Shown one piece after another: positions 1 through 64,000 of a stretch of DNA of 64,000 nucleotides. This DNA is from Candidatus Campbellbacteria bacterium. GTDB taxonomy: Bacteria > Patescibacteriota > Minisyncoccia > Phycocordibacterales > EsbW-18. Location of the stretch: NCBI GenBank assembly GCA_016699465.1, contig CP064977.1, forward strand, positions 204,993 to 268,992, written 5' to 3'. The notes under the pieces are model-generated. The model made no database searches, was not told the origin of the DNA, and saw nothing but the letters and a program-made list of their open reading frames with translations. Numbering within the stretch: position 1 is the first letter of the stretch; every line of letters starts with the position of its first letter. The position numbers and the translations under genes are program-made.

Positions 1-37
1 ACTTCATCATGAGTTCTGGGCAGGAGGTGGGCATGGG

Positions 38-940
38 TTAGGGGGTGGGTTTGATTGTTATATGTGGGTACTTCGCGCGTAGTGTGTCTCGTTCGGTGGA
101 GGTGAGTTTCTCGAGGTAGAGACCACCACCTATGGATTGTGGGAGGATGAGACCTTCTGCGGAGGTGAGATTGTTGAGGTTGAGGAAACCACCTATGGAA
201 TGTGGGAGGATGAGACCTTCTGCTGAGGTGAGATTGTCGAGGTTGAGGCCGCCATCGATTGCATGTGGGAGGATGAGACCTTCTGCGGAGGTGAGGTTGT
301 TGAGGTAGAGATTACCACCAATGGAGTGTGGAAGTGTGAGACCTTCTGCGGAGGTGAGTTTCTCGAGGTAGAGACTGCCACCGATTGTATGTGGAAGGAT
401 GAGACCTTCTGCGGAGGTGAGACTCTCGAGGTCGAGATAGCCACCAATTGCGTGTGGAAGGATGAGACCTTCTGCGGAGGTGAGTCTGCCGAGGTAGAGA
501 TAGCCACCGATTGTATGTGGGAGGATGAGACCCTCTGCGGAGGTGAGGTTCTTGAGGTAGAGACCACACTTTTTGAGTACCGCAGTCATAGCAAGAGCTT
601 TGTTGAGTTCGGGAGTTGGTTGTATGGTGGAAAACCCAATCCACGATATGTGTTCGTGTTCGAATTGAAACTTAACGTCCTTACCCACCAAACCACGTAT
701 ACGTGTTCCTGCTTCTGCTTCAATACGAGGGAGGGCGTGTTCTTCAAAGGTAACCGGTTCGTATGCGTAGGTGAGGTACTCTTGTTGGAGGTGTGTGATG
801 TTTTGTTGTGCTGTGCGTACCGCTTCGTGTGCATCGGGTGTTCCTTCGTGCATGAGGGTGTCCGCTGCCTGTCGCAGAGTAGCAACCGCGTCTTTCCACG
901 CGTGGTACTTCATCATGAGTTCTGGGCAGGAGGTGGGCAT
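38..940 (-). CDS. Repeat-family paralog (conserved N-domain, 7 x 21-aa LTSAEGLxLPHxIGGxLxL repeats, conserved C-tag); function unknown.
   Basis: Full-length ORF in the same frame logic as the 5 neighbours. N-terminal 125 aa are >90% identical between copies. No signal peptide is visible. Confidence 0.7.
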   Translation of the reverse strand: MPTSCPELMMKYHAWKDAVATLRQAADTLMHEGTPDAHEAVRTAQQNITHLQQEYLTYAYEPVTFEEHALPRIEAEAGTRIRGLVGKDVKFQFEHEHISWIGFSTIQPTPELNKALAMTAVLKKCGLYLKNLTSAEGLILPHTIGGYLYLGRLTSAEGLILPHAIGGYLDLESLTSAEGLILPHTIGGSLYLEKLTSAEGLTLPHSIGGNLYLNNLTSAEGLILPHAIDGGLNLDNLTSAEGLILPHSIGGFLNLNNLTSAEGLILPQSIGGGLYLEKLTSTERDTLRAKYPHITIKPTP

Positions 941-943
941 AGG

Positions 944-2032
944 TTAGGGGGTTGGTTTGATTGTTATATGTGGGTACTTCGCGCGCAAGATGTCTCGTTC
1001 GGTTGAGGTGAGAGCATGGAGAACGAGGTCACCACCGATTGTATGTGGGAGGATGAGACCTTCTGCGGAGGTGAGGTTCCAGAAGTTAAGACTACCACCG
1101 ATTGTGTGTGGGAGTGTGAGACCTTCTGCGGAGGTGAGGCTGCCGAGGTTAAGACTGCCACCGATTGTGTGTGGGAGGATGAGACCTTTTGTGGAGGTGA
1201 GTTTCTCGAGGTTGAGGCCGCCATCGATTGTATGTGGGAGGATGAGACCTTCTGCGGAGGTGAGATTGTTGAGATAAAGGCCACCGATTGTATGTGGGAG
1301 TGTGAGACCTTCTGCGGAGGTGAGGTTGTTAAGGTAGAGGTCACCACCAATGGAGCGCGGAAGTGTGAGACCTTCTGCTGAGGTGAGATTGTCGAGATAG
1401 AGTCCACCACCAATGGAGTGCGGAAGTGTGAGACCTTCTGCTGAGGTGAGATTGTTGAGGAAGAGGTTGCCACCAATGGAGTGTGGGAGGATGAGACCTT
1501 CTGCGGAGGTGAGGCGGTTGAGGTAGAGGCCACCACCGATTGCGTGTGGGAGTGTGAGACCTTCTGCGAAGGTGAGACTCCTGAGGTCGAGGCCGCCACC
1601 AATGGAGTGTGGAAGAATGAGACCTTCTGCGGAGATGAGGTTGTTGAGGTAGAGGTCACACTTTTTGAGTACCGCAGTCATAGCAAGAGCTTTGTTGAGT
1701 TCGGGAGTTGGTTGTGTGGTGGAAAACCCAATCCACGATATGTGTTCGTGTTCAAAACCAAACCTAACGTCCCCACCCATCAAACCACGTATACGTGTTC
1801 CTGCTTCTGCTTCAATACGAGGGAGGGTGTGTTCTTCAAAGGTAACCGGTTCGTATGCGTAGGTGAGGTACTCTTGTTGGAGGTGTGTGATGTTTTGTTG
1901 TGCTGTGCGTACCGCTTCGTGTGCATCGGGTGTTCCTTCGTGCATGAGGGTGTCCGCTGCCTGTCGCAGAGTAGCAACCGCGTCTTTCCACGCGTGGTAC
2001 TTCATCATGAGTTCTGGGCAGGAGGTGGGCAT
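944..2032 (-). CDS. Repeat-family paralog, about 10 repeats.
   Basis: Same N- and C-terminal modules as the other copies, with an expanded repeat block. Confidence 0.7.
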   Translation of the reverse strand: MPTSCPELMMKYHAWKDAVATLRQAADTLMHEGTPDAHEAVRTAQQNITHLQQEYLTYAYEPVTFEEHTLPRIEAEAGTRIRGLMGGDVRFGFEHEHISWIGFSTTQPTPELNKALAMTAVLKKCDLYLNNLISAEGLILPHSIGGGLDLRSLTFAEGLTLPHAIGGGLYLNRLTSAEGLILPHSIGGNLFLNNLTSAEGLTLPHSIGGGLYLDNLTSAEGLTLPRSIGGDLYLNNLTSAEGLTLPHTIGGLYLNNLTSAEGLILPHTIDGGLNLEKLTSTKGLILPHTIGGSLNLGSLTSAEGLTLPHTIGGSLNFWNLTSAEGLILPHTIGGDLVLHALTSTERDILRAKYPHITIKPTP

Positions 2033-2035
2033 AGG

Positions 2036-3064
2036 TTAGGGGGTTGGTTTGATTGTTATATGTGGGTACTTCGCGCGCAAGATGTCTCGTTCGGTGGAGG
2101 TGAGTTTGCTGAGATAAAGGCTACCACCAATGGAGTGTGGGAGGATGAGACCTTCTACTGAGGTGAGACTGCCGAGGTAGAGATATCCACCGATTGTATG
2201 TGGGAGGATGAGACCTTCTACTGAGGTGAGGTTGTCGAGACTGAGATATCCACCAATTGCGCGTGGAAGGATGAGACCTTCTGCGGAGGTGAGTTTCTCG
2301 AGGTTGAGGCCGCCACCGATAGATTGTGGGAGGATGAGGTCTTTGGCGGAGGTGAGGTTCCAGAGGTTAAGACTGCCACCGATGGATTGTGGGAGGATGA
2401 GACCTTCTGCGGAGGTGAGGCGATTGAGGTAGAGGTCACCACCAATGGAGTGCGGAAGTGTGAGACCTTCTGCGGAGGTGAGGCGGTCGAGGTAGAGACC
2501 ACCACCGATTGTATGTGGGAGTGTGAGACCTTCTGCGGAGGTGAGATTGCTGAGGTCGAGATACCCACCAATTGAGTGTGGGAGTGTGAGACCTTCTGCG
2601 GAGGTGAGACCCCTGAGGTTGAGGCCGCCACCGATTGTATGTGGGAGTGTGAGACCTTCTGCGAAGGTGAGGTTCCTGAGGTCGAGGCCACACTTTTTGA
2701 GTACCGCAGTCATAGCAAGAGCTTTGTTGAGTTCGGGAGTTGGTCGTGTGGTGAAAAACCTAATCCACGATATGTGTTCGTGTTCAAAACCAAACCTAAC
2801 GTCCTTACCCATCAAACCACGTATACGTGCTCCTGCTTCTGCTTCAATACGAGGGAGGGTGTGTTCTTCAAAGGTAACCGGTTCGTATGCGTAGGTGAGG
2901 TACTCTTGTTGGAGGTGTGTGGTGTTTTGTTGTGCTGTGCGTACCGCTTCGTGTGCATCGGGTGTTCCTTCGTGCATGAGGGTGTCCGCTGCCTGTCGCA
3001 GAGTAGCAACCGCGTCTTTCCACGTGTGGTACTTCATCATGAGTTCTGGGCAGGAGGTGGGCAT
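2036..3064 (-). CDS. Repeat-family paralog, about 9 repeats.
   Basis: Same architecture as the other copies. Confidence 0.7.
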   Translation of the reverse strand: MPTSCPELMMKYHTWKDAVATLRQAADTLMHEGTPDAHEAVRTAQQNTTHLQQEYLTYAYEPVTFEEHTLPRIEAEAGARIRGLMGKDVRFGFEHEHISWIRFFTTRPTPELNKALAMTAVLKKCGLDLRNLTFAEGLTLPHTIGGGLNLRGLTSAEGLTLPHSIGGYLDLSNLTSAEGLTLPHTIGGGLYLDRLTSAEGLTLPHSIGGDLYLNRLTSAEGLILPQSIGGSLNLWNLTSAKDLILPQSIGGGLNLEKLTSAEGLILPRAIGGYLSLDNLTSVEGLILPHTIGGYLYLGSLTSVEGLILPHSIGGSLYLSKLTSTERDILRAKYPHITIKPTP

Positions 3065-3067
3065 GGG

Positions 3068-3970
3068 TTAGGGGGTGGGTTTGATTGTTATATGTGGGTA
3101 CTTGGCGCGTAGTGTGTCTCGTTCGGTTGAGGTGAGTTTGCTGAGATAAAGGCTACCACCAATGGAGTGTGGGAGCGTGAGGCCTTCTGCGGAGGTGAGG
3201 CGGTCGAGGTAGAGGTCACCACCGATTGTATGTGGGAGGATGAGACCTTCTGCGGAGGTGAGATTGTCGAGACTGAGATATCCACCAATTGTGCGTGGGA
3301 GCGTGAGACCTTCTGCGGAGGTGAGGCGGTCGAGGTAAAGATTGCCACCGATTGTGTGTGGGAGTGTGAGACCTTCTGCGGAGGTGAGGTTCTCGAGGTT
3401 GAGGCCGCCATCGATTGTATGTGGGAGGATGAGACCTTCTGCGGAGGTGAGATTGTCGAGGTTAAGACTGCCACCGATTGTATGTGGGAGGATGAGACCT
3501 TTTGTGGAGGTGAGGTTGCCGAGGTCGAGATACCCACCAATTGAGTGTGGGAGTGTGAGACCTTCTGCGGAGGTGAGGTTCCTGAGGTAGAGGCCATACT
3601 TTTTGAGTACCACCATCATGGCAAGAGCTTTGTTGAGTTCGGGAGTTGGTCGTGTGGTGGAAAACCTAATCCACGATATGTGTTCCTGTGCAAATTCAAA
3701 GTTGGCTTCCTCACCCATCAAACCACGTATACGTGTTCCTGCTTCTGCTTCAATACGAGGGAGGGTGTGTTCTTCAAAGGTAACCGGTTCGTATGCGTAG
3801 GTGAGGTACTCTTGTTGGAGGTGTGTGGTGTTTTGTTGTGCTGTGCGTACCGCTTCGTGTGCATCGGGTGTTCCTTCGTGCATGAGGGTGTCCGCTGCCT
3901 GTCGCAGAGTAGCAACCGCGTCTTTCCACGTGTGGTACTTCATCATGAGTTCTGGGCAGGAGGTGGGCAT
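3068..3970 (-). CDS. Repeat-family paralog, about 7 repeats.
   Basis: Same architecture as the other copies. Confidence 0.7.
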   Translation of the reverse strand: MPTSCPELMMKYHTWKDAVATLRQAADTLMHEGTPDAHEAVRTAQQNTTHLQQEYLTYAYEPVTFEEHTLPRIEAEAGTRIRGLMGEEANFEFAQEHISWIRFSTTRPTPELNKALAMMVVLKKYGLYLRNLTSAEGLTLPHSIGGYLDLGNLTSTKGLILPHTIGGSLNLDNLTSAEGLILPHTIDGGLNLENLTSAEGLTLPHTIGGNLYLDRLTSAEGLTLPRTIGGYLSLDNLTSAEGLILPHTIGGDLYLDRLTSAEGLTLPHSIGGSLYLSKLTSTERDTLRAKYPHITIKPTP

Positions 3971-3973
3971 GGG

Positions 3974-4939
3974 TTAGGGGGTGGGTTTGATTGTTATATG
4001 TGGGTACTTGGCGCGTAGTGTGTCTCGTTCGGTTGAGGTGAGTTTGCTGAGATAAAGGCTACCACCAATGGAGTGTGGGAGCGTGAGGCCTTCTGCGGAG
4101 GTGAGGCGGTCGAGGTAGAGGTCACCACCGATTGTATGTGGGAGGATGAGACCTTCTGCGGAGGTGAGACTTCCGAGGTCGAGGAAACCACCAATAGAGT
4201 GTGGAAGTGTCAGACCTTCTGCGGAGGTGAGGTTCTCGAGGTTGAGGCCGCCATCGATTGTATGTGGGAGGATGAGACCTTCTGCTGAGGTGAGATTGTC
4301 GAGACTGAGATATCCACCAATTGTGCGTGGGAGCGTGAGACCTTCTGCGGAGGTGAGGTTCTCGAGGTTGAGGCCGCCATCGATTGTATGTGGGAGGATG
4401 AGACCTTCTGCGGAGGTGAGATTGTCGAGGAAGAGGCCACCACCAATGGAGTGCGGAAGTGTGAGACCTTCTGCTGAGGTGAGGTCGCCGAGATTGAGAT
4501 ATCCGCCGATGGATTGTGGGAGGATGAGACCTTCTGCGGAGGTGAGACTCTCGAGGTCGAGGCCACACTTTTTGAGTACCACCATCATGGCAAGAGCTTT
4601 GTTGAGTTCGGGAGTTGGTTGTATGGTGGAAAACCCAATCCACGATATGTGTTCGTGTTCAAAACCAAACCTAACGTCCTTACCAATCAAACCACGTATA
4701 CGTGTTCCTGCTTCTGCTTCAATACGAGGGAGGGCGTGTTCTTCAAAGGTAACCGGTTCGTATGCGTAGGTGAGGTACTCTTGTTGGAGGTGTGTGATGT
4801 TTTGTTGTGCTGTGCGTACCGCTTCGTGTGCATCGGGTGTTCCTTCGCGCATGAGGGTGTCCGCTGCCTGTCGCAGAGTAGCAACCGCGTCTTTCCACGC
4901 GTGGTACTTCATCATGAGTTCTGGGCAGGAGGTGGGCAT
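3974..4939 (-). CDS. Repeat-family paralog, about 8 repeats.
   Basis: Same architecture as the other copies. Confidence 0.7.
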   Translation of the reverse strand: MPTSCPELMMKYHAWKDAVATLRQAADTLMREGTPDAHEAVRTAQQNITHLQQEYLTYAYEPVTFEEHALPRIEAEAGTRIRGLIGKDVRFGFEHEHISWIGFSTIQPTPELNKALAMMVVLKKCGLDLESLTSAEGLILPQSIGGYLNLGDLTSAEGLTLPHSIGGGLFLDNLTSAEGLILPHTIDGGLNLENLTSAEGLTLPRTIGGYLSLDNLTSAEGLILPHTIDGGLNLENLTSAEGLTLPHSIGGFLDLGSLTSAEGLILPHTIGGDLYLDRLTSAEGLTLPHSIGGSLYLSKLTSTERDTLRAKYPHITIKPTP

Positions 4940-4942
4940 AGG

Positions 4943-5719
4943 TTAGGGGGTGGGTTTGATTGTTATATGTGGGTACTTCGCGCGTAGTGTGTCTCGTTCT
5001 GCGGAGGTGAGGCTGCCGAGGTAGAGGTCACCACCGATTGTATGTGGGAGGATGAGACCTTCTGCTGAGGTGAGACTACTGAGGTCGAGGAAACCACCTA
5101 TGGAATGTGGGGGGATGAGACCTTCTGCGGAGGTGAGACGGTTGAGGTAGAAATTGCCACCGATTGTATGTGGGAGTGTGAGACCTTCTGCGGAGGTGAG
5201 GTTGTTGAGGTAGAGATTACCACCAATGGAGTGTGGAAGTGTGAGACCTTCTGCGGAGGTGAGGTTGTTGAGGTAGAGATTACCACCAATGGAGTGTGGA
5301 AGTGTGAGACCTTCTGCGGAGGTGAGGTTCCAGAGGTCGAGGCCACACTTTTTGAGTACCACCATCATGGCAAGAGCTTTGTTGAGTTCGGGAGTTGGTT
5401 GTGTAGCGGAAAACCCAACCCGCGATATGTGTTCGTGTTCAAAACCAAACCTAACGTCCTTACCCATCAAACCACGTATACGTGTTCCTGCTTCTGCTTC
5501 AATACGAAAGAGGGTGTGTTCTTCAAAGGTAACCGGTTCGTATGCGTAGGTGAGGTACTCTTGTTGGAGGTGTGTGGTGTTTTGTTGTGCTGTGCGTACC
5601 GCTTCGTGTGCATCGGGTGTACCTTCGTGCATGAGGGTGTCCGCTGCCTGTCGCAGAGTAGCAACCGCGTCTTTCCACGCGTGGTACTTCATCATGAGTT
5701 CTGGGCAGGAGGTGGGCAT
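4943..5719 (-). CDS. Repeat-family paralog, about 5 repeats; first gene of the array, next to a divergent promoter region.
   Basis: Same architecture. An intergenic region at 5720-5950 is shared with the divergent dnaE. Confidence 0.7.
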   Translation of the reverse strand: MPTSCPELMMKYHAWKDAVATLRQAADTLMHEGTPDAHEAVRTAQQNTTHLQQEYLTYAYEPVTFEEHTLFRIEAEAGTRIRGLMGKDVRFGFEHEHISRVGFSATQPTPELNKALAMMVVLKKCGLDLWNLTSAEGLTLPHSIGGNLYLNNLTSAEGLTLPHSIGGNLYLNNLTSAEGLTLPHTIGGNFYLNRLTSAEGLIPPHSIGGFLDLSSLTSAEGLILPHTIGGDLYLGSLTSAERDTLRAKYPHITIKPTP

Positions 5720-5951
5720 GGGTTAGGAAATAGTAACGTGAAATATACATAGAGTATACCGTAGGAAACGCACCTATAGAAGTAGAAGTCGAACTTCTGT
5801 GATTTCGCTACATTTTTCTTTTTTCCTTTCCCCACATACCAGCTACCACATACTATCTCTATTTGACAGCAAGCAGTAGAAACAGTCCCATATACACACG
5901 CTCGACAATCCACTCCTCATTTTGAACGTAAGAACGTACAATGAGGAACAT

Positions 5952-8900
5952 ATGACCGCCCCGTTTGTACACCTTCATACACATTCGCACTACTCTCTTC
6001 TTTCTGCACTTCCAAAGATTAAGAAACTTGTTGCTCGGGCTGTTGAGTTGCAAATGCCCGCACTCGCACTTACTGATAATGGAAATATGTACGGTGCGAT
6101 TGAATTTTACAAAGCGTGCCTTAAAGCTGAAATTAAACCAATTCTCGGTGTTGATTTTTATGTCGCCGCACGCACACGACATGACAAAGAACCGGGCATA
6201 GATGCTAAGCGCGATCGACTTGTACTTCTTGCAATGAATGACGTTGGATACAAAAATCTCATCAAACTGGTCACGTACTCACACACCGAAGGATTTTATT
6301 ATCGCCCACGCGTTGATCGAGAACTTCTTCAAAAATACCACGAGGGACTCATTGCTATTTTGCCTATTTTTAACGGTCCACTTTCAAATGCACTACGTAA
6401 TAACGATACCGAACGTCTGAACACCACTTTCTCTTTTTATCTTGAAACATTTGGAAAAGAAAATATTTATCTTGAAATTACACACCATCCCGATGTTGAT
6501 GGACACGAGGCGTTGGTTCAAAAAGTAATTGCATTCGGAAAAGAAACAAACACACCACTCATCGCCAGCAACGATGTCCACTACCTTTCACCTGACGACA
6601 TGATGGCACGCAAGACGCTCCTTTCTATTCAATCTGGTTCAGATTTCCGCGGAGGAGGATTCACATCATCTGAAGCAGACTTCTCATTCTTGTCACCAGA
6701 TGAAATGCAGAAACTTTTTAAAGACACACCTGAAGCACTGGAAAATACTCTCAACATTGCCGACCGGTGTCACATCGACATTCCTCTGGGCTCTTGGATG
6801 TTTCCAAATCTCGCACTTCCTGAAGGGGCAACGTACGAAAGTGAGCTCCGTACACGTGTTGATGAAGGATTCACACGACGCGAGCTTACTAAAACACCTG
6901 AGATACAACAGCGATTGGACTTTGAGCTCGATACTATTATTTCAAAAGGATACGCTCCATACTTTCTCGTTGTAGGAGACCTACTTGCATATGCTCGTGA
7001 ACACAAAATTTTGACCAACACTCGTGGTTCGGTTGCTGGATCACTCGTCTCATATGTCCTTGGTATCACAACTGTTAATCCACTTGAATACCAGCTCCCC
7101 TTCGAACGCTTTCTCAACCCTCTTCGTCCTTCACCTCCCGACATCGATCTAGATATTGCTGATAACAAACGCGACACCATGATTGCGTATGCTCGTGAAA
7201 AATACGGAGCAGATAATGTTGCACAAATTGGAACATTTGGAACGATGATGGCGCGTGGTGCGGTGCGTGACACTGCTCGTGCACTCGGCTTTGACTATGC
7301 TATTGGAGACCAAATTGCAAAGCTCATACCTATGGGTTCACAAGGATTTCCAATGAGTTTGGATCGTGCGATGAAAGATGAAAAAGATTTGAAAGCACTC
7401 TATGATCGAGATGAAGACGCCCAACGTATTATCGACATGGCAAAGAAAATTGAAGGATGTGCACGCCACATTTCCGTGCACGCTGCCGGCGTGGTCATCT
7501 CCCCTATTCCGCTCGTTGAGATTGTTCCAACACAATTTGATCCAAAAGGTGAAGGGAAACTCCTCACACAGTACGACATGCATGCCGTTGAAGATGTCGG
7601 GCTTCTCAAATTCGATTTCCTCGGACTCAAAAACCTCGCCATTCTCTCAGAGGCAATCCGTCGCGTACGAAAAATCTATGGCATTGAAATAGATGTCGAG
7701 ACACTTCCTATAGATGACAAAGAAACGTACGACATGCTTGCACGTGGAGACACAATGGCGGTCTTTCAACTCAGCGGTCAAGCCATGACACAATTTCTCA
7801 AAGAACTTCGCCCATCAAATATCCACGACATCAACGCTATGGTGGCCCTCTATCGACCTGGTCCAATGAATAACATTCCAGAGTACATCGCACGCAAACA
7901 TGGCAAAAAACCGGTCATCTACATGCATCCAAAAATGAAAAACTTCCTTGAACGTTCACACGGTATTCTTGTGTACCAGGACGACCTTATGTCCACAGCA
8001 CTCGAACTTGCGGGGTACACGTGGGAGACCGTGGACAAATTCCGTAAAGCAATCGGAAAGAAGATTCCTGAAGAAATGGCAAAACAACACGTCATCTTCG
8101 TGGAAGGTTGTGTCAAAAACTCTGGAATGACAACAACACAAGCTGAAGATATGTGGAAACTTTTTGAACCATTCCAAGGATATGGATTCAATAAAGCACA
8201 CGCTGCAAGTTACGGCCGACTTGCCTACCAAACAGCATACATGAAGGCACACTACCCAACAGCGTACATGGCAGCGGTGCTTTCGGCTGATGCGGGTGAC
8301 GTTGAAAAAATTTCTGAGCTCATCGCAGGATGTGTTGCTATGGGTATTGAAGTGCTCCCTCCTGATATCAATGAAAGTTTTGGAGCATTTTCTGTCGTAA
8401 CCAAAGATTTGACAACTGACGACACCGAAAAAATTCGATTTGGACTGTACTCAATTAAAAATCTTGGGGAAGGTATTTCAGATGTCATTATTGAAGAGCG
8501 AAAACAACATGGTCCGTACGAATCACTTGAAAATTTCCTTGATCGCATCCACGATCGCAACCTCAACAAAAAATCTCTTGAAGCACTTATTCAATCTGGT
8601 TCGCTCGACCGTTTTGGTGAACGCGGACACATGCTCGCAAATGTCAGTACCCTTCTCGCATTCAACAAAGAATCGTCCGCACGCGGAAAAGCACAAGACT
8701 CCCTCTTTGGCGGAGTGGAAAGCCCTTTTACATCACACATGCGCTTAGAAGATGCCCCTGCGGCAACACAGGCACAGAAACTTGCGTGGGAAAAAGCACT
8801 TCTTGGTTTGTACATTTCTGGTCATCCACTGGACGTACATAAAGCATTTTTAGAAAAAGTACCAACAAACGTAGAAAAAATAAAAACACTTCCCTCAGGT

Positions 8901-9188
8901 ATGACATCCGTGATCTATGGCCTCGTCGAAGATGTTCGCCCTATCATGACCAAGAAAAATGAAAAAATGGCGTTCGTACACATTAGCGATTACACAGGAA
9001 CACTTGAACTTGTTCTCTTTCCTAAAGTGTATGAAGAATATAAAAATCTACTCGTTGTCGGTAGTTGTGTGGGAGTTAAGGGGAAAATTTCTTTACGCAA
9101 CGGTGAAATCAGCATGCTTGCCGACAAAGTAAAACCTCTTGGTGATGGACTAGGTACACCGCCTCCACTACAAAAAATCGCCGAATAG
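5952..9188 (+). CDS. dnaE: DNA polymerase III alpha subunit.
   Basis: PHP-domain N-terminus (HLHTHSHYSLL), about 1078 aa and collinear with DnaE. RBS GAGGAA precedes the ATG at 5952; the ORF track begins at 5922. Confidence 0.9.
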   Translation: MTAPFVHLHTHSHYSLLSALPKIKKLVARAVELQMPALALTDNGNMYGAIEFYKACLKAEIKPILGVDFYVAARTRHDKEPGIDAKRDRLVLLAMNDVGYKNLIKLVTYSHTEGFYYRPRVDRELLQKYHEGLIAILPIFNGPLSNALRNNDTERLNTTFSFYLETFGKENIYLEITHHPDVDGHEALVQKVIAFGKETNTPLIASNDVHYLSPDDMMARKTLLSIQSGSDFRGGGFTSSEADFSFLSPDEMQKLFKDTPEALENTLNIADRCHIDIPLGSWMFPNLALPEGATYESELRTRVDEGFTRRELTKTPEIQQRLDFELDTIISKGYAPYFLVVGDLLAYAREHKILTNTRGSVAGSLVSYVLGITTVNPLEYQLPFERFLNPLRPSPPDIDLDIADNKRDTMIAYAREKYGADNVAQIGTFGTMMARGAVRDTARALGFDYAIGDQIAKLIPMGSQGFPMSLDRAMKDEKDLKALYDRDEDAQRIIDMAKKIEGCARHISVHAAGVVISPIPLVEIVPTQFDPKGEGKLLTQYDMHAVEDVGLLKFDFLGLKNLAILSEAIRRVRKIYGIEIDVETLPIDDKETYDMLARGDTMAVFQLSGQAMTQFLKELRPSNIHDINAMVALYRPGPMNNIPEYIARKHGKKPVIYMHPKMKNFLERSHGILVYQDDLMSTALELAGYTWETVDKFRKAIGKKIPEEMAKQHVIFVEGCVKNSGMTTTQAEDMWKLFEPFQGYGFNKAHAASYGRLAYQTAYMKAHYPTAYMAAVLSADAGDVEKISELIAGCVAMGIEVLPPDINESFGAFSVVTKDLTTDDTEKIRFGLYSIKNLGEGISDVIIEERKQHGPYESLENFLDRIHDRNLNKKSLEALIQSGSLDRFGERGHMLANVSTLLAFNKESSARGKAQDSLFGGVESPFTSHMRLEDAPAATQAQKLAWEKALLGLYISGHPLDVHKAFLEKVPTNVEKIKTLPSGMTSVIYGLVEDVRPIMTKKNEKMAFVHISDYTGTLELVLFPKVYEEYKNLLVVGSCVGVKGKISLRNGEISMLADKVKPLGDGLGTPPPLQKIAE

Positions 9189-9191
9189 CCC

Positions 9192-10982
9192 TTGTGTCTT
9201 TGGTCTTGTAACGATACCATTACGAGTACTATGGAAAAACATACACCCGAGGAGCTCGCGCCCATGCGCCACACCCTTTCGCACCTTATGGCTGCAGCAG
9301 TTTTAGAAGTGCGCCCTGACGCAAAACCAACCCTTGGTCCCGCAATCGATAATGGTTTTTATTACGACTTTGACTTTCCTACCCCGATTGTCGACACTGA
9401 CCTCAAAGAGATTCAGAAGCGAATGAAAAAGATGCTGTCATCGTGGAAAGAATTTACACACGAGGAGGTTTCGAAAGAACAGGCCTGGGAACAATTTGCA
9501 AACAATGAGTACAAGCAGGAGCTTATCAACGAAATCGTAGAGCGCGGTGAAAAAATTACACTCTACACGTGTGGTGGTTTTACCGATTTGTGTCGTGGAG
9601 GACATGTTGAACATCCATCTCAAGATATTGCTGCTGATGGTTTTAAAATTTCTCATCTCGCAGGTGCCTATTGGCGTGGAGACGAAAAGAACAAAATGCT
9701 CACACGTATTTATGGTCTTGCGTTTGCAACTAAAGAGGACCTCGACGCATACGAAACACAAATTGAAGAGGCAAAGAAGCGTGACCATAAAAAACTCGGT
9801 CGCGAGATGGATATTTTTGTCTTTTCAGACCTTGTTGGAAGCGGTCTTCCCCTCTGGACTCCAAAAGGAACAATGCTCCGCAATCTTCTCGATGACTATG
9901 TGTGGGAACTACGCAGCGCACGCGGATACGAACGAGTTGAAATTCCCCACATCACCAAAAAAGATCTCTATGAAAAATCTGGTCACTGGGCAAAGTTTCA
10001 AGATGAACTCTTCAAGATTACCACCCGTGAGGGACACCTCTTTGCGATGAAGCCGATGAATTGTCCGCACCACACGCAAATTTTTGACCGCAAACAGTGG
10101 AGCTACCGTGAGATGCCTCAACGATATGCAAACACAACTGCGTGCTACCGCGATGAACAATCAGGAGAACTCTCTGGCCTTTCGCGTGTTCGAAGTTTTT
10201 CACAAGATGATGCTCACGTATTCTGTCGTATGGAACAAGTGAAAGATGAGTTTCTTAAGGTATGGGATATTGTGCACGAATTCTACGGTACATTTGGTTT
10301 TCAACTTGTTGTTCGCCTCTCAACACACGATCCCGCACACCCAGACAAATACCTCGGTGATGAAGCGCGTTGGGCGGTGGCCGAAGGAATGCTTGCAGAA
10401 ATTATAAAAGAAAAAGGTGTCACCGCGATTGATGGCCTTGGTGAAGCTGCCTTCTATGGTCCTAAATTGGACTTCATGGCACAAGACTCTTTGGGACGCG
10501 AGTGGCAGGTCGCCACAATTCAGTTGGATATGAACATGCCTGAAAGTTTTGACCTTTCATGCATCAATGAAAAAGGTGAAAAAGAACGTGTGGTAATGAT
10601 TCACGCTGCAATCATGGGTTCTATTGAACGCTTTATGAGTATTATGATTGAACACACCGCTGGTTTGTTCCCTGTGTGGCTTTCCCCTACACAAGTCACT
10701 GTGATTCCTGTGTTAGAAAAGCACAACGCAAAGGCACGTGAAATCGCTAATGCACTCAAGACAGAGAAAGTGCGAGTATTGTGTGACGACAGCGACGAAA
10801 TGCTTGGTAAAAAAATCCGCGCGTGGAAAGTTGAAAAAACTCCATATGCAATTGTGCTAGGTGACAAAGAAATAGAGAGCGGTGAACTCACTCTTGAAAA
10901 ACGTTCTGGTGAAAAAGAAACTATTTCTCTCGAAGCTCTTATTGCAAAACTCAAAACAGAAATCTCTACCCGTGCTCTCTAA
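9192..10982 (+). CDS. thrS: Threonyl-tRNA synthetase (short form, no TGS N-terminus); the true start may be M at 9231.
   Basis: Class II aaRS motifs and a ThrRS-like catalytic and anticodon-binding region (HRDLGREMDIF...). Confidence 0.85.
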   Translation: MCLWSCNDTITSTMEKHTPEELAPMRHTLSHLMAAAVLEVRPDAKPTLGPAIDNGFYYDFDFPTPIVDTDLKEIQKRMKKMLSSWKEFTHEEVSKEQAWEQFANNEYKQELINEIVERGEKITLYTCGGFTDLCRGGHVEHPSQDIAADGFKISHLAGAYWRGDEKNKMLTRIYGLAFATKEDLDAYETQIEEAKKRDHKKLGREMDIFVFSDLVGSGLPLWTPKGTMLRNLLDDYVWELRSARGYERVEIPHITKKDLYEKSGHWAKFQDELFKITTREGHLFAMKPMNCPHHTQIFDRKQWSYREMPQRYANTTACYRDEQSGELSGLSRVRSFSQDDAHVFCRMEQVKDEFLKVWDIVHEFYGTFGFQLVVRLSTHDPAHPDKYLGDEARWAVAEGMLAEIIKEKGVTAIDGLGEAAFYGPKLDFMAQDSLGREWQVATIQLDMNMPESFDLSCINEKGEKERVVMIHAAIMGSIERFMSIMIEHTAGLFPVWLSPTQVTVIPVLEKHNAKAREIANALKTEKVRVLCDDSDEMLGKKIRAWKVEKTPYAIVLGDKEIESGELTLEKRSGEKETISLEALIAKLKTEISTRAL

Positions 10983-10998
10983 AATATCGAAATAAAAA

Positions 10999-11032
10999 AA
11001 GGGGGTTGAACCGCATGGTTCAACCCCCTTTT
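10999..11032. terminator. Bidirectional intrinsic terminator.
   Basis: Hairpin gggggttgaaccgcatggttcaaccccc flanked by an A-run upstream and a T-run downstream. Confidence 0.8.
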
Positions 11033-11047
11033 TGTAAAAACATCTGC

Positions 11048-12015
11048 TTACGACACTAACGCCGACCTTGCATCGCGCAAACGCTTGAGCTGTGTCCGTG
11101 CGAGCGCAATCTTCTCTTCCTGCGCCGCAATTGCCGTGTCGATTGCATTTGCAATGCCGGAGAGATCCACAGCAACCGACTCGAGAACCGTGGTGGGTGT
11201 CGGAGGAACTTCCACCGTCTCAGGAGCCGTGGGTGTCTGAGGAACTTCCACCAACATAGGAGAGAGTTTCCGGAGAAACACCTCTCCCTCTGGCGAAATC
11301 CGAAAACGCAGTGGCCGGTTTTCGGAGTTGCGCTCGACTTCGAGATAACCGTTTCGCGCAATAGCTCCGAGGGCTCGCCCGACGGAACGGTTGTCCACCC
11401 TAGGCATCACGTGTTCCTTGACGAGTTCCAGCGCCGAGGTTGAGGAGATCCATTCGCCGATGCCCACCTTCTCTTGGAAGAGAATGAGCACCAGCCCGAA
11501 CTGATTGGGATCCTCACTGAAGCCACGAAGTGACTCGTGCGCAACGGGCGAGAGCCCTTGCATCTCAGCCTGCTCGCGAATGGTGACCGGCTGCGACAAC
11601 ACAACCGGAACAACGGGCGTCACTGGAATGGTCTCCGGAACAGGAATCGTCGCCTGTGGCGACTCGGAAACAACCTCAGGAGCCCAATTGCGCTTCTGCG
11701 CCGCTTCCAACGCCTTGTAGCAAGCAATGATGGAGTAGCCGTTAGGGACGACGAGTCCGCATTCGTGCGCTGAATCGTTGCTCCCCGGTTTCACGTACAC
11801 AGCGATGCTCCCTCGTCGATCGTCATGACCGAGCACCTTGAACTCCGGCCGGTGCGTGGTCCCTTTGACTTTGGGTCCGAGACGAAGCGTCCACGTCTCC
11901 TCACGATCAGAGAGCGGGAATCCTGCAAATTGCAGGTACCGCTCAACGAGACTCTTAGTTCCCTTTGGGACATCCATTCCACGGCGTCCCGTATCAACTA
12001 ACACGAACAGCATGT
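11048..12015 (-). CDS. GC-rich hypothetical protein with a central winged-helix-like segment and a C-terminal coiled coil.
   Basis: ORF with RBS aaggag before the ATG at 12015. About 58% GC against a flanking ~40%. The stretch RALGAIARNGYLEVERN...RFRISPEGEVFL is wHTH-like. Confidence 0.5.
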
Positions 12016-12105
12016 GTAACTCCTTTCTTTCTGTTAAAGAACTAGTTTTTTGAGACAGAAAACAGAACATCTCTGTCTCCAACTGCCAGCAAATTACACC
12101 AGAAT

Positions 12106-12651
12106 TTACATGTTGTCAACACGAGTTATTGGAAACATTTCATCCACAACCCACTTTTTTTCACCTTCTTTACGAAAAAGGGTGATGTTATCAAACGGCA
12201 CAACAAAATATGGTTTAGGAAGCGTATTCACGTACTTCCAAATTTTTTCTATTTTCTCTGGAGATACGTCATTGTCAGCAAGTGTTGCGTGGGGAACAAA
12301 ATTCGGAAAATCTTCTTTTGGTAGTACTGCCATAATTTTTTGACGTATGTCTGCGATAGCGTCTTCGGTACTCTTTTCCATATCAACAGCAGCAAATACC
12401 ACCCTATCTGCGAAGCGATCAAACCCAGAAAGCGTTAACGTTCCTGAAACAGAATATTTTTGTATCCACGCTCGCAATAAATCTTTTATTGGAGAAACGT
12501 CATCCATGTTAAAGGGCCGATACAATGTAATGTGAGAAGGAATGTACTCATGTATTTTCCACGTATCAAATTTTTCGGAAATATCCTTCGCAAGTGCTGT
12601 GTGCCATTTCCCCGCTTCTTCTTGAATTGCAAAACCAATAAAATACCTCAT
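12106..12651 (-). CDS. 2H phosphoesterase (LigT/ThpR-like cyclic phosphodiesterase).
   Basis: Two H-x-T-x motifs (HITL and HATL), about 180 aa. Overlaps the upstream gene by 4 nt. Confidence 0.7.
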   Translation of the reverse strand: MRYFIGFAIQEEAGKWHTALAKDISEKFDTWKIHEYIPSHITLYRPFNMDDVSPIKDLLRAWIQKYSVSGTLTLSGFDRFADRVVFAAVDMEKSTEDAIADIRQKIMAVLPKEDFPNFVPHATLADNDVSPEKIEKIWKYVNTLPKPYFVVPFDNITLFRKEGEKKWVVDEMFPITRVDNM

Positions 12652-13118
12652 ATTCCTGTACTAAACAAATCCTCTGGTAAATAGATAATTTCAATACCTA
12701 GACGTTGCGCTTGATCATGCTCCCAATTCGCACCACGAGATGTTTTCCAGTCAGGGAGAAAGTATAAGGTATCTACAAGTTTATTTTCAAAAATAGGCGA
12801 ATAAAATTCTTCAAGTAATCGCATGGAATATGAAACATTCGGTTCTAGTTCTTTCTTTATTCGCTGCATCGGAACTTCAAACGGCATTTGATTAAACACC
12901 TCAACGTCATTTTGTAAAATATGTTCGAGTGCAACATCAAATCTTTTTAGGTTTGCTTCTACAGAACCAGCGCCACCTGTTGAAATAGGGCCACACATTT
13001 GTCCTCGCGGTCTTGGCATACGATCGAGTATGCGTTTGGCAATTGTAAAAAGTTCACCATACGATTGTGCAGTTTCCAGCGCATCTTTGTCCTCTTGTGT
13101 CCAGTATTCTTTCGACAT
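12648..13118 (-). CDS. DUF4406-like protein (nucleoside 2-deoxyribosyltransferase-like fold).
   Basis: C-terminal motif DWKTSRGANWEHDQAQRLGIEIIYL matches the W-x-x-S-R-G-A-x-x-E-H...II-Y signature recalled for DUF4406. Confidence 0.55.
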   Translation of the reverse strand: MSKEYWTQEDKDALETAQSYGELFTIAKRILDRMPRPRGQMCGPISTGGAGSVEANLKRFDVALEHILQNDVEVFNQMPFEVPMQRIKKELEPNVSYSMRLLEEFYSPIFENKLVDTLYFLPDWKTSRGANWEHDQAQRLGIEIIYLPEDLFSTGI

Positions 13119-13182
13119 AAGAACGATTGTATCACCTCATAAAACAACTCCAAAAAATTGGAACATTCCTTACTGTACTCTT

Positions 13183-13215
13183 GACAATAAGTAACCAAGG
13201 TATATTCTTCAGAGT
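13183..13215 (+). promoter_or_regulatory. Sigma70-like promoter for pnuC-nadR-nrtR.
   Basis: TTGACA, 17-nt spacer, TATATT. Confidence 0.5.
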
Positions 13216-13243
13216 ATATTAGTTTGATTAATCCCTAAATCTT

Positions 13244-13909
13244 ATGGACGGATTCTTTAGTGTCAATAATATAGTTTTTACAGTTATCGGATATCCAATG
13301 AGCTATATTGAGTTCTTTGGTACCCTCCTCAATATATGGTGCGTATATCTTGTAGCAAAAAATAAAACACTCAACTGGCCTGTTGGTATTGTGGCAACTA
13401 TCCTTTTTGGATTTCTTTTCTTTCAAATTAATTTATATGCTGATTTTCTTGAACAAATCTATTTCCTCCTCACAGGTTTCTGGGGTTGGTGGGCGTGGAG
13501 TACGGGTAAAAAGAGCGCAAAAGAAGAGAAGCCCGTTCTCGCTCTTTCTTTCACATCTCGTCTGGGGTGGATACTTATCACGTTTGTCGGAACACTCATT
13601 TTAGGATATGTGGATGCCCATCTCAATGTATACTTTCCAAAAGTTTTTACAGAAGCAGCATCATTCCCTTACCTCGACTCGTTTACAACAATCATGAGTT
13701 TTGTAGCAACAATTTTACTTATACACAAAGAATTCGAGGCTTGGTATCTTTGGATTCTTGTGGATATTATTGGTATCTGGCTCTACTGGATAAAAGATGT
13801 TCACTTTGTATCTATTCTATATGTTATCTTCTTTATTCTTGCTGTAAACGGACTCACTACCTGGCGTAAACTTTACAAAAAACAACAATCGCTACAAAAA
13901 ACCATATGA
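13244..13909 (+). CDS. pnuC: Nicotinamide riboside transporter PnuC.
   Basis: Multi-TM protein with the PnuC-like N-terminus NIWCVYLVAKNKTLNWPVGIV and a W-rich loop. Confidence 0.75.
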   Translation: MDGFFSVNNIVFTVIGYPMSYIEFFGTLLNIWCVYLVAKNKTLNWPVGIVATILFGFLFFQINLYADFLEQIYFLLTGFWGWWAWSTGKKSAKEEKPVLALSFTSRLGWILITFVGTLILGYVDAHLNVYFPKVFTEAASFPYLDSFTTIMSFVATILLIHKEFEAWYLWILVDIIGIWLYWIKDVHFVSILYVIFFILAVNGLTTWRKLYKKQQSLQKTI

Positions 13910-14865
13910 TAAAAGGATTCATTATCGGAAAATTCTATCCGTTTCACCTTGGTCATATGTATTTGATTGATGTAGCGAGAGCAAATTGTGACCATTTGAT
14001 TGTTTGGGTCTGTGAAAAAGCAGAACAAACAGTGCTTGGCCATGTTCGTGCCAACTGGATCAAAGAATTATATCCCGATGTTGAGGTACGACTCATACCT
14101 GACACACTTGCAGATGATGATACACAAGGGTGGGCAACATATACACTTCGTGTGCTTGGCGAAGCACCGGATATTGTTTTCACTTCAGAAGACTATGGTG
14201 AGCCGTACGCAAAACTCATGGGCTCACGGCATATAATTGTTGATAAACACCGGGTACACATTCCTATCTCTGGAACGAAAGTTCGTAATGATGCCATCGC
14301 AAATTGGGCCTACCTAGCACCTCCTGTACGAGCCCACTATGCAAAACGTGTCGTTGTGCTAGGTGCGGAATCAACAGGAACCACAACACTTTCAAAAGCA
14401 CTTGCGGAACATTTTCAAACCACATGGGTACCTGAATATGGTCGGGAATACTGTTTACATCGTATAGAAGATCCTGATAAAAAATGGAGTACGGATGAAT
14501 TTATTCATATCGCCTCAGAGCACTCGCGTCGTGAAGATGAGCTGGCCAGAAACGCATATGGAGTTTTGATTAGCGATACTGATGCGTTTGCTACATCAAT
14601 ATGGCACAAACGTTATATGGGATTTTATTCGCCGGAAGTGCAAAAAATTGCTAATAAAAGGAGGGTGGATTTATACATACTTACCGGAGACGAAATTCCT
14701 TTTGTGCAAGATGGCACTCGAGATGGTGAAAACATTCGTCACGAAATGCACATTTGGTTCATTGAAGAAATGAAACGGACAGGAAGAACATACGTCTTAG
14801 TACAAGGTACCCCCGAAGAAAGACTACAGCAGTCTATCAGTGCTATAGAAAAGATTTTAGTTTAA
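13906..14865 (+). CDS. nadR: NadR-like bifunctional NMN adenylyltransferase / ribosylnicotinamide kinase (no HTH domain).
   Basis: N-terminal GKFYPFHLGH (H-x-G-H nucleotidyltransferase motif) and a C-terminal P-loop-like GAESTGTTT...EYGREY resembling the NadR RNK domain. Overlaps pnuC by 4 nt. Confidence 0.75.
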   Translation: MIKGFIIGKFYPFHLGHMYLIDVARANCDHLIVWVCEKAEQTVLGHVRANWIKELYPDVEVRLIPDTLADDDTQGWATYTLRVLGEAPDIVFTSEDYGEPYAKLMGSRHIIVDKHRVHIPISGTKVRNDAIANWAYLAPPVRAHYAKRVVVLGAESTGTTTLSKALAEHFQTTWVPEYGREYCLHRIEDPDKKWSTDEFIHIASEHSRREDELARNAYGVLISDTDAFATSIWHKRYMGFYSPEVQKIANKRRVDLYILTGDEIPFVQDGTRDGENIRHEMHIWFIEEMKRTGRTYVLVQGTPEERLQQSISAIEKILV

Positions 14866-14878
14866 CTATACAAAGTAT

Positions 14879-15562
14879 ATGACACCCAACTCACCACACG
14901 TTAAGTTTGCGATACTTGCATCTGACACAGCTATCTTTACCGTTCGAGATGGAGAACTACTTGTACGTCTCGTAAATGTTGATCGCCCTCCCCACTTTAA
15001 AAATATTCCCGGACTTCCTGGTGGTCTACTCACCCCAAAAGAAACAGCTGACGAAGCAGCACTTCGTCATATAGAGGAGAAGGCACACATCAAAGCAAGT
15101 AAACTATATATTGAACAACTATACACTTTTAGTGCTGTACACCGCGATCCACGAGGACGTGTCGTTGCTGTCGCACATACCGCACTGATCCCTTGGGAAA
15201 ATCTCTCAGCAACAGAGCAAATGGATACCAATGGCGCACAGTGGGTATCTGTCTCGAGTGCACACAAACTTGCATATGACCACGATGAAGTTCTCACTGT
15301 TGCTGTAAATCGTCTACGATCACGTTCCACGTACACAACCATCGTCAGTAAACTCATGCCAGCAGAATTCACACTTTCAGAATTAGAAAAAACATACGAA
15401 AGTATTCTTAAAACCCAATTTGATAAACGAAACTTTCGTAAAAAAATTCTGAAACTGAAAATCCTCAAAGAACTTCCACACAAACGAACCGGTGTTGCGT
15501 TTCGTCCTGCAGCACTCTACACATTCGCGTCTCCTAAAGTTAAAGAGATCGAAATTCTCTAA
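14879..15562 (+). CDS. nrtR: NrtR-like regulator (Nudix-like N-domain plus C-terminal wHTH).
   Basis: Degenerate Nudix box (GGLLTPKETADEAALRHIEEKAHI) and a C-terminal basic helical domain typical of NrtR. Sits in a NAD-salvage context. Confidence 0.6.
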   Translation: MTPNSPHVKFAILASDTAIFTVRDGELLVRLVNVDRPPHFKNIPGLPGGLLTPKETADEAALRHIEEKAHIKASKLYIEQLYTFSAVHRDPRGRVVAVAHTALIPWENLSATEQMDTNGAQWVSVSSAHKLAYDHDEVLTVAVNRLRSRSTYTTIVSKLMPAEFTLSELEKTYESILKTQFDKRNFRKKILKLKILKELPHKRTGVAFRPAALYTFASPKVKEIEIL

Positions 15563-15572
15563 ACGTGTCTTT

Positions 15573-15598
15573 AAAAAGCCCCTACCAAAGGGCTTTTT
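15573..15598 (+). terminator. Intrinsic terminator after nrtR.
   Basis: Hairpin aaaaagcccctaccaaagggcttttt. Confidence 0.8.
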
Positions 15599-15629
15599 AG
15601 TTATCCCCCATATTGATTTGCTAAGGTGC

Positions 15630-15720
15630 TTGACAGCCAGATACTTATTGTATAACATACACTTAGTACAGAGTTTTGAGGGCATATATTTTTTACCTTT
15701 ACTTAGTGTAATGTATACAA
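15630..15720 (+). promoter_or_regulatory. Promoter-like element for nadM with two inverted copies of a ~19-nt motif; candidate operator.
   Basis: TTGACA (15630-15635), 15-nt spacer, TATAAC. The motif gtataacatacacttagta lies at about 15650-15668, and a near-identical inverted copy (gtatacattacactaagta as its reverse complement) lies at about 15700-15718. Confidence 0.4.
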
Positions 15721-15770
15721 TATCTACCCTCTCAATTCGTAGCGTTCTTTGACAAGGAGAATACACAGAC

Positions 15771-16676
15771 ATGAGAAACACAACTGTTGGCGTCGTCGTC
15801 GCCAGGTTCCAGGTAGCGAAACTCCACAAGGGGCACACTTACCTCATCGACTACGTGAACTCGCGCTGCGACAACCTACTCATCATCCTCGGTACAGCTC
15901 GATCCTTCCCCACCAAGAAGAACCCCCTGTCCTTCGAGATGCGCCGGCTGATGATCGCGAACCGGTATCCAAACGCGATCATTGTCCCGCTTCGCGATAC
16001 CAAACTCGACTCCCGTTGGAGTACCGAGCTGGACCTCGCCATCTCCTCTGCCCTTCCCGGTGGTGTTGATGGCCACACCGTCACACTGTACGGTTCCCGT
16101 GATTCCTTCATCGACTTCTACACCGGTGTGCATGCAACACACCTTGTCCCTCCTCTAGGAACGAGCAACGGTACGAAGAACCGTGAGCGTCTCGCGAACA
16201 TCACCGACTCGGTGAAGTTTCGTGAAGGTGTCATCCACACGCAGATGAGCAGGCCGCCGGCCGTGTACCCCACGGTTGACATCGCCATCATCAAACGTGA
16301 GACCAATGAGGTCCTTCTCGGCGGTAAGAATGTGGACGGTGGCAAGCTTCGCTTCGTCGGCGGATTCGTTGACCCGAAGGATACCTCGTATGCAGTCGCT
16401 GCTAAGCGAGAAGTGTACGAAGAAACCACGGGCATCGAAATCGCCGATCTCAAGGAAGTTGGTTCCGCAAGAATCGACGACTGGAGGTATCGGGGCACCG
16501 GAGACAGCGTCATCACGACCTTCTTCACCGCTACGTACATCTTCGGTGCGCTTTGCGCCAGCGACGACCTCGATCGTCTTGTGTGGGTCCCTATCCCTCA
16601 CGTGATAGAGTATCTCGTTCCGGAGCACGAGCCTCTCGGGCTCATGCTTCTCAAGCACTTCAACCAGACCCTGTGA
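15771..16676 (+). CDS. nadM: Bifunctional NMN adenylyltransferase (NadM-type) / Nudix hydrolase.
   Basis: N-terminus GVVVARFQVAKLHKGH is a NadM-type nucleotidyltransferase signature. C-terminal Nudix box ...AAKREVYEETTG. About 60% GC. Confidence 0.75.
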   Translation: MRNTTVGVVVARFQVAKLHKGHTYLIDYVNSRCDNLLIILGTARSFPTKKNPLSFEMRRLMIANRYPNAIIVPLRDTKLDSRWSTELDLAISSALPGGVDGHTVTLYGSRDSFIDFYTGVHATHLVPPLGTSNGTKNRERLANITDSVKFREGVIHTQMSRPPAVYPTVDIAIIKRETNEVLLGGKNVDGGKLRFVGGFVDPKDTSYAVAAKREVYEETTGIEIADLKEVGSARIDDWRYRGTGDSVITTFFTATYIFGALCASDDLDRLVWVPIPHVIEYLVPEHEPLGLMLLKHFNQTL

Positions 16677-16692
16677 CAACAAGGAGAACGCC

Positions 16693-18096
16693 ATGAACGC
16701 ACACATCGAGCTCGGCAACACCGTCACTCGCACCGACAGCTACAAGGTCTCGCACCACCTGCAGTACCCTCCGAAGACCGAGATCCTCTTCTCCTTCTTC
16801 GAGAGCCGCGGGGGCGAGTTCCCCGGCGTGACCTTCTTCGGTCTCCAGTACATCCTCAAGCGGTATCTCGAGGGTGTCGTGGTCACCGAGCAAACGATCG
16901 CCAAGGCCCGTCGGCGCTTCGCCGCGCACTTCGGCTCCGACACGCTCTTCAACGAGAAGGGCTGGCGTAGGATCATCGATGTCCACGGCGGCAAGCTCCC
17001 CATCCGCATCAAGGCCGTTCCCGAAGGAACCACGGTTCCCACGAGCAACGTCCTGATGACCATCGAGAACACGGACCCCGAGCTGCCCTGGCTCACGAAC
17101 TACATCGAGACCATCCTCACCCAGGTGTGGTACCCCTCGACCGTCGCGACCCAGAGCCGTGCGATGCGCAAGCTCGTCCTCTCGTTCCTCGAGAAGACCG
17201 GTGACCCCTCACTCGTCGACTTCAAGGTCCACGACTTCGGGTACCGCGGTTCGACGTCCAACGAGTCCGCTGGCATCGGCGGCGCTGCCCATCTCGTCTC
17301 CTTCAAGGGGACGGACACGATGGTAGCGCTCGACGTCATCGAGGACTTCTACGGCGAGGAGTGCGCGGGGTTTTCCATCCCCGCTGCGGAGCACTCCACG
17401 ATCACGTCGTGGGGCAAGGAGCACGAGGTCGACGCCTACCGCAACATGCTGACCTCGTTCCCTTCCGGTCTCGTCGCCGTCGTCTCCGACAGCTACGACA
17501 TCTACAACGCCTGCAGCCAGCTGTGGGGCAAGGAGCTCAAGGAAGCGGTCATCAATCGTGACGGTGTCCTCGTCGTTCGCCCCGACAGCGGCTATCCGCC
17601 CGACGTCGTGGTGAAGGTGCTCGACATCCTCGGCAACGCCTTCGGCTACAGCATCAACAGCAAGGGCTACAAGGTGCTCAATCCGAAGGTACGCGTCATC
17701 CAGGGCGACGGCATCGACTTCTCGATGCTGCGCCGGGTGCTCGAGGCGATGGAGCAGCACGGATGGTCGGCCGACAACGTCGCATTCGGTTCCGGTGGCG
17801 GCCTGCTGCAGAAGGTGAATCGCGACACCCTGCGCTTCGCCTTCAAGGCTTGCGCTGTCCGTATCGACGGCCTCTGGCACGACGACATCATGAAGGATCC
17901 CGTGACCGATCACTCCAAGCGTTCGAAGGCTGGACGTCTCGTCCTCGTCAAGGACGACAAGACGTACAAGACGATGCGCGAGGAAGAGGCGATGCGGTCG
18001 GGGCTCCCCAACGAGCTCGTCACGGTCTTCGAGAACGGTGAGCTCCTCAAGGAGTACACCTTCGCCGAGATTCGTGAACGTGCCCTCATCGGCTGA
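16693..18096 (+). CDS. nadV: Nicotinamide phosphoribosyltransferase (NAMPT/NadV).
   Basis: N-terminal TDSYKVSHHLQYP is a NAMPT hallmark; 467 aa; about 62% GC. RBS aaggaga lies 7 nt upstream of the ATG. Confidence 0.85.
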   Translation: MNAHIELGNTVTRTDSYKVSHHLQYPPKTEILFSFFESRGGEFPGVTFFGLQYILKRYLEGVVVTEQTIAKARRRFAAHFGSDTLFNEKGWRRIIDVHGGKLPIRIKAVPEGTTVPTSNVLMTIENTDPELPWLTNYIETILTQVWYPSTVATQSRAMRKLVLSFLEKTGDPSLVDFKVHDFGYRGSTSNESAGIGGAAHLVSFKGTDTMVALDVIEDFYGEECAGFSIPAAEHSTITSWGKEHEVDAYRNMLTSFPSGLVAVVSDSYDIYNACSQLWGKELKEAVINRDGVLVVRPDSGYPPDVVVKVLDILGNAFGYSINSKGYKVLNPKVRVIQGDGIDFSMLRRVLEAMEQHGWSADNVAFGSGGGLLQKVNRDTLRFAFKACAVRIDGLWHDDIMKDPVTDHSKRSKAGRLVLVKDDKTYKTMREEEAMRSGLPNELVTVFENGELLKEYTFAEIRERALIG

Positions 18097-18141
18097 CGTC
18101 GTCTCGATCCTCTCATCTGTTTTTCTTCTTTCGTTCTTTTT

Positions 18142-18172
18142 ACCGCCATCACGTCGATGGCGGTTTCTTTTT
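18142..18172 (+). terminator. Intrinsic terminator after nadV.
   Basis: Hairpin accgccatcacgtcgatggcggt followed by ttcttttt. Confidence 0.75.
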
Positions 18173-18243
18173 ATATATAAAATCTATAACGAGGAAGGCC
18201 GCTGTCTTACAACAGCGGCCTAACCAAGAACAACTCCTTAGGG

Positions 18244-18846
18244 TTACAGCTCGGCGAGAGCATCCTCGATCTCGTGCATTAAGATGAGGTGCTTCTCAGC
18301 ATGTGGAAGGTAGTAGCGGCGCGTCTCGACAATCTTCCGCTGACGCTTCTCCGGTGTACACGCGTAGAGCGTCAGCAAGTTGTGAAGACGATCAGCCAAC
18401 TTGATCAGGAAGAACTCACGTGGTGCTGCATCGAAGCGGGTGTGGTACACGAGTTCACGTTCATCACGGTCCGCGTACTCCTCCTTGGATGGCTTCGTGA
18501 GGTACTGCACGTAGAGCGCGACCCGCTCTCCATACTTCACCCGAACGCGCTCAATGGTCCAGGACGGAATGTCCTCGACGATGTCATGGAGAAGCGCGGC
18601 GACGATGAGTTCGTAGTCCCTGATGCGCAGATAGTCGAGCAGGATGAGGGCAACGGCACGAATGTGCTCGAAGTACCTCGTCTTCTGGTCATCGCGATAC
18701 TTCCCACGAAACGCGTCCTTGGCGTCGTTGTACGCCTGCTCAATGAGCTTGTAGCGCCAATCAAGCGTCGGGTAGTAGAGGGCCACCCTTCTGAAAAAGC
18801 TCGCACGATTCTCTGCGGCGGTGAGGAACTGCATCTTTTTATTCAT
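18244..18846 (-). CDS. Small alarmone hydrolase (RelA/SpoT-type HD domain, Mesh1-like).
   Basis: HD motif AALLHDIVEDIP and ...YGERVALYVQYLTKP resemble the SpoT hydrolase domain. About 55% GC. RBS AAGGAGG precedes the ATG at 18846; the ORF track extends to 18879. Confidence 0.7.
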   Translation of the reverse strand: MNKKMQFLTAAENRASFFRRVALYYPTLDWRYKLIEQAYNDAKDAFRGKYRDDQKTRYFEHIRAVALILLDYLRIRDYELIVAALLHDIVEDIPSWTIERVRVKYGERVALYVQYLTKPSKEEYADRDERELVYHTRFDAAPREFFLIKLADRLHNLLTLYACTPEKRQRKIVETRRYYLPHAEKHLILMHEIEDALAEL

Positions 18847-18920
18847 CACCCCTCCTTGGGCTGTATGTGGTCTACCCAAATTATGTCACAAAAGAAATGG
18901 GCTGTCTATAAACTATCGTT

Positions 18921-19484
18921 TTATACTTTTCTGTATCGAAAACACGACACAGTGTGATCATTAACCATACCTGTTGCTTGCATATGCGCATAGATAGTTG
19001 TTGAGCCTAAAAATTTGAAACCACGTTTTTTTAAATCGAGTGCAAGTGCATCCGACTCTTTTGTTTTTGGTTGATACTCTTTGAGAGTTTTTATTTTGTG
19101 CGTCATTGGTTTGTGATTCACAAAAGACCAAATATATTTTGAAAATGTGCCAAACTCTTTTTGTACTTCAAGGAAACGCTGTGCGTTGTTTATTGCCGCT
19201 TCAATTTTTGCACGATTGCGGATTATACCTTCGTTTTTTAGAAGCTGCCGTACTTCTTTTTTTCCAAACTGTGCCACCTTTTTAGGATTGAACTGTGCAA
19301 ATGCTTTTCTGTAGTTTTCTCTCTTACGAAGCACGGTGAGCCACGAGAGTCCTGCTTGTGCACTTTCAAGCACTAAAAATTCAAATATCTTTTTGTCATC
19401 ATACACAGGAACACCCCACTCTTCATCGTGATATTTTTCATACAGCGCGTCGCCTTCTTTAACCCACGGACAACGTTTTATCAT
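18921..19484 (-). CDS. tag: DNA-3-methyladenine glycosylase I.
   Basis: EFLVLESAQAGLSWLTVLRKRENYRKAF matches the Tag family; 187 aa. Confidence 0.85.
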   Translation of the reverse strand: MIKRCPWVKEGDALYEKYHDEEWGVPVYDDKKIFEFLVLESAQAGLSWLTVLRKRENYRKAFAQFNPKKVAQFGKKEVRQLLKNEGIIRNRAKIEAAINNAQRFLEVQKEFGTFSKYIWSFVNHKPMTHKIKTLKEYQPKTKESDALALDLKKRGFKFLGSTTIYAHMQATGMVNDHTVSCFRYRKV

Positions 19485-19634
19485 GTTGTGACCCTAACGA
19501 TACAGAACTCAAAACCAATAGTCCAGTTTCTCCAAGAGCTCAGTAGTATAGCCTCTAAATTCTCTAGCCTCCAAAAAGATGTTTCTACACCAACAGCTCA
19601 ACTACAAGAGATACTCCCTTAATGAGTTTAAAAT

Positions 19635-20345
19635 CTATAAACCCACCTCTTTCATTACAACAGTGATGAGATCAAATATCTCTTGTACATTTGCATCTTC
19701 CATCTCTTTTTTTGAAGCAATATGAAAAAGAGAATGTGTTTTATCATTTGCGTCATCTTTAAAAGGAGTTGCCTTTTGTTTGATTCGTTCAATAGCACTT
19801 GAACCCGAAATAGAGAACTTCGTCCGTGACCTAAAAAAATTGTCTAACACAATACTAAAGTCCAAAGATCTCCTACTTGTGTTGTCTTCGTACAGTTTTT
19901 TATTCTTTACACTCGGAAATTTTTTCTTAAGGATTTGTACTATCAAATTTTCCATTACCTTTCGGCAAAGAATAAATGTCGCAGTACAACAATTTGCATG
20001 GTAAGTTCCATTTATTTCCTCAACATGTCGTAGGATAAAACTGTTTGTGGAAGGAAAGACCAAAATTGGAGGAAGTGGGCGCTTTCCACTCCTAACACTC
20101 GGACGCGCAGCCACTGGCACAACAGGTATGGTAGTAACTGTGGCTAATGATTTTTTATCATCATCGTCCAAAAAACGCATGAGGGATTTTCCTTTTTTTC
20201 TTGCCAAATACTGTGCTGCAGCTGCTGGTGTAAGTTGTGGGTGTGCATATTTGATTTCAGAAATACGGACAGCAAGAGAGCCTTTTGTGAGTCTAAGTGT
20301 CTTTATCAGGTGCTCACGAATTTCTTTACGCAGTATCTTTCCCAT
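19635..20345 (-). CDS. Hypothetical protein (236 aa), last gene of the HTH-quartet operon.
   Basis: ORF overlaps the upstream gene by 20 nt. No confident domain; the N-terminus is weakly similar to the HTH paralogs. Confidence 0.5.
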   Translation of the reverse strand: MGKILRKEIREHLIKTLRLTKGSLAVRISEIKYAHPQLTPAAAAQYLARKKGKSLMRFLDDDDKKSLATVTTIPVVPVAARPSVRSGKRPLPPILVFPSTNSFILRHVEEINGTYHANCCTATFILCRKVMENLIVQILKKKFPSVKNKKLYEDNTSRRSLDFSIVLDNFFRSRTKFSISGSSAIERIKQKATPFKDDANDKTHSLFHIASKKEMEDANVQEIFDLITVVMKEVGL

Positions 20346-20529
20346 ATTTTCTTATTGTCTTATTTACAATCTTTGCCACAGCATCAACGTCTGCTTGGTC
20401 AATCCCAAGAATTTCGCGCATCTCCTTGTTCCCCATACCTACTTGTCTGGCATGGAGGATAAATAAAGCCTGTACCCCTTTGTAGAGTTTTTCTTCTGTG
20501 GTAAGAGCCATTCGTTTCTTTTTAGTCAT
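20326..20529 (-). CDS. Small HTH protein, paralog 4 (sigma-70 region 4 / LuxR-like).
   Basis: 67 aa with HTH GMGNKEMREILGIDQADVDAVAKIV. Confidence 0.55.
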   Translation of the reverse strand: MTKKKRMALTTEEKLYKGVQALFILHARQVGMGNKEMREILGIDQADVDAVAKIVNKTIRKYGKDTA

Positions 20530-20719
20530 GAGTTTCTTTGGGAACTCTTATTCCCTTTACTAGACCATTAATTTTTCCAACTGACATGTTCAAGCCTGTT
20601 GCAATTTGTTTTTGTCCTGCACCACCCTTGTACATCTGGACAGCAATCAAGTGTTCTAGAAGGGATGCAATTCTTTGTAGTTTTGCATCTAATAGATGTG
20701 TTTGTTGTTTATTTTTCAT
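20522..20719 (-). CDS. Small HTH protein, paralog 3 (start chosen at MKNKQQ..).
   Basis: HTH GAGQKQIATGLNMSVGKINGLVKGI. Overlaps the neighbouring ORFs by a few nt. The track ORF 20522..20857 has an N-extension that overlaps paralog 2. Confidence 0.45.
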   Translation of the reverse strand: MKNKQQTHLLDAKLQRIASLLEHLIAVQMYKGGAGQKQIATGLNMSVGKINGLVKGIRVPKETHD

Positions 20720-20921
20720 GTTTCTTTTTGTTTTTTCTAGCATTGTGTAAAGCAACATTGACTGTGTTTGGTGTTGTATCAAGCAACTCAGCAATACGTT
20801 TTGGGGAAAGTCCCACATGACCCATTTCCTGTATAACCGCAGATTGTAAAGCTCCACGCTTCACCAGAACTGCCAATAACATCACCACCTCTTTTTGTGT
20901 TTGTAATATCTCTTTGTCCAT
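20709..20921 (-). CDS. Small HTH protein, paralog 2.
   Basis: 70 aa. GLSPKRIAELLDTTPNTVNVALHNARK is a classic sigma-r4/LuxR-type HTH. Confidence 0.6.
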   Translation of the reverse strand: MDKEILQTQKEVVMLLAVLVKRGALQSAVIQEMGHVGLSPKRIAELLDTTPNTVNVALHNARKNKKKHEK

Positions 20922-20923
20922 AG

Positions 20924-21139
20924 TTATTTTTTAGCCCTCTGTAGTGTCTTTTGAACTGCAGGAAGACCCTTACCCAATAATGTGGCTATATCCTTGCTTT
21001 CAAGCCCAATCTTGTCTAGTACGACCTCTAGTTTGACTTTCTTACTTTTTAAGAGTCCCTCGTCCCCCAAAAGTACCAGCACCGCCAAAATAGCAGAGAG
21101 CTTTTTTTCTATGTTTTCAAGGGTTTTTGAGTCATTCAT
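20924..21139 (-). CDS. Small HTH protein, paralog 1.
   Basis: 71 aa, GLESKDIATLLGKGLPAVQKTLQRAKK. Stop and start are 2 nt from paralog 2. Confidence 0.6.
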   Translation of the reverse strand: MNDSKTLENIEKKLSAILAVLVLLGDEGLLKSKKVKLEVVLDKIGLESKDIATLLGKGLPAVQKTLQRAKK

Positions 21140-21260
21140 ATACTTTTTATTATCTCTTATATGGACAGTATAACATAAATAAGCCTGAAATACAATGATT
21201 TTGCCTATTTTTGTCCATCATTACTAAGATTTATGTTTTACCAACGGTGAATAAAAACAT

Positions 21261-21293
21261 ATCGTGGCTTTGTTAAGCCACGCTATGTCTAAC
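21261..21293 (-). terminator. Intrinsic terminator (minus strand) after the 85-aa gene.
   Basis: cgtggctttgttaagccacg hairpin followed on the minus strand by atatgttttta. Confidence 0.5.
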
Positions 21294-21384
21294 TTTTGAA
21301 TATTATATATGAGCACCACAATATATCGGTGTACATATGTCAATTTGACACAGGGTTTCAGTATTACAGGGCAATGACCACCAA

Positions 21385-21642
21385 TTACTGTTTACTACAC
21401 ACTTCACTATTGAGTACAGAACTTAATAGTCTATCAGCAAACTTGTCTCCATTTGCTGAGGCGTGATATAGGGCAGCGACTGCTTCTGTACACTTACCTT
21501 CCTCATAGAAACTCATACCCCTATATATCCATGCTTCTGTATCGTTTTTGTTTCTTTGTTTATAAACAAATATAGCAACAACCAGCACTACAAGGGGTAA
21601 TAAAATAATGAGAGGTTTCTGAATTTTTTGAAAAAATATCAT
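21385..21642 (-). CDS. Small membrane-anchored protein with a Sel1/TPR-like fragment.
   Basis: N-terminal TM segment, then YRGMSFYEEGKCTEAVAALYHASANG. Confidence 0.45.
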   Translation of the reverse strand: MIFFQKIQKPLIILLPLVVLVVAIFVYKQRNKNDTEAWIYRGMSFYEEGKCTEAVAALYHASANGDKFADRLLSSVLNSEVCSKQ

Positions 21643-21752
21643 GAAATGGTTATTTTAGTATTTAGGTATATTAACCTATTTTTACAGCCTGATATTTTGA
21701 TTTGTAAAACAAGTTTTATGAACGTTTGATTTTTGAAAAAAAATCAGTTTTT

Positions 21753-22136
21753 CTAAAACCCAAGCTCCCTCACTGCCTCATGGTACTCTTCTGGGTTACC
21801 TGTAATCGTTTCTCCTGTGAGAGCGTACGACCATTCTGCAACATAAAATCCCGTATAGAGGTCTTTGATAAAGTAGTAAGAGCCTCCCGCTGAACTATAG
21901 CCACCTTTGTATAGGCAAGTTTTCATACTCTTGTTGTATATATACTGTGGTTCAAAATATGTAGTGACAAATGTTTGTTTTTCTAATTCTTTTTCGTGTT
22001 CTTCCTGTCCAGTCTCTCGACACTTGATTGCTTGGTTGGCATAAAACTCGGTATTCCTGCTGGAGGTGTAGAAAAATAAAGAAACAGCTCCAAGCACAAC
22101 TACTAGAGCCGTAAGAATAAAGTTGTTGGTCTTCAT
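21753..22136 (-). CDS. Hypothetical secreted or membrane protein (127 aa).
   Basis: N-terminal signal/TM segment (ILTALVVVLGAVSLFFY); no recognisable domain. Confidence 0.45.
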   Translation of the reverse strand: MKTNNFILTALVVVLGAVSLFFYTSSRNTEFYANQAIKCRETGQEEHEKELEKQTFVTTYFEPQYIYNKSMKTCLYKGGYSSAGGSYYFIKDLYTGFYVAEWSYALTGETITGNPEEYHEAVRELGF

Positions 22137-22668
22137 ATGTGTATCTGCCTAATTAATAAACACAAAACCCGCCACCAGGAGGTCTTGCGACCCTATAGGA
22201 GTTTCCCCCTATAACGTTAGGCACGCCCTGAATGACGGGTTTTTCATGCCTAACGTTTTTGTAACCATGCCCACAAGGGGTTTAGGTCTCCTAAATCTTA
22301 CCGCTTATCTCGTTTTAAAGAAAGCAGAGTTGCATTTTCAAATAAAAAGGTCTAACTTATTGCTAGGCCATGATCGATTGGCAATTAATAAGAAACACTT
22401 TTTGTAGAGGCAGAAACTTCGTTTCATACCTACATTAGCTGCGCCATTACACTTGCTGACTAAGGCATAAATTGAGAGTAACTAGGATTGTCTGGTTGAG
22501 TGTGAGGGGGTAGATGAAGGGCAATGCCCAACTGATGTCTAAAAGTGATTATGCAACCCGCAAGGGTTGTCTACTCGCTTTTGTGCATTGGTTGTTTTTT
22601 TATAACAACCTCTTGTATATGAAGCAACATAAATCATTGTGTTGTTTACTCCACAAGAACGAAGAAAG

Positions 22669-22797
22669 ATGAAAGACATCATTCTTCGTAGAAAAGGTAC
22701 TTCTAAAGAAGAGGCAGAGGTGATGGTTGATAGTTTGTTCGATCTTGCTATTGAATTAGACAAGATCGTGCGTAAACACCATCTGAGGAGAGTTTAA
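22669..22797 (+). CDS. Small ORF (42 aa) upstream of the recombinase; possible directionality or regulatory factor.
   Basis: ATG with stop, MKDIILRRKGTSKEEAEVMVDSLFDLAIELDKIVRKHHLRRV. Not in the ORF track (<60 aa). Weak RBS. Confidence 0.2.
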   Translation: MKDIILRRKGTSKEEAEVMVDSLFDLAIELDKIVRKHHLRRV

Positions 22798-22955
22798 ACG
22801 CTTTCTCCACAGAGAAAGCTGCTGAAATGGGTGGAAGGGTGTGTACTTGTTTCTTTAGTCTATAAAGCACATTTACACACCAACCTCCATTTCTTTATAA
22901 AAACAGAAATTTTGTTTTCTGTGTATTAGGAGCGAAAATTAAACATACATTCACT

Positions 22956-24503
22956 ATGAAAAATATTGCAAAATTAAGCAGACCAAAAACTACTGTCATC
23001 TACACCAGAGTTTCGTCCCAAGAGCAGGTAGCAGGATATAGTCTATCGGATCAAGAAAAGGCGTGCAGAGAGTATGCTCGAAAAAATGAATTGACTGTTA
23101 TTAAGGTTTTTCGTGAAGAGGGAGAATCAGCAAAAATAGCTGACCGTACTCAAATGAACCTGATGAGAGAATATTGCTTGCACAATACAGGCAAAGTTGG
23201 CTTCATTGTTGTCTATAAAGCTGACCGCTTTTCTCGAAACAGTATGGATCACGCACTGCTTCGAAAGTTCTTCAAGGACTGTGGTGTGGAGCTGAGGTCT
23301 GCTACTGAACCTATTGAAGACACTCCTTATGGAAAATTCTTTGAGTTAATGCTCTCAGGAATTGCAAACTTAGATAACGACATCCGAACTGAAAGAACTA
23401 TTCTTGGAATGCGCTCAAAAGCTGAAGATGGATATTGGCCGTCTGGTGCTCCGTGGGGTTATCGAAATGTTACTAATGTTCTTGGAAAGCGTGTTATTGA
23501 ACCTGACCCAATAAAAGCTCCTGTAGTAAAGTTTCTCTTCGAAGAGTTCTCTAGAGGAACAGTTGGTTTTTCTGAGTTAGCAAAAAAAGTAAATAAGATG
23601 TGGGGCGTGAAGAGTAAGCATGGACAAGCAATGAGTAAACAACTTGTTCATAAAATCCTTTGCAATCCAATACATTATGGTTGGGTAGAGGTTTCAAAAC
23701 TTGGAATCTCTGTTCAAGGGAAACATGAGCCAATCATTTCTGCTGAGTTATTCAATGAGGTTCAATTACTTATGAGAAAAGATAGAGGTCATAAACAACC
23801 AAGAAACAGAAACAATCCAGAGTTTCCTCTTAGAGGTGTGAAGTGTGGACATTGTGGAGGTAATCTATCCGGAGGGTTTGTTTCTGGGAGAAATAAAAAA
23901 TATGCCTATTACAGTTGTATGAATCCTTCTTGCTCCAAAGCAAAATCGATACGTAGAGAGAGTTTGGAAAATGACTTCACTGAATTTCTTGAGAAATATA
24001 CTCCAGATCCTATTCTCATGGAGGCTTTGGGAGAAGCATTAAAGATCGTGTCCAAAAAGCAATCTGCTGAAAATCTGATCCAGACCAGTAAGGTAGAGAG
24101 AGTATGTGCCAAGTTGGAGATTGAGATGGAAGAACTCTTACAACTTCGTGTGAGTGGAATTATTGATGATAAAACATATCTTCATGAGAGTAGTAAGAGA
24201 AAAGAAAAAATTAGAAATTTACAAGCGGAGGGAGTCATTCTTGCACGTTCAAATCCAACCCCTGATTCATCAGCCCAATTTGGGCTGAGGTTAATTAGCG
24301 AATTTCCTCTCACATGGAAAATGCTAGAGCCTGGAGAACTGAAAGCACTACGTAGAGTGCTGTTTCCCCAAAATCTCCAGTACATGTATCCTGGATTTAA
24401 AACCGCTGAATTATCCCCTATCTACAAGGTAAAAGCAGCTTCTGGTACAGATGAAAATCGTTTTGTGACCTCATCGGGATTTGAACCCGAGTTTTCGCCT
24501 TGA
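22956..24503 (+). CDS. Large serine recombinase (integrase).
   Basis: N-terminal resolvase catalytic motif YTRVSSQEQ, a recombinase domain, and zinc-ribbon cysteines (CGHCGG...C..C); 515 aa. The last 38 nt overlap tRNA-Glu on the opposite strand. Confidence 0.85.
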   Translation: MKNIAKLSRPKTTVIYTRVSSQEQVAGYSLSDQEKACREYARKNELTVIKVFREEGESAKIADRTQMNLMREYCLHNTGKVGFIVVYKADRFSRNSMDHALLRKFFKDCGVELRSATEPIEDTPYGKFFELMLSGIANLDNDIRTERTILGMRSKAEDGYWPSGAPWGYRNVTNVLGKRVIEPDPIKAPVVKFLFEEFSRGTVGFSELAKKVNKMWGVKSKHGQAMSKQLVHKILCNPIHYGWVEVSKLGISVQGKHEPIISAELFNEVQLLMRKDRGHKQPRNRNNPEFPLRGVKCGHCGGNLSGGFVSGRNKKYAYYSCMNPSCSKAKSIRRESLENDFTEFLEKYTPDPILMEALGEALKIVSKKQSAENLIQTSKVERVCAKLEIEMEELLQLRVSGIIDDKTYLHESSKRKEKIRNLQAEGVILARSNPTPDSSAQFGLRLISEFPLTWKMLEPGELKALRRVLFPQNLQYMYPGFKTAELSPIYKVKAASGTDENRFVTSSGFEPEFSP

Positions 24504-24540
24504 GAAGGCGACGTCCTGGACCAGGCTAGACGATGAGGCC
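24466..24540 (-). tRNA. tRNA-Glu (anticodon CUC).
   Basis: Reverse complement reads GGCCTCATCGTCTAGCCTGGTCCAGGACGTCGCCTTCTCAAGGCGAAAACTCGGGTTCAAATCCCGATGAGGTCA. 7-bp acceptor stem, D-arm like canonical tRNA-Glu, anticodon loop TTCTCAA, T-arm GGTTCAAATCC. Confidence 0.85.
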
Positions 24541-24616
24541 AAATACGGAGACACACAAACTAAGATGAAACCGCCCAGACCAGAATACAAGAAAAAAGAG
24601 CTTGAATCAAATGATT

Positions 24617-24734
24617 ATTTGACAAAATAGATTTTAGTTATAAAATACTGATAGGTAAAACGCCACCCACTATCATGAACCATTAGTACGTTCTTCAGTC
24701 GCCACCCAACGGGATCCTCCGTTGGGTATTTTTT
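24617..24734 (+). ncRNA. Candidate orphan transcription unit (promoter plus intrinsic terminator, ~85-nt transcript) between tRNA-Glu and phoH2.
   Basis: TTGACA, 16 nt, TAAAAT at about 24617-24644. Terminator cccaacgg-gatcct-ccgttggg plus TATTTTTT at 24705-24734. No CDS in between. Confidence 0.3.
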
Positions 24735-24827
24735 GTTTCAAATATTGCCTTTTTTAGCAATCAGCGTACTATCCTAGTGGAATTACCTTGTTCTTTTACA
24801 ATCAAAGAACGAGAACTAAAAGGAGCG

Positions 24828-26333
24828 CCTATGCCGGAAGACGGCGGAAGTACCCCGAGTAAGGAGTTCGTGCTAGACACGAGCTCCATGATGTACGCAC
24901 CACAAATTGCTGACCCCTTGCAGTCCCCCTTTGAGAATCATGAAGTCGTGATTCCCATTGTGGCCCTGCTCGAGCTCGACAATTTGAAGTTGGACCCGAT
25001 GCGTGGAAACAGTGCTCGGGAGGTGATTCGAATCCTCCAAAGCACGTTTCCCTCCAAGGAAAGCATGTGCGAAGGAGTCGCCACACATGGCGGAGGTCGC
25101 ATGCGCATCGTGGGAGCAAACGGAGGAAGTTTCCAGCTCCCTCGAGAGTACCAAGGCAATTCGGGAGATGATTTTATCCTCCGTGTTGCCGGAAACCTCA
25201 CCGAGGCCGAAGGGAAAAAATCTTTGGACGAACGAAAGATGGTCATCCTCGTTTCCAAGGATATTTCCCTTCGCTCAAAGGCGCGGGCGGCTGGGATTGA
25301 GGCCCAAGACCTGCGCATCGGGAAAGTCGAGCGACCGCAAAGCCTTGCTCCACGTATTGTGGATATCGAGGTGCCGACAGAGCTCATCGACGAGCTCTAC
25401 CAGAAACGGTCCATCTCCATCGACGGCTTGGAGTTGCCATTTGGACTCCACGTCAACGCATGCTGTCGCCTCACCAACCCCGAGGGCACTAAACACGCCC
25501 TTGGAATCTACGTGCCCGGCGAACGCATCGTCGTGGTGCATAAGAACAATGACAAAGGAAGAAAAGGCGTGAGTCCGCGCAATGCGGAACAACTCTTCGC
25601 CTACAACCTTGTCATGCGTTCTGAGCTCCTCGTCAATCTGTTCATCGGAAAGGCTGGGACGGGTAAGACGCTGATGGCGCTGAAGGCGGGAATCGAATTG
25701 TTGTCGATTCCCGAGGCGCAAATCAACCGGATTATCTGTTTCCGGCCCATGATTGAGATTGGAACCCCGCTTGGATTCCTCCCCGGAAGTTCCGGAGAGA
25801 AATTCGCTCCGTGGGGTACTCCGATTTACTCAAACCTTGACCTTCTGTTCCCGCGCCATTCCGACAAAAACGGAAACGACGAAGAAAACGAGAACAATGG
25901 GCATGAGGACAAGCACACTGGAAACGGTAACGGTAGCAACGGAGACGTAAAGAAGTTGAAGCGCTCCAAACAGCCTCCGGACCCGCGAGAGAAACTCTCA
26001 CGTCTTCTTGAAACGGGAGTTATCTCGGTTCGTCCTTTCACGTTCGTGAGAGGAACGACATTCTCAAATGCCCTCATCATCGTTGACGAGGCGCAGAACC
26101 TCACTCCTCACCAGCTCAAGGCAGTCCTCACACGGGCAGGTGATTGTTCACGGATTGTGGTGACAGGCGACCTCACGCAAATCGACGACCCCAAACTCGA
26201 CGCCTCTTCATGTGGCCTTGCAAAGGCCCTCGAGCGAATGAGGGGACATGCCGAGTTTGCCGCCATTGAACTGGTGAAAGGCGAACGTTCGCGTCTTGCC
26301 ACACTCGTTTCAGAGTTGTTCATCGACCTCTAG
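24828..26333 (+). CDS. PhoH2-like protein (N-terminal PIN domain plus PhoH ATPase).
   Basis: PIN-like N-terminus (VLDTS...), Walker A GKAGTGKT, PhoH C-terminus. RBS aaaggag precedes the ATG at 24828. About 55% GC. Internal low-complexity insert DKNGNDEENENNGHEDKHTGNGNGSNGD. Confidence 0.75.
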   Translation, partial: PMPEDGGSTPSKEFVLDTSSMMYAPQIADPLQSPFENHEVVIPIVALLELDNLKLDPMRGNSAREVIRILQSTFPSKESMCEGVATHGGGRMRIVGANGGSFQLPREYQGNSGDDFILRVAGNLTEAEGKKSLDERKMVILVSKDISLRSKARAAGIEAQDLRIGKVERPQSLAPRIVDIEVPTELIDELYQKRSISIDGLELPFGLHVNACCRLTNPEGTKHALGIYVPGERIVVVHKNNDKGRKGVSPRNAEQLFAYNLVMRSELLVNLFIGKAGTGKTLMALKAGIELLSIPEAQINRIICFRPMIEIGTPLGFLPGSSGEKFAPWGTPIYSNLDLLFPRHSDKNGNDEENENNGHEDKHTGNGNGSNGDVKKLKRSKQPPDPREKLSRLLETGVISVRPFTFVRGTTFSNALIIVDEAQNLTPHQLKAVLTRAGDCSRIVVTGDLTQIDDPKLDASSCGLAKALERMRGHAEFAAIELVKGERSRLATLVSELFIDL

Positions 26334-26367
26334 TTTTCGTTCTTTGATTAGTACATACACACCACAA

Positions 26368-26400
26368 CCGCACACTCCTGTGCGGTTGTTTTCTATTTAT
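26368..26400 (+). terminator. Intrinsic terminator after phoH2.
   Basis: aaccgcacactcctgtgcggtt followed by gttttctattt. Confidence 0.7.
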
Positions 26401-26417
26401 ATAGATTTTAGTGACAG

Positions 26418-27698
26418 TTAGCGTTTACTCCACTCGCTCCCTTGTCGAACAAGGAGTGTATCTGCTTGATCGGGATGTGCAAGAAGTTCTTTCGTCACAC
26501 GCTCAACACGCACTGATTGAGATCCTTTAAGCAACACCACATCACCTTCTTTCAAAATACTTTTCACGAAAAGACCCGCATCTCGAGATGACTCAAAACT
26601 TTCAATTCGTACCACACCAACTTCTCGCGCACGATTCACAGCACCTCGCATACGATTACCAATTGTTACCAGCACATCAATACCCGCGCACTGAGCACCA
26701 ACGTCTGCATGTGCCTTTTCTGAAAATGCTCCTAATTCCATCATGTCGCCCAACACGGCGATTTTTCGTTTCCCTTGAATTTCTAGTAGTGTTTGTAACG
26801 CACTCTCCACAGCAATTGGAGATGCATTGTATGTGTCATCTATCAGCGTTGTCCCGTGAAGCCCTTCAAGAAGACGCATACGCCCTGGGGGAAGCACCAC
26901 ATCACGCAACGCGTCTGTTACATGAACAAGATTGAGTCCATTTGAAAGTCCGAATGCACACGCTGCCAAACATGGGTACATAAGATGTTCACCCACAATA
27001 CCCCGTACGTTAAGAGGAACGATATTACCTGCGTGTAGTATTTGAAATGTGCACCCCGTTGGTGTTCCCGCAGAATCATACAGCACTGTGTACGAATCAC
27101 CACGAACATCCGCATTTTCGTCGAGCCCATACGTCAGTGTTTTGAATTTTGAACCATCCTTTAAACTGCGAACACGCTCGTCGTCGTATGACAAAATAAG
27201 AGTTCCTGTAGAAGACAATCCATCAATGATTTTCTTTTTCTCCTGAAACACTTCCTCAGGCGAAGTAAAAAATTCAACGTGCACAGGTGTTGAACCAATG
27301 CGCGTCATAATGACACAATCAATATGGAGCCACGAAACAGAACGTGCCATATCACCTGGATGATCAACCCCCATTTCAAGAACAAGCCATTTTGGATACG
27401 TGTGTGTAAAGCAAATGAGTCCAAGTCCGTGAAAAAAAATCTTGAGCCATCCAGAAACACTTCCCCACGCACTTTCACACCCAAGAACAGTAAGCGGAAT
27501 ACCCAGTTCTGAGTTATAACTTTTTTCGCTCGCACGCACCGAGCCCAAAAGCGACGCAACGCGTGCAACGGCGTCTTTCGTTGATGTTTTACCAACACTT
27601 CCCGTTACACCAATAATGCGCGGTGCGTATTTTGCCAACACACAACGAGCCTCAAGCGTGAGAATTCCGACAACAATTTTTTTAAAAAATGATTTCAT
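26418..27698 (-). CDS. murF: UDP-MurNAc-tripeptide--D-Ala-D-Ala ligase.
   Basis: Mur ligase motif GVTGSVGKTSTKD; sits in the division/cell-wall cluster. Confidence 0.75.
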   Translation of the reverse strand: MKSFFKKIVVGILTLEARCVLAKYAPRIIGVTGSVGKTSTKDAVARVASLLGSVRASEKSYNSELGIPLTVLGCESAWGSVSGWLKIFFHGLGLICFTHTYPKWLVLEMGVDHPGDMARSVSWLHIDCVIMTRIGSTPVHVEFFTSPEEVFQEKKKIIDGLSSTGTLILSYDDERVRSLKDGSKFKTLTYGLDENADVRGDSYTVLYDSAGTPTGCTFQILHAGNIVPLNVRGIVGEHLMYPCLAACAFGLSNGLNLVHVTDALRDVVLPPGRMRLLEGLHGTTLIDDTYNASPIAVESALQTLLEIQGKRKIAVLGDMMELGAFSEKAHADVGAQCAGIDVLVTIGNRMRGAVNRAREVGVVRIESFESSRDAGLFVKSILKEGDVVLLKGSQSVRVERVTKELLAHPDQADTLLVRQGSEWSKR

Positions 27699-27716
27699 CC
27701 CGTTACTATTAGTGAT

Positions 27717-29459
27717 TTAGCGTTGTTGTCTATCAGGTGGAACCTCATAATAGTTAATAAGAAAATCAACAGTATCCATGAACGGCAACGTAAACGTCTG
27801 TGAGGCAAAGCTAGTCCCATGTGGTTCCTCAGCAAAGAAAAACACGAGAAACCTCGGCTGGTACGCAGGAAAGTATCCAAAGAACGAGTGAAGGTACCGG
27901 TCATCATAGTAACCACTTGCACCCTTTTTAGCAATTTGTGCCGTTCCTGTCTTTGCCGCTATTGCGTAGGTATCTTTTTTAACTGTTCCGTTCAACAAAT
28001 ATTCATCAACCACTTGCACTAACATTCGCGTGATTGTTTCACTTGTTTCTGGACGTATCACTTGTTTCCCCTCGGGGTATGCAATCGATTTTGAAAAACC
28101 AAGGTCGTAGGTAATTTCTTGAGCGACATGTGGAAAAATAAGTTTGCCTCCATTCGCGAGAGTGGAAAGTGCGCGCACCATTGCAATTGGCGTCACTGCA
28201 ATTCCCTGTCCAAATGCCGCAGTAATGTGTTCCAAGTCACGAGATGTTTCAAGTGATCGCAAGTTTCCGGCAACTTCTCCCGGAAGATCAATACCTGTCT
28301 CTTTTTCCAAACCAAATTCCTTCATGTATTCAGTAAAACGTTCATTCCCTAAACGTGAAACGACAAACGCCATTCCTGTGTTGAGTGAATTTCCCAACAC
28401 CTTTACCATATTCGTATTTGGTCCTCGTCCTTTGAGGTCATAGTTCCATACCGTCGCACCATTTGCCTTCACAAACCCATTATCGGTGTACGTCGTATTT
28501 GGTGTCACAACTCCAGCATCCAAACCTGCGGCCATAGTAAGCGGTTTCATAATAGAACCCATCTCAAATGTTCCTTCAACCATTGGATTACCAAACACCA
28601 TCGGATCTTGTATGCCAGAAAAATCATTTGGATTAAATGTCGGCAATGTTGCCATTGCATAAATCGCTCCCGTCATCGGGTCAATAATGATACCTCCTAC
28701 TGTTTTGGGAGTAAGCTCTTTGTTTACTTTTGCAAGAACATCTTCAAGAAATCCTTGCACCGTTGGTTCAATCGTAGTCACTACATCGCCCTCACCTTCA
28801 TCACTTTGTGTACGAGCAACTTCTTTTACTGTTGAAAAGATTTCGACAAAGATATTTTTGTATAATTTTTTATCATTCCTCTGTAACACGCGCTCATAAA
28901 AACGTTCAAGGCCATACTGTCCACCAAACGTGTCTCCATCAAAACCGACAAAACCAATTGTGTTCGCAGCGCGCTCTTCCCCTGGGTACAAACGCCAGCG
29001 CTCTTTTTCAAGTGTTACCCCTTTAATATCAAGTGCGTCTATAGTATGTGCTGCCTGTGCGTCAAGACGATGAGCAACTACTTCATAAGTATCTTTTTTC
29101 TTTTCTGCGCGCAAAAGAAAATCTTGTTCATCCAAAGTAGGTAGTACTACGCGTATCTTTTCATACGCATCACGTGCATTACTAATGTGTGACGGATTGA
29201 GAGTGAGAGAGAAACCTGAATCAAGTGTGGCTGCCGAAACACGTTGTCCATTTTTATCTTGGAAAAAAATTGCCCCCCGATCAAAAAGTCCACCACTCGG
29301 ACGCGCATACTGGTGGTCCGCCTGCTCAAGAAACGAATCCCCGTGTACTACCTGCACAAGGTAGAGCTTAGATACAAGCCCGAGTGCAAGCACAAAAAAC
29401 ATAACAAAAAGAACACGACCTCGTGTACGAAACATGTCACTACTAATAGGCACGGTCAT
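27717..29459 (-). CDS. ftsI: Class B penicillin-binding protein (FtsI/PBP3-like).
   Basis: SIMKP (SxxK), SLN and KTGTA motifs. Lies in the mraZ-rsmH-ftsL-ftsI-murF order. Confidence 0.8.
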   Translation of the reverse strand: MTVPISSDMFRTRGRVLFVMFFVLALGLVSKLYLVQVVHGDSFLEQADHQYARPSGGLFDRGAIFFQDKNGQRVSAATLDSGFSLTLNPSHISNARDAYEKIRVVLPTLDEQDFLLRAEKKKDTYEVVAHRLDAQAAHTIDALDIKGVTLEKERWRLYPGEERAANTIGFVGFDGDTFGGQYGLERFYERVLQRNDKKLYKNIFVEIFSTVKEVARTQSDEGEGDVVTTIEPTVQGFLEDVLAKVNKELTPKTVGGIIIDPMTGAIYAMATLPTFNPNDFSGIQDPMVFGNPMVEGTFEMGSIMKPLTMAAGLDAGVVTPNTTYTDNGFVKANGATVWNYDLKGRGPNTNMVKVLGNSLNTGMAFVVSRLGNERFTEYMKEFGLEKETGIDLPGEVAGNLRSLETSRDLEHITAAFGQGIAVTPIAMVRALSTLANGGKLIFPHVAQEITYDLGFSKSIAYPEGKQVIRPETSETITRMLVQVVDEYLLNGTVKKDTYAIAAKTGTAQIAKKGASGYYDDRYLHSFFGYFPAYQPRFLVFFFAEEPHGTSFASQTFTLPFMDTVDFLINYYEVPPDRQQR

Positions 29460-29763
29460 GCAAAGTCAACGTATGAGCATCTTGACGAGAAACAAACAAC
29501 GAAACGTCTGTATCAATAAAACCTCGCATATGTGCATCATCCAACGTCAATAAATCCATACGACGCATATAGTCATGCTCAAGCGTACTCACTGAAGCTG
29601 CGGTATCAGCCACCTGCTGTTTCAGAATATCTTGATCAACAGCACGCGCATACGTCTGTACTGCCAATACTCCATACATCACAAGAACACTACACAGCGT
29701 CATACTTAATGTAACGATTGCTTTCTTGTAGAGCGTATTCAGTTGGAAGAGGTCGCGAACCAT
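29443..29763 (-). CDS. ftsL: FtsL-like cell division protein.
   Basis: 106 aa with a single TM and a coiled coil; position conserved between rsmH and ftsI. Confidence 0.6.
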   Translation of the reverse strand: MVRDLFQLNTLYKKAIVTLSMTLCSVLVMYGVLAVQTYARAVDQDILKQQVADTAASVSTLEHDYMRRMDLLTLDDAHMRGFIDTDVSLFVSRQDAHTLTLHDRAY

Positions 29764-29768
29764 GTGTG

Positions 29769-29805
29769 TAGATATTAGATATTAGATATTAGATATTAGA
29801 TATTT
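29769..29805. repeat. Heptanucleotide microsatellite (gatatta) x4 plus one variant, immediately upstream of the ftsL start codon.
   Basis: The sequence tagatattagatattagatattagatattagatattt is directly visible. Confidence 0.9.
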
Positions 29806-29844
29806 GGTTCTTTTGTTTGGAATGTGATGCTTGGTTATTGATGC

Positions 29845-30726
29845 TTATTTCTCTAGTATTCTCAACTTTGCACTACGTGATCGTGGATTTCGCCGTACTT
29901 CGTCAAAACCTGGGGGAATAGGCTTCTTAGTAATTCGTGTACTTCCCTCTTTCTCTTTTTCTTTAAAAAATTCTTTTACTTTTCTATCCTCTAAACTATG
30001 AAAACTTACCACTGCCATTCGTCCTCCCTTCTTTAAAACCTCATACCCTTTAGCTAAACCTTCGTCGAGCGCCCCTAGTTCATCATTCACTGCGATACGA
30101 AGTGCTTGGAATGTTCTCGTTGCTGGATGAATTGGTCCACCTTTGTATCCGAGTGCTGTCGTAATGACTTCAACTAATTGCGTCGTTGTCTCAATCGGAG
30201 CCTTTCGTCTCGCTTCAACAATTGCTTTAGCAATTTTTTTGGCGTTTCGTTCTTCTGCGTAGCCAGTGAGTACATTCGCGATTTCATCTTCTTTCCATGA
30301 GTTCACAATATCTCGTGCGGTGAAGTGTTCTGCGTCCTGCTTTTCTCGAAAGGTCATGAGGAGTGGTTCATCTCGCATAAAACTGAATCCTCTCCCTGAC
30401 TCTTCAAGTTGTGTGGAACTCAATCCAAGGTCAAATGCGATACCATCAACTTCTGAAATACCAAGTGTTGCAAGTGCCTCATCCACATCACGAAAGTTTG
30501 CATGAACTAAATGAAGTGTGCACGGTACGTCTGCAAGTGTTTCTTTCGCTCGCGCAAGTGCACCTTCATCTTGATCCAATCCGACAACCACACCGGTTGG
30601 ACCAACTGCGTCACATAATGCTTTCGTGTATCCGGCACCACCAACAGTTGCATCAACTACCGTCGCACCTTTTGGCAGGTTTAATCCTTCAATCACGTGT
30701 TGTAAAAGAACAGGAACGTGGGTCAT
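29845..30726 (-). CDS. rsmH: 16S rRNA m4C1402 methyltransferase.
   Basis: MTHVPVLLQHVIEGL...VDATVGGAGYTKAL matches the RsmH/MraW N-terminus. Confidence 0.85.
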   Translation of the reverse strand: MTHVPVLLQHVIEGLNLPKGATVVDATVGGAGYTKALCDAVGPTGVVVGLDQDEGALARAKETLADVPCTLHLVHANFRDVDEALATLGISEVDGIAFDLGLSSTQLEESGRGFSFMRDEPLLMTFREKQDAEHFTARDIVNSWKEDEIANVLTGYAEERNAKKIAKAIVEARRKAPIETTTQLVEVITTALGYKGGPIHPATRTFQALRIAVNDELGALDEGLAKGYEVLKKGGRMAVVSFHSLEDRKVKEFFKEKEKEGSTRITKKPIPPGFDEVRRNPRSRSAKLRILEK

Positions 30727-30811
30727 AGCTTCTCTAGCTTCGTTAGCCGTGCTAGCTTCATTAAGCTTTGGAACCTCAAGCTAGCGAAGCTAATACAGCT
30801 ACTTAAGCTCA

Positions 30812-31243
30812 TCATAGGGCTCCAATTCCACCGAGATGTTCAGCAAGCATATCTGCTTCTTTCTCAATGCGGTGCTTGTATGCATCCCACGCTTTTTCAT
30901 TCCAAATCTCCGCTCGTGTCTGCACACCTGTTACCACGACCTTGTTTTTCAAATCAGCGAAGTCTTTCAAAAAGTCGGGAATGAGCATGCGACCAGCGCC
31001 ATCAACATCAACCTCAACTGCACCAGAGAGCATAAATCGTGTGAACCCTCGCATACTTGCTTGACCCATACCGAGCTCACCAAGTCGTTGTGAAATGTTC
31101 TGCCACTCTTTGCTTGAGTAAATAAACAAACATCCTTCGAGTCCTCTCGTAATCACTAATTTTTTTCCAAGCTCCTGACGAAACTTCACAGGAAGCGAAA
31201 GTCGCTTCTTGTCGTCCAGTGTGTGAATGTATTCGCCGATAAG
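30812..31243 (-). CDS. mraZ: Transcriptional regulator MraZ.
   Basis: MLIGEYIHTLDDKKRLSLPVKFR is the MraZ signature. The track ORF extends N-terminally to 31525, probably spuriously. Confidence 0.8.
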   Translation of the reverse strand, partial: LIGEYIHTLDDKKRLSLPVKFRQELGKKLVITRGLEGCLFIYSSKEWQNISQRLGELGMGQASMRGFTRFMLSGAVEVDVDGAGRMLIPDFLKDFADLKNKVVVTGVQTRAEIWNEKAWDAYKHRIEKEADMLAEHLGGIGAL

Positions 31244-31472
31244 CATGATTGAAATAAATGATGAGAGTAACGCCACATCCGGTGCGTTTTTAAAAAGACA
31301 GGGTAAGAAACTGGATGTGGTCAGTTTCCCACTTTGTCCCACATAAATAGTATTGTATGACATTCTGCCCCACATGCAAACACAGTTATCCACTTTTTGG
31401 AATGCGAAAAGAGGCTGCATTGTGGGCAGCCTCTTGTTTTTTTTGACCTCCTTTCTTGAAAGAGCAATTTCT

Positions 31473-32060
31473 CTATTTCTGTGGATACCTGAACCACATG
31501 ATGACAGTGGATGAGTACGAGCCAATGAAACCCGTCGAAACGAGCATCAAAGGAATGTCCTTGCGGACGAACCCGTACACCAACCAAGCAACGACTGCGG
31601 CCAGGTAGATCATTTGCAGTTCAACTGCAACCGCCCCTCGAGATCGGTTCTTCCTTATTGTCCACGCCTGGACAAACGATGCCAAGATCCCAAGAGTCGA
31701 GAAGACCACGAAGAGTGTCGGCGCGAGAATTCCCGACACCATGGTCGCAAGCCCCAACAGGTAGATACACCCAAGAGCGATGTGCTCCCTCTCGACCCTT
31801 CCATACTTGACGAACCCAATCGACACAGGAAGCGAGAAGGCCACACGAAGCCACCCTTGGAACATCATCGGCACACTGCTCTGCTTCGTTCCGTAAATCA
31901 AAAATGCAGTGAACATTGCGAGGAATGTGATAACCCACGTCCCCGAGACTGACTTTGCCGACTTACCGCCCCAGATGAGGCGGTTTTGCTTCCAGAGCCC
32001 CCAAGATCCGAGGATCCCAAAGACTACCGCAAGCAACCCAGCAATCTCACCTAGAGTCAT
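31473..32060 (-). CDS. GC-rich polytopic membrane protein of unknown function.
   Basis: Six or more hydrophobic segments; about 55% GC, unlike its neighbours. Confidence 0.5.
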   Translation of the reverse strand: MTLGEIAGLLAVVFGILGSWGLWKQNRLIWGGKSAKSVSGTWVITFLAMFTAFLIYGTKQSSVPMMFQGWLRVAFSLPVSIGFVKYGRVEREHIALGCIYLLGLATMVSGILAPTLFVVFSTLGILASFVQAWTIRKNRSRGAVAVELQMIYLAAVVAWLVYGFVRKDIPLMLVSTGFIGSYSSTVIMWFRYPQK

Positions 32061-32168
32061 TACCCTAGTTCCATTTCTGGTCGCTTTAGACGACCTGTTT
32101 TACTGAAGAGTTATTCCCCTTCAGATTCTGGTATAAGTATAGCAGATATTAAGTATTTGTCAATACCT

Positions 32169-33626
32169 CTACTGTTCGTTACGCGGACGCATGAGTGGAA
32201 AAATTTGGCCTTCGCGAACATTCAAATTCATAAGAAAACTAAAGAGTCGTTCAGAGACTCCAAAACCAAATGTTGGTGGCATGCCGTACTCCATTGCTTC
32301 AACATATTCCATGTCTGCCATCTGTGCTTCTTCATCACCTTTATCACGCAATGACTGTTGATGAAGAAATCGTTCTCGTTGATCCACAGGGTCATTGAGT
32401 TCACTAAATCCCTTCCCCATTTCAGAACCAGCAAGAATAACTTGGAATCGCTCAACTGTTGCATTGTCATTTCGTGAGCGTTTCGCAAGAGGTTCAAGGT
32501 ATACAGGAACACCAATAAGAAATGCCGGTCCACTTATTGTTTTACGAATATTTTTCCAAAGTCCATCAACGGCGCGCTCTTTGGATTCAGGAACAGGCAT
32601 GTGTGGGTTTGTTTTTTTGTAGAGCGCGATAGCATCTGCTTCAGAAACAGTTCGTGGATCAATACCATATTCTTTTTGGATAACGTCGCAGAAGTGAATG
32701 CGCGGCCACTCACTATTCAAATCAATGTTAAATTCTCCAATCGTAAACTGCGTGGTACCAAATGTTTTTTCTGCTACTGTTCGATACAGTTCCTGTACCA
32801 TACGCATCCCTGTTTCGTAATCAGCGTATGCTTCGTAACTTTCAAGTTGTGTATAGTCTTGCAAGTGCTCCGCAGACATTCCCTCATTGCGAAAAATACG
32901 TCCAATCTCAAATGTTTTCGGAATACCAGCAACCATCAACTTTTTTTGCCACAACTCTCCACATGAGATACGTAGAAATACATCGATATCCAACGCGTTG
33001 TGATGTGTCACAAAAGGACGAGCTTCTGCCCCTCCGGTGACTGTCTCAAGAACAGGTGTCTCTACCTCTGTGTATCCGTGCTCGAGGTAAAATGAACGCA
33101 TTGCATTCCAAAAAATCGAGCGTTTTTCAACAACCTGCCGTGCAGTTTCATTTGTCAGAATATCTAAATACCGACGACGGAGTCGCTCTTCTGAATCAGT
33201 AATACCAACCCACTTCTCAGGAAGTGATCGGAGTGATTTTGAAAGCATTGCCCACGAGGACACGAGCACGCTTGGCTCGCCTCGTTTTGTTTTTGTTGGA
33301 ACACCAGAGAGATCAACAAAGTCACCAACATCAACGGTATCTACAAAAAGTGTAAACGCATCACCAAGTCCTTCGTGTTTAAAATATCCCTGGATCTTTC
33401 CTGTGCCGTCAAAAATATCTGCGAACATCATTTCTCCATGTTCACGAACTGCCATCACACGCCCCGCAACAGTAACTGAAACTCCATCTGCTTTTGCATC
33501 AAAATCATTTAGAACATCACCAATAGTTGTGGTGCGTCCTGAGACCGCAGGATACGCAGAAATACCCTTTTCCTCCAAAAGGTGAAGCTTTTTAAGCCGA
33601 TCATTTCGAATATCTTCTAGGGACAT
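32169..33626 (-). CDS. lysS: Lysyl-tRNA synthetase (class II).
   Basis: OB-fold N-terminal domain plus class II motifs; 485 aa. Confidence 0.85.
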   Translation of the reverse strand: MSLEDIRNDRLKKLHLLEEKGISAYPAVSGRTTTIGDVLNDFDAKADGVSVTVAGRVMAVREHGEMMFADIFDGTGKIQGYFKHEGLGDAFTLFVDTVDVGDFVDLSGVPTKTKRGEPSVLVSSWAMLSKSLRSLPEKWVGITDSEERLRRRYLDILTNETARQVVEKRSIFWNAMRSFYLEHGYTEVETPVLETVTGGAEARPFVTHHNALDIDVFLRISCGELWQKKLMVAGIPKTFEIGRIFRNEGMSAEHLQDYTQLESYEAYADYETGMRMVQELYRTVAEKTFGTTQFTIGEFNIDLNSEWPRIHFCDVIQKEYGIDPRTVSEADAIALYKKTNPHMPVPESKERAVDGLWKNIRKTISGPAFLIGVPVYLEPLAKRSRNDNATVERFQVILAGSEMGKGFSELNDPVDQRERFLHQQSLRDKGDEEAQMADMEYVEAMEYGMPPTFGFGVSERLFSFLMNLNVREGQIFPLMRPRNEQ

Positions 33627-33692
33627 AAGTCATGTAGCACGTAACGTGTAGTAATCAGTGCTTCGTGTTACATGTTACACGATACATGCACC

Positions 33693-34163
33693 CTAGTCGA
33701 TAGAGACCACTGTGTATTCAATGTTTTTTCCCGAAGGCGTCGCGAAGGTAAATGTTTCTCCTTTTTCCTTACCAACAAGGGCACGACCAAGTGGTGACTG
33801 AAACGAAATACGACCAGCCGACGTATCCGCCTCTTCCGAACCAACAACAAGAAGTTCCTTCTTTTCTGTATCACCTTTTTTCTGGATAGTAACCGATGAA
33901 CCAACTTCAACAGTATTACTGTGATGCTTTTTTATAATTTCTGCTGACTTTAAAAGGCCGACGAGATATTTAATGCGTGATTCTATTTGTCCCTGCATTT
34001 GGCGTGCTTGTTGATATTCTGCGTTTTCAGATAGATCTCCGAGAGAGCGCGCGTACTCCAACTGCTGAGCTGTTTCATTTCGTTTAGTAGTAATTAAAAA
34101 ATCAAGCTCCTGTTTGAGCTCATCATGTTTTTCTTTTGTTACGTATTGTTTTTCGTCACCCAT
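33693..34163 (-). CDS. greA: Transcription elongation factor GreA.
   Basis: SLGDLSENAEYQQAR coiled coil plus a C-terminal FKBP-like domain. Confidence 0.85.
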   Translation of the reverse strand: MGDEKQYVTKEKHDELKQELDFLITTKRNETAQQLEYARSLGDLSENAEYQQARQMQGQIESRIKYLVGLLKSAEIIKKHHSNTVEVGSSVTIQKKGDTEKKELLVVGSEEADTSAGRISFQSPLGRALVGKEKGETFTFATPSGKNIEYTVVSID

Positions 34164-34234
34164 AAGTATATGCGTACCGACTGTGCAGTACGATGGGCTA
34201 TTCTACCTGTTTTGGAGCCCAAAAACAAGTGTCC

Positions 34235-36019
34235 TTAGTTGCCCTCGCGTCCTGCATCAAAGTACTCAGGAGTGTTCACGTGCATCCAATCAAATAGCTT
34301 TCGCATCACCGACGCTGAACCAACCAAGTTTGTTACTGGACCGTGTTCCATAACCATCACAAAGGCATATTTTGGAGATGCGTATGGCCAAAATCCTTCA
34401 ATCCACGAGTTCACGCGTTCTTTCGAAACACCGAGTTCTGCAGTTCCCGTCTTACCCGCAAATTCTGCATACGACACGTTGAGTGCTTTTGCGGTTCCTT
34501 CCAGGGCGCACCGACGCATTCCTTCACGCACAACAGTGAGCACCTCATTTGAAATAGGAATAGTGTCGACAGGTGTTGCTTCTGTATCGCTACGCAAGTG
34601 CGGAACAACACGCAAACCATCGTTGGCAATTGCCGCAACAGCACGAACCATCTGTAGTGGTGTCACTTGAAATCCATACTGACCAATGCTCGTGTTGTAC
34701 GTATCACCAAGTCGCCACGGATCATTAGGAAAATTCTTTTGTTTCCATTCAATACTTGGAATGAGCCCATCGACTTCACCTGAAATATCAATGCCTGTTT
34801 TTGAACCTATACCAAACATGCGTGTATACTTTCCAATATTTTCAATCCCCAATCCTTTTTGACCACCAAATCCCCCTCCAATGGTCATAAAATATACGTT
34901 TGAAGAAACCGCAATAGCTTGGCGCATATCAACCCATCCGTGTGCTTTCCAATCTTTAAATACCGTTGGCTTGTCAGGATTGTATGGATTAGGAACACGC
35001 AGTGCACCATCACTAAAAATTTGTTTTTCTGGAGAAATTATTTTTTCAGCAAGCGCCCCTACAGCAACGAATGGTTTAATAATTGAACCTGGGGTGTATC
35101 GTCCACTAATAGCTCGATTAAGAAATGGATTTTGTGTGTCAGCGTTATATGCCGCAATCGTTTTTCTGTCAGATCCATCAGACAAAACGTTTGGATCAAA
35201 TCCAGGAATACTCATAATTGCAATAATATCGCCATTCGTCACATCCATGATGACGCCGGCACCTCCAGAAAATCCTTTTTCATCCATCAAATCATGCGCA
35301 TAGTCATACAACGCTTTTTGTATACGACTATCAATCGTGAGATGTAGTGGCTCCCCATCTCGCGGTTTTGTAATAGTCGACTCAGCAACTCTATTTCCCA
35401 AGGCGTCACGTTCAATAATCGTACGCCCCTGTTCACCAGCAAGAAGTGTGTCGTACATCTCTTCAAGGCCCTCGACTCCAGTGATTGCATTTTGAATATA
35501 ATATCCGTTGGAATCCATTTTAGGATATCGAACGTAGCCAAGAATGTGTGATAGCCCTGGGTGTGGGTCGTATTTTCGAAACGAGAACGTCTCATCAAGT
35601 TCTGCGCTTGTTGTTGCGGTCGAAGTCCCCTGTTGAGATTCATTCCACGCAAGAACGTTGCCAATTCTGTCATAAATAGGCCCGCGTTGAGAGAAAATGA
35701 CTGTTTGTGCGAGTCGATTTGATTCAGCACGCGATGCGTACATATCACCAGATACGATTTGTAAAAAGAATACTCGCCCAACAATAAACACACCAAGAAA
35801 TACGAGAACCGAACTAAACAAAAAAAGTGCCCGTCGTGATATCGGTTTTTCAATTTTTCCTTCAAATTGATCCTTATTGAACTGAGGACTATTCCGTGCG
35901 TCTAAAAATATTTCATCGGGACTAATATCATAGACGGGAATACCTTTTTTACGACGAAAAAGCATCATAGCGAATATACCGACGAATAAAGAACACTCCA
36001 AAACATACCACGACGGCAA
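34235..36019 (-). CDS. mrdA: Penicillin-binding protein 2 (elongasome transpeptidase).
   Basis: SIIKP, SSN and KTGTAE motifs; adjacent to mreBCD. Confidence 0.8.
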   Translation of the reverse strand: MPSWYVLECSLFVGIFAMMLFRRKKGIPVYDISPDEIFLDARNSPQFNKDQFEGKIEKPISRRALFLFSSVLVFLGVFIVGRVFFLQIVSGDMYASRAESNRLAQTVIFSQRGPIYDRIGNVLAWNESQQGTSTATTSAELDETFSFRKYDPHPGLSHILGYVRYPKMDSNGYYIQNAITGVEGLEEMYDTLLAGEQGRTIIERDALGNRVAESTITKPRDGEPLHLTIDSRIQKALYDYAHDLMDEKGFSGGAGVIMDVTNGDIIAIMSIPGFDPNVLSDGSDRKTIAAYNADTQNPFLNRAISGRYTPGSIIKPFVAVGALAEKIISPEKQIFSDGALRVPNPYNPDKPTVFKDWKAHGWVDMRQAIAVSSNVYFMTIGGGFGGQKGLGIENIGKYTRMFGIGSKTGIDISGEVDGLIPSIEWKQKNFPNDPWRLGDTYNTSIGQYGFQVTPLQMVRAVAAIANDGLRVVPHLRSDTEATPVDTIPISNEVLTVVREGMRRCALEGTAKALNVSYAEFAGKTGTAELGVSKERVNSWIEGFWPYASPKYAFVMVMEHGPVTNLVGSASVMRKLFDWMHVNTPEYFDAGREGN

Positions 36020-36212
36020 GTGCTGTTACAAAGAACCGTATCCCAAAAAGTGTGTGTGTTGCGTAGAGTATGTCATACAACCCCGCAATAACGACCCCTT
36101 CAAAAAAGAGACGATACCGAAATGAAACAATTGCAGTTGCACCAACAAATACCCACCATGGAAACAGGAGTGCTATAAGAAAAATGCCAGCGACGAATGC
36201 AATACGGTCCAT
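35949..36212 (-). CDS. mreD: MreD-like membrane protein.
   Basis: 87-aa hydrophobic protein between mreC and mrdA. Confidence 0.5.
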   Translation of the reverse strand: MDRIAFVAGIFLIALLFPWWVFVGATAIVSFRYRLFFEGVVIAGLYDILYATHTLFGIRFFVTALAVVVCFGVFFIRRYIRYDAFSS

Positions 36213-36214
36213 AT

Positions 36215-37012
36215 CTATTCAAACGTTTTTTGAAAATGCACAACAACAGTTCGCAATTCAAAAATATTTTGTGGCATTACAACATCCAGTATGATAAATG
36301 CTTCAGCATCGCTCTGTGTTATTTTTTTTATAACACCAACGAGTTCACCACTGGAAAGGAGCACTTTATCATTTCGGGCAACGATGGTTTCTTTTGGAAT
36401 AGAAATCTCAAACACACCACCACCCTGCCCACGAGCAAGTACCAAAAAGTCATTCGTTCCAACACGAACTTCTTGCTCATACCCAGGAGACGAGAACAAT
36501 CGAACACGCGAGACATTTTTCGAAACGCTATCAACAACACCTAATGCAACCGTCTCATCAAAAGAGACCTTGTCCCCGACCGAAACACCTTGTTCAGAAC
36601 CCATGTTAATAAGTAGGGTGTCATAGAGAGAGAATGGGGGCATTTCAAGAATACGCGCACGAATAGATTGCGAACTCGATGCAGTACCCGCAGATGCGCC
36701 CATGTACTCCTGTCGAAGTGAATCATACAAATCCGCCTTTATCTTTGCACGAACAAGTTCTTCCGAAAGTTTTTTATTTTCTTCAACAAGTGCACTCCGT
36801 GATGAAAAACCTCCCAAAAAAGATTCTGCATTTGCTGAAACATTTTCACGTGCACTATGAAATGGAGACGCTATGAACAGCATCATGCGCGTCATGAATG
36901 ATGGCTGCACACTCACGATACCAATAAGCACAACACACGCCACCACGGAGACAACGAGTGACGTATTTGTTTTTCGTTTATATGGTCGGGGGAAGTGCAT
37001 GTTCTTCATCAA
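36215..37012 (-). CDS. mreC: Rod shape-determining protein MreC.
   Basis: N-terminal TM, a coiled coil and a beta-rich C-terminal domain; position after mreB. Confidence 0.7.
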   Translation of the reverse strand: MMKNMHFPRPYKRKTNTSLVVSVVACVVLIGIVSVQPSFMTRMMLFIASPFHSARENVSANAESFLGGFSSRSALVEENKKLSEELVRAKIKADLYDSLRQEYMGASAGTASSSQSIRARILEMPPFSLYDTLLINMGSEQGVSVGDKVSFDETVALGVVDSVSKNVSRVRLFSSPGYEQEVRVGTNDFLVLARGQGGGVFEISIPKETIVARNDKVLLSSGELVGVIKKITQSDAEAFIILDVVMPQNIFELRTVVVHFQKTFE

Positions 37013-38042
37013 TAATAATTTCTTTAAATCGAATTAAATCTTCAAGAACTACACCCGTACCTCGCGCAACTGAGGTGAGCGGATCATCAGCAACATACAC
37101 AGGAATTTTAAGCCATTCACACAAAAAGACATCGAACCCACGAATGAGCGCCCCGCCACCAACGAGATACATTCCTCGACGCATCACATCTGACAAAATT
37201 TCTGGAGGAGTCGTTTCAAGTACTTCTTTTATTGCCTCAACGAGCATGTCGATAGATGGCGCTATTGCCTCACGAACATCAGAATCGGTGACAATTACTT
37301 CTCGTGGTAATCCTGTTACCAAATCACGCCCGCGAACAGTCACTTCAATAGGGGTCAACCCTGGAATAATGGACCCAGCCTGAATTTTGAGATCCTCCGC
37401 GGTTCGTTCGCCAATAAGAATTTTAAATTCATCACGAATATACGATGCAATATCACTATTAAGTCGATCTCCTCCTATTTTTGTATTTTTTCCATTCACC
37501 ACACCATTGAGAGAGATGACGGTGATGTCAGTCGTTCCCCCACCAATATCAACAATCATACTTCCACTTGCATCTTCAACAGGAAGTCGAATGCCAATTG
37601 CCGCAGCCATCGGCTGTTCAACAATGTGCACCTCACGAGCACCGGCATTCAGCGCAGCATCTCGCACCGCACGACGTTCAACGTTTGTCGTACCATACGG
37701 AACACCAACAACAACTCGTGGTCCAAATAATTTTCTCTTTCCGTGTTGCGCACGACGAATAAGATGTGCGAGAAATTCTTCTGTAACTTCAAAATCAGAA
37801 ATAACGCCGTCAACAAGTGGACGTACCGCACTAATGTGCTCAGGAGTTCGGCCAAGCATTCGCTTTGCTTCCATTCCAACAGCAACGACTTGTCCTGTTT
37901 TTTGATTCACTGCAACAACGGTTGGTTCGTTAATAATAATCCCTTTACCACGAACATACACAAGTGTATTTGCGGTTCCAAGATCAATACCGATATCATC
38001 GGACATAAGACTACCAAACTGTTTTTTCAGTTTTTCCCACAT
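36978..38042 (-). CDS. mreB: Actin-like rod shape protein MreB.
   Basis: DIGIDLGTANTLVYV start and an actin-fold ATPase. Confidence 0.9.
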   Translation of the reverse strand: MWEKLKKQFGSLMSDDIGIDLGTANTLVYVRGKGIIINEPTVVAVNQKTGQVVAVGMEAKRMLGRTPEHISAVRPLVDGVISDFEVTEEFLAHLIRRAQHGKRKLFGPRVVVGVPYGTTNVERRAVRDAALNAGAREVHIVEQPMAAAIGIRLPVEDASGSMIVDIGGGTTDITVISLNGVVNGKNTKIGGDRLNSDIASYIRDEFKILIGERTAEDLKIQAGSIIPGLTPIEVTVRGRDLVTGLPREVIVTDSDVREAIAPSIDMLVEAIKEVLETTPPEILSDVMRRGMYLVGGGALIRGFDVFLCEWLKIPVYVADDPLTSVARGTGVVLEDLIRFKEIIIDEEHALPPTI

Positions 38043-38208
38043 ATGATGTACACGTAGTATATACGCGCATCCCTCTTGTTCAAAATGAATCCTGTTGAAG
38101 AATCACCACAAACAGAACTAGACCACGTACCTATAGAACAATCAAACAACACCGCACACTCGTATGTTGTTCTACAAAAAATAAGTGTTCAAAAACCTCT
38201 CCTGTCAA

Positions 38209-39462
38209 CTAGACCAAAAGTGAACATATCTCCGAGGCGTTAACCACACGAGCATCTGCTTCAGTGCGCCCCTTCATTTCAACCGTATTGTTATGCATGT
38301 GTTTTTCTGAAATCACAAGGCGCATTGGAATACCAATAAGATCAGCGTCTGCAAATTTTGCACCCGCAGTCAAAGGTCGATCATCATAGAGAACCTCATA
38401 TCCCGCTTGTTCTATATCTGTAGTTATTTTTTCAGCATACGCGTGAACATCAGCACCTTCTTTACTTTCAAGAACGATAACGTGCACATCAAATGGTGCG
38501 ACACTCTTTGGCCACACAAGCCCCTTATCATCTCCATAGACTTCCGCAATAACTCCCATTGTTCGCGTCGGACCAATACCATAACTTCCCATGACCACAC
38601 TTTTTTGTACTCCACTTGCATCCAAGTATGACAAACCTAGCGCGTCAGAAAAACGCGTACCGAGTGAAAAAATATTTCCCACTTCAACGGCTGGTTTTTC
38701 AATAAGATCGTCGCGTACAATACCCAAATCATTCAACACCTCATCAGTGAGTACCTCTTTATTCACGGCAATACCTTTTTGTTCATGGACGTAAATCGTA
38801 TCTTCTCCAGAATCACACAGTGTTTGAAATTCGTGCGAATATTTTGAGAACATACCACCTGACGCAAACGTCATGTACGTTCTCTCGCCCAAACCAACGC
38901 GTGCAAACACATTTGTATATGCCTGCTGTGCCTGTGCGTAAAATGCATCTTGTTCTTCTTGTGTTTTACAAAATGAGTACAAATCTTTCATGAGAAACTC
39001 ACGCCCACGCAACACACCACTTTTTGCACGAACTTCATTTCTATACTTTGTTTGAATCTGATATACCGATTTTGGCAAATCTTTATACGAAGAAATGTGG
39101 TTCTTCATAAGATTCGTGATTGGTTCTTCATGGGTAAAGCCAAGTCCAAGTTCCCCACCATTTCCCAGTTGTGTTTTAAACCAAATATCTTTCGCATCCC
39201 CTTCCCAGCGATCTGTCTTTTTCCACATGTCAGGATCTTGTAGTGCAGACATGTGTACCTCCTGCCCACCAATTGCATTCATTTCCTCTCGAATAATCGC
39301 ATTGATTTTATTAACGACTCGTAAACCTAATGGTAACAAGGAATATACACCCGCCATTTCTTTATGCACAAATCCTGCACGAATAAGCAACTGTGCGTTT
39401 TTTGACACTTCATCACTTGGTACTTCTTTGCGAGTTTTTGTAAAAAGCTGTGACTGTTTCAT
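38209..39462 (-). CDS. proS: Prolyl-tRNA synthetase (short form without an editing domain).
   Basis: Class II aaRS, ProRS-like; 417 aa. Confidence 0.75.
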   Translation of the reverse strand: MKQSQLFTKTRKEVPSDEVSKNAQLLIRAGFVHKEMAGVYSLLPLGLRVVNKINAIIREEMNAIGGQEVHMSALQDPDMWKKTDRWEGDAKDIWFKTQLGNGGELGLGFTHEEPITNLMKNHISSYKDLPKSVYQIQTKYRNEVRAKSGVLRGREFLMKDLYSFCKTQEEQDAFYAQAQQAYTNVFARVGLGERTYMTFASGGMFSKYSHEFQTLCDSGEDTIYVHEQKGIAVNKEVLTDEVLNDLGIVRDDLIEKPAVEVGNIFSLGTRFSDALGLSYLDASGVQKSVVMGSYGIGPTRTMGVIAEVYGDDKGLVWPKSVAPFDVHVIVLESKEGADVHAYAEKITTDIEQAGYEVLYDDRPLTAGAKFADADLIGIPMRLVISEKHMHNNTVEMKGRTEADARVVNASEICSLLV

Positions 39463-39529
39463 ATACGAGAATTGTACGTGGTTAAAACATTTTCAACAAG
39501 ATATCTCTTCCACCCCACGTATGTATTCC

Positions 39530-40639
39530 TTACCCGAAGAGTTTTACAACATCATGAATAGTTACTATCACCATGAGAAGTAGGAGGAGGCCAAAACCTA
39601 CAAAATTGAATGTATTTGCAACAACGGGTTTTATTGGCGAACGTTTAATGGTCTCAATCAAAACAAATAAAATTCGCCCACCATCAAGTGCGGGAAACGG
39701 AACCATATTGATAACCGCCAAGTTGAGAGAGAGCATTGCGGCAAAAGAAAGAAGAGTAACAAGCCCCATACGTGCAGCATCTCCTGCAAGACCCACAATA
39801 CCAACGGGCCCAACCACTTGTGAAAAATCTGCCGCACCTGTCACTGTTTGATATAGAAAATTCCACAACCCAACAGCAATATTTTGTATAGCATAGTATG
39901 TCGTTTTTGCACCTTCAATAACAGCAGACCATACAGGCAACTTCACGAGGGCAATGTAATCAAGAACTACACCCATAACCCCCCTTGTCTCTTGGCCTGT
40001 GGTTTGTATGTTTGGAATAACAGTTGTTGTTTCCAATTTTTTTTCTCGTGTGTAGGCAACAGTAATCGTTTCACCACCATGCTGTGCAATAAATGACTGT
40101 ACCTTTTCAATAGAGAGTGGACTCATCACTGTATCCTTTTCACCTTTTAAGGAAACGAGTGCATCACCTGGGAGAAAGCCAGCGGTCTGCGCTGGACTCC
40201 CTGCCTCAATATGAACAAGAACTACAGATGGTTCACCCACAACTCCTTTTGTTTGCTCCGTGACCGACATGGGAAAACCGAGTGTGATACCTATAGAGAT
40301 AAGTCCCCACGCAAGAAGAACATTGAATAACACACCGGCAATCAATACCCAGACCTTTGCATACCACGGCTTCACATCAAGCGTACGAAGTTTTTCCTCT
40401 GGGGATAATTCAGAAATATCCTCATCTTCTTTAAAAATTTTTACAAACCCTCCAAATGGAATCCAATTGATTGAATAGAGCGTTTCACTTCCTTCTGGAC
40501 GCCAACTGTACAATCGTGGAGGAAAACCAATACCAAATTCATCTACACGAACGCCAATAGATTTTGCAGCAAGAAAATGCCCAACCTCATGGGCAAGTAT
40601 AAGTACCGCTAAAACAATAACAAAAAGTACAACTGTCAT
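39530..40639 (-). CDS. rseP: RIP zinc metalloprotease (site-2 protease).
   Basis: HEVGHFLAAK (HExxH), a PDZ domain and an LDGG motif. Confidence 0.8.
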   Translation of the reverse strand: MTVVLFVIVLAVLILAHEVGHFLAAKSIGVRVDEFGIGFPPRLYSWRPEGSETLYSINWIPFGGFVKIFKEDEDISELSPEEKLRTLDVKPWYAKVWVLIAGVLFNVLLAWGLISIGITLGFPMSVTEQTKGVVGEPSVVLVHIEAGSPAQTAGFLPGDALVSLKGEKDTVMSPLSIEKVQSFIAQHGGETITVAYTREKKLETTTVIPNIQTTGQETRGVMGVVLDYIALVKLPVWSAVIEGAKTTYYAIQNIAVGLWNFLYQTVTGAADFSQVVGPVGIVGLAGDAARMGLVTLLSFAAMLSLNLAVINMVPFPALDGGRILFVLIETIKRSPIKPVVANTFNFVGFGLLLLLMVIVTIHDVVKLFG

Positions 40640-40641
40640 GG

Positions 40642-41214
40642 TTAGGATCGAATATTTTCTTCCTTCTGTCGCGCTAATTCTTCGAGTTTTTCATTTGCCT
40701 CCTTAATGAGTTTTTCCATCTCTTCCTTTGCACGAAACTTTTCATCTTCCCCTATTGCCCCACCTTTTTCTTTTGTTTGAATATCATTCCACACTTCGTC
40801 TCGCACTCCTCGAATAGAGATACGCGCCTCTTCCATCTTTTTTCCAACAAGTTTTACATACTTTTCTCGTGTTTCTGTTGTAAGATCAGGAAAAGAAACA
40901 CGAATACCCTTATCGTCGGTAGCAACAGACACACCGAGATTCGCCTCACGAAGCGCCTTATCAATTGCACCCAACACAGACGAATCCCATGGGGCGATAC
41001 GTATTGTCCGCGCATCTTCGACTGACATATTTGCAAGTTGTGTAATCGGCATAAAACTTCCATACGCAGAAGCACGCACGGTATCAAGAAGCGCAACACT
41101 TGCCCGTCCCGTATGAATCGCAGAAAGTTCCTTGGAAAGCCACTCTTGAATTTCCGCCGTTTTCTTTTTTAAATCACTAAAGTTATATGCCATAGGTAGT
41201 CCAGTATAACACAA
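40642..41214 (-). CDS. frr: Ribosome recycling factor.
   Basis: 185-190 aa with RRF family conservation. Confidence 0.85.
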   Translation of the reverse strand: MCYTGLPMAYNFSDLKKKTAEIQEWLSKELSAIHTGRASVALLDTVRASAYGSFMPITQLANMSVEDARTIRIAPWDSSVLGAIDKALREANLGVSVATDDKGIRVSFPDLTTETREKYVKLVGKKMEEARISIRGVRDEVWNDIQTKEKGGAIGEDEKFRAKEEMEKLIKEANEKLEELARQKEENIRS

Positions 41215-41220
41215 AGAACC

Positions 41221-41502
41221 CTACTTCAGAGTGCCTTCTTTTTTAAGCAAGGCTTTCTTTTTCGCACTTCCCCAAGCAAAACCACCAATACCTCCATCAC
41301 TCCGAATAACTCGATGGCAAGGCACTTTTGAACTCCTGTTTTTATTCAGAATATTGCCAACGGCACGGTACGCACGAGGACTTCCAGCCAGACGAGCAAC
41401 TTCTTTGTATGTTCGCGTCTGCCCTTTAGGAATTCGTGAGACAACCGCGTACACAGCCTGAGCAAATGTTTTAGAAGAGTGTATCTTTTTCTTTTGGAGC
41501 AT
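41221..41502 (-). CDS. ogt: Methylated-DNA-protein-cysteine methyltransferase (catalytic domain only).
   Basis: Active-site PCHRVI motif. Confidence 0.75.
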   Translation of the reverse strand: MLQKKKIHSSKTFAQAVYAVVSRIPKGQTRTYKEVARLAGSPRAYRAVGNILNKNRSSKVPCHRVIRSDGGIGGFAWGSAKKKALLKKEGTLK

Positions 41503-42277
41503 CTTCTTTTTTTCGTTGTGCTAGTACCACATTTCGGATTGCCGTTCCAGCACTATCACGATACGGACAATATTCGCATCGTTCCCCTGTCTCAGGAAGT
41601 GCGTCGCCTATAAGTGTTTTTCGTGCACTCACAAGAATACCATCAATCCACGATACGTCTCCATCATAGGGAATCACATCAACATCAAATTCAAGTTTTG
41701 CATCAAACGCTTCAACATCTTTTTTTCCGTTTACATATACAAAATACCCTCTCGTTGAAACCTTGAATCCATTGTTTCGCAACAACCACTGGTACACCTC
41801 CATCTGTCTCTTGTATCCTTGTTGCCAAATACCATCGAGATTTGGTTTTTCCGCTTTACTTGTTGCTTTATAGTCAACCACATGAAGCTCGCCTTGTGGA
41901 TTAACCCACACATCATCAACTGCCCCCGTAACTAAAAAATTACTTTCTGGGTGTACGTACTGCACGCCTTTAAAGTTTTCACGCCAAACATCCAAATCTT
42001 TGTGTTCAAATGGAATTGCATCAACTCCGTATGTCGTCATAAGTGGATGTGGTTCTCCTTTTGCACGATGTACATCAAATTCTTTTTTGAGAAGATGGTC
42101 AACAGCAACGTTGAGTGTAAATCCGGGCATTGAAGGGCGTGATACACCAAGTCGACGGTCCAAATAAAAACAACGTGGACACTCATGAAAGAGATCTATT
42201 TTTGAACGAGAAAGTTTAAACGGTTCAGGAGATTGTGGATCAAATAATTTTGCTTTGTAGGTTTTTGTAAATGTCAT
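41471..42277 (-). CDS. PD-(D/E)xK nuclease with terminal cysteine pairs (Cas4/RecB-like fold).
   Basis: Motif GELHVVDYKATS (D..D/E-x-K). N-terminal HECPRC and C-terminal CEYCPY suggest an Fe-S or Zn cluster. The start is set at MTFTKTYKA; the track ORF has a GC-rich N-extension that is probably noncoding. Confidence 0.55.
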   Translation of the reverse strand: MTFTKTYKAKLFDPQSPEPFKLSRSKIDLFHECPRCFYLDRRLGVSRPSMPGFTLNVAVDHLLKKEFDVHRAKGEPHPLMTTYGVDAIPFEHKDLDVWRENFKGVQYVHPESNFLVTGAVDDVWVNPQGELHVVDYKATSKAEKPNLDGIWQQGYKRQMEVYQWLLRNNGFKVSTRGYFVYVNGKKDVEAFDAKLEFDVDVIPYDGDVSWIDGILVSARKTLIGDALPETGERCEYCPYRDSAGTAIRNVVLAQRKKEDAPKEKDTLF

Positions 42278-42311
42278 AGTAAGAATTGTAGCACAAAAGA
42301 AAAAGGGCCCG

Positions 42312-42677
42312 TCACGTGGACGAGCCCTCACCGAGGCGACGCTTCGCCTCGGTGAAACCCTTTCGGATGGCGTGGATGTCAACAGCCCCCCACTGCTCAT
42401 CCTTAGGAATCGGAAGCGACACGGGGCGGCACCGCGTGCGCTTCGCACACCTCTTTTTCGAGGAGCGCTTTCTTCGTGGGAAGTCCGGTTCTACCGGACT
42501 CTCCGTGAGCTCCCAGTCTTCGCGGGGTCGACAACAGAGCAAACACTTATTGCCTCGCCGTGGCTCTGGGGCAAACTCATCCCAGAGACACTGCGAACAG
42601 TGCCCCTTCCCTACGAACTCTGGCCTCCGAATGAGGTCCTTGTTCGTGATTGTCGCCCCACACCCACGCATCTTCAT
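42312..42677 (-). CDS. GC-rich Cys-rich basic small protein (putative zinc ribbon).
   Basis: CSQC...CLLCC cysteine pairs and a basic tail RRKRSSKKRCAKRTRCR. RBS aaggaagg precedes the ATG at 42677. About 60% GC. Confidence 0.35.
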   Translation of the reverse strand: MKMRGCGATITNKDLIRRPEFVGKGHCSQCLWDEFAPEPRRGNKCLLCCRPREDWELTESPVEPDFPRRKRSSKKRCAKRTRCRPVSLPIPKDEQWGAVDIHAIRKGFTEAKRRLGEGSST

Positions 42678-42790
42678 GTGTGTACCTTCCTTTCTGGTCA
42701 CAAAGACCTTTTCTACTTTAAAAGATAACAGAAAACAGCACAAATGTCAAGCATGCCATCGCAATGTATTCGCCCTAAAGATATCTACAC

Positions 42791-43252
42791 TTATTTTGTA
42801 TCGCCTGTTTGTGGACCTATATGTGTCACCTCTTTTTCAAGAAACCAAAAGACTGTAAACGTGAGAAGTGTGAGAAGTGTTGTGTAAAAAGCAATAATGT
42901 ACAACTGAAAACCAACAGCAACACCAATACCTGAGGCAACCCACAACCCAGCTGCGGTCGTAAGACCAACGAGCGTCTGATCACGAAGAATGATGACACC
43001 CGCTCCCAAAAAACCAACACCTGTGATGAGCCCCGCAATCACACGAGTAAGATCTGCACTTGAAATACCAAGCGTCTCTTTGAGTGCAAGAACAACAACA
43101 ATAAATAAACATGATCCCATTGATACGAGTCCGTACGTTCGCAAGCCAGCTGTCTTATGTGCAAGTGTTCGCTCTGTTCCAATAAGCATGCCGAGTACAA
43201 GTGCCACCAAGAGTTGGCCAAAAAAAGTTCCTCCAAACGCAATAATATCCAT
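42791..43252 (-). CDS. MgtC/SapB family membrane protein.
   Basis: N-terminus LIGTERTLAHKTAGLRTY and family-like TM topology. Confidence 0.75.
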   Translation of the reverse strand: MDIIAFGGTFFGQLLVALVLGMLIGTERTLAHKTAGLRTYGLVSMGSCLFIVVVLALKETLGISSADLTRVIAGLITGVGFLGAGVIILRDQTLVGLTTAAGLWVASGIGVAVGFQLYIIAFYTTLLTLLTFTVFWFLEKEVTHIGPQTGDTK

Positions 43253-43272
43253 ATGCAGTTTTTATATAATTA

Positions 43273-44103
43273 TTAAAGAGTACACAGCTGATGCGCCTCA
43301 CTCAACACGGTGTCAACTTTTTTTCCAGTAATGCCGGCGGTCTCTAAAATATTTGGATTATCAACAATATTTTTGCACAACACGATGTTTTGCTGATACA
43401 GCGCATCTTTTTCTTTTTTCGACAGTGACGTTAAACATGAAAGTGGGTGCAATCTCGTTTCTTCGATAAGATCTTGCACATTTCCTGTATGTGGATATCC
43501 CCACCCAATCAGGGTAATGCCTACACACTTTCCATGTGCAATAGCATTGTCAGTAAATTTTGTGTTGGTGACAAGCCACTGATGACACAGGCCACCAGGA
43601 GGACACAAGCCGTCATAGTTCCCTGCCTGCAAATCAAGCATGCGTGCATAAATGTAGAGCGATACTTTTACGTCCGTCTTAAATCCCTGTGCATTATGAA
43701 ATTTTGCTTCAACAAGAATGAGCTCTTTTTCTTTTTTGGCAATAACGTCAATTTCGTGTGATACACACTTCCCTTGCATCGTTGCTCCAACACGAACATC
43801 GTACCCTTTCTTTTTAAAGACCTCGCCAAGCAATTGTTCAAATGGATACCCAGACGGACCAAGCTCCAACACTGCCCGACGCAACGAATATCGCGCCGCA
43901 ATGGGGTGTAGTGTCTGTTTTTGAAGAAGCTTGAGTGCGTGAGTATAAATATGTGATGTTGTCATCCCCTCATGTAACTCTTTTTCAACGTGCGTAATAA
44001 TGTCCGCGGTAACATCATCTGATGCTCCTGCGTTTTTGAGAGAACGGGCAAGTTTTCCCGGAGAAAATTCCTCAAGAGTTCCGTCTAATTTGGAAATAAG
44101 CAT
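43273..44103 (-). CDS. ATP-cone domain fused to an Mrr-like restriction endonuclease domain (PD-(D/E)xK).
   Basis: N-terminal ATP-cone (MLISKLDGTLEEFSPGKLARSL...). Central GYDVRVGATMQGKCVSHEIDVIAKKEKELILVEAKFH is Mrr_cat-like. Confidence 0.6.
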   Translation of the reverse strand: MLISKLDGTLEEFSPGKLARSLKNAGASDDVTADIITHVEKELHEGMTTSHIYTHALKLLQKQTLHPIAARYSLRRAVLELGPSGYPFEQLLGEVFKKKGYDVRVGATMQGKCVSHEIDVIAKKEKELILVEAKFHNAQGFKTDVKVSLYIYARMLDLQAGNYDGLCPPGGLCHQWLVTNTKFTDNAIAHGKCVGITLIGWGYPHTGNVQDLIEETRLHPLSCLTSLSKKEKDALYQQNIVLCKNIVDNPNILETAGITGKKVDTVLSEAHQLCTL

Positions 44104-44130
44104 GCCCCAAGTATATCGTGAGAAAGAACG

Positions 44131-45255
44131 CTACGCCACAGCGCACACAACCCCACCACCAATACATACATCTCCGTCGTATACCACAACCGATTGCCCC
44201 AACGCTATTGAATGCTGTGGTTCTGTAAAATGAATACGTACATTCTCACCAACAACATCAACAACACACGCCTGAAGGGGCTGTCGGTACCGAAATCGGG
44301 CAGTGTATTCTTTGTGTACAACCGGCGCCACTGAGATCCAGTTTACCTGTTCAAGCACAACGTCAGTATGGCTAAATGCACTGTCTGTTGTGAGGTTATG
44401 CGAAACCGTTATGGTGTTACGCTCAATATCTTTTGAAACAACATACAACGGACCATCTGTTGGTGTTTTTTTTGTCACATGAAATCCATGGCGCTGACCA
44501 AGTGTGTACAGAAGCGCTCCATCGTGAGTCCCAATAACATCTCCACGTTCATTCAAAACAGCCCCCACTGAAACAGCGATAAACTTTTTTAAAAAATCTC
44601 TCATATCGACGTGCCCAAGAAAGCACACACCCTGACTATCTTTTTTATCAGCGACCGATAAACCAAAACGATGAGCCTGTTCGCGCACCTCAACTTTTTC
44701 TATATCACCAACAGGAAAAAGCACATGAGCAAATACTTCTTTCGGGACTCGCCACAAAAAATATGATTGATCTTTCTGCACATCAACTCCCGCCAACAAC
44801 TCCACATTTCGTGTTTCGTGTTTTGTGTTTTGTGTTTTTATTCGGGCATAGTGCCCCGTCGCAACATACTCAGCACCTTCCTCGCGCGCTTTCTTGAAAA
44901 ACGCACCGAATTTTATTTTTTCATTACACATAACATCTGGATTTGGCGTTCTCCCAGATGCGTACTCAGAAATCATGTACTCAACTACTTCTTTTTTATA
45001 TGTCTCTTCAAGATCAAATGTTTTAAAAGGAATACCGAGATGGGCACACACATCCATAGCGTCTTTTCGTTCTTCTTTCCAAGTGCACTCCAAAAAAGGT
45101 GGGTGCCATGTTTTGATAAACACACCCGTGACGTCGTACCCCTGCTCACGAAGCAACGCAGCAGAAACCGAGCTATCAACCCCTCCACTCATTGCCACAT
45201 ATACCTTTTGCCCAGTCATATCGCCACATAGTACCAAGCATTGACTTTCTGTCAA
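44131..45255 (-). CDS. mnmA: tRNA-specific 2-thiouridylase.
   Basis: PP-loop VAMSGGVDSSV; 374 aa. Confidence 0.85.
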   Translation of the reverse strand: MTESQCLVLCGDMTGQKVYVAMSGGVDSSVSAALLREQGYDVTGVFIKTWHPPFLECTWKEERKDAMDVCAHLGIPFKTFDLEETYKKEVVEYMISEYASGRTPNPDVMCNEKIKFGAFFKKAREEGAEYVATGHYARIKTQNTKHETRNVELLAGVDVQKDQSYFLWRVPKEVFAHVLFPVGDIEKVEVREQAHRFGLSVADKKDSQGVCFLGHVDMRDFLKKFIAVSVGAVLNERGDVIGTHDGALLYTLGQRHGFHVTKKTPTDGPLYVVSKDIERNTITVSHNLTTDSAFSHTDVVLEQVNWISVAPVVHKEYTARFRYRQPLQACVVDVVGENVRIHFTEPQHSIALGQSVVVYDGDVCIGGGVVCAVA

Positions 45256-45341
45256 AAAAACGTAGTATAGTCGCGAGGGTGGTTTTTTAACCCTCTCTCC
45301 TCCCCCGACCGCGGCTCCCTCCCCCGGTCGGGCCTTTTTTT
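45241..45341 (+). ncRNA. Orphan promoter plus strong intrinsic terminator upstream of def (~65-nt transcript); candidate sRNA or attenuator leader.
   Basis: TTGACT (45241-45246), then TAGTAT/TATAGT. Hairpin gagggt..accctc. Terminator stem cccgaccg/cggtcggg (45304-45332) plus T7. Confidence 0.35.
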
Positions 45342-45369
45342 ATCTTGAAAGAAACCGTACACTATAGTT

Positions 45370-45885
45370 ATGAAACAGATTGTTCAAAATGAAGCACCTG
45401 TGTTACGAGGAAAAGCACACGCCGTTTCAAAATCAGATATTGGAAGCAACCGACTTGCCTCTATTATCACCAACATGAAAAAAGCACTTGCCACACAAAA
45501 AGATGGTGTCGCTCTTGCTGCACCACAAATCGGCGTACCCTTGCAACTCTTTATTGTTTCTGGGGATATTTTTAAAAAAGAAGATGATGAACGAAGACCT
45601 GACGATATGGTGTTCATTAATCCTGTTATAGTAAAAAAATCACGAACCAAAAAATGGCTTGAAGAAGGGTGCCTTTCTGTTCGCTGGAAATACGGAGAAG
45701 TACATCGCCACACAAAAGCTACCGTACGCGCGCTTGGCCTCGACGGAAAACCTTTTGAAATCGGTGCCAGCGGACTTCTTGCACAAATTTTTCAACACGA
45801 AACTGATCACCTCAATGGCATACTGTTTATTGATACCGCTCGCAACATACATTCAGTGCCACCCGACGCATCTGATACACACTAA
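45370..45885 (+). CDS. def: Peptide deformylase.
   Basis: Motifs GVALAAPQIG, EGCLS and HETDHLNG. Confidence 0.9.
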   Translation: MKQIVQNEAPVLRGKAHAVSKSDIGSNRLASIITNMKKALATQKDGVALAAPQIGVPLQLFIVSGDIFKKEDDERRPDDMVFINPVIVKKSRTKKWLEEGCLSVRWKYGEVHRHTKATVRALGLDGKPFEIGASGLLAQIFQHETDHLNGILFIDTARNIHSVPPDASDTH

Positions 45886-45888
45886 ATC

Positions 45889-46746
45889 ATGAAACCTTCG
45901 TTTGTTTTTTTTGGCTCACCTGATATTGCCGTCGCATCACTCAACGCTCTCTTTCAAGCTGGCCTCATTCCCCACACTATCGTCACCGCACCTGACGCAC
46001 CACAAGGACGCGGCATGGTACTCACCCCTCCACCAGCAAAAGTATGGGCGCTCGAGCATGCAATTCCTGTACTTCAACCAAAAAAACTTTCTGACCCTAC
46101 TGTGGTATCGGCACTACACGCATCCCCTTCCGATTTTTTTGTTGTTGTTGCGTACGGAAAAATTATTCCACAAAGCATTCTTGATATTCCTCGTCTAGGA
46201 ACACTCAACATGCATCCGTCACTCCTGCCACGACATCGCGGACCCTCACCAATCGAGTCGCAAATCGTACACGAAGAACACCTCTCGGGTGTTGGTGTTT
46301 CTATTATGTTATTGGATGAAAAAATGGATCATGGCCCTGTACTTGCACACACAGCACTCACCGACACAACACTGCCATGGCCAATGTCCGCACACACACT
46401 ACGTCCACTTCTCGCAGAAACCGGTGCACACCTTCTTGTTAAAACACTTTCAGCATACCTTGAAGGAGCCCTATCCCCACAACCACAGGATGACGCGCAC
46501 GCGACGTACTGTGCGATTATCAAAAAAGAAGACGCCCTCATACAATTAACCGATGACGCCTATACAAACTACAAAAAAATTCTCGCATACAGTCTGTGGC
46601 CACGTGCATTTTTCTTTGCAGAAAAAAACGGAAAACACGTTCGCGTTGTAATCACAAGCGCTCGCTTTGAAAATAACACGCTCATCATTGAGCGTGTTAT
46701 CCCCGAAGGAAAACGTGAAATGACGTACGCAGAATTTCTTTCCTAA
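45889..46746 (+). CDS. fmt: Methionyl-tRNA formyltransferase.
   Basis: Follows def; formyltransferase N-terminal domain. Confidence 0.8.
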   Translation: MKPSFVFFGSPDIAVASLNALFQAGLIPHTIVTAPDAPQGRGMVLTPPPAKVWALEHAIPVLQPKKLSDPTVVSALHASPSDFFVVVAYGKIIPQSILDIPRLGTLNMHPSLLPRHRGPSPIESQIVHEEHLSGVGVSIMLLDEKMDHGPVLAHTALTDTTLPWPMSAHTLRPLLAETGAHLLVKTLSAYLEGALSPQPQDDAHATYCAIIKKEDALIQLTDDAYTNYKKILAYSLWPRAFFFAEKNGKHVRVVITSARFENNTLIIERVIPEGKREMTYAEFLS

Positions 46747-47126
46747 ACCTCCTCCCCGTTTCCAAATCCCATTTTTTGTAATAATGATTTAAACATGCGA
46801 GCTCCTCGGCGACTACCGCGTGTTTTTTTATTCTTTTGTTTTCGCACTTCATCAAGAAGCTCATCTTTTGCAATATCAATTGCTGCATACAAATCTTCTT
46901 TTTGTGAGACAGATCGTAGCAACTCACCTTCCATGTGAAAATTTATTTCACAACGAAAAATAGCACCACCGTTGTGGTGATGTGTTGTCTTTCCTAATTC
47001 AATTTCAGCACGCGCTTCTTTTAAAGGATCTATAAATTTTTCTACCGACGATATTTTTTCCTCCGCATATAAACGAATTGCCGGTGTCAATTCCATACTC
47101 GTCGCCTTCAATGAGATAGTAAGCAT
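46743..47126 (-). CDS. hpf: Ribosome hibernation promoting factor.
   Basis: RaiA/HPF fold sequence (LTISLKATSMELTPAIR...). Confidence 0.75.
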   Translation of the reverse strand: MLTISLKATSMELTPAIRLYAEEKISSVEKFIDPLKEARAEIELGKTTHHHNGGAIFRCEINFHMEGELLRSVSQKEDLYAAIDIAKDELLDEVRKQKNKKTRGSRRGARMFKSLLQKMGFGNGEEV

Positions 47127-47156
47127 AAGTACCCTATTGGTGAATGAGTAATGTCT

Positions 47157-47390
47157 CTATTCTAGCACTTCCACAACTTTATTTCTTGTATGGTGCCCAC
47201 GAAGCACGCGAAGCTTTGAAACAGGAACACCAACATGCAACGCGACCATTGTCAAACTACGAGCTGTTGCCTTATTGTCCTGTGCTTTTTCTCGAACAGA
47301 GACAACAAATCGCCCATCGCCCATATCCACGAGAGATTCTTTTGAGGCCTGTGGAGTTACTTTTATCTTGAGGTACGTTGTTTGTTTCAT
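47157..47390 (-). CDS. DUF167 (YggU-like) protein.
   Basis: 77 aa, LKIKVTPQASKESL... Confidence 0.6.
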   Translation of the reverse strand: MKQTTYLKIKVTPQASKESLVDMGDGRFVVSVREKAQDNKATARSLTMVALHVGVPVSKLRVLRGHHTRNKVVEVLE

Positions 47391-47505
47391 ACATACATCA
47401 TAACGTACAAACGCCCCCGCTTGCGCGGAGACGTCTGTTTAATCTATGATACGCGTTTTTTTCTGTTGTGCAAGAGCTCTCCACGCCAAACACACGTGAG
47501 GTATC

Positions 47506-47540
47506 CCCAGCAAAAAACCATCGGATATTCCGATGGTTTT
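47506..47540 (-). terminator. Intrinsic terminator (bidirectional-capable) after the DUF4870 gene.
   Basis: aaaaaaccatcggatattccgatggtttttt. Confidence 0.75.
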
Positions 47541-47569
47541 TTGCTACACCTTGAGAGGTATACGATTTT

Positions 47570-47938
47570 TTAGAACGTAAAGTACTTTGAGAATGATCCG
47601 ACGAGAGGAAGTTCTTTTTCCTTTTTCTCTACAACGTTCACAATTCCGATGATAGAAAGAATAAGTGTTGCAAGATTTACAAGATTGCGAATCACCCACA
47701 ATTGCCACATAAACATTCCCAAAACATACGCGATGAGTTCGATGCTGAACACAACAAGTCCTTGCTTGATATGAAACTTCACAAACGGCTGTTCTTTGTT
47801 AGTAAAAAACGGAACAAGTACGAGAGGCCCGAGGTACGAAAGAATACCCATGAGCGTATTCTTGCTTGCTGGGTCTACTGCGTGTGATTCTTGTGGTGCA
47901 CTATTTTGCTGCGGAGCACCTGTGGTTACTGGATCCAT
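47570..47938 (-). CDS. DUF4870-like small membrane protein.
   Basis: Two TM segments with FTNKEQPFVKFHIKQGL. Confidence 0.55.
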   Translation of the reverse strand: MDPVTTGAPQQNSAPQESHAVDPASKNTLMGILSYLGPLVLVPFFTNKEQPFVKFHIKQGLVVFSIELIAYVLGMFMWQLWVIRNLVNLATLILSIIGIVNVVEKKEKELPLVGSFSKYFTF

Positions 47939-48041
47939 ATGTATGTATAAATAAACAAATACTAGTAATACCTACTTTCTATAGTGTAACATCTCTACGG
48001 GATCAAGGAAGTGATGCGGTGGATTATGCCTCACAACACAC

Positions 48042-48938
48042 TTAGTCAAAAATCGTAACGAGGTACTTATCAATTTGCCGCTGATCCATATCGTAAAAAT
48101 CCATATTTTGTCGATGTAACACGCGAGCTAAATCAGTCCCAACAAATCGCCAGTGCCACGGCTCAAATTGGTAGTACGCATTCCCTTTTGGATACGAAAG
48201 AATAAATCCATATCGGTATGCGTTATCAACAAGCCACTTGTACGCAGGAGTTGTCTCAAATCCATTCAAGCCACCATTAATACCTGTTGTCGTAAAATCA
48301 ACCGTTGTTCCCAACTGGTGCTCTGAGTATCCTTGGTCTGCCGAAAAGGCGTTCGCCCCCGAACCATAACTCACGGTATATCCTGTCTTGAGAGCCGCCT
48401 GTGTACCAAACGAACGATATGCAGAAAGAACAAAAAGTGACACATCATCATTTTTTGCATCCTTAATCAAATCCTCAAGAAACGGCCACACCTGCCTGTG
48501 AATTTGTTGTTGTTTACTTTCATCGTACACCAACGCCTTATCAATTGTTGAAAGTTTTGGTGGCGTGTAGTGCTCGTTGAGGAAAAAAACTTTTGAATAC
48601 TTTTGTAAAAGTTCTGGATCTGTCTTGCTCAATTTTTCAAGCGTTCCCACTGTACCTGTAATATCTTGTATCTGTTGCTCTAAATCATTCACACGCGACT
48701 CTTGAAGTGTGAGTTCATTCTGTACGTTTATTTTTTCTTCCCGCGCTCGAGTTAACTCACCTTGAAGTATGTCATGCGATTCGGTAAGTGTCTGGGTTGT
48801 GGTCAATGCCGTTGCATAAAGACTATTCAATACATACAAACGATACCCACCGTATCCAAGGATAACAAGAAGGACGACGATAACCCCCAAAAGTATATTG
48901 TCTGTTTTTTGAGAAGGTTCCATAACACCGTATAGCAA
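48042..48938 (-). CDS. M15B (VanY-like) D,D-carboxypeptidase with an N-terminal TM and coiled coil.
   Basis: Motifs SAYRS, EHQLGTTVDF and FEPWHWRF. Confidence 0.7.
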   Translation of the reverse strand: MLYGVMEPSQKTDNILLGVIVVLLVILGYGGYRLYVLNSLYATALTTTQTLTESHDILQGELTRAREEKINVQNELTLQESRVNDLEQQIQDITGTVGTLEKLSKTDPELLQKYSKVFFLNEHYTPPKLSTIDKALVYDESKQQQIHRQVWPFLEDLIKDAKNDDVSLFVLSAYRSFGTQAALKTGYTVSYGSGANAFSADQGYSEHQLGTTVDFTTTGINGGLNGFETTPAYKWLVDNAYRYGFILSYPKGNAYYQFEPWHWRFVGTDLARVLHRQNMDFYDMDQRQIDKYLVTIFD

Positions 48939-49076
48939 GTACTTGAGTATACCACTTATTTATCATCTCTGTAGAACGCGCACCACAAGACACGACACAC
49001 GATAAAATGCTTGGGTATGAAAAAGGCGCAGTCCGGTTTCCCGTACTGCGCCTTGTGACCAACCCTGCCGACCGTT

Positions 49077-49601
49077 CTAGGCCGTCGCCCGCTTCTTCGC
49101 CGACTTGGAGCCCTTCTCCTTCTTGGGCTCCTTCTGCTTCTTGCCGGCGTTGGCCTTGGCCGCGATCCTCGCGGCCACCTCCCGCTGCTCCTCGGCGAAC
49201 TCGGAGAAGTCGACGACATTCTTCATCGTCGTCACCCCCTTCTTCTCGCCGTGCATGCAGGTAGAACTCACCTTCACACCGACAGCGTTGTGGACGAACT
49301 GGCCGGTCGCCGCCTTCGGCGCCGGCTTCGGCTTGCGAGCCTGCTTGCCAGCGCGCGGGATGTTGGCGAGAGCGATCTCGCCGAGCAGGCGAGCCGCCGC
49401 GTTGATGTTGAAGATCACGCGCTCCCCGTCCTGCTCATTGCGGAAGTCCTCATCCCGCCGCTTGAGCAGAACCTCGGCACCCTCGAGGTGCATCCGCACC
49501 TCGTTGAACTTCTCGGAGGAGAACACCTCCATGAAGTTCTTCATCTTGGTGCGCTGCTCGTCGAACGAGCTCTCGAGCCGCCTCTTGAACGTGATGATCA
49601 T
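49077..49601 (-). CDS. GC-rich hypothetical protein with a Lys/Ala/Pro-rich basic C-terminal tail (possibly nucleoid-associated).
   Basis: About 65% GC. Tail AGKKQKEPKKEKGSKSAKKRATA. RBS aaagga before the ATG. Confidence 0.5.
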   Translation of the reverse strand: MIITFKRRLESSFDEQRTKMKNFMEVFSSEKFNEVRMHLEGAEVLLKRRDEDFRNEQDGERVIFNINAAARLLGEIALANIPRAGKQARKPKPAPKAATGQFVHNAVGVKVSSTCMHGEKKGVTTMKNVVDFSEFAEEQREVAARIAAKANAGKKQKEPKKEKGSKSAKKRATA

Positions 49602-49651
49602 GACTTTGTCCTTTCTTGCGACCTCGAAGGTCGCGGTTGTTGGTTGGTTTT

Positions 49652-49729
49652 GTTCTACTTCAGGATTTTACGCACACAGTATGAAATTTCTATAAAGCGG
49701 GGCGCATGCCCAAAATCCTGAAGTAGAAC
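49652..49729. repeat. Perfect 18-bp inverted repeat (gttctacttcaggatttt / aaaatcctgaagtagaac) flanking a 42-bp spacer.
   Basis: Directly visible. Lies about 50 nt upstream of the GC-rich gene and downstream of uvrB. Confidence 0.9.
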
Positions 49730-49865
49730 TATGTGAAAGATCGTACGGAGAGTAGTATAGCATGTACTTTTATTTTGTCAAGCACTATCACCTATTTCAC
49801 TTTCAAATACACAAAAATACGTTATATTTAAATGGTTTTTTAGGATATATGGAAAAAGAAAAAAT

Positions 49866-51960
49866 CTACGAACGACTTTTTTTACGATTCTTAGCACTAC
49901 CTGATCCCCTTTTCCTATCAGAAGTTGGCTTCTTAGGCTCGAGAAGCTTTGTAAGTGCCAGCACTTCATCGCGAAGAATTGCCGCTGTTTCAAAATCAAG
50001 TATTTTTACGGCGTCACTCATTTCTTTCTCTTTTTGTTTAATGAGCTGTTTAAGCGTCTTCCCTCCCGCAGTATCAAGAGCAATCAATTCGGCAACAGTT
50101 TCTCCATGTTCACGCAACATGTAGTCGGTAATGTCAGAAATTTTCTTGTGAATCGTTTTTGGTGTAATACCGTGCTTCGTATTGTAGGCAACTTGAATCG
50201 CGCGTCGACGGTTTGTTTCACTAATCGCCCGCTCCATAGAACCCGTCATAACATCTGCATATAAAATAACGCGACCAAGTACGTTTCGAGCCGCACGACC
50301 AATGGTTTGAATAAGTGAGGTCTCACTACGCAAAAACCCTTCCTTGTCTGCATCCAAAATACCAATGAGTTCAACTTCCGGTAGATCAAGACCTTCACGA
50401 AGCAGGTTCACACCCACAATCATGTCAAAGCCACCGTTTTTTGAACCTTTTCTAAACTTCGTCAAAAGCTCAATCCGTTCAATTGTTTTAATATCACTGT
50501 GTAAATATTCGGCAGCAATCCCCTTCTCTTTCAAATAATCAGCAACATCTTCTGCCATTCGCTTCGTGAGCGTTGTTGCAATCACACGAGCACCACTTTC
50601 AATAACCTTTTCTGCCTCCGCAATAAAATCGTGCACCTGTCCTGTATAGTTTCCTTTCGCCTGAATTGGCCGAACAATAATTTCAGGATCAATAAGTCCT
50701 GTCGGACGAATAATTTGTTCAACAATGTGTCCTTCGCTTTTGTCTAATTCGTAGCGCGATGGTGTTGCAGACGTGTATATCACCTGCCCAATTCGTTCTT
50801 CAAACTCGTTAAATTGTAGTGGTCTGTTATCAATTGCCGATGGAAGTCGAAAACCAAAATCAATGAGTGTTTTCTTACGTGAACGATCGCCGGCATACAT
50901 ACCACCAATTTGTGGAACAGTGACGTGTGACTCATCAATAATAGTCAAAAAGTCAGGTGTTCCATCTGATTTTTTAGGAAAGTATTCAAGAAGTGAAAAT
51001 GGTGGCTCTCCTGGCGCACGTCCATCAAAGTGTCGTGAGTAGTTTTCAATACCGTTCACGTACCCAACTTCTCGAATCATCGCAAGGTCATACGAGGTGC
51101 GTCGTTTCAAACGCTCTGCCTCAAGGAGTTTTCCTTCCAAAGTTAACCTTGCGACATGTTCGTCCATTTCTTCTTTAATGCTCTTTATTGCTTTTTGTAT
51201 GTCCTCTTTGTCCGAGACAAAGTGTTTTGCTGGAAAAATAAATACAGATTCCGCTTCACTCTTAATCACGCGCGACACGGCATCAATAATTGAAATCGAT
51301 TGTATGTGGTCGTCGGTGAGATCAATACGATACACCACCTTTTCGTTCACCGGCATGATTTCAATCGCATTGCCAATGGCGCGAAAAGTTCCGGGAGTGA
51401 GGTCGCTGTTTGTACGCTCAAAATAAATACGGATGAGTTCACGGATAAGCACCGAACGATTCATTTGTGCACCCTTCTCTATCTTGATGTGTACCTTCTC
51501 GTACTCTTCTGGACGACCGAGGTTATAAATACACGACACTGACGCGACAACGATGACATCTTTTCGTGTTAGTAGTGCTTGTGTAGATGCATGTCGAAGT
51601 CTATCAATCTCTTCGTTGATTTGTGCCTCCTTTTCAATGTAAGTATCGGTGACCGGAACATACGCCTCTGGTTGGTAATAATCGTAGTACGACACAAAAT
51701 AATGCACTGCATTTTCAGGAAAAAATTCTTTGTACTCTTGTGCGAGTTGTGCAGCGAGCGTTTTGTTGTGAGCAATAACGAGCGTTGGTTTGCCTATATT
51801 GGCGATAACATTTGCCATCGTAAACGTCTTTCCAGACCCCGTCACACCCAAGAGAGTTTGGTGTTGAATACCGTCTAAAACACCCTTCTCTAGGGCTTCT
51901 ATAGCCTTTGGCTGGTCTCCAGCCGGAGCAAAGTCGCTATGTAATTTGAATACTGACATA
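49866..51960 (-). CDS. uvrB: Excinuclease ABC subunit B.
   Basis: GVTGSGKT helicase motifs; start set at MSVFKLHSDF. Confidence 0.9.
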
Positions 51961-52117
51961 TGGCCATTATACAGGAAAAACATTCTGCTCACATTTTCAA
52001 CAAATAAAAATGGCTCAACCACAATGTTTTTTCGACGAAATAAAATTTTGATAAAGTCAGAATGTGCAAACACTAGACAAACAGAAAGCTTCTATGCTAT
52101 ACCCCATGCAACTATAT

Positions 52118-52792
52118 ATGAAAATATTGGTCATAGAAGATGAAGCCATCATACGTTCTGTGATTCAGTCAACACTTCAGGACGAGTTTTTTACCGTCGA
52201 TACTGCACGAGACGGTGAAGAAGGCGCCTTTGCCGCCAAAACCAACGACTACGACCTTATCATTTTAGACAACATGTTGCCTAAAAAAGATGGCGTTTCT
52301 GTGTGTCGTGAAATTCGTGGGTGTGGTAAGTCCACACCCATTTTGTCACTCTCAGTTCAAGGCGACACATCAACAAAAGTCACACTCCTTGATGCTGGTG
52401 TTGACGACTACCTTACCAAACCATTTTGCGTTGATGAATTATTAGCGCGTGTGCGTGCACTCGTGCGCCGACCACACAGAATACACAATGACGTGTACAC
52501 AATTGATACACTCTCACTTGATTCACAGCGCCATGTAGTCAAACGTGGAAAAGAAACCATTCCACTCACTCGCAAAGAGTTTATGCTCTTGGAATACCTC
52601 ATGCGAAATACCGACTACGTCGTTACTCGCGGCATGATGCTCGAACACGTATGGGAACGAAGTATCGATCCATTTTCAAATACCATTGAAGCACATATTG
52701 TCAGTTTACGAAAAAAGATAGAACGGCCCGGACGATGTAAACTCATTCATACCATCCCTGGACAAGGTTACAAGCTCACTCAGTGTCTATGA
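52118..52792 (+). CDS. OmpR-family response regulator.
   Basis: Receiver domain (MKILVIEDE...D) plus a winged-helix output domain. Confidence 0.85.
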   Translation: MKILVIEDEAIIRSVIQSTLQDEFFTVDTARDGEEGAFAAKTNDYDLIILDNMLPKKDGVSVCREIRGCGKSTPILSLSVQGDTSTKVTLLDAGVDDYLTKPFCVDELLARVRALVRRPHRIHNDVYTIDTLSLDSQRHVVKRGKETIPLTRKEFMLLEYLMRNTDYVVTRGMMLEHVWERSIDPFSNTIEAHIVSLRKKIERPGRCKLIHTIPGQGYKLTQCL

Positions 52793-53556
52793 CCACCACT
52801 AAAACAACCGACGGCATACAAGGCCGTCTTTTTCTTAAAAAGAAATCTATCTGCACGTGCGAACTACCCGAGCATGCAACAGATATTTTTACCGACATCT
52901 CACACGCACTTCAAACTCCCCTATCATGTTTAGCGGCAGAATTACAAATACTAGAGCGAAAAACACCCACACCACACCGAGATCATTTGCAACGATGTGA
53001 AAAAATAATTCACAACATGTCGGCACTTATTCATAATGCACTCTACATATCACGTCTCGAGCAAACAGAACTTGAACACTACATGAAAGATATTTCGTTG
53101 AGTGAACTTATGTACGAACTTATCGAATGTACAGAAACACTCATTAGCGAACGACGTATTTTTCTCCACACAGACATTGAAAACACCGTCACCATACACG
53201 GCGTTAAAGAAAAAGTTGAAGAACTTATTATGGCTGTACTCAGTAACAGTATTAAATATAGTAAACCACGAGGAAAGCGCACACTCTCTATCACACTTCA
53301 CGGAAACAAAACACACGCCATCATACACGTGAAAGACAACGGTATTGGTATTGCCCCTGAAGATCTCCCTCACATTTTTAACAGATTTTATCGTACACCC
53401 CACGCGAGTGCACAAACTGAACGCGGTACAGGACTTGGCTTAGCTATCGCTCAAAAAATTGCCGAAAAACACAAGGCAACAATAACTATCGAGAGCACCC
53501 TTGGTATCGGTACCCACGTTCAAATTCTTTTTCCCGTCAAAATGAAATCGGCTTAA
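52783..53556 (+). CDS. Histidine kinase lacking a sensor/TM domain.
   Basis: H-box SHALQTPL and HATPase_c motif GTGLGLAIA; only 257 aa. Confidence 0.75.
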   Translation: MSMTTTKTTDGIQGRLFLKKKSICTCELPEHATDIFTDISHALQTPLSCLAAELQILERKTPTPHRDHLQRCEKIIHNMSALIHNALYISRLEQTELEHYMKDISLSELMYELIECTETLISERRIFLHTDIENTVTIHGVKEKVEELIMAVLSNSIKYSKPRGKRTLSITLHGNKTHAIIHVKDNGIGIAPEDLPHIFNRFYRTPHASAQTERGTGLGLAIAQKIAEKHKATITIESTLGIGTHVQILFPVKMKSA

Positions 53557-54242
53557 TGATTTCCTTTCTGTTGTGTATCAGACACAACCATTCCATCTTG
53601 AATTTCAATGAGACGATCTGCATAGGCGGCATATTCAGGTTCGTGCGTCACCATAACAATTGTTTGTTCGTTTCGTTTGTGTAGTTCATTTATCACACGC
53701 ATCACATCCTCACCAGACGCACTATCAAGGTTTGCGGTTGGTTCATCGGCAAAGAGAATATCTGGCGTGTGTGCAATTGCACGAGCAATAGATACACGCT
53801 GTTGTTCTCCTCCTGAAAGTTGACTCGGCAAGTTGTCGTGACGATGCGCCAACCCAACTGCATCCAATGCCGCCATCGCCTGTTCCTTTGCGATATGCTT
53901 TTCTGTGCCAAGCATGAGGATAGGAAGTAACACATTTTCTGCCGCGGAAAGTTCGGGAATAAGTGCATAGTCTTGAAAGATATACCCAAGACGATTCAAG
54001 CGAAAATTGGTCCGTTCTTTTTCTGAAAAATTCTCTGTATTAATACCATCCAAAATAACTTCTCCACTTGTCGGCACATCCAAAATACTCATCTGGTACA
54101 AGAGTGTTGATTTACCAGCTCCTGATTTACCCATAATGGCAACGAACTCTCCCTTTTTGATGTGTAAATTAATGCCACGGAGTACTCTCGTAACTACTTC
54201 TCCACTCCCAAAATTTTTTATAAGATTCTTTACTTCTATCAT
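53553..54242 (-). CDS. ABC transporter ATP-binding protein (MacB/LolD-like).
   Basis: Walker A GKSGAGKST and signature LSGGEQQR. Confidence 0.85.
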   Translation of the reverse strand: MIEVKNLIKNFGSGEVVTRVLRGINLHIKKGEFVAIMGKSGAGKSTLLYQMSILDVPTSGEVILDGINTENFSEKERTNFRLNRLGYIFQDYALIPELSAAENVLLPILMLGTEKHIAKEQAMAALDAVGLAHRHDNLPSQLSGGEQQRVSIARAIAHTPDILFADEPTANLDSASGEDVMRVINELHKRNEQTIVMVTHEPEYAAYADRLIEIQDGMVVSDTQQKGNH

Positions 54243-54245
54243 ATA

Positions 54246-55532
54246 TTATCTACCAAGAATTGAATCGAGGGTATTTTTCTTAATAATCATCCACGCAGGG
54301 ATATATCCCGCAATCAATGTTGAAATAACCAAAATAGCAAGCTTCACCATTGTTCCAGACAGTGGGGCAACCAAAATACCATCAGAAAATGGGAAATTTA
54401 TTGGATTTGCGTCAAAAAATGGAACAAGTAATCCATAAATCACTATGAGTGCCAATCCTGATCCAACAACTGCATACAATAGTGATTGAATCACGTATGA
54501 AAATTCAATTGCCTCAGCGCGAATACCAATACCTTTCAAAATACCAATATACTTGCGACGAGTAATCGCATTCACGAAAATAACAATGAAAATGGTAATC
54601 GAAGACACAAGAAGACCGACAGAACTAATACCATTTCCGAGAAGATCAAACGTCTTAATCATATCCAACAAAAATGTTGGTAACCCTTCACGCGAAAGAC
54701 GCACAAGAGCATTTGCTCCAATACCACTGTCCAAAAGTGCTTGTTTTACTTTCGGAGCATCCGCAAGTGTTGTTGCTCTAATAGATACCTCATTTACATT
54801 AAGATTTGTGCGGCCCGCAAAGCGTATAAACTCTTTCTCCGGTAAAAAGGCCCTACGTGAGATTTCATCAACCTTCGTCTTTAGAATTCCTTTTACAATA
54901 TACTCTTTTGTGGCTCCATTAACTGTCACGCGAACACGAGAACCCACATGTACATCTTTAATCGTTGGAAACCCTGCATCATCACCCTGTGCCCCAAGTG
55001 GAGAATATTGTTCAAGGAGCATTGACCCCAATACAATGTAATTTGTATCATCCGGCGACAAAAATTCTCCTTCTATAAGATGTTTTGAAATGTGCGTAAG
55101 TGCCTCTTCAGATTCAGGATTAATTCCCGAAAGGTTGGTTCCAACAGTGTCTCGAAGTTGTTGAGGATCACGACGAACGCGATAATTCGCTTCGATAGTT
55201 GCTCCTTCAGTATATCGAGCCGAATATGCCGCGACACCAGGGATAGTGTCCAATGTTGCAAGCATGTCAGTGCTTTTTTCTATGTATTTCTTTCCACCCA
55301 ACGTTGAAAGAAACACATCTCCGGTAAATTGATCGCTGTACGCCTTAACAGACCCTTCAATAAGTCCCACAAGAATTCCTGACACAGCAACAAGGTTCAG
55401 GAACGTAAGCATCATGATAAAAATAATGAGCCCCGTAGTCCACTTACTTGCATGGCGTATTTGCCGCACACCAAGGAGAAATCCTATCTGTATTGTTTCT
55501 TTCCACATGTCAGAATACTTATAGAGAAACAA
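54246..55532 (-). CDS. ABC transporter permease (FtsX/MacB family).
   Basis: Four TM segments with a large extracytoplasmic loop; adjacent to the ATPase. Confidence 0.7.
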   Translation of the reverse strand: MFLYKYSDMWKETIQIGFLLGVRQIRHASKWTTGLIIFIMMLTFLNLVAVSGILVGLIEGSVKAYSDQFTGDVFLSTLGGKKYIEKSTDMLATLDTIPGVAAYSARYTEGATIEANYRVRRDPQQLRDTVGTNLSGINPESEEALTHISKHLIEGEFLSPDDTNYIVLGSMLLEQYSPLGAQGDDAGFPTIKDVHVGSRVRVTVNGATKEYIVKGILKTKVDEISRRAFLPEKEFIRFAGRTNLNVNEVSIRATTLADAPKVKQALLDSGIGANALVRLSREGLPTFLLDMIKTFDLLGNGISSVGLLVSSITIFIVIFVNAITRRKYIGILKGIGIRAEAIEFSYVIQSLLYAVVGSGLALIVIYGLLVPFFDANPINFPFSDGILVAPLSGTMVKLAILVISTLIAGYIPAWMIIKKNTLDSILGR

Positions 55533-56955
55533 TTACACGATCACCTTCCGAAAGCCCCGAAAGAATTTCAAAAAATCCATCTGACCCTCGTAATCCTAGA
55601 GCGACATCTGTGTCTCGAGTATCGTTATTTGTTCCTGTTATAAGTGAAACATACGGTGTTCCATTATCGCGATAATGAATTGCACGCGCAGGTATTGCAA
55701 GAGCATCTTTTCGTTCATCAGTAATAATAGTTACTTCAGCCGTCATACCAGAAGCAATCCGTTCGTCTTGTGTATCAAAAACAATACGTGCCTCATACAC
55801 CGATACATTATCGACGATTGTCTCTGAACGATTTACTGAGGCAACTGTTGCGGGAAATGTGGTGACACCTCCGAGAGCATCTAATGTCACTGACGCTTTC
55901 TCACCAACATGCACTTTGACACTATCCACCTCAGGAAGATCAACTTCAATACCCAACGTGTTTTTTGAAATAAGTGAAACGGCAGGGACACCAACACCAG
56001 CTGATTCGCCTGGATCAATATGAACCGCGGTCACGATACCATCAAATGGTGCGATGAGTGTTCGTTCTCTAATTTGCGATTGAATGCGAGCAACCTCCGC
56101 CTGTGCTTGTGCAAGTTCTGCCTGCGCAATAGACGAACCAATAGTGCTTTGCGTACGCAGCTCCGCTTCTGCATCCTCTATTGCACGCTGTCGTTCATCT
56201 ACCGCTGATTGATACGCACTATAATTTACTGTGTATGAAGTCCCTTTTTGATTTGGCAGTGTAACGTACCATGTGGTGTCCCTGTATGACGAAATCGTAT
56301 CAGGGAACGAAATAAACAATCCTTGTGTTCCAAGTGCTGTTGGCCCCGTTCTGTGTATTTCAATCGGCTCAGCATTCTCTAAACCAAAAACACGGAGTAT
56401 TTCTCGAGACTGTTGTACACCTGCGTCTATTCGTACTTTGTATGTACCTGCTTTTCCAACATATCGCCCTGTGATACTAGGCGCTGTTTGAGTATACGTT
56501 GATTCTTGCGGCTCAGCTTCAAGATCACTTGAAAGCATTTGACTCAACGCATTTGCAACGAGCGTGTCTTGTTTTTGTTTTATGGTATCTAATGAAACAA
56601 AGGTATTTGCAACTTGCGATTGTTTAATAAAAGCACCAGCTTGAGCAGATTGAAGTTCGGCTTGGAGTGTCCCGAGGCCAAGACGCGCCAATGTTGTACC
56701 TTGGGCAACTATGTCGTTGACTGACACGAATACATCTCGAACAACACCCGATGCTTCAAATCCTAAATCAGACACAACATCAGCTTTTACGGATCCAGAA
56801 AGAACCACTTTTTCAACGACGTCCCGTTTTTCAACAGAAATAACTTCCCCACTATTACCACCGCTCCTCGCTAACCCAAACCACAAAGCACCTATGACAA
56901 TGAGTGCAGCAGGTACCCCATATACTATTTTTTTGTTCTGTAATAGAGATTGCAT
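55519..56955 (-). CDS. HlyD/MacA-like periplasmic adaptor.
   Basis: N-terminal TM, long coiled coil and beta-barrel; overlaps the permease start. Confidence 0.65.
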   Translation of the reverse strand: MQSLLQNKKIVYGVPAALIVIGALWFGLARSGGNSGEVISVEKRDVVEKVVLSGSVKADVVSDLGFEASGVVRDVFVSVNDIVAQGTTLARLGLGTLQAELQSAQAGAFIKQSQVANTFVSLDTIKQKQDTLVANALSQMLSSDLEAEPQESTYTQTAPSITGRYVGKAGTYKVRIDAGVQQSREILRVFGLENAEPIEIHRTGPTALGTQGLFISFPDTISSYRDTTWYVTLPNQKGTSYTVNYSAYQSAVDERQRAIEDAEAELRTQSTIGSSIAQAELAQAQAEVARIQSQIRERTLIAPFDGIVTAVHIDPGESAGVGVPAVSLISKNTLGIEVDLPEVDSVKVHVGEKASVTLDALGGVTTFPATVASVNRSETIVDNVSVYEARIVFDTQDERIASGMTAEVTIITDERKDALAIPARAIHYRDNGTPYVSLITGTNNDTRDTDVALGLRGSDGFFEILSGLSEGDRVIVSL

Positions 56956-57029
56956 ATGCGCTTAGTATACCACAAATATGGTATATCTACACGTATTTTA
57001 AAAAACACACCATTTCCATTCAATCACAA

Positions 57030-57656
57030 CTACGTGCTCACTATTTTTGGAAACATTTTTGTAAGAATCGACGTACTGTGACCAGAAAGATTAAAAAGAA
57101 TTACAAGCATAAAAAGGATCATTGAAACATACACATTGAAAAAACTCACCAAAATAGCAATACATGACGTATACACAGGAACAAGAATACGTAACGTACT
57201 GTGCTGGAGCTGAACCCCATCCATCTCCATGTTGCGTATCGTTGGTGAAGCAATGATGTACTGCCGCATCCAATACAACAAGAGCCCAATACAAATGATA
57301 TTTAAACCATAAATAGTGATGGCCATCTGAGTAAAGAAATATTTTCCAAGAAGGAGTGTTGAAAATGGCACGAGACCAACCAACAAAAAGAAGAAGGCAT
57401 TGATTGTGGTCAACTTTGAATCAATATTTTGTGCGAGTACAGACGCGATTGAATGGTGACCTCTCCAGTACGTGAAGAGAAGCAGGAAACTTAAAGAATA
57501 ACTCAATAATTGTGGCATGAGAGAGATGAGCGAATACCACACCGCACTATTCCCTATGTCTCCAGTAAGCGTGGGCACACGAATCTCAAGTACAAGGAGC
57601 GTCATGACGATTGAAAAAATTCCATCGGCAAGTTGATCGAGTCGAGTTTGTTTCAT
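57030..57656 (-). CDS. DUF1211 (TMEM175-like) membrane protein.
   Basis: N-terminus RLDQLADGIFSIVMTLLVLEIRVP. Confidence 0.6.
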   Translation of the reverse strand: MKQTRLDQLADGIFSIVMTLLVLEIRVPTLTGDIGNSAVWYSLISLMPQLLSYSLSFLLLFTYWRGHHSIASVLAQNIDSKLTTINAFFFLLVGLVPFSTLLLGKYFFTQMAITIYGLNIICIGLLLYWMRQYIIASPTIRNMEMDGVQLQHSTLRILVPVYTSCIAILVSFFNVYVSMILFMLVILFNLSGHSTSILTKMFPKIVST

Positions 57657-57750
57657 ACACACAAGTATACCTTGAGAGGTGCATTCTTGATACACCTTTT
57701 TATACACATCCCGTCGTCTGCGGAGCTTTTTCGTTTTTGCTTTCTACTTT

Positions 57751-59775
57751 CTACATCCCCGCCAGCTGTTGTTGGAGTAGTGCCACGAGTTGTTGAATCA
57801 GAGAAACAACCTGTACTTTGATATCAGCGATGAGTTTCGTTCGTTCGTCAGGAGTGAGAGGTGTGTCGGATGTGGGTGGTAGTAGTGGAGATGGTGGTGG
57901 TGTAACGGTATGTGGTTGAGTGGTGGTACGAGTGCTTCCGCCACTTCCTCCATTGGTGTTTGAGGGTGAGTCATTAGCGGTGAGGGTACAGGTGTAGGTG
58001 GTGTTGAGGGACATGGTGAGAGTTCCATCTGATGCGCAGTCGCCACCCCAGGTGATGTCATAGGTGGTACCAGCGGGTGTTGCGTGGGTGAGCGTGTGGG
58101 TGGTGGCGAGAGTCGTGGTGGCGACTGCGCTGGTGATAGGGAGACCATCAAGGTAGAGGGTGAAGTCTGCTACCTCTGCAGTACCACGGTCGTCGTTGGT
58201 GAGTGTGGTGGTGACGGTGAGGGTTGGTCCAATGTCGTCATTGGTGACGGTACATGCATACGTACTTCCCGCCTCCATGGTGATGTCACCGTTTTCGTCA
58301 CAGTCTCCGCCATATGTGACGGCATACGCAGGGTCTTCTGTTTCGGAGATGGTGTATGAACCTGCTGACAGTGTGGTGGTGGCTACGCCACTGTCGATGG
58401 AGACACCATCAACAAACAACGGAAAGTCCTCGACGGCGAGTGTTCCTCCGTTGTCGTTGGTGACTGTGGTGGTGAGGGTGAGGGTGGCGCTATCCTCCCC
58501 ATCAACAACAAAAATATCTGTTACGCCGTTCGTATCCCCGGAGGCAAGATTGGTTGCAGCAGAGTGAAATACGATAAACCGACCATCAGGAGAAATGGAG
58601 GGAACAACAGCGCTCGATGCACCATCCCCCTGAACACCGGCAGCGGATACACTCACACGTTCGACAGTGTCGTTGATGCGGTCGTAGACAAAGATGTCAG
58701 TTGTGCCGTTTGTGTCACCCAAAACAAGGTTGGTTGCTGTAGATTGGAACGAAACATACCGACCGTCGGAAGTAACTGATGTTTTACTTGAAACTCCATC
58801 TCCCTGAACACCGGCAGCGGATACACTCACACGTTCGACAGTGTCGTTGGTGCGGTCATAAACAAATGCGTCAGTCTGACTATTTGTATCGTTTGCGACA
58901 AGATTGGTAGCCGCAGATTCATAGGCAACATACCGACCGTCCGCAGAAATCATCGCATTTGCGGATGACGCATCTCCTTCAACACCTGCGCCAGATACAC
59001 TTACACGCTCAATGGTATCCCCCGTGCGGTCGTAGACAAAGATGTCGGTTGCACTATTTGTGTCACCCGAGACGAGATTGGTAGCCGCAGATTGAAATGT
59101 AACGTACTGACCATCACTAGAAATAGCCGGCTCAGACGAAATATTATTCCCCTCAGCCCCAGCATCGGACACACTCACCCGCTCAATGGTGTCCCCCGTG
59201 CGGTCGTAAACAAAGATGTCAGTTTTAGCATTGGTATCTCCAACAACAAGATTGGTAGCCGTGGATTGAAACGCAACATACCGACCATCCGCTGAAATCG
59301 TCGGACTTGATGATGTTCCATCTCCTTCAGCTCCGGCATTTGATATGCTTACGCGTTCGATGATGTTGAGCGTGCGGTCATAAACAAAAATATCAGTCCT
59401 ACTATTGGTATCTCCCGGAACAAGAACAGTTGCGAGTGACTGGAACGCAACATATCGACCATCCGCCGAAATCATAGGGTTGGACGACATACCATCTCCC
59501 TCAACCCCAGCATCGGACACACTCACCCGTTCGGTGGTGTCATTGGTGCGGTCGTAGACAAAGATGTCCGTTTGACCCGTATCACCCAAAACGAGATTGG
59601 TAGCCGCGGATTGAAATGTGATATACCGACCGTCAGACGAAATCGCAGAAACCGACGATGCCCCATTCCCCTGCACACCAGCATCATCCACACTCACTCG
59701 TTCAATTGTATTTGCAGAAACAAACACCGGAAGACACATCATCAAAAACGCACCCCCAAACAAGAGTTTTTTCAT
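57751..59775 (-). CDS. Large secreted protein with 8 or more PD40/TolB-like beta-propeller repeats and Thr-rich C-terminal repeat domains.
   Basis: Signal peptide, then a ~50-aa repeat TDIFVYDRTxDTxERVSVSxAGxxGDGxSSxPxISADGRYVAFQS. Confidence 0.65.
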   Translation of the reverse strand: MKKLLFGGAFLMMCLPVFVSANTIERVSVDDAGVQGNGASSVSAISSDGRYITFQSAATNLVLGDTGQTDIFVYDRTNDTTERVSVSDAGVEGDGMSSNPMISADGRYVAFQSLATVLVPGDTNSRTDIFVYDRTLNIIERVSISNAGAEGDGTSSSPTISADGRYVAFQSTATNLVVGDTNAKTDIFVYDRTGDTIERVSVSDAGAEGNNISSEPAISSDGQYVTFQSAATNLVSGDTNSATDIFVYDRTGDTIERVSVSGAGVEGDASSANAMISADGRYVAYESAATNLVANDTNSQTDAFVYDRTNDTVERVSVSAAGVQGDGVSSKTSVTSDGRYVSFQSTATNLVLGDTNGTTDIFVYDRINDTVERVSVSAAGVQGDGASSAVVPSISPDGRFIVFHSAATNLASGDTNGVTDIFVVDGEDSATLTLTTTVTNDNGGTLAVEDFPLFVDGVSIDSGVATTTLSAGSYTISETEDPAYAVTYGGDCDENGDITMEAGSTYACTVTNDDIGPTLTVTTTLTNDDRGTAEVADFTLYLDGLPITSAVATTTLATTHTLTHATPAGTTYDITWGGDCASDGTLTMSLNTTYTCTLTANDSPSNTNGGSGGSTRTTTQPHTVTPPPSPLLPPTSDTPLTPDERTKLIADIKVQVVSLIQQLVALLQQQLAGM

Positions 59776-59932
59776 ACATTTTTAAGTTAAACAACTCCAC
59801 CAGCTAAAACCATATCTCATATAGCATACCATCCACCCCATTCTTCGCGTCAGTACTTTGTGTATAACTTTTCATCCTTGAGACCTGGATTCCCAAGGAA
59901 CTCCATCAACAACGAGACGGGGCTTTCAAAAA

Positions 59933-60424
59933 CTAAATGTTCGCAGGAATAGAATTACCGGCACCTATTTCCGGAGCAATGCGGAACATTACAACATACT
60001 TTTCCAAATCAACGATACCTCCCTGTACTTTATCAGGCACAACTGAAACAATAGATACGAGGTATCCGGCAAACACTATTGGCTCTTTATTACTTGCAAT
60101 ATCTACTATCGTTTTTTCTATCCCACTTTCAAGTGTCACATTTGCAGTTACAGCACCAGCCCATACACACTGTACGCCCGCAGGACACCGACTATCTGAA
60201 ACAAGCTTGTTGAATGTAATCGTCATTCCGGCAGCAACACCTTTTTTCCCTACTCCAAGCACGATATCTTCAGGAGCACGGACGCGCCCATTGTCGACAG
60301 GTTGTTCAACGGATTGTTGTTCAGGTAACGAAATGTCCGACACCTGCGTCTTTTGAGACAAAAATACATACACCCCTCCACACAAAACCACGAGGCCAAG
60401 ACATATATAAAGTACTTTTTTCAT
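59933..60424 (-). CDS. Hypothetical secreted protein (163 aa).
   Basis: N-terminal signal/TM segment; no identifiable domain. Confidence 0.45.
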   Translation of the reverse strand: MKKVLYICLGLVVLCGGVYVFLSQKTQVSDISLPEQQSVEQPVDNGRVRAPEDIVLGVGKKGVAAGMTITFNKLVSDSRCPAGVQCVWAGAVTANVTLESGIEKTIVDIASNKEPIVFAGYLVSIVSVVPDKVQGGIVDLEKYVVMFRIAPEIGAGNSIPANI

Positions 60425-60460
60425 ACAATGGGTATAGAAAATAAGGAAATACTAATACAC

Positions 60461-60507
60461 TCATATTACTACACAAAAGCCCCGCTGTTGCGGGGCTTTT
60501 GTGTAGT
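60461..60507. terminator. Perfect 22-bp-stem palindrome (bidirectional terminator).
   Basis: tattactacacaaaagccccgc-tgtt-gcggggcttttgtgtagtaata. Confidence 0.8.
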
Positions 60508-60518
60508 AATATACCTAC

Positions 60519-61160
60519 CTAGTTATCATCATCGTCATCACCATGGTTCTCTTTGGTACTTGTGGCAGAGTGTCCGTTATCAGAATCACTATCATGGTCA
60601 TCGTTACCCTTACTATCCTTAGCGTCATCGTTACACGTGTTGGTTACGGCACTATTTCCAGACCATATTTTGTCACTCGCCTTACTTGCTCGGTTTTCAT
60701 GATGTACGTTAAGCATGTCCTGCACCTTAGTGAGCGTGAGGTCCGCGTATTCAGCAAGAACATCCTGAACTATATCAGTTGTACTTGTTGAGCTCGTCGT
60801 AAAAATGTCCTTTGCACCGTTGTACTCAACTTTAATGAGTGTTTCGTTGGTGTATACAGTTGCCTCAAGTTCTGTAAGTCCCTTTGTGTTTGTTGTACTT
60901 GTGGCACAGTCATCTTTTGAACTAGTGTGTGTTTCTTTTGATTGACTACTCAAAACCGCAAACTGGTTGGTGAGCAATTCGATTAATTTTTGAAGAAGTG
61001 ACTCCAATGTTTTTTGAAGCTCCTCAATGTGTGCTGATGAATTTGTATTGCTTGTTTCAGCGTGAGCATACTTCACATCTAGAGCACTAAAAAGACCAAC
61101 TCCTAATACCAGAGACAGTGCAAGTCCTGCACATATTTTTGTATACGATTTATTTTTCAT
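60519..61160 (-). CDS. Hypothetical secreted protein with an acidic, His-rich C-terminus.
   Basis: Signal peptide; tail DDHDSDSDNGHSATSTKENHGDDDDDN. Confidence 0.45.
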   Translation of the reverse strand: MKNKSYTKICAGLALSLVLGVGLFSALDVKYAHAETSNTNSSAHIEELQKTLESLLQKLIELLTNQFAVLSSQSKETHTSSKDDCATSTTNTKGLTELEATVYTNETLIKVEYNGAKDIFTTSSTSTTDIVQDVLAEYADLTLTKVQDMLNVHHENRASKASDKIWSGNSAVTNTCNDDAKDSKGNDDHDSDSDNGHSATSTKENHGDDDDDN

Positions 61161-61295
61161 AACTATTTTTAATATTAGTGTTCATTAATATGTGAACATA
61201 CTTATACTATACACATTGCCATTGTGCGTGTTACACACAAATCCAAAAAACGCACTTAAAATATATTTTTGTTAGGGCGTCAATACAAGAACACG

Positions 61296-62285
61296 CTACT
61301 CACCCACACATACATTATGCGCTTTTACTTGTGCATTGTATGTTTCAACATCTTTCTTTGATTGTTGTACAAAAACATTATACTCATGAACAAGTGTGTT
61401 ATACATATCAACTTTTTGTGTATATACCGACCCAGACGCAGGAGTTGTGGTTTCTATATCAGTACGCATGTCTGAAAGTTTTTGTTGTAATTTTTCAAGC
61501 AACAACTGACCCTCCTCAATACGCACGTTTAATACCCCACTTACCCCAGGACAATCCGACGCAGGACGCCCAAACTCCTGCACCGCCAACCACACCATGT
61601 CCCCATTGAACATCCCTTTCTTAACAGCAACACCAATTTCGGTATATTTTGGATTAAGAATATTTTCTCGATGTCCTGGAGAATTCATCCATCCCTGAAC
61701 CAGTTCCGAATCATCTGCATATTCTCCGAGAGCCAAATTTTCACCGATCATAACATACGCGTAGCCAACACTATGAGCCAAATCATCAGATCCAACCCCC
61801 ACAGGTGACTCATGCTCAAAATATTGTCGTGCGAACATATCATCTACCTTTTTTTGCGCAGAAAGTGTCAGTAATGCGTTTGAAGAAAGCCCAGGAAGTC
61901 CCTCCTTTCGTCGATAGTAATTTGTTTGTGCAATCGTACCATTCACAGTTATTGCAAGATTTTTTATAGGATCCGAAAATACCTCTAGAGATGCCGGCCC
62001 TTTTCCCGATACCACAGGCGCTTCAGTTGGTACTGTATCGAGCGTAACATTCGTGCGCGGTTGTATTTCTGGAGCTTCTTCTGTACGCACAATAAACGTA
62101 TTAATAGTTTTCTGTACCGTATTTTGTACAGTTTTGTGCACAGAAAGCGCCGTATCTTTTGTATTCAAAAAAGTATCTGCAACAGTGGTACTCACCGGTT
62201 GTACAACGACTCCACTATCCTGTCGATACATATACAAAAAAACTGAGAGACCAAGAAGTGTGCAAAGAAAGAATATACGCTTCAT
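61296..62285 (-). CDS. CAP (SCP/PR-1-like) domain extracellular protein.
   Basis: N-terminal TM plus CAP motif GHRENILNPKYTEIGVAV. Confidence 0.6.
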   Translation of the reverse strand: MKRIFFLCTLLGLSVFLYMYRQDSGVVVQPVSTTVADTFLNTKDTALSVHKTVQNTVQKTINTFIVRTEEAPEIQPRTNVTLDTVPTEAPVVSGKGPASLEVFSDPIKNLAITVNGTIAQTNYYRRKEGLPGLSSNALLTLSAQKKVDDMFARQYFEHESPVGVGSDDLAHSVGYAYVMIGENLALGEYADDSELVQGWMNSPGHRENILNPKYTEIGVAVKKGMFNGDMVWLAVQEFGRPASDCPGVSGVLNVRIEEGQLLLEKLQQKLSDMRTDIETTTPASGSVYTQKVDMYNTLVHEYNVFVQQSKKDVETYNAQVKAHNVCVGE

Positions 62286-62311
62286 AATGTCAGTATATCA
62301 TTTTAAAAATC

Positions 62312-62962
62312 ATGCTTTACACTAGTAGTATGAAGCATTTTCCAAAAACGTTACGCAACGAGTTTGTGTGTTTTAAGAAGCTCAACACACCTGCAAAAAT
62401 ACAAGATTTTCTTAACACTATTCCTTTTAATTTTGAGCCTCACGGAAGCACGTGTCGATCTCCACGAAAAGTACTCGCCGATAACACGGCGCACTGTTTA
62501 GAGGGCGCTTTGTTTGCCGCAAGTGTTTTGTGGTACCACGGACAACAACCGCTGCTCCTTGATCTCGAAACACCCACCAATGACACCGATCACGTTGTTA
62601 CGCTTTTCAAACAAGACAACTACTGGGGAGCTATCAGTAAAACAAACCACGCCGTATTACGGTATCGAGATCCTATATATAAAACAATTCGTGAGCTTGT
62701 CATGTCCTATTTTAATGAATACTTTATAAACAGCGGACACAAAACACTACGACGATACTCACGAAAACCCTTTGATATGTTGCAATTTGAAGACGAGTGG
62801 CTTACATCCAATAGAGACATGTGGAACATTGAAGATGAAATAATTCGTTCGCCACACGAAACCATCCTCACCACACACATGCTCAAAACACTTCGTCGTG
62901 CAGATGCTGTTGAAATAGCTGCTGGGAAAATAGTTGAGTGGAAAAAACCAAGAAAAAAATAG
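62312..62962 (+). CDS. Hypothetical protein (216 aa).
   Basis: ORF only. Conserved-looking Cys/His residues (GSTCRSP...AHCLEGALF), but no confident family. Confidence 0.4.
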   Translation: MLYTSSMKHFPKTLRNEFVCFKKLNTPAKIQDFLNTIPFNFEPHGSTCRSPRKVLADNTAHCLEGALFAASVLWYHGQQPLLLDLETPTNDTDHVVTLFKQDNYWGAISKTNHAVLRYRDPIYKTIRELVMSYFNEYFINSGHKTLRRYSRKPFDMLQFEDEWLTSNRDMWNIEDEIIRSPHETILTTHMLKTLRRADAVEIAAGKIVEWKKPRKK

Positions 62963-62969
62963 GCACCTC

Positions 62970-63455
62970 TTATACGTACCGTTTTTCGCGAGTAATGACA
63001 ATTGCTGAGGTAAGTGATGCAATGAAGAAAAGCATTCCATAAAAACAAGGTGTTGCGAGTGGATGTGCCCCTGGGGTACAACTTACAGACGGTGTCCCTG
63101 CAGGAATGAGTGCGTAATACTCAGCGACCTCAAGTGAGAACACTGATGCTGCAAAAAGCACGCAAAAAATAAGGAAGTTTTTTAAATATTTTTGGTGCGT
63201 ACCATTGAGTGTCTGTAGTACACGTAGCGACCATACAAAAGCGACGAAAAATGCAACCGCCCCATACAAACAAGCCGTACCAAGAGGATTTGGAATAGTG
63301 CAATCACGAAAACGAAACACCGTTCCATACACATCATAAAAATCAATGAACTGCGTCACGACGTTCGACCACGCAAACACGGTCCCACCCAACAATGCAA
63401 ATGATTGTGCCCACAACCACACCTTGTTTTCTTTTTGAATGTAGTTTGTTTCCAT
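62970..63455 (-). CDS. Membrane protein with paired cysteines (possible thiol-disulfide oxidoreductase, VKOR/DsbB-like).
   Basis: Four or five TM segments. Cys pairs in loops (DCTIPNPLGTAC and SCTPGAHPLATPC). Confidence 0.35.
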   Translation of the reverse strand: METNYIQKENKVWLWAQSFALLGGTVFAWSNVVTQFIDFYDVYGTVFRFRDCTIPNPLGTACLYGAVAFFVAFVWSLRVLQTLNGTHQKYLKNFLIFCVLFAASVFSLEVAEYYALIPAGTPSVSCTPGAHPLATPCFYGMLFFIASLTSAIVITREKRYV

Positions 63456-63464
63456 ACATGCTTA

Positions 63465-64000
63465 TTATCGAATACCTGTATCAATTGAAAAATCAAATGA
63501 AACTATTTTTCCTGCACTCACAGTTATTTTTTTAGGAACATCACCACTACCGCCAACAGCTTGATGTGGAATATCTATAACATATGACCCGGCTGGTGCA
63601 TTAAATTGGTACGTACCCGATGACGTAAAATGTCTTCGTCCAATTTCTGTCGTTCCATTATTTGCATACAGAATAACTTCACGAGATGTGTATGCTTCCG
63701 CAGGAACCGTACACGATACTCCTAGTCGTTCAACTGGACATATTGGACCAACCGTCACTTTTCCTGAAATTGCACCTTCGTCAGAACACAACGCAAACTC
63801 ACAGTAAGGCGCCGTACGACCAACACCGCTACCGTCAGAACATAGTTTTGCATCCATCGTACACGCAACAGGATCAACTGGAGAAATATCTGGATTGGGA
63901 CATGCGTCAAATACGCATGATGGTCCATGTCTTCCAACTGTAGAGCCATCCGCACACACTTTCATCTCTTTTGTGCACCCAATACTTTGCGGTGTTCCAG
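63465..64000 (-). CDS. Cys-rich secreted protein, partial (5' end beyond the window).
   Basis: Repeated C-x-DGS-x-VGR-x-x-P-x-C modules followed by a beta-rich domain. The frame stays open upstream of the first M up to the window edge. Confidence 0.45.
   Translation of the reverse strand, partial: GTPQSIGCTKEMKVCADGSTVGRHGPSCVFDACPNPDISPVDPVACTMDAKLCSDGSGVGRTAPYCEFALCSDEGAISGKVTVGPICPVERLGVSCTVPAEAYTSREVILYANNGTTEIGRRHFTSSGTYQFNAPAGSYVIDIPHQAVGGSGDVPKKITVSAGKIVSFDFSIDTGIR

Follow-up and report, generated by a model that had tools for sequence, protein, structure and literature searches.

What does an ultra-small episymbiotic bacterium gain from a row of nearly identical repeat-protein genes? 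The source genome, a Candidatus Campbellbacteria MAG of 811 kb, carries such a row beside dnaE. It occupies about 10 kb, or about 1.3% of the genome (estimated as 11 genes of about 0.95 kb each), all of it spent on one diversifying family, of which a sister species has just one copy. In streamlined genomes such spending usually marks an interface with the host, phages or competitors, and no part of Patescibacteria biology is understood less than that interface.

The best overall explanation, held with slightly more belief than doubt, is that an array of about 11 genes has expanded recently, is probably co-transcribed and encodes a repertoire of cytoplasmic leucine-rich repeat (LRR) binding proteins.

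Array Layout

The window is the whole stretch of DNA that was analysed, 64,000 nucleotides long. Its minus strand holds six complete array genes, of 258–362 aa, and the first 34 nt of a seventh. The initial annotation had described at least seven head-to-tail minus-strand genes running off the left edge, spaced by exactly 3 bp and sharing an N-terminal domain and a C-terminal tag around 5–10 copies of a 21-aa unit. This description holds in each part. The 3-bp spacer (TAA-CCY-ATG) is exact between all neighbours, and each gene encodes a constant N-domain of about 125 aa, 5–10 units of 21 aa and a constant C-terminal cap. The C-tag, (T/A)ERD(T/I)LRAKYPHITIKPTP, is found in 6/6 complete genes. 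TRF detects 63-bp arrays of 5.5–10 copies in every array gene, and parsing gives 7, 10, 9, 7, 8 and 5 full units in gene order (46 units, one of them 20 aa long instead of 21), plus one cap unit per gene. The features are located as follows.

1..34, minus strand: partial seventh array gene, 11 codons (MPTSCPELMMK...), continuing past the left edge; IPJ70_01095 by position (accession arithmetic)
38..940, minus strand: array gene, 300 aa; 7 LRR units between N-domain and cap
944..2032, minus strand: array gene, 362 aa; 10 LRR units (one of 20 aa) between N-domain and cap
2036..3064, minus strand: array gene, 342 aa; 9 LRR units between N-domain and cap
3068..3970, minus strand: array gene, 300 aa; 7 LRR units between N-domain and cap; the copy used for structure modelling
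3974..4939, minus strand: array gene, 321 aa (IPJ70_01120, QQR82699.1); N-domain, 8 LRR units and cap
4943..5719, minus strand: array gene, 258 aa, first and promoter-proximal (IPJ70_01125, QQR82700.1); N-domain, 5 LRR units and cap
5345..5719, minus strand: example of the constant N-domain, aa 1–125 of the first gene, from predicted secondary structure and variable columns
5030..5344, minus strand: example of the LRR block in the first gene, 5 x 21 aa, xLxLxxLTSAEGLxLPxxIGG, from repeat parsing
4943..5029, minus strand: example of the C-terminal cap in the first gene, xLxLxxLTSAERDTLRAKYPHITIKPTP and stop, a predicted helix and short strand closing the solenoid
5720..5800, minus strand: single promoter and leader proposed for the array, from the sequence and comparison with the sister genome

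The end of the array lies beyond the window and is known through locus tags, accessions and synteny with the sister genome (L003). The consecutive protein accessions QQR82690–QQR82700 point to 11 genes in total. On its upstream side it adjoins dnaE. No effector, toxin, toxin-delivery or sensor-output gene lies beside it, as seen directly on the dnaE side and by synteny only at the other end.

Repeat Units and Predicted Fold

High-confidence prediction makes the repeat block an LRR solenoid of 5–10 turns of 21 residues. Like members of the LRR superfamily, the array proteins have tandem units of 20–30 residues with a regular aliphatic core, and in the predicted structure each unit makes one turn of a curved solenoid whose strands line up in a parallel beta-sheet. 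The C-cap is modelled confidently as a structural element consisting of a helix and a strand.

Unit positions 2, 4, 7, 13 and 15 are Leu and position 19 is Ile, invariant or nearly so; the L/P/G/I scaffold as a whole has 0–2 exceptions among the 46 units. Variation had been placed at 6–7 positions per repeat on a fixed scaffold, and it is found at 7 of 21 (1, 3, 5, 6, 14, 17 and 18), with an entropy of 1.8–2.7 bits at four of them and 0.8–1.3 bits at three. The most variable positions are the x's of the xLxLxx strand motif, which in solved LRR proteins form the ligand-binding face. The strand positions that differ between copies are predicted to be solvent-exposed and on the concave face, a placement taken from the LRR register and DSSP strand positions rather than from a measured surface.

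The repeats are an atypical LRR subtype. The Asn/Cys ladder at position 9 of LxxLxLxxN/CxL is absent, and Leu-Thr-Ser (LxLxxLTS) stands there in 46/46 units; this leaves the fold assignment standing. Curated LRR models (Pfam LRR clan, NCBIfam) do not match the array proteins even at E<=1. Sub-threshold Pfam/NCBIfam matches to DUF7131, HNH_5, TarH and threonine synthase were rejected as spurious products of the repeat. With the array proteins as query, phmmer against PDB sequences found nothing, and neither did PADLOC and PHROGs.

The N-Domain

The N-domains (126 codons) share 94–98% DNA identity and 87–95% protein identity among copies, in keeping with the near-identity reported at the start. 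The domain is predicted to consist of a helical hairpin, a beta-hairpin, a helix, a second beta-hairpin and a final helix. Changes cluster at residues 85–107, so that a beta-hairpin patch differs between copies.

The domain had not been recognised in the initial annotation, and it is an orphan by phmmer, Pfam/NCBIfam and structure comparison alike. When 1.84 billion representatives were searched exhaustively with phmmer, relatives came only from its own cluster and from one 35%-identical cluster, which on sequence grounds confines the N-domain to two lineages among those representatives. The 35%-identical relatives have only sub-threshold FNIP and LRR_EndoS matches. Fold comparison gave no match beyond a generic helical hairpin, a profile search gave no new N-domain architecture (the profile was contaminated by LRR columns), and a scan of genome contigs with N-domain peptides gave no relative. 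Because no non-LRR protein carries the N-domain, its reading as an effector-associated adaptor domain was rejected.

Weak terminator-like hairpins with 5-bp stems occur within each N-domain coding region. They are repeated because the genes themselves are repeated, and they are not regarded as functional.

Composition, Expression and Location

The array genes have a GC content of 52–54%, against about 43% in neighbouring genes. The elevation noted initially is thus real, and it arises from a bias towards C-ending codons (CTC accounts for 85% of Leu codons, compared with 23% in the background; for TCC the figures are 60% and 4%). The reported absence of a Shine-Dalgarno sequence is also correct, but it is no particular trait of the array, because nearly all window genes lack one.

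Promoter-like and conserved sequence is found only upstream of the first array gene. The leader contains a TATACT -10-like box at 5753–5758, a habit seen genome-wide, and the palindrome AGAAGTTCGACTTCT at 5784–5798. This block is conserved in the sister genome although the synonymous sites of dnaE are saturated. With 3-bp spacers throughout and promoter-like sequence at one end only, the array is probably co-transcribed as a single unit.

Neither a hydrophobic N-terminus nor a transmembrane segment is present in the array proteins of the window (the highest Kyte-Doolittle score of any 17-mer is <=1.2), as expected from the signal-peptide absence noted before. A hydrophobic segment or export signal is likewise absent from the wider family (0/137 ORFs from 124 loci). 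Going solely by the missing Sec and transmembrane signals, the array proteins would be soluble and cytoplasmic; contact-dependent export is conceivable.

Expansion, Recombination and Selection

The part of the explanation that concerns architecture and evolution is very probably correct. In the sister genome, whose DnaE is 96% identical at the amino acid level, dnaE and the LRR gene have the same divergent arrangement, and a single LRR-gene copy is followed by RNase HII. The copy number is therefore 1 in that genome and about 11 here, and since the sister has one copy at the same locus, the expansion is recent. The array grew from one gene, which in the sister species is still at the same dnaE-adjacent locus. 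The array gene IPJ70_01075 (P0004) has the same alternative C-tag as the single sister copy.

The data bear out both gene conversion and very recent amplification, which had been offered as alternatives. All four gametes occur at 65 of the 91 informative site pairs of the N-domain; these pairs fail the four-gamete test, in support of pervasive recombination or gene conversion among array copies. Repeat number changes by whole 63-bp units: indels are always in frame and almost always of that size.

Scaffold residues are under strong purifying selection, with a pN/pS of 0.15–0.18 at scaffold codons. Between units and their nearest neighbours, the scaffold has a pS of 0.047 and a pN of 0.008, and the concave positions have a pN of 0.406. 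Non-synonymous divergence at concave positions is thus 8.6 times the scaffold-codon synonymous divergence of the same units, a contrast that relies on scaffold synonymous sites possibly homogenised by gene conversion and on pairs chosen by scaffold identity. The classical pN/pS at variable codons is 0.6, below 1; whole codons are swapped there, and synonymous differences are saturated. Together with the high-confidence solenoid and the variable x positions of xLxLxx, the 8.6-fold contrast speaks for the diversified binding surface proposed at the outset.

The Wider LTSAEGL LRR Family

A phmmer search with an array protein gives 321 matches to E 1e-3, aligned across the repeat-and-cap half. The array proteins carry both marks of this family, the unit xLxLxxLTSAEGLxLPxx(I/V)GG and the C-cap L(T/S)xxE(K/R)xxLRxx(Y/R)PxL. 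They share these with proteins of many Patescibacteria and gut Bacilli MAGs, in which the LRR and cap module never occurs with a signal peptide, whereas their N-domain is limited to the two lineages. At least 120 genome loci match the family in a hand-made DNA pattern scan.

Most members are single-copy and have other N-regions, chiefly a conserved region of about 440 aa in proteins of about 610 aa. This commonest relative is unannotated, with an N-region identity of 55–69% and at least 2036 matches, and resembles a core function of Patescibacteria more than it does a conflict protein. The cap motif is kept throughout the family, these relatives included. Another Patescibacterium (L001 and L126) has a second array, whose paralogs, at least 8 in number, share a constant N-domain of another kind. 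It is independent of the Campbellbacteria array, and the same positions are hypervariable (H 2.5–3.5 bits). The hypervariable locus of Gracilibacteria consists of a PTD repeat and is unrelated.

No description came up in literature searches on LRRs in Patescibacteria/CPR or on LTSAEGL as a motif; an apparent 'LRR' in a defence-screen preprint proved to be the initials of an author. The family is undescribed.

Proposed Function

Transcription from the one conserved promoter would produce a polycistronic mRNA of the whole array. In this organism, which makes no use of Shine-Dalgarno sequences, translation of successive genes would be coupled at the TAA-CCY-ATG junctions. From a single promoter and coupled junctions it would follow that all variants are made together, and not one at a time as in antigenic variation. 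The roughly 11 co-expressed paralogs would then form a repertoire of soluble cytoplasmic LRR binding proteins. Using its concave face, each variant may bind its own version of a partner protein that evolves rapidly, and so act as a stoichiometric binder without an enzymatic domain.

Among possible functions, a role in intracellular conflict is favoured, modelled on ribonuclease inhibitor or on orphan immunity-gene arrays. The proteins would recognise or neutralise incoming phage proteins, or toxins of the host bacterium or of competitors. A diversified binder repertoire at a conflict interface seems reasonably probable. The specific role of intracellular neutraliser or sensor is a tentative proposal; a receptor or effector role, to which the initial annotation pointed, may be suggested. 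To our knowledge, Patescibacteria largely lack known defence systems. Bolder, and rather unlikely as a whole, is the idea that germline arrays of co-expressed hypervariable cytoplasmic LRR proteins form an innate receptor-like recognition repertoire of Patescibacteria. Such arrays would target phage- or host-derived proteins, or would be translocated host-range determinants; unequal crossing-over would make them grow and shrink between sister species, and they would be built from an ancient unnamed LRR module also carried by the core protein of about 610 aa.

Alternative Explanations

The proteins might instead be translocated effectors or adhesins, comparable to IpaH, SspH and YopM, whose variable LRR faces bind proteins or surface structures of the host bacterium and set host range. 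Export would be Sec-independent and contact-dependent, for instance by a monoderm-type T4SS or pilus, with the constant N-terminus or the basic C-terminal tag as signal. Such T4SS and pilus machinery is common in Patescibacteria. No secretion-system genes were found within the 64-kb window, however, and the proposed C-terminal signal is confidently modelled as a structural cap and conserved in the core-like relatives of about 610 aa. With no export signal in any of the 137 relatives and no enzymatic effector domain in the array proteins, this reading is unlikely. A poorer candidate still is a redundant, recently amplified family that drifts under relaxed constraint, for example after dosage amplification, so that its variation has no meaning for specificity. 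The N-domain pN/pS of about 1.4 is near the neutral value, copy number differs so widely between sister species, and codon usage is atypical for the genome. Drift nevertheless fits poorly with 6/6 intact complete ORFs in the window, with the absence of any annotated pseudogene (the 11 protein accessions being consecutive), with the constraint on scaffold codons and with in-frame indels. The variation is also held to the same seven positions over 46 units, and likewise in the independent array.

Tandem near-identical N-domains are hard to assemble, and the source is a MAG. An artefact, in which one repeat gene was mis-expanded or strain variants were concatenated, would have to explain why each copy strings unique units together in an order of its own (the mean identity between units is 81%, with one identical pair among 46). 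It would also have to explain why repeat numbers differ by copy with exact junctions and no frameshifts, on a contig of 811 kb, and why comparable arrays appear in independent JGI and NCBI assemblies. The artefact reading, named as a danger in the initial annotation, is very improbable; some strain chimerism inside the array is conceivable. Most improbable is a dedicated mutator, either a diversity-generating retroelement (DGR) or cassette antigenic variation with one expression site, even though variation is sharply focused on a few codons with Y/N/D/S/G-type residues. Among the 49 larger ORFs of the 64-kb window scanned against Pfam there is no reverse transcriptase, and the variable codons (e.g. 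GGC/TAT/AGT/AAT/GAC/TTC and GAC/AAC/GAG/GGC/AGG/TGG) show no adenine-specific pattern. Each copy has its own start, stop, complete N-domain and cap, which leaves no silent cassette. Assembly artefact, DGR and cassette switching were rejected on this evidence.

Significance

The LRR module is invisible to current domain databases, yet occurs in many Patescibacteria and in reduced-genome gut Bacilli MAGs. With a name and a model for it, a considerable share of microbial dark matter could be annotated (its commonest carrier, of about 610 aa, has more than 2000 homologs). Variant-specific partners can be searched for directly, which offers a handle on how epibionts recognise partners or resist attack. 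The array is also a clean natural example of bacterial LRR diversification by repeat and gene shuffling.

Comparison with Known Systems

Among the nearest known proteins are short bacterial LRR proteins, such as LIC11098 and LIC12234 of Leptospira and the 20–22-residue LPX LRRs of IpaH, SspH and YopM. The array consensus, xLxLxxLTSAEGLxLPxxIGG, is unlike either, with Leu/Thr where the canonical Asn/Cys sits and no Pfam LRR match. IpaH and SspH have a NEL ubiquitin-ligase domain, whereas tests of the array proteins found neither NEL nor another enzymatic domain; the Leptospira proteins have signal peptides, which the array proteins lack. IpaH and YopM need a T3SS for delivery, a system not known from Patescibacteria. 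The strict head-to-tail array with 3-bp spacing also sets the Campbellbacteria genes apart from all of these.

The variable lymphocyte receptors (VLRs) of jawless vertebrates are assembled somatically, as one gene, from promoterless cassettes. The Campbellbacteria array is instead germline and consists of about 11 complete, apparently co-expressed genes. Compared with VLRs and with plant NLR/RLP clusters, its proteins appear cytoplasmic, have no membrane anchor or signalling domain, and belong to an 811-kb bacterial genome. Cassette antigenic variation (pilE/pilS, vlsE, VLR-like) draws on incomplete donor cassettes, whereas all array copies are complete ORFs. FNIP repeats (PF05725; Dictyostelium, the giant virus CroV, PDB 7zal) have another consensus and another taxonomic range, and none of the array proteins matches FNIP.

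Immunity arrays of polymorphic toxins are marked by linkage to a toxin gene or toxin-delivery locus, or by homology to known immunity families. Beside the Campbellbacteria array no such locus is seen on the upstream side, where dnaE lies, and in the sister genome RNase HII lies downstream. No homology of the array proteins to described immunity families was found in PADLOC, Pfam or NCBIfam. By analogy, the two may nevertheless be alike, as both appear to consist of signal-peptide-less, domain-poor binders in tandem paralogous arrays with fast copy-number change. LRR-type immunity proteins and ribonuclease inhibitor are stoichiometric inhibitors, the latter a cytosolic LRR protein that neutralises invading RNases.

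Architecture of the array

Window positions 1-5719 hold six complete ORFs on the minus strand and part of a seventh. Exactly three bases separate each stop codon from the next ATG (TAA-CCY-ATG).

Genes of the array
Start at nt 34, exits window edge, minus strand: seventh array copy, read from the sequence
38-940, minus strand: ORF, 300 aa, 7 full units
944-2032, minus strand: ORF, 362 aa, 10 full units
2036-3064, minus strand: ORF, 342 aa, 9 full units
3068-3970, minus strand: ORF, 300 aa, 7 full units
3974-4939, minus strand: ORF, 321 aa, 8 full units
4943-5719, minus strand: ORF, 258 aa, 5 full units

Each protein consists of a constant N-domain, a block of leucine-rich repeat (LRR) units and a terminal cap unit leading into (T/A)ERD(T/I)LRAKYPHITIKPTP. 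In every array gene, Tandem Repeats Finder detects a 63-bp repeat in 5.5-10 copies, and parsing of the proteins gives 46 full 21-residue units over the six genes, with one unit of 20 aa. The N-domains (126 codons) are 94-98% identical in DNA among copies. The GC content of the array is 52-54%, compared with about 43% in adjacent housekeeping genes. This excess is caused by an unusual bias toward codons ending in C. CTC makes up 85% of leucine codons, against 23% in 14 background genes; relative to the same genes, the share of TCC is 60% against 4%, and C3 is 0.44 against 0.15. No hydrophobic N-terminus or transmembrane segment was found in the array proteins. The initial annotation had described this layout, N-domain, repeat block, GC content and lack of a signal peptide, and the ORF, repeat and composition data bear the description out.

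The product of the first array gene (4943-5719) is identical to IPJ70_01125, a hypothetical protein of a Candidatus Campbellbacteria MAG (811,376-bp contig), which also holds the family members IPJ70_01120, 01090 and 01075. The MAG presumably stems from activated sludge. Their accessions (QQR82700, 82699, 82693 and 82690, respectively) match consecutive numbering, and thus IPJ70_01075 to 01125 are 11 consecutive protein-coding genes. Seven of the 11 lie inside or touch the window, two more are confirmed family members, and IPJ70_01080 and 01085 presumably belong to the family as well.

Fold

The array proteins had no match among Pfam, NCBIfam, PADLOC or PHROGs models or among PDB sequences. 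An AlphaFold2 model of a 300-aa copy, built on an alignment of 11 sequences, is confident (pLDDT 92.4, pTM 0.83). In the model, the N-domain opens with a long helical hairpin (residues 6-59); a beta-hairpin and a helix come next, and then the second beta-hairpin (89-103) and a further helix (110-121). Short strands then follow every 21 residues, and a helix (281-290) and a strand close the structure. Because of these recurring strands, the repeat block is confidently predicted to be an LRR solenoid, of a sequence subtype missed by current models. The units follow the register xLxLxxLTSAEGLxLPxxIGG, with Leu-Thr-Ser at the place where canonical LRRs have an Asn/Cys ladder. Neither a description of this subtype in the literature nor a model of it was found.

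Variation among units and copies

Variability is highest at the four x residues of xLxLxx, unit positions 1, 3, 5 and 6 (entropy 1.8-2.7 bits over 46 units). They are occupied mainly by G, Y, N, D, S, F, E, R and W. Positions 14 (I/T), 17 (H/Q/R) and 18 (T/S/A) vary moderately, and the remaining 14 have 0-5 exceptions across the 46 units. Units have 81% nucleotide identity on average, whether compared within or between genes, and a single pair is identical. The units are well mixed across the array genes.

In nearest-neighbour unit pairs, scaffold codons show pS of 0.047 and pN of 0.008. At the four strand positions pN is 0.406, or 8.6 times the scaffold synonymous rate, in pairs that were picked by scaffold identity and whose scaffold sites may have been homogenised by conversion. 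At strand-position codons the classical pN/pS comes to 0.6, since codons differ as a whole and synonymous divergence has reached saturation. Given this ratio, the choice of pairs and the possible homogenisation, the data are strong evidence that diversity is maintained at positions 1, 3, 5 and 6, short of formal proof of omega >1.

Pooled over the N-domain, pN/pS is about 1.4, and the changes are concentrated at the second beta-hairpin (residues 85-107), which probably abuts the first LRR turn. In the four-gamete test, 65 of the 91 pairs formed by 14 informative N-domain sites show all four gametes; recombination or conversion therefore takes place among the array copies.

Recent expansion

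A sister organism (L003, a JGI contig) has a DnaE fragment with 96% protein and 84% DNA identity (dS 1.28, dN/dS 0.02). Here too dnaE is divergent from an LRR gene, yet there is one copy only. This gene encodes a 215-aa protein with three units (P0005) and is followed by RNase HII, L32 and nusB. The C-terminus of P0005, ...EKEELKKKYPSLSSKIG, is an alternative tag also found on IPJ70_01075, the last array gene. The window genome has therefore kept the ancestral terminal gene and gained about ten copies. Gene conversion or very recent amplification had been proposed from the near-identity of the N-domains, and both the four-gamete pairs and the single copy in the sister genome support the proposal.

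Between the two genomes, the N-domain (window 5345-5719 against L003 1290-1667) has a dS of about 0.27, far below that of the adjacent dnaE (about 1.28), while its dN, 0.11, is four times the dnaE value of 0.028. The low dS may reflect strong codon bias or more recent gene exchange between the lineages.

Putative promoter region and translation signals

About 60 nt 5' of the array start are kept in the sister genome, although the synonymous sites of dnaE are saturated. Two conserved elements lie in this region.

Conserved elements before the first array gene
5753-5758: TATACT box, conserved in L003
5784-5798: perfect palindrome AGAAGTTCGACTTCT, just upstream of the TATACT box, conserved in L003

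Together they form a block (5753-5798) that is a candidate operator. A TATACT box also occurs about 7-10 nt before the start codon of many window genes (for instance, upstream of 48938, 56955, 62285 and 45255). Boxes so near the start codon suggest that leaderless or very short-leader mRNAs are widespread in this organism. The missing Shine-Dalgarno sequence, initially listed as a property of the array, is indeed missing there, but it is an organism-wide trait: nearly all window genes are without one, and AAGGAG is confined to a high-GC NAD-salvage island.

Genomic surroundings

Ordinary chromosomal genes make up the rest of the window, including dnaE (divergent from the array), thrS, mraZ/mraW, PBPs, murein ligases, mreBC, aminoacyl-tRNA synthetases and uvrB. 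Several other regions of the window stand out in composition or content.

NAD salvage. The cluster at 13244-18096 encodes a PnuC-like NMN transporter, a NadR-like AAA_28/cytidylyltransferase, NrtR (NUDIX + wHTH), a NUDIX protein and NAMPT. Within it, the stretch 15771-18096 has 59-63% GC and holds the sole window genes with an AAGGAG Shine-Dalgarno sequence; on these two features, the island was probably acquired horizontally.

Low-GC stretch. The region 19000-24540 has 35-40% GC and is possibly an integrated element. A large serine recombinase is encoded at 22956-24503, and its gene overlaps at the 3' end with an opposite-strand tRNA-Glu(CTC) (24465-24540); a LOOT RNA (RF03000, 68.9 bits) lies at 22180-22288.

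Other repeat-containing genes. A compositionally odd, unannotated 344-aa ORF at 11048-12082 (minus strand, 57% GC, no Pfam match) has a tandem repeat of 36 bp (11193-11262). The minus-strand gene at 57751-59775, at a local GC peak, encodes a PD40/WD40-like beta-propeller protein of 674 aa and holds 5.9 copies of a 174-bp tandem repeat (58621-59645).

The wider family

The repeat-plus-cap module has 321 phmmer matches, which align to the repeat half of the query and carry diverse N-terminal regions. A DNA pattern of two successive TSAEGLxLP motifs 63 nt apart matched at least 120 genome loci. The matches listed include Saccharibacteria and Uhr-, Pace-, Falkow-, Kerfeld-, Shapiro-, Nomura- and Woesebacteria. 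Many others come from gut MAGs with reduced genomes ('Bacilli', Tenericutes and CAG), and some from elsewhere. The cap motif L(T/S)xxE(K/R)xxLRxx(Y/R)PxL is widely conserved. Among the matches listed, 137 family ORFs from 124 loci were scored for hydrophobicity; no 17-mer reached 1.8, and hence Sec signals and membrane anchors are absent from all of them.

The commonest architecture is a protein of about 610 aa, in which a strongly conserved N-region of about 440 aa precedes the LTSAEGL LRR (for example, L071 5699-7873). It has at least 2036 matches at 55-69% identity, all annotated 'hypothetical', and no Pfam domain. Motifs of its N-region include LERTHxGHxDDP, GWCTAGE...FYVYY...PRIAIRM...EVRGI and FLYEIDxxIxGFGY. 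It looks like a core, unannotated protein of Patescibacteria.

Most family loci have one copy, and arrays of three or more occur at five loci among the matches listed. The clearest is from a Patescibacterium represented by two independent assemblies (L001 and L126), with at least 8-9 paralogs that have a different constant N-domain (about 170 aa) and 4-7 units. These paralogs flank a conserved trio, which encodes a 139-aa protein, an AAA_5 ATPase of the MoxR type and a vWA (CobT_C-like) protein.

Trio bracketed by LRR paralogs
L001 3425-7182
L126 10445-14191

The hypervariable unit positions are the same as in the window array (2.5-3.5 bits). With a different N-domain and the same variable positions, the comparison of sequences indicates that tandem arrays joining a constant N-domain to a hypervariable LTSAEGL-LRR arose at least twice.

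A gene for RmuC, a DNA recombination protein, directly follows the L001 array (11174-12211), and in L002 another (12987-14036) lies two genes from a single-copy homolog; this proximity is possibly a coincidence. In EBPR podovirus 1 (L128, JF412294.1), an activated-sludge phage, an unannotated 5'-truncated ORF at the record start (1-735) encodes a related LRR whose 21-aa unit (LPTSIGGSLxLSGCDLTGIT) occurs at least 10 times. It adjoins the early genes recT, exo and ssb.

Possible functions

Several properties of the array are either observed or confidently predicted. Each copy carries its own exposed LRR face on a constant scaffold; the ORFs are intact and the scaffold is under purifying selection; the copies recombine and lack export signals; and whole units are gained and lost in an array amplified recently from one gene. 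Neutral amplification is an unlikely account of such genes, and an assembly artefact is an unlikely source of them. Diversity is also unlikely to come from a DGR or cassette mechanism; a Pfam scan of the 49 larger window ORFs turned up no reverse transcriptase. The same scan detected neither a secretion system nor a MoxR ATPase.

A single promoter upstream of 5719 would start transcription of the array, with termination-reinitiation at the TAA-CCY-ATG junctions, so that all variants would be made together. Each variant could bind its own form of a rapidly evolving protein, stoichiometrically and through the variable face. Since enzymatic or signalling domains and export signals are lacking and copy number turns over fast, a role in intracellular conflict is tentatively favoured, in which incoming phage proteins or toxins may be recognised or neutralised. 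Ribonuclease inhibitor and orphan immunity arrays would be its analogues. The presence of the LRR module on a highly conserved, apparently core protein of Patescibacteria counts against a pure conflict role, and the ancestral ligand may therefore be endogenous. As the main alternative, the proteins could be translocated on contact into a host bacterium, as IpaH/YopM-like effectors or host-range determinants. T4SS are widespread in Patescibacteria (PMC12102498), but none is linked to the array, and translocation is considered improbable.

Relation to known systems

The array is a solid, testable lead into the interactions of Patescibacteria with host, phage or competitors, and it draws attention to a protein family that is large and lacks annotation. 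LRR proteins are a well-known class, and neither their multi-copy families nor hypervariable LRR faces are new. What is new is an LRR subtype without model or literature, joined to an orphan N-domain; a 3-bp-spaced, probably operonic array of predicted cytoplasmic proteins in an ultra-small genome; and an expansion from one to about 11 copies between sister species, in a type of array that recurs in Patescibacteria.

Follow-up and report, generated by a model that had tools for sequence, protein, structure and literature searches.

A probable NrtR regulon for NAD+ salvage, with GC-rich target genes, on a Candidatus Campbellbacteria chromosome

In the NrtR regulons described by Rodionov et al. 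(2008, PMC2330246), for example in Synechocystis sp., the repressor, a Nudix-like protein whose C terminus forms a winged helix, recognizes 21-bp palindromes with a GT-N7-AC core that lie before NAD salvage operons. Its published targets include #nadM-nadV in Synechocystis and nrtR<#>pnuC-nadR-#nadM in Hahella (PMC2330246), and an operon that contains nrtR itself makes the system autoregulatory. The product of nadM can be bifunctional, with an NMN adenylyltransferase followed by a Nudix domain, as in Francisella tularensis (2qjt/2r5w) and Synechocystis (slr0787, 2qjo). Phages use the same chemistry in the NARP2 pathway (KVP40 NadV and NatV; bioRxiv 10.1101/2024.02.11.579819), where adjoining genes make NMN from nicotinamide and PRPP and then NAD+ from NMN and ATP. 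Small alarmone hydrolases (SAHs) and MESH1 are hydrolase-only RelA-SpoT homologues of about 200 aa; SAHs are known to act as antitoxins to toxSAS (PMC7229694), and NADPH is a substrate of MESH1 (10.1101/325266).

Parcubacteria were outside the published NrtR survey. Here we analyzed a 64-kb stretch (the window) of a Candidatus Campbellbacteria (Parcubacteria) chromosome. Both NadV and HD, the small alarmone hydrolase, have 100% identical counterparts among Candidatus Campbellbacteria proteins of an 811-kb contig. Positions 13170-18172 very probably hold a classical NrtR regulon for NAD+ salvage, in which nadM-Nudix and nadV are the resident target operon and not a new insertion.

Gene content of the locus

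The features of the locus (W) are given below; loci of relatives are referred to by number (L001 and so on).

13170..13190, + strand: predicted NrtR-type operator TTACTGTACTCTTGACAATAA (pattern scan), which covers part of the pnuC-nadR-nrtR promoter at its -35 box
TTGACA at 13181, TATTCT to 13208, + strand: pnuC-nadR-nrtR promoter (promoter scan)
13244..13909, + strand: pnuC, nicotinamide riboside transporter (Pfam NMN_transporter, 1.9e-50; TIGR01528, 113 bits vs cut-off 42; GC3 0.35)
13906..14865, + strand: nadR-type NMN adenylyltransferase/ribosylnicotinamide kinase, without HTH domain (AAA_28 and CTP_transf_like; GC3 0.32)
14879..15562, + strand: nrtR, Nudix-related repressor, predicted ADP-ribose-responsive (Pfam NrtR_WHD, 6.3e-22, and NUDIX; GC3 0.31)
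15574..15597, + strand: nrtR terminator hairpin, AAAAGCCCC-tacca-AAGGGCTTTT, perfect 8-bp arms; position kept in L001 and L003
15630..15658, + strand: nadM-nadV promoter, TTGACA-17-TAACAT (promoter scan); TTGACA kept in relatives
15645..15665, + strand: predicted NrtR operator 1, TTATTGTATAACATACACTTA, 21-bp palindrome with GT-N7-AC core, overlapping the -10 region
15703..15723, + strand: predicted NrtR operator 2, TTAGTGTAATGTATACAATAT, 58 bp past operator 1 and inside the transcribed leader
15771..16676, + strand: nadM-Nudix, NMN adenylyltransferase joined to a Nudix domain that resembles ADP-ribose pyrophosphatase (Pfam NUDIX; GC3 0.705)
16693..18096, + strand: nadV, nicotinamide phosphoribosyltransferase (NAMPT) (Pfam NAMPT_N and NAPRTase; GC3 0.882)
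18142..18172, + strand: nadM-nadV intrinsic terminator, 9-bp stem and T-run (hairpin 18142-18164; terminator scan); kept in L210/L211
18197..18220, - strand: terminator-like hairpin after HD, GGCCGCTGT / ACAGCGGCC, weak T tail, not called by the terminator scan; kept in L210/L211
18244..18846, - strand: HD, small alarmone hydrolase of 200 aa with one HD hydrolase domain of RelA/SpoT type (Pfam HD_4, 2.7e-14; GC3 0.72)
18880..18908, - strand: HD promoter-like site in the tag-HD spacer, TAGACA-17-TG-CATAAT, a consensus match only
18921..19484, - strand: tag, 3-methyladenine DNA glycosylase I, low-GC neighbor transcribed in the same direction as HD (Pfam Adenine_glyco, 9.4e-82; GC3 0.32)

An earlier note had identified NadM-Nudix, NAMPT and a small alarmone hydrolase beside a pnuC-nadR-nrtR operon, and Pfam, NCBIfam, TIGR and structure matches bear these identities out. 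NadR matched TIGR01526 in a family-profile search (5.6e-62, under the cut-off). NrtR, which shares 63-78% identity with its counterparts in relatives, matched NF050029 (7.8e-38) with 130 bits vs an equivalog cut-off of 400, and NadM-Nudix scored 37 bits vs an NCBIfam equivalog cut-off of 354. Because both fall far under these cut-offs, they represent divergent subfamilies whose activities and effector are predicted, which counts against reading the locus as a classical regulon. NadV scored well above its cut-off (NF006629, 623 bits vs 405).

An AAGGAG ribosome-binding site precedes nadM, and another lies inside the 16-nt spacer before nadV. Like the bifunctional proteins, the window NadM-Nudix has an (H/T)xGH motif (LHKGH) in its NadM domain (residues ~1-150) as well as an SGT..R-like motif, and its gene adjoins nadV. 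A 7-sequence family profile matched Francisella NadM-Nudix 2qjt over both domains (E 2e-15) and Synechocystis 2qjo (E 2e-8). The similarity is distant, however (2.5e-5 by single sequence), and the window protein is shorter (301 aa vs 340-352). Its Nudix box (REVYEETTG) also departs from the consensus, with Asp where the first conserved Glu should be and one extra residue, a further point against the classical reading. This subfamily is common mainly to Parcubacteria and predicted viral contigs.

HD begins at the ATG at 18846, with AAGGAGG before it, in agreement with both the end given in the earlier note and an identical 200-aa NCBI protein. Among Rel/SpoT hydrolase, MESH1 and SAH structures, it matched Rel/SpoT and MESH1 at E 1e-17 to 4e-11, and its HDxxED and LADRLHN motifs align with Rel/SpoT hydrolase domains and MESH1. 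Candidate substrates would be (p)ppGpp, (pp)pApp or NADPH, the last by analogy with MESH1. Unlike in toxSAS-linked SAHs, no toxSAS or recognized defense gene was found adjacent to HD, so it is not a recognizable toxin-antitoxin pair. The family occurs throughout Parcubacteria and was found next to nadV or other NAD genes only in the closest relatives of the window; in the two loci examined outside these (L212 and L213), HD lies away from nadV. The three genes are thus not a conserved module, and HD is a predicted stand-alone (p)ppGpp/(pp)pApp-type hydrolase that is adjacent to nadV only incidentally.

Operators, gene order and phylogenetic placement

To locate operators, the 64 kb were scanned with the pattern TTAGTGTA-N5-TACACTAA, allowing up to 3 mismatches. 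Only 13170, 15645 and 15703 matched, vs 0.24 matches expected by chance, and 0 of 100 shuffles reached three. These palindromes fit the published NrtR rule (PMC2330246) and are predicted operators with their own consensus. The box at 13170..13190 also occurs upstream of nrtR in L003, L046 and L047. At least one operator lies upstream of nadM in 18 of 19 Parcubacteria-type loci, and 12 of the 19 have two at similar spacing (~58-65 bp apart at nadM, a difference from the published regulons); among loci without nrtR, a site was found in only 7 of 110. The earlier note had asked whether an operator lies at the nadM promoter, and two predicted ones do. The promoter and convergent terminators that it described are present as well (hairpins at 18142-18164 and 18197-18220, with another after nrtR at 15574-15597), but the promoter is not foreign: it holds conserved operators, and the nadM leader can be aligned with that of relatives.

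All 19 distinct loci of Parcubacteria type that were examined (including L001, L003-5 and L046-L049) have the order nrtR-nadM-nadV, which contradicts an insertion between nrtR and tag, and no relative without the nadM-nadV cassette was found among those sampled. L001 also shares a convergent HD and the downstream genes murE-ftsI-rsmH-mraZ, like window positions 26418-31525. By identity, the nearest homologues are chromosomal genes of Parcubacteria (NadV 65-86%, NadM 40-78% and HD 61-95% identity). W, L001 and L003 form one clade in the identity matrices of nrtR, nadM and nadV and in 100% of 200 bootstraps for NadV and NadM alike; these trees are neighbor-joining only, from HSP-derived sequences, and are read as coarse phylogeny rather than strict vertical descent. 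In gene order and in this coarse phylogeny, the vertical inheritance with sister lineages that the earlier note had named as refuting its view is what we observed.

That view was of a recently inserted phage-origin cassette, combining NARP2 with an anti-toxSAS hydrolase and since domesticated as an anti-defense module. It draws on the GC anomaly, on the role of SAHs as toxSAS antitoxins and on links to phages. The predicted two-step route from nicotinamide through NMN to NAD+ is the same as in NARP2, with the NMN adenylyltransferase fused to a Nudix domain, and 304 relatives of the NadM-Nudix subfamily lie on IMG/VR predicted viral contigs, mostly adjoining nadV. A GC-rich predicted-viral group (L130, L131, L054 and L056, with methylase, RNA ligase and TnpB) is even nested within the Parcubacterial NadV clade, whose bootstrap is 86% with the group in and 9% with it out. 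The window genes, however, group with the chromosomal copies of L001 and L003 and are no closer to this viral group (NadV 60-66%, NadM 44-49% identity) than to distant Parcubacteria. Reference phage genomes match at 51% (NadV), 39% (NadM) and 38% (HD) identity at most, which leaves a recent phage or actinobacterial origin unsupported. Unlike NARP2, the pair is chromosomal and kept in all sampled relatives of the host lineage with a native, predicted ADP-ribose-sensing repressor and its operators, and HD is unlinked to it in L212 and L213. PADLOC gave no match for the three block proteins or their neighbors, and no toxSAS, SIR2 or TIR genes were found among ~60 annotated window ORFs, leaving an anti-defense role without support there. 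No mobility gene abuts the block; a serine recombinase gene lies 4 kb off, at 22956, in a separate low-GC stretch. A phage cassette is therefore very unlikely, and largely refuted by this evidence.

Codon usage of nadM, nadV and HD

The GC content is 0.37-0.38 over intergenic positions 15500-15800, rises to 0.56-0.65 over 15800-18100, and is 0.46 in the nadV/HD intergenic region, 0.54-0.58 over HD and 0.35-0.38 in tag. GC/GC3 values are 0.567/0.705 for nadM, 0.625/0.882 for nadV and 0.557/0.717 for HD vs 0.431/0.307 for nrtR and 0.381/0.324 for tag, and nearly all other window ORFs have a GC3 of 0.21-0.43. The extreme step described in the earlier note is thus real and composition far from the uniform GC that it had also named as refuting (GC3 0.71-0.88 vs 0.31-0.32 in flanking genes), but nrtR has 43% GC rather than 38-40%, and the block is not the sole outlier, as at least four other single window genes have a GC3 of 0.61-0.93. 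Codon positions 1+2 of the block genes have background GC (0.48-0.50), so the anomaly is purely synonymous. In nadV, only 3% of codons end in A, with AAG used 27 times vs AAA 0, TTC 22 vs TTT 1, and ATC for 24 of 25 Ile codons. Such values amid a background of 0.3-0.4 are unexpected for a long-resident gene under the mutation bias of the genome and weigh against the resident-operon reading; some lateral input, for instance through replaced alleles, may also have played a part.

A chimeric metagenome contig joining GC-rich and AT-rich organisms might be suspected, since the contig comes from a metagenome-assembled genome and its GC steps are abrupt. Yet GC3 is flat inside each gene and steps exactly at gene borders, within a gene order common to many genomes, and the AT-rich operator-bearing leader runs contiguously into GC-rich nadM in all relatives. 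The junction of low-GC tag, high-GC HD and the nadV 3' end also recurs in L210 (JGI) and L211 (Logan), independent assemblies from other samples with 86% DNA identity to the window, where tag (GC3 0.32) adjoins HD (GC3 0.75). Synonymous divergence between W and L210 is similar for tag (dS 0.69) and HD (dS 0.58). The mosaic is therefore old, and an assembly or binning artifact is hardly credible.

Two accounts of the composition, both compatible with a resident NrtR regulon, were weighed. Three-taxon parsimony, which is biased where sites near saturation, gave 0.04 synonymous GC-to-AT changes per site in nadV on the W branch (13 changes at 307 GC sites) vs 0.35 in adjoining nrtR, a roughly ninefold lower rate that would suit either account, and 0.27 vs 0.07 AT-to-GC changes, implying equilibrium GC3 values of 0.87 and 0.17. 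In one account, to which we give somewhat less than even odds, nadM-nadV, and separately HD and a few others, were overwritten before the L210 split by orthologous alleles that came from GC-rich relatives within Parcubacteria, or from elements carrying such alleles; the native regulator stayed in place, as did the operators and the gene order, and the GC-rich genes would now be slowly ameliorating. The GC3 excess of nadV over background ranges from 0 to +0.5 between lineages, and polarized synonymous changes differ among them too: nadV is decaying to background in L001, L089 and L096 (implied equilibrium GC3 0.55, 0.39 and 0.24) and looks stationary in W, L046, L049 and L080 (0.67-0.87, vs 0.12-0.38 for nrtR on the same branches), as recent and older recipients would be expected to look. 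GC3 steps match whole genes, the W vs L210 differences in HD are compatible with neutral decay from ~0.84 (our own estimate from counts), and GC-rich sources exist, namely Parcubacteria whose background GC3 is 0.69-0.74 and the nested predicted-viral group. However, nrtR, whose GC3 is host-like, shows the same coarse relationships as nadM and nadV, so any donor must have been closely related, and no such candidate with a GC3 of at least 0.88 was found among the sampled loci. The GC-to-AT value of nadV is also below the ~0.13 per site suggested by HD and tag for the W-L210 interval alone, which is hard to square with neutral decay that had begun before the two lineages separated. Finally, nadV, nadM, HD and unk344 are GC3-rich in several unrelated low-GC genomes and differing contexts (e.g., HD in L213, 0.57 vs 0.32).

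The other account is a gene-specific force that holds nadV, nadM, the hydrolase and a few others at GC-rich codons in situ. It could act through selection among synonymous codons, for translation, for mRNA stability or against cleavage by AU-specific RNases, or through GC-biased gene conversion via frequent recombination. Its mechanism is hypothetical, and we consider it somewhat unlikely. The W-branch fluxes, favoring GC in nadV and AT in nrtR, agree with it, as do the extreme and coherent codon bias of nadV, an excess over local background in nearly all clade members, GC-rich ones included, and a sharp step at gene borders aged at least dS ~0.6. Against it, L050, L067 and L068 lack any nadV excess, and nadV decays as fast as nrtR in L089 and L096. 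The window mreB, frr, greA, hpf and aminoacyl-tRNA synthetase genes, like groEL/groES of relatives, have background or lower GC3, so the bias is not the usual expression-linked codon adaptation. We consider allele replacement from GC-rich relatives slightly more likely than gene-specific synonymous selection. The GC-rich codons of nadM, nadV and HD, like those of at least four other single window genes, are a feature separate from the regulon, for which both accounts are candidate explanations.

Proposed operation of the regulon

The known biology of these families suggests how the resident regulon may work. NrtR dimers would bind the 21-bp palindromes at the pnuC-nadR-nrtR promoter and at the -10 region and leader of nadM. 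As NAD+ is consumed, ADP-ribose would build up and release NrtR, after which NadV would convert nicotinamide and PRPP to NMN and the NadM domain would form NAD+ from NMN and ATP. The fused Nudix domain would hydrolyze ADP-ribose to AMP and ribose-5-phosphate, thereby removing the inducer and feeding PRPP synthesis, while PnuC and NadR would import and convert nicotinamide riboside in parallel. As 64 kb of the genome was inspected, auxotrophy (no de novo NAD synthesis) is an assumption only. As in the published regulons, nrtR lies in an operon that it would itself control. The targets are exactly those of published regulons, nadM(-Nudix)-nadV and pnuC-nadR, and in this Candidatus Campbellbacteria the regulon joins nicotinamide salvage to PnuC-NadR riboside salvage.

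Genes and operators of the NAD+ salvage locus

The block very likely belongs to a known system, an NrtR regulon, here of a Parcubacterium, in which nicotinamide is salvaged by NadV/NadM and its riboside by PnuC/NadR; the enzyme activities and the response of NrtR to ADP-ribose are those that family knowledge would predict. Upstream stand pnuC, nadR without HTH, and nrtR, and downstream tag.

13170, predicted NrtR operator covering the pnuC -35 box (consensus scan)
14879-15562, + strand, nrtR, flanking repressor gene
15630-15658, + strand, nadM promoter TTGACA-17-TAACAT
15645, predicted NrtR operator covering the nadM -10 region (consensus scan)
15703, predicted NrtR operator in the nadM leader (consensus scan)
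15771-16676, + strand, nadM-Nudix
16693-18096, + strand, nadV
18244-18846, - strand, HD, gene for a stand-alone RelA/SpoT-type HD hydrolase
18921-19484, - strand, tag, flanking gene

Domain, profile and structure matches agreed with the identities first proposed for the three central genes (NadM-Nudix, NAMPT/NadV and a RelA/SpoT-type hydrolase). NadV carries the Pfam domains NAMPT_N (PF18127, 3.7e-35) and NAPRTase (PF04095, 2.4e-56) and scores 623 bits against NF006629, above the curated family threshold of 405. That model is named 'nicotinate phosphoribosyltransferase', and we assigned NadV to NAMPT because it has the NAMPT_N domain and its homologues are annotated as nicotinamide phosphoribosyltransferase. 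For NadM-Nudix, Pfam detected the Nudix half only (NUDIX, 1.1e-9); the N-terminal half gave weak matches to NMNAT models, matched structures 2qjt and 1f9a, and bears LHKGH, an (H/T)xGH-type motif conserved across NadM orthologues, with the Nudix domain lying C-terminal to the NMNAT domain. A profile of seven orthologues compared with the PDB matched the Francisella NadM-Nudix 2qjt over both domains (E 2.3e-15) and, by the same method, Synechocystis slr0787 2qjo (E 1.6e-8). The Nudix box, GFVDPKDTSYAVAAKREVYEETTGI, keeps the RE..EE of the canonical GX5EX7REUXEEXGU, with D replacing the first E and a one-residue insertion. Against the NCBIfam equivalog models the best score was 37.5 bits (PRK05379, cut-off 354), far under the cut-off; the protein represents a divergent subfamily of bifunctional NadM-Nudix, whose enzyme activity we infer rather than take as assured. 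The single-sequence AlphaFold model of NadM (pLDDT 41) was not used. NrtR combines an N-terminal Nudix-like domain (NUDIX, 1.8e-9) with a C-terminal NrtR-type winged helix (Pfam NrtR_WHD, 6.3e-22, 77.9 bits, cut-off 27). It matched NCBIfam NF050029 at E 7.8e-38, although its 130 bits fall short of the equivalog cut-off, 400.

The nadM leaders of seven genomes have in common a promoter, two 21-bp palindromes and a ribosome-binding region. With up to three mismatches allowed, the operator consensus TTAGTGTA-N5-TACACTAA matched the 64-kb window three times, where 0.24 matches are expected by chance and 0 of 100 shuffles gave at least three. The motif agrees with the published description of NrtR sites as 21-bp palindromes that have a GT-N7-AC core; Synechocystis #nadM-nadV and Hahella nrtR<#>pnuC-nadR-#nadM are among the NrtR regulons in the literature (PMC2330246). 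At least one site lies upstream of nadM in 18 of the 19 Parcubacteria-type loci, and two sites 58-65 bp apart in 12 of them, versus only 7 of 110 loci that are without nrtR (mostly viral). The check proposed in the earlier note, for an NrtR operator at the nadM promoter, thus came out positive: the predicted sites at 15645 and 15703 are conserved in relatives and would tie the GC-rich genes to a low-GC native repressor. The promoter and terminators proposed for the block were also recovered, the terminators lying 3' of nrtR, nadV and HD. A search of the nadM leader with Rfam at gathering thresholds returned no riboswitch or known RNA.

Between the two NrtR boxes (15666-15702) lies a leader element, CATATATTTTTTACC, that is conserved in four related loci (L001, L003, L046 and L048), and another one, GTTCTTTGACAAGGAGAA, is found at the nadM ribosome-binding site; neither has an Rfam match. 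Some Parcubacteria carry an ADP-ribosylglycohydrolase inside or beside nrtR-nadM-nadV (L046, 7808-8827; L047, 3284-4264; L052), in L046 with an operator-like TTAGTGT upstream, which suggests that the NrtR regulon may also cover the reversal of ADP-ribosylation in some Parcubacteria.

Relatives, phages and the alarmone hydrolase

NadV and HD have 100% identical counterparts among Candidatus Campbellbacteria proteins. The best NadV matches all come from Patescibacteria/Parcubacteria (65-86% identity), and the order nrtR-nadM/Nudix-nadV recurs in every relative whose context was read (L001/2, L003-5 and L046-L049). L001 also has the convergent HD gene and, further on, murE-ftsI-rsmH-mraZ, whose window counterparts lie at 26418-31525. 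In total, including additions from the metagenome scan, 19 distinct Parcubacteria-type loci hold nrtR, nadM and nadV together, and the identity matrices of the three genes yield one and the same clade. Locus contexts came from protein look-ups and a metagenome scan using the NadM alignment; since it depends on exact peptide words, a scan of the genome collection with NadV gave no more than two Parcubacteria, besides Deinococcus and others. None of the relatives read is without nadM-nadV at this position, a check that the earlier note had proposed. The block has the atypical composition of a genomic island (GC3, the GC content at third codon positions, of 0.71-0.88 versus a background of 0.3-0.4), as the earlier note had observed, but it is present at the same place in all relatives read and is not flanked by mobility genes, the nearest recombinase being 4 kb off in a separate low-GC stretch. 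That stretch, 19635-24540, contains small ORFs without families, a LOOT RNA (22180-22288, - strand, 68.9 bits) and the gene of a large serine recombinase (22956-24503), which at its 3' end overlaps tRNA-Glu(CUC) (24465-24540, - strand), and is probably an integrated element; at the equivalent place in L001, between HD and murE, there are different genes (ParB-like, DUF4435).

The block had been read as a foreign phage counter-defence cassette, an explanation that we now regard as very improbable. In its favor, IMG/VR holds 304 relatives of the NadM subfamily (37-49% identity), mostly adjoining nadV, and nadM beside nadV is the arrangement of phage NAD+ reconstitution pathway 2, NARP2 (bioRxiv 10.1101/2024.02.11.579819); as in that pathway, the Nampt and Nmnat genes are adjacent here, only 16 nt apart. 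Unlike NARP2, which is phage-encoded, the locus is chromosomal, with housekeeping neighbors (dnaE, thrS, murE, ftsI, mraZ), a native repressor with operators, conserved chromosomal synteny and no adjacent phage genes, and locus, repressor and operators are all conserved in relatives. Identity to proteins of 50,697 reference phage genomes peaked at 51% for NadV, 38-39% for NadM and 38% for HD. In neighbor-joining trees built from sequences cut from tblastn matches, the window copies group with those of L001 and L003 in 100% of bootstraps for both NadV and NadM. The phage reading is not supported.

The nrtR-linked Parcubacterial copies form one clade in these trees, with a GC-rich predicted-viral group nested inside it (L130, L131, L054 and L056; 64% GC; DNA methylase, RNA ligase, TnpB and ADP-ribosylglycohydrolase). 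The NadV clade reaches 86% support when the viral group is counted in, and the Parcubacteria alone are monophyletic in only 9% (NadV) and 0% (NadM) of bootstraps. At some time, then, genes have passed between Parcubacteria and elements of this kind. The window copies are 60-66% (NadV) and 44-49% (NadM) identical to the viral group, no closer than to distant Parcubacteria, and have no specific relationship to it. The four viral contigs, which include the IMG/VR entries UViG_3300033233_000001 (L130, 298 kb) and UViG_3300037483_001170 (L131, 107 kb), have the order nadM - ADP-ribosylglycohydrolase - x - nadV and also carry a class II aaRS-like gene. A common nadM-ADP-ribosylglycohydrolase-nadV module of Parcubacteria and this group was considered and rejected, the glycohydrolases being only 22% identical.

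The HD protein has 200 aa and a single hydrolase domain (Pfam HD_4, 2.7e-14) with no synthetase domain; its start, ATG at 18846, is preceded by AAGGAGG and agrees with the 200-aa NCBI protein. Aligned to Rel hydrolase domains, MESH1 and small alarmone hydrolases (SAHs), it keeps HDIVED and LADRLHN (KLADRLHN against the Rel domains), and by sequence it is a SAH of the hydrolase-only RSH type. The family has 405 relatives at E <= 1e-10, and among the best 120 of the 405, at 61-95% identity, each source name is Parcubacterial or Patescibacterial. SAHs can neutralise toxSAS (PMC7229694), and MESH1 also acts as an NADPH phosphatase (10.1101/325266). In toxSAS-SAH pairs, however, the SAH lies beside a toxic small alarmone synthetase, which is absent here: we found no RelA_SpoT synthetase domain in the annotated window ORFs or in the HD contexts of L212 and L213, and no toxSAS or PADLOC-recognised defense protein near HD, whose direct neighbors are tag and nadV. 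The contexts in L212 and L213 are unrelated to that of the window, and of the contexts examined, those of the window, L210/211 and L001 are the only ones in which HD adjoins nadV. Because this adjacency is so limited and no toxSAS or defense neighbor occurs, the trio is not the functional module that had been considered. PADLOC gave no match in a defense or anti-defense context for the cassette proteins and their neighbors, and no SIR2/TIR-type or PADLOC-recognised system was found near the locus. Elsewhere in the window, a PD-(D/E)XK Cas4-like nuclease (41471-42448, - strand) and an ATP-cone + Mrr_cat protein (43273-44103, - strand) stand among housekeeping genes, and searches including PADLOC recognised no complete defense system around 41471-44103.

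Synonymous composition of the block

Window GC averages 45% over the 64 kb; it is 0.56-0.65 over 15800-18100 and 0.54-0.58 over 18250-18800, versus 0.33-0.46 to both sides. At codon positions 1+2 the GC content of the block (0.48-0.50) equals that elsewhere, so the anomaly is wholly synonymous. GC3 is level within each gene and jumps at gene boundaries. In nadV, A-ending codons make up 3%, with AAG 27 versus AAA 0 and TTC 22 versus TTT 1.

GC3 of genes in the window
nadM: 0.705
nadV: 0.882
HD: 0.717
nrtR (flank): 0.307
tag (flank): 0.324
Almost all remaining window ORFs: 0.21-0.43

The block is not the sole outlier, since four more single genes in the window are GC3-rich.

11048-12082, - strand, gene without family, GC3 0.61
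24777-26333, + strand, PIN+PhoH ATPase gene adjoining tRNA-Glu, GC3 0.61
31473-32060, - strand, gene for a SemiSWEET-like membrane protein, overlapping the start of a mraZ-like gene, GC3 0.67
49077-49601, - strand, gene whose 174-aa product matches no family and has a C-terminal tail rich in Lys and Ala, GC3 0.93

Codon usage in the last of these, with zero A-ending codons, is more extreme than in any other gene of the window, and in relative synonymous codon usage it shows a correlation of 0.80 with nadV. The gene at 11048-12082 encodes a conserved protein of ~340 aa that has no match in Pfam, NCBIfam or PADLOC and has relatives at L001 5721-6737, L046 4620-5657 and L047 5797-6810. The relatives' gene always stands in the context purA-unk338-unk390<>nrtR and is GC3-rich too (0.65-0.81); in the window, low-GC ligT-like, DUF4406, pnuC and nadR genes stand between it and nrtR. 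The stretch 38-5719 (- strand) carries a tandem array of six paralogous ORFs, 258-362 aa long and each with 5-10 copies of the 63-bp/21-aa repeat LTSAEGLTLPHSIGGxLxLxx (GC 52-54%, GC skew +0.3); they resemble leucine-rich-repeat-like proteins, and their sole family match is a weak one to DUF7131.

The composition step is neither an artefact nor recent, since two independent assemblies (L210 and L211; 86% DNA identity over tag-HD-nadV 3' end) show the same step (tag GC3 0.32, HD 0.75) with similar synonymous divergence from the window in both genes (dS 0.69 for tag and 0.58 for HD, by Nei-Gojobori under strong composition bias). The last 150 aa of NadV, used to look for a fragment of an L210-like close relative against which synonymous changes in nadV could be polarised, gave no match above 70% identity. 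The excess is not family-wide, as many genomes and phages have nadM/nadV with the GC3 of their background, and in the Parcubacterial clade the nadV excess recurs with variable size while nrtR follows host composition. HD and the unk344 family behave similarly in GC3 in other genomes.

nadV GC3 minus background in related loci
L049: +0.37
L080: +0.3
L003: +0.3
L001: +0.27
L046: +0.26
L082: +0.22
L050, L067, L068: about 0

Synonymous changes on the window branch (three-taxon parsimony, sites partly saturated): GC>AT per GC site; AT>GC per AT site; implied equilibrium GC3
nrtR: 0.35; 0.07; 0.17
nadM: 0.18; 0.34; 0.65
nadV: 0.04; 0.27; 0.87

By this polarisation, the synonymous GC-to-AT rate of nadV on the window branch is ~nine times below that of adjacent nrtR. 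In other lineages nadV is decaying (L001, L089, L096) or seemingly stationary (L046, L049, L080). For HD, a count restricted to GC/AT-class differences shows neutral decay from about 0.84 to be possible; the argument against decay is thus not used for HD and is retained for nadV alone.

Origin and meaning of the GC-rich codons

Two explanations of the codons deserve weight. The coding sequences may have been replaced by orthologous alleles of GC-rich relatives and then have ameliorated, an idea to which we give a little under an even chance and which fits the heterogeneity among lineages. The very low GC>AT rate of nadV and the recurrence of the same gene families fit instead gene-specific maintenance of GC-rich codons in situ, by synonymous-site selection or biased gene conversion; we hold this possible, if rather unlikely. 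Expression-linked codon bias was rejected, GC3 being low in housekeeping genes: those of the window (mreB, frr, greA, hpf, aminoacyl-tRNA synthetases) and groEL/groES of relatives are at background or lower. It is conceivable, and we propose it with considerable doubt, that here and in several other AT-rich Parcubacteria a fixed group of few gene families keeps GC-rich synonymous codons while the genome drifts toward AT; nadV, nadM, the SAH and the unk344 family would be members, and probably others too.

A strong GC island alone is not evidence of a new insertion. In this case nothing but the codons is unusual, and the regulator, the operators and the order of the genes are ancestral. If the codons are maintained in situ, whether by selection or by biased gene conversion, this would be an unusually clean natural case of gene-specific control of codon composition in a reduced genome; the gene-conversion variant, if true, would be supplied by GC-rich relatives or phages through frequent exchange. 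The evolutionary question becomes why the same few genes stay GC-rich in AT-rich Parcubacterial genomes, and whether a GC-rich reservoir, either relatives or large phages with the same NadM/NadV subfamily, re-seeds them. Parcubacteria are ultra-small, probably cofactor-dependent bacteria, and the predicted regulon would place the textbook NAD+ recycling loop of the ADP-ribose/NrtR type, with nicotinamide and riboside salvage, among them. The lineage-specific operator consensus could be used for regulon mapping in Parcubacteria.

Follow-up and report, generated by a model that had tools for sequence, protein, structure and literature searches.

The question raised by this locus is how the gene of a large serine recombinase has come to end inside a tRNA gene. 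In the window, by which we mean the whole stretch of 64,000 nucleotides analysed here, the recombinase gene int (515 aa, 22956..24503, plus strand) runs for 38-39 nt into the 3′ half of a tRNA-Glu(CUC) on the minus strand, with its TGA stop (24501-24503) sitting in the anticodon loop. The tRNA is intact (24466..24540; ARAGORN 24465-24540; Rfam 24466-24540, 59 bits) and is the only one that ARAGORN finds in the window. In textbooks, serine integrases stand for enzymes that avoid tRNAs as targets and depend on separate directionality factors for their control. An earlier note on this DNA had described the same overlap of recombinase and tRNA, now substantiated by the domains of the protein, and had taken it for the mark of an element that abuts the tRNA 3′ end and is driven by the serine integrase. 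The analysis below makes it very probable that an element was indeed integrated here by its own large serine recombinase, with the boundaries given and with its int ORF split; the host is a Campbellbacteria-like Patescibacterium.

The element measures 4,977 bp and occupies window positions 19486-24470, bounded by the attL and attR cores. It is AT-rich, as the note had stated, the GC content over 19-24 kb being 35-40%, compared to ca 43% for most of the window. The only sequence common to the two ends is the 8-bp core TTGTGACC, present in identical form at 19486-19493 (attL) and 24463-24470 (attR). At attL the core is a block of identity between mismatches that includes the centre of the attP inverted repeat, and the crossover dinucleotide is probably the GA at 19490-19491. 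The start at 19500 proposed earlier was close, lying 6-14 nt off the true left end. The P arm of attP (…GATGAAAATCGTT) is found just left of the attR core, within the int coding sequence, while the P′ arm (CTAACGATACAGAACTCAAAACC) is located at 19494..19516 on the plus strand and occurs once in the window. The attP site is ca 50 bp long and is contained in the 3′ part of the int ORF. It includes …GATGAAAATCGTTTTGTGACCCTAACGATACAGAACTC… and consists of an arm ATCGTT, a 10-nt spacer TTGTGACCCT and an arm AACGAT. The spacer is centred on GA, which pairs with tRNA nt 72-71. The attB site is made up of the acceptor/T-arm half of the tRNA (the B′ arm) and a few nucleotides downstream, which in this lineage are the start of the tag gene; as reconstructed from the window it reads GGTCAC aac ATGATAAAACGTTGTCCGTGG.

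To find the other boundary, it had been suggested to look for the tRNA 3′ segment as a direct repeat. No second copy of this 26-nt segment exists in the window, even with up to three mismatches allowed, and the repeat is limited to the 8 bp of the core. From a serine integrase, a long tRNA 3′ direct repeat should not be expected. A short shared core is all that recombination requires, which leaves the tRNA complete and produces no long repeat. Since the crossover falls at tRNA nt 71-72, duplication of a tRNA fragment does not occur. Short att sites with imperfect inverted-repeat arms and without a long direct repeat, as found here, are characteristic of serine integrases. The same layout is seen in five independent attL/attR pairs, in which the cores are 6-8 bp and the centre of the attP palindrome lies inside the core in every case; their targets are tRNA-Glu (three), tRNA-Arg (one) and tRNA-His (one). 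The P′ arm is kept among the sister elements (the window copy, L001 and L004-L007) whichever tRNA is the target, and its matches comprise 21 metagenome stretches, 17 of them real junctions.

Both products that the reconstruction predicts have counterparts in other sequences. Contig L001, a linear 5.15-kb fragment, joins window 24277-24470 straight to 19480-19639 and hence has the attP form, a junction that could alternatively be an internal one within a tandem array. In the clade of elements that carry the LOOT RNA discussed below, int is intact at an attP-type junction in this one case, the other junction (L100) having an int remnant only. Complete attP-type tails also occur in several homologues from Mb-scale chromosomal contigs (L042, L048 and L063), a finding that the simple model leaves unaccounted for. 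The comparison with empty-site relatives, also advised in the earlier note, shows that four relatives (L111-L114) are without the element, and one of them, L113, has the exact empty site, ...GGTCAC aaa ATGAAAAAACGTTGTCCGTGG, matching the reconstruction. In L111, the distance from tag to tRNA-Glu is 155 nt and the flanks are 92-97% identical to those of the window. The integrase gene adjoins the 3′ side of the tRNA and the element varies in presence among relatives, as is typical of classical tRNA-gene islands.

These relatives bear also on whether the window copy can still move. It could be an immobile, fixed remnant, inherited or imported together with its flanks by homologous recombination. 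The neighbouring tag is 83% identical to the L111 tag, compared to the 92-97% of the flanks, which suggests block import, and remnants are common at tRNA-Glu (L091, L092, L096 and L105). No excised form of the window copy was found, nor any circular contig or read-level evidence of excision for the element. However, int, the tail exon, both att arms, the LOOT RNA and the leader hairpins are all intact, and presence or absence of the element differs among close relatives. According to the earlier note, a fixed remnant would be recognised by the lack of a repeat combined with the same gene order in all relatives; the former formally applies, while the latter fails for L111-L114. We consider a fixed remnant to be unlikely, and the element is probably still mobile.

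The integrase has the domain order of the known large serine integrases (phiC31, Bxb1, A118/LI, TP901-1, SPbeta SprA, CcrB and XisF), namely Resolvase (PF00239, 2.4e-28), Recombinase (PF07508, 6.6e-12) and Zn_ribbon_recom (PF13408, 9.5e-8). In an alignment of 49 sequences, residues Y16, R18, S20, Q24, R64, R91 and R94 are invariant, and all of them are present in the window protein; of the zinc-ribbon cysteines, C300 and C326 are invariant and C297 is nearly so. Among solved structures, the nearest are those of the TP901-1 and A118 integrases, and the C-terminal domain matches that of A118 (4kis). The AF2 model of a homologue with 59% identity (P0004) has the long coiled coil of the zinc-ribbon domain, with helices 362-409 and 415-439 at pLDDT above 90. 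Short att sites, a tiny shared core and an int gene at the element edge beside attP are likewise shared with the large serine integrases. The differences are that the characterised enzymes target protein-coding genes or intergenic sites, whereas the target here is the 3′ terminus of tRNA-Glu, that attP is here inside the int ORF, and that the protein has an extra conserved C-terminal region and a swappable tail.

The pairing of a serine integrase with a tRNA had been called rare, and a survey of the large serine integrases does not mention tRNA at all (PMC10083194). In the present family the pairing is the norm: among the 57 homologous loci in which the int ORF ends inside a tRNA, that tRNA is a minus-strand tRNA-Glu in 53. 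These 53 loci, the attP-form junction and the empty site led us to reject a coincidental overlap, that is, an unrelated recombinase gene that happens to lie beside a tRNA, the probability of which is practically negligible. In the tRNA-overlapping homologues the stop is placed 34-42 nt inside the tRNA, and the C-terminus reads ...LV(T/A)xxG(I/F)EP, an antisense T-arm, in ca 100 of the 120 nearest homologues. The tRNA-Glu loci span Patescibacteria, Acidobacteriota, Verrucomicrobiota, Myxococcota, Planctomycetota and others. There are 273 relatives in GTDB species genomes, and 1,727 clusters (50% identity) match at E≤1e-30. Targeting of tRNA-Glu is thus what defines this large integrase family, one that is apparently undescribed, as no publication on such a family was found in the literature. 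In metagenomes, decayed remnants without int also adjoin tRNA-Glu, and some copies are therefore fixed relics.

Several known systems share part of this arrangement. In SSV1-type archaeal integrases attP lies in int, integration into a tRNA gene partitions int, and the gene is intact only in the circular form. Those enzymes belong to the tyrosine family and to archaeal viruses and plasmids, and their int is split mid-gene and inactivated rather than re-tailed. A resolvase-like serine recombinase of phage phiRSM is referred to in PMC7192596. This filamentous phage reportedly integrates into a tRNA-Ser gene, likewise at its 3′ end. The phiRSM protein is a small resolvase-type enzyme without the recombinase, zinc-ribbon and coiled-coil domains. 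Islander-class islands and tycheposons are also small cargo elements at the tRNA 3′ side with int beside the tRNA, and of 937 tycheposon-like elements 27 have a large serine recombinase. As described in PMC4383910, these classical elements use tyrosine integrases, with a crossover inside the tRNA that leaves the displaced fragment as a direct repeat. In contrast, the present element has an 8-bp repeat without a displaced tRNA fragment, and contains no tyrosine recombinase, its sole recombinase being of the serine type.

Since attP is part of the int ORF, a conserved tail of 42 codons is cut off upon integration and left at attL, and the free and integrated forms encode different C-termini. The detached tail exon (42 codons plus stop, LTIQNSKPIVQFLQELSSIASKFSSLQKDVSTPTAQLQEILP) is located at 19494..19622 on the plus strand. 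It is in the int frame only in the circular attP form, and in L001 it is colinear with the int 3′ end, such that the free-form ORF of this contig has 557 aa, compared to 515 aa in integrated forms. The tail that replaces it in the integrated gene consists of ca 10-13 codons of antisense tRNA, the last of which is followed by a TGA made up of tRNA nt 37-35, i.e. anticodon nt 35-36 and A37. Of 18 distinct copies of the exon, 13 are exactly 42 codons long. The exon is open in the int frame only, with a median pN/pS of 0.48 in this frame, compared to 0.94 and 1.29 in the other two. As judged from these substitution ratios, the detached tail is shown to be under purifying selection. For the first nine or so codons, conservation can also be explained at the DNA level, as they overlap the P′ arm. 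Helical tails with the pattern 'WNQ..E..F' also end attP-type homologues in other phyla, and the AF2 model of P0004 has a tail helix at 521-537, where the tail has pLDDT below 55 and is undocked from the body.

Whether the two C-termini mean anything for the enzyme is a separate issue. The exchange could be devoid of regulatory meaning, with a compact element simply making attP overlap the end of int and with isoforms that work alike. Such an explanation would fit the very small size of the elements (5-10 kb) and the overlaps between their genes, initial tail codons (ca 9) that are conserved P′ arm DNA, a tail that AF2 models with low confidence and leaves undocked, and a tRNA-encoded tail that is set by the tRNA sequence and not chosen. 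It accounts less well for the exact 42-codon length, which in 13 of 18 copies is maintained past the att site, for the tail pN/pS of 0.48 against ca 1 in other frames, and for the similar amphipathic helix that ends attP-type homologues in other phyla. The analogous change in phage Mx8 alters the behaviour of the integrase (PMC6070905), which also speaks against it. We regard the absence of regulatory meaning as a substantial possibility, but not a probable one. That the 515-aa and 547-aa isoforms differ functionally is, from the conservation of the tail, close to an even proposition, and a function of the swap itself is something that we can only infer.

The nearest analogue of the family is the IntP/IntX system of Mx8, a tyrosine integrase whose attB sites lie in tRNA-Asp genes. 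Also there attP is within int and integration makes a new int 3′ end, the altered protein retaining a modified activity (PMC6070905). The Mx8 enzyme belongs to the tyrosine recombinases and to a phage of 49 kb, whereas the present one is of the serine type and comes from an islet of 5 kb, and the replacement tail here is antisense tRNA that ends at an anticodon-derived stop. In the mechanism that we propose, the serine integrase would recombine attP in its own ORF with attB at the extreme 3′ end of tRNA-Glu(CUC). The circular form would encode a 547-aa integrase with the conserved 42-aa helical tail; upon integration this tail would be stranded at attL, and the ORF would enter the antisense tRNA to give the 515-aa isoform. 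The full-length protein would carry out integration, and the truncated form may be less active or altered, as in IntP/IntX.

The cargo bears on a further possible reading, in which the element would be a prophage or a phage satellite and not simply an integrative islet. The region to the left of int had been described as gene-sparse with structured noncoding stretches; two such stretches are indeed present, but the small ORFs are densely packed. Next to the tail exon is an ORF of 236 aa (19635..20345, minus strand) of unrecognised family, with no match in Pfam, PHROG, PADLOC or NCBIfam. It is followed by four overlapping ORFs of 67, 65, 70 and 71 aa (20326..21139, minus strand), putative regulators. 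These five overlapping minus-strand genes correspond to the operon of five regulators noted earlier, with weak sigma-70 region 4 HTH matches in two of the four small ORFs. Two further small proteins (85 and 127 aa; 21385..22136, minus strand) have N-terminal membrane anchors. In favour of this reading, serine integrases are typically found in temperate phages, the top PHROG match of int is a phage integrase family and the size is satellite-like. However, neither this element nor four sister elements have a capsid, terminase, portal, primase or packaging gene, and the only PHROG matches in the element are the integrase and a weak sigma-factor HTH. Among 2.9 million viral contigs (IMG/VR) there are only five distant relatives and no match to the P′ arm. 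A phage origin is thus very unlikely; sister elements are 5-10 kb in size and carry defence-type genes as cargo.

One of the structured elements is a LOOT RNA (Rfam RF03000; 22180..22288, minus strand, 68.9 bits compared to a gathering threshold of 46.4), divergent from int and directly preceding the genes of the two membrane-anchored proteins. The hairpins at 22215-22265 that had been likened to terminators are in fact its stems. In 19 copies, 18 of 20 predicted pairs show compensatory changes. To our knowledge, LOOT was earlier seen only in metagenomes, with no context assigned. Rfam lists it as an sRNA, whereas in the present elements it is linked to a single integrase clade and has a fixed place before the cargo genes, being present in all 23 loci of the Patescibacteria clade, with an ATG-initiated ORF 20-53 nt downstream in 22 of them. 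In several loci the RNA is preceded by -10-like promoter elements and closes with a short hairpin and a U-tract; in the window, the hairpin and U-rich tract are found 33-44 nt before the ATG of the 127-aa ORF. Most likely, LOOT would serve as 5′ leader or as attenuator for the cargo operon, which would be transcribed leftward from its promoter through LOOT and then the genes of the small HTH and membrane proteins.

Further structure precedes int on the plus strand. A long hairpin (22535..22588, z = -5.0) has the GCAA apex CAACCCGCAAGGGTTG at 22554-22569, not at about 22585 as first placed, and is conserved with compensatory changes in L001 and L005. It is followed by a 52-aa ORF (22639..22797) and, in the int 5′ leader, by a conserved long hairpin (GGGTGTGTA...TACACACC; 22823..22893, z = -5.2). 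The 52-aa ORF might be a regulator or directionality factor; it is conserved in only 4 of 23 loci, the closest elements, and no directionality factor was identified for the element.

One can speculate, although we find it rather doubtful, that the swap of the int C-terminus is an integration-state switch, with a full-length, integration-competent protein made from the circular element only and an integrated isoform of altered directionality or stability. The family would then be largely independent of a separate RDF, and LOOT would be a regulatory RNA dedicated to elements of this class, with control over the expression of the cargo or of the element. If true, both the switch and the dedicated regulation would be new for serine integrases.

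The results describe a family specialised on the last base pairs of tRNA-Glu, in which each integration re-tails the int gene. With at least 273 members in species-representative genomes, it offers a natural system in which control of directionality by the C-terminus can be tested, and the orphan LOOT RNA gains a genomic home and a testable role. As the tRNA-Glu acceptor/T-arm that serves as attB half-site is near-universal, the integrase could give a broad-host integration tool that needs no landing pad, which would also suit the Patescibacteria, for which genetic tools are lacking. For these ultrasmall genomes, the findings mean that islets of 5-10 kb shuttle defence-type cargo.

The sole tRNA of the window is a tRNA-Glu(CTC) on the minus strand (24465/24466-24540), and the serine recombinase ORF, int (515 aa, 22956-24503, plus strand, with Resolvase, Recombinase and Zn_ribbon_recom domains), reaches 38-39 nt into its 3' half, as the earlier note had described. 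The TGA stop of int (24501-24503) lies within the anticodon loop and is the complement of tRNA nt 37-35. Judged by its domain content and by the logic of its att sites, the recombinase is a large serine integrase. Other features that had been read by eye were also recovered. The DNA to the left of the tRNA is AT-rich, with a GC content of 35-40% between 19 and 24 kb vs ca 43% for most of the window, and the five-gene operon is present as five overlapping minus-strand genes. The hairpin with the GCAA loop exists too, but it is located at 22554-22569 and not at about 22585, while the hairpins at 22215-22265, which had been taken for terminator-like, are actually stems of the LOOT RNA (Rfam RF03000, 22180-22288, minus strand, 68.9 bits). 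The Logan contigs covering the window break inside the tRNA, and this break was considered as a sign of an empty-site variant, for which it is uninformative. The two contigs overlap by exactly 30 nt (24474-24503), within the T-arm and anticodon stem and ending at anticodon nt 34, which fits a branch of the assembly graph due to a second tRNA-Glu species of the sample that shares the T-arm, and not an empty-site variant.

The overlap between int and the tRNA is a trait of the whole family. Nearly all of the closest 120 int homologues are 505-525 aa long, and about 100 of them have the C-terminus ...LV(T/A)xxG(I/F)EPxF, which is the antisense reading of the conserved tRNA T-arm (GGTTCGAATCC). 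A scan of GTDB with one genome per species gave 273 relatives, in hosts that include Patescibacteria, Acidobacteriota, Verrucomicrobiota, Myxococcota, Planctomycetota, Gammaproteobacteria and Acidimicrobiia. When the best 80 of these 273 loci were considered together with five loci on viral contigs and the window, the int ORF was found to end inside a minus-strand tRNA in 57 cases, 53 of them tRNA-Glu (31 UUC, 22 CUC), three tRNA-Arg and one tRNA-His; at two further loci, a tRNA-Asn or tRNA-Leu is read through by the ORF. At the tRNA-Glu loci the ORF extends 34-42 nt into the tRNA, and the TGA stop is formed from anticodon nt 35-36 (UC) and A37. An exhaustive search with int at E<=1e-30 yielded 1,727 clusters when sequences were grouped at 50% identity; the best 150 matches include 123 full-length sequences, and at least 60 of these have antisense-tRNA tails. 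At three loci (L011, L029 and L039), only a 3' fragment of a tRNA is found where the int ORF ends; beyond this fragment, L011 and L039 have an intact tRNA at a distance of 0.4-7.6 kb.

The boundaries of the element follow from a homologue, P0004 (557 aa, 59% identity to int), which is encoded on the contig L001 and has the C-terminus LTMQNSKPIIQFLQSLSAVAGKFASLQNRDSVPMALLQETLP rather than tRNA-derived residues. This C-terminus matches a start-less reading frame at window positions 19494-19622, and in L001 the counterpart of window 24277-24470 is joined directly to that of 19480-19639. The arrangement is an attP-type junction, which may be an internal one. The core common to attL and attR of the window is TTGTGACC (19486-19493 and 24463-24470), so that the element measures 4,977 bp from core to core. 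The reconstructed attP, ATCGTT-TTGTGACCCT-AACGAT, has two inverted arms with a 10-nt spacer; the predicted junction sequences are GATGAAAATCGTTTTGTGACCCTAACGATACAGAACTC for attP in the free form and AACGTTTTATCATGTTGTGACCTCATCGGGATTTGAACC for attB in the empty site.

The attL sites of four sister elements could be located by means of the tail peptide encoded at 19494-19622. Their shared cores are GTGACCC (L004) and GTGACCT (L005) at tRNA-Glu, GTCCCC (L006) at tRNA-Arg and GGGTGCCT (L007) at tRNA-His, with spacer centres GA, GA, CC and GT, respectively, the centre in the window being GA. Since the short block of attL/attR identity includes the spacer centre in 5/5 elements, we infer that the crossover takes place at tRNA nt 72-71. 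It is important to point out that integration restores the tRNA exactly and displaces no fragment of it. For this reason there is no direct repeat of the tRNA 3' end, which had been proposed as the mark of the other boundary: none was found in the window at <=3 mismatches, and the expectation is the wrong one for a serine integrase. Directly after the tail stop there is a conserved motif, AGTT(T/A)AAA(A/T)C(C/T)TAT (19623-19640 in the window, also in L001 and L004-L006), which is similar to AACTCAAAACC in the P' arm and could serve as an additional site for protein binding.

The gene order is not the same in all relatives. By its MurF homologues the host is Campbellbacteria-like, and all four related contigs obtained through them (L111-L114) lack the element of the window; its presence therefore varies among relatives. 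An empty tRNA-Glu site, which the earlier note had suggested looking for, is found in L113, where the tRNA-Glu reads ...GGTCAC aaa ATGAAAAAACGTTGTCCGTGG and the flanking gene, tag, begins 3 nt past the tRNA; attB rebuilt from the left side of attL and the right side of attR in the window is GGTCAC aac ATGATAAAACGTTGTCCGTGG. In L111, with flanks 92-97% identical to the window, 155 nt separate tag from the tRNA-Glu, and in L114 the tRNA is inverted. L112 carries a different insert of 2.3 kb, adjoined by a displaced tRNA-Glu 3' fragment. Other types of element seem to use the same tRNA and to stack on these islets (L011, L029, L039, L112).

The sister elements are 6.0, 6.2, 7.9 and 9.8 kb long. 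The backbone is common and consists, in order, of the P' arm with the tail exon, a variable leftward cargo, the LOOT RNA, structured leaders and int. By sequence matches, the cargo of the sister elements is of the defence type: a KAP NTPase in L004, OLD-like AAA_15/AAA_21 ATPases in L005 and also in L001, a Mrr endonuclease in L006, and two DNA methyltransferases with a nuclease in L007. The cargo of the window gave no match in Pfam, PHROG, PADLOC or NCBIfam beyond weak HTH hits. The elements showed no genes for replication, transfer or virions, the integrase family is almost absent from viral contigs, and the P' arm was not found in IMG/VR. L001 has no terminal overlap, and 0/21 metagenome hits are circular contigs. 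Decayed copies without int adjoin tRNA-Glu in several metagenome contigs, with remnants of 0.3-3 kb that retain the P' arm and tail (L091, L092/L099, L096, L105). Some elements therefore end up as relics. The copy in the window is intact. In another metagenome contig, L100, an attP-type junction lies internally and is accompanied by a piece of int, a pattern suggestive of tandem or dimer insertions that later decayed.

Either the Rfam model or one constructed in this work detects LOOT, an orphan RNA, in the window, L001, L004-L020, L022, L039, L040 and L050. No locus of the integrase sub-clade (ca 36% identity and above) lacks it, and it always lies 0.65-2 kb upstream of int in the divergent orientation. 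Neither model found it in the loci of other phyla or of more distant Patescibacteria. Of its predicted pairs, 18/20 covary. In several loci it is directly preceded by promoter elements resembling a -10 box, its 3' end forms a short hairpin with a U-rich tract behind it, and in 22/23 loci an ORF of variable identity starts from an ATG 20-53 nt further on. These features are more in keeping with a 5' leader or attenuator of the cargo operon than with a free-standing sRNA, and we infer the former role. A role as guide or bridge RNA for target choice was also considered and is not supported, as the longest complementarity to attP or attB in five elements is 6-8 nt, equal to the shuffled null (mean 6.5-6.8, max 9-12). 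Second LOOT copies outside the delimited element (L005 1040-1170, L022 920-1056 and L094 3165-3315, the last near a distant int-like match, 28% identical, at 3500-4552) may represent neighbouring or stacked elements. The leader of a small ORF and int contains two long hairpins on the plus strand, 22535-22588 (z = -5.0, with the GCAA hairpin as its tip) and 22823-22893 (z about -5). Both hairpins are preserved through compensatory changes in L001, L004 and L005, and are thus probably regulatory structures for int expression.

Two other regions of the window deserve mention. Across tag from the element, a 5.8-kb segment (13138-18923) with a GC content of up to 63% is missing from the close relative L111 and carries an NAD-salvage cluster (PnuC transporter, NadR-like kinase/adenylyltransferase, NrtR regulator, Nudix, NAMPT and HD protein); the segment looks like a second acquisition, unrelated to the element. 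At 38-5719 on the minus strand there are six tandem paralogous ORFs (258-362 aa, period ca 1,032 bp), with a GC content of 52-54%, a very strong GC skew (+0.3) and only weak HNH_5 and DUF7131 matches.

The element is not a classical tRNA island, which has a tyrosine integrase and a displaced fragment, because it has neither. Mx8 IntP/IntX is among the closest functional analogues, with a tyrosine recombinase in place of the serine enzyme found here. The split int genes of the SSV1 type, another close functional analogue, also encode tyrosine recombinases, and phiRSM reportedly has a small resolvase-type enzyme that uses a tRNA. A large survey of large serine recombinases covers protein-coding targets only and never mentions tRNA (PMC10083194), and a preprint on tycheposons reports, without detail, a few elements bearing such enzymes. 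We found no description in the literature of a tRNA-Glu-specific family of large serine integrases, nor of LOOT in the context of integrase elements, an absence that is not proof in either case.

Since attP lies inside the int ORF, the free form of the integrase would consist of int residues 1-505 followed by 42 more (547 aa here). In the integrated form, about 10 tRNA-derived residues take the place of the 42-residue tail, which cannot be translated as part of int in this state. Among 18 distinct copies of the tail from genomes and metagenomes, 13 have exactly 42 codons, and the frame is open solely in register with int. For codons 10-41, the part beyond the P' arm, the median pairwise pN/pS is 0.48, vs 0.94 and 1.29 in the two other frames. 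A comparable amphipathic segment ends the attP-type homologues of other phyla, e.g. ...WNQLVQEIQAFAAIVG. Together, these observations indicate that the detached tail genuinely encodes protein and is maintained by selection. In the AF2 model of P0004 the body is predicted with confidence (mean pLDDT 86.5) and includes the expected long coiled coil; the tail has a helix (521-537) that is of low confidence and undocked. Complete attP-type 'WNQ' helix tails occur in L042, L045, L048, L063, L073, L081 and L082 (Acidobacteriota, Multivoradales), on chromosomal contigs as long as 1.5 Mb where int is unsplit and has no tRNA beside it, at most an unrelated one several kb off. A protein search for free-form integrases with the last 91 aa of P0004 gave no matches, the word index being weak for such short queries. 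A 52-aa ORF considered as a family-wide RDF was discarded, being detectable in only 4/23 loci.

In Mx8, int acquires a new 3' end upon integration, and the enzyme is altered thereby (PMC6070905). By analogy, the most likely meaning of the tail swap in the present family would be a state-dependent change of the integrase activity. We give this reading about an even chance against the alternative that the C-terminal exchange is a by-product of where attP lies.
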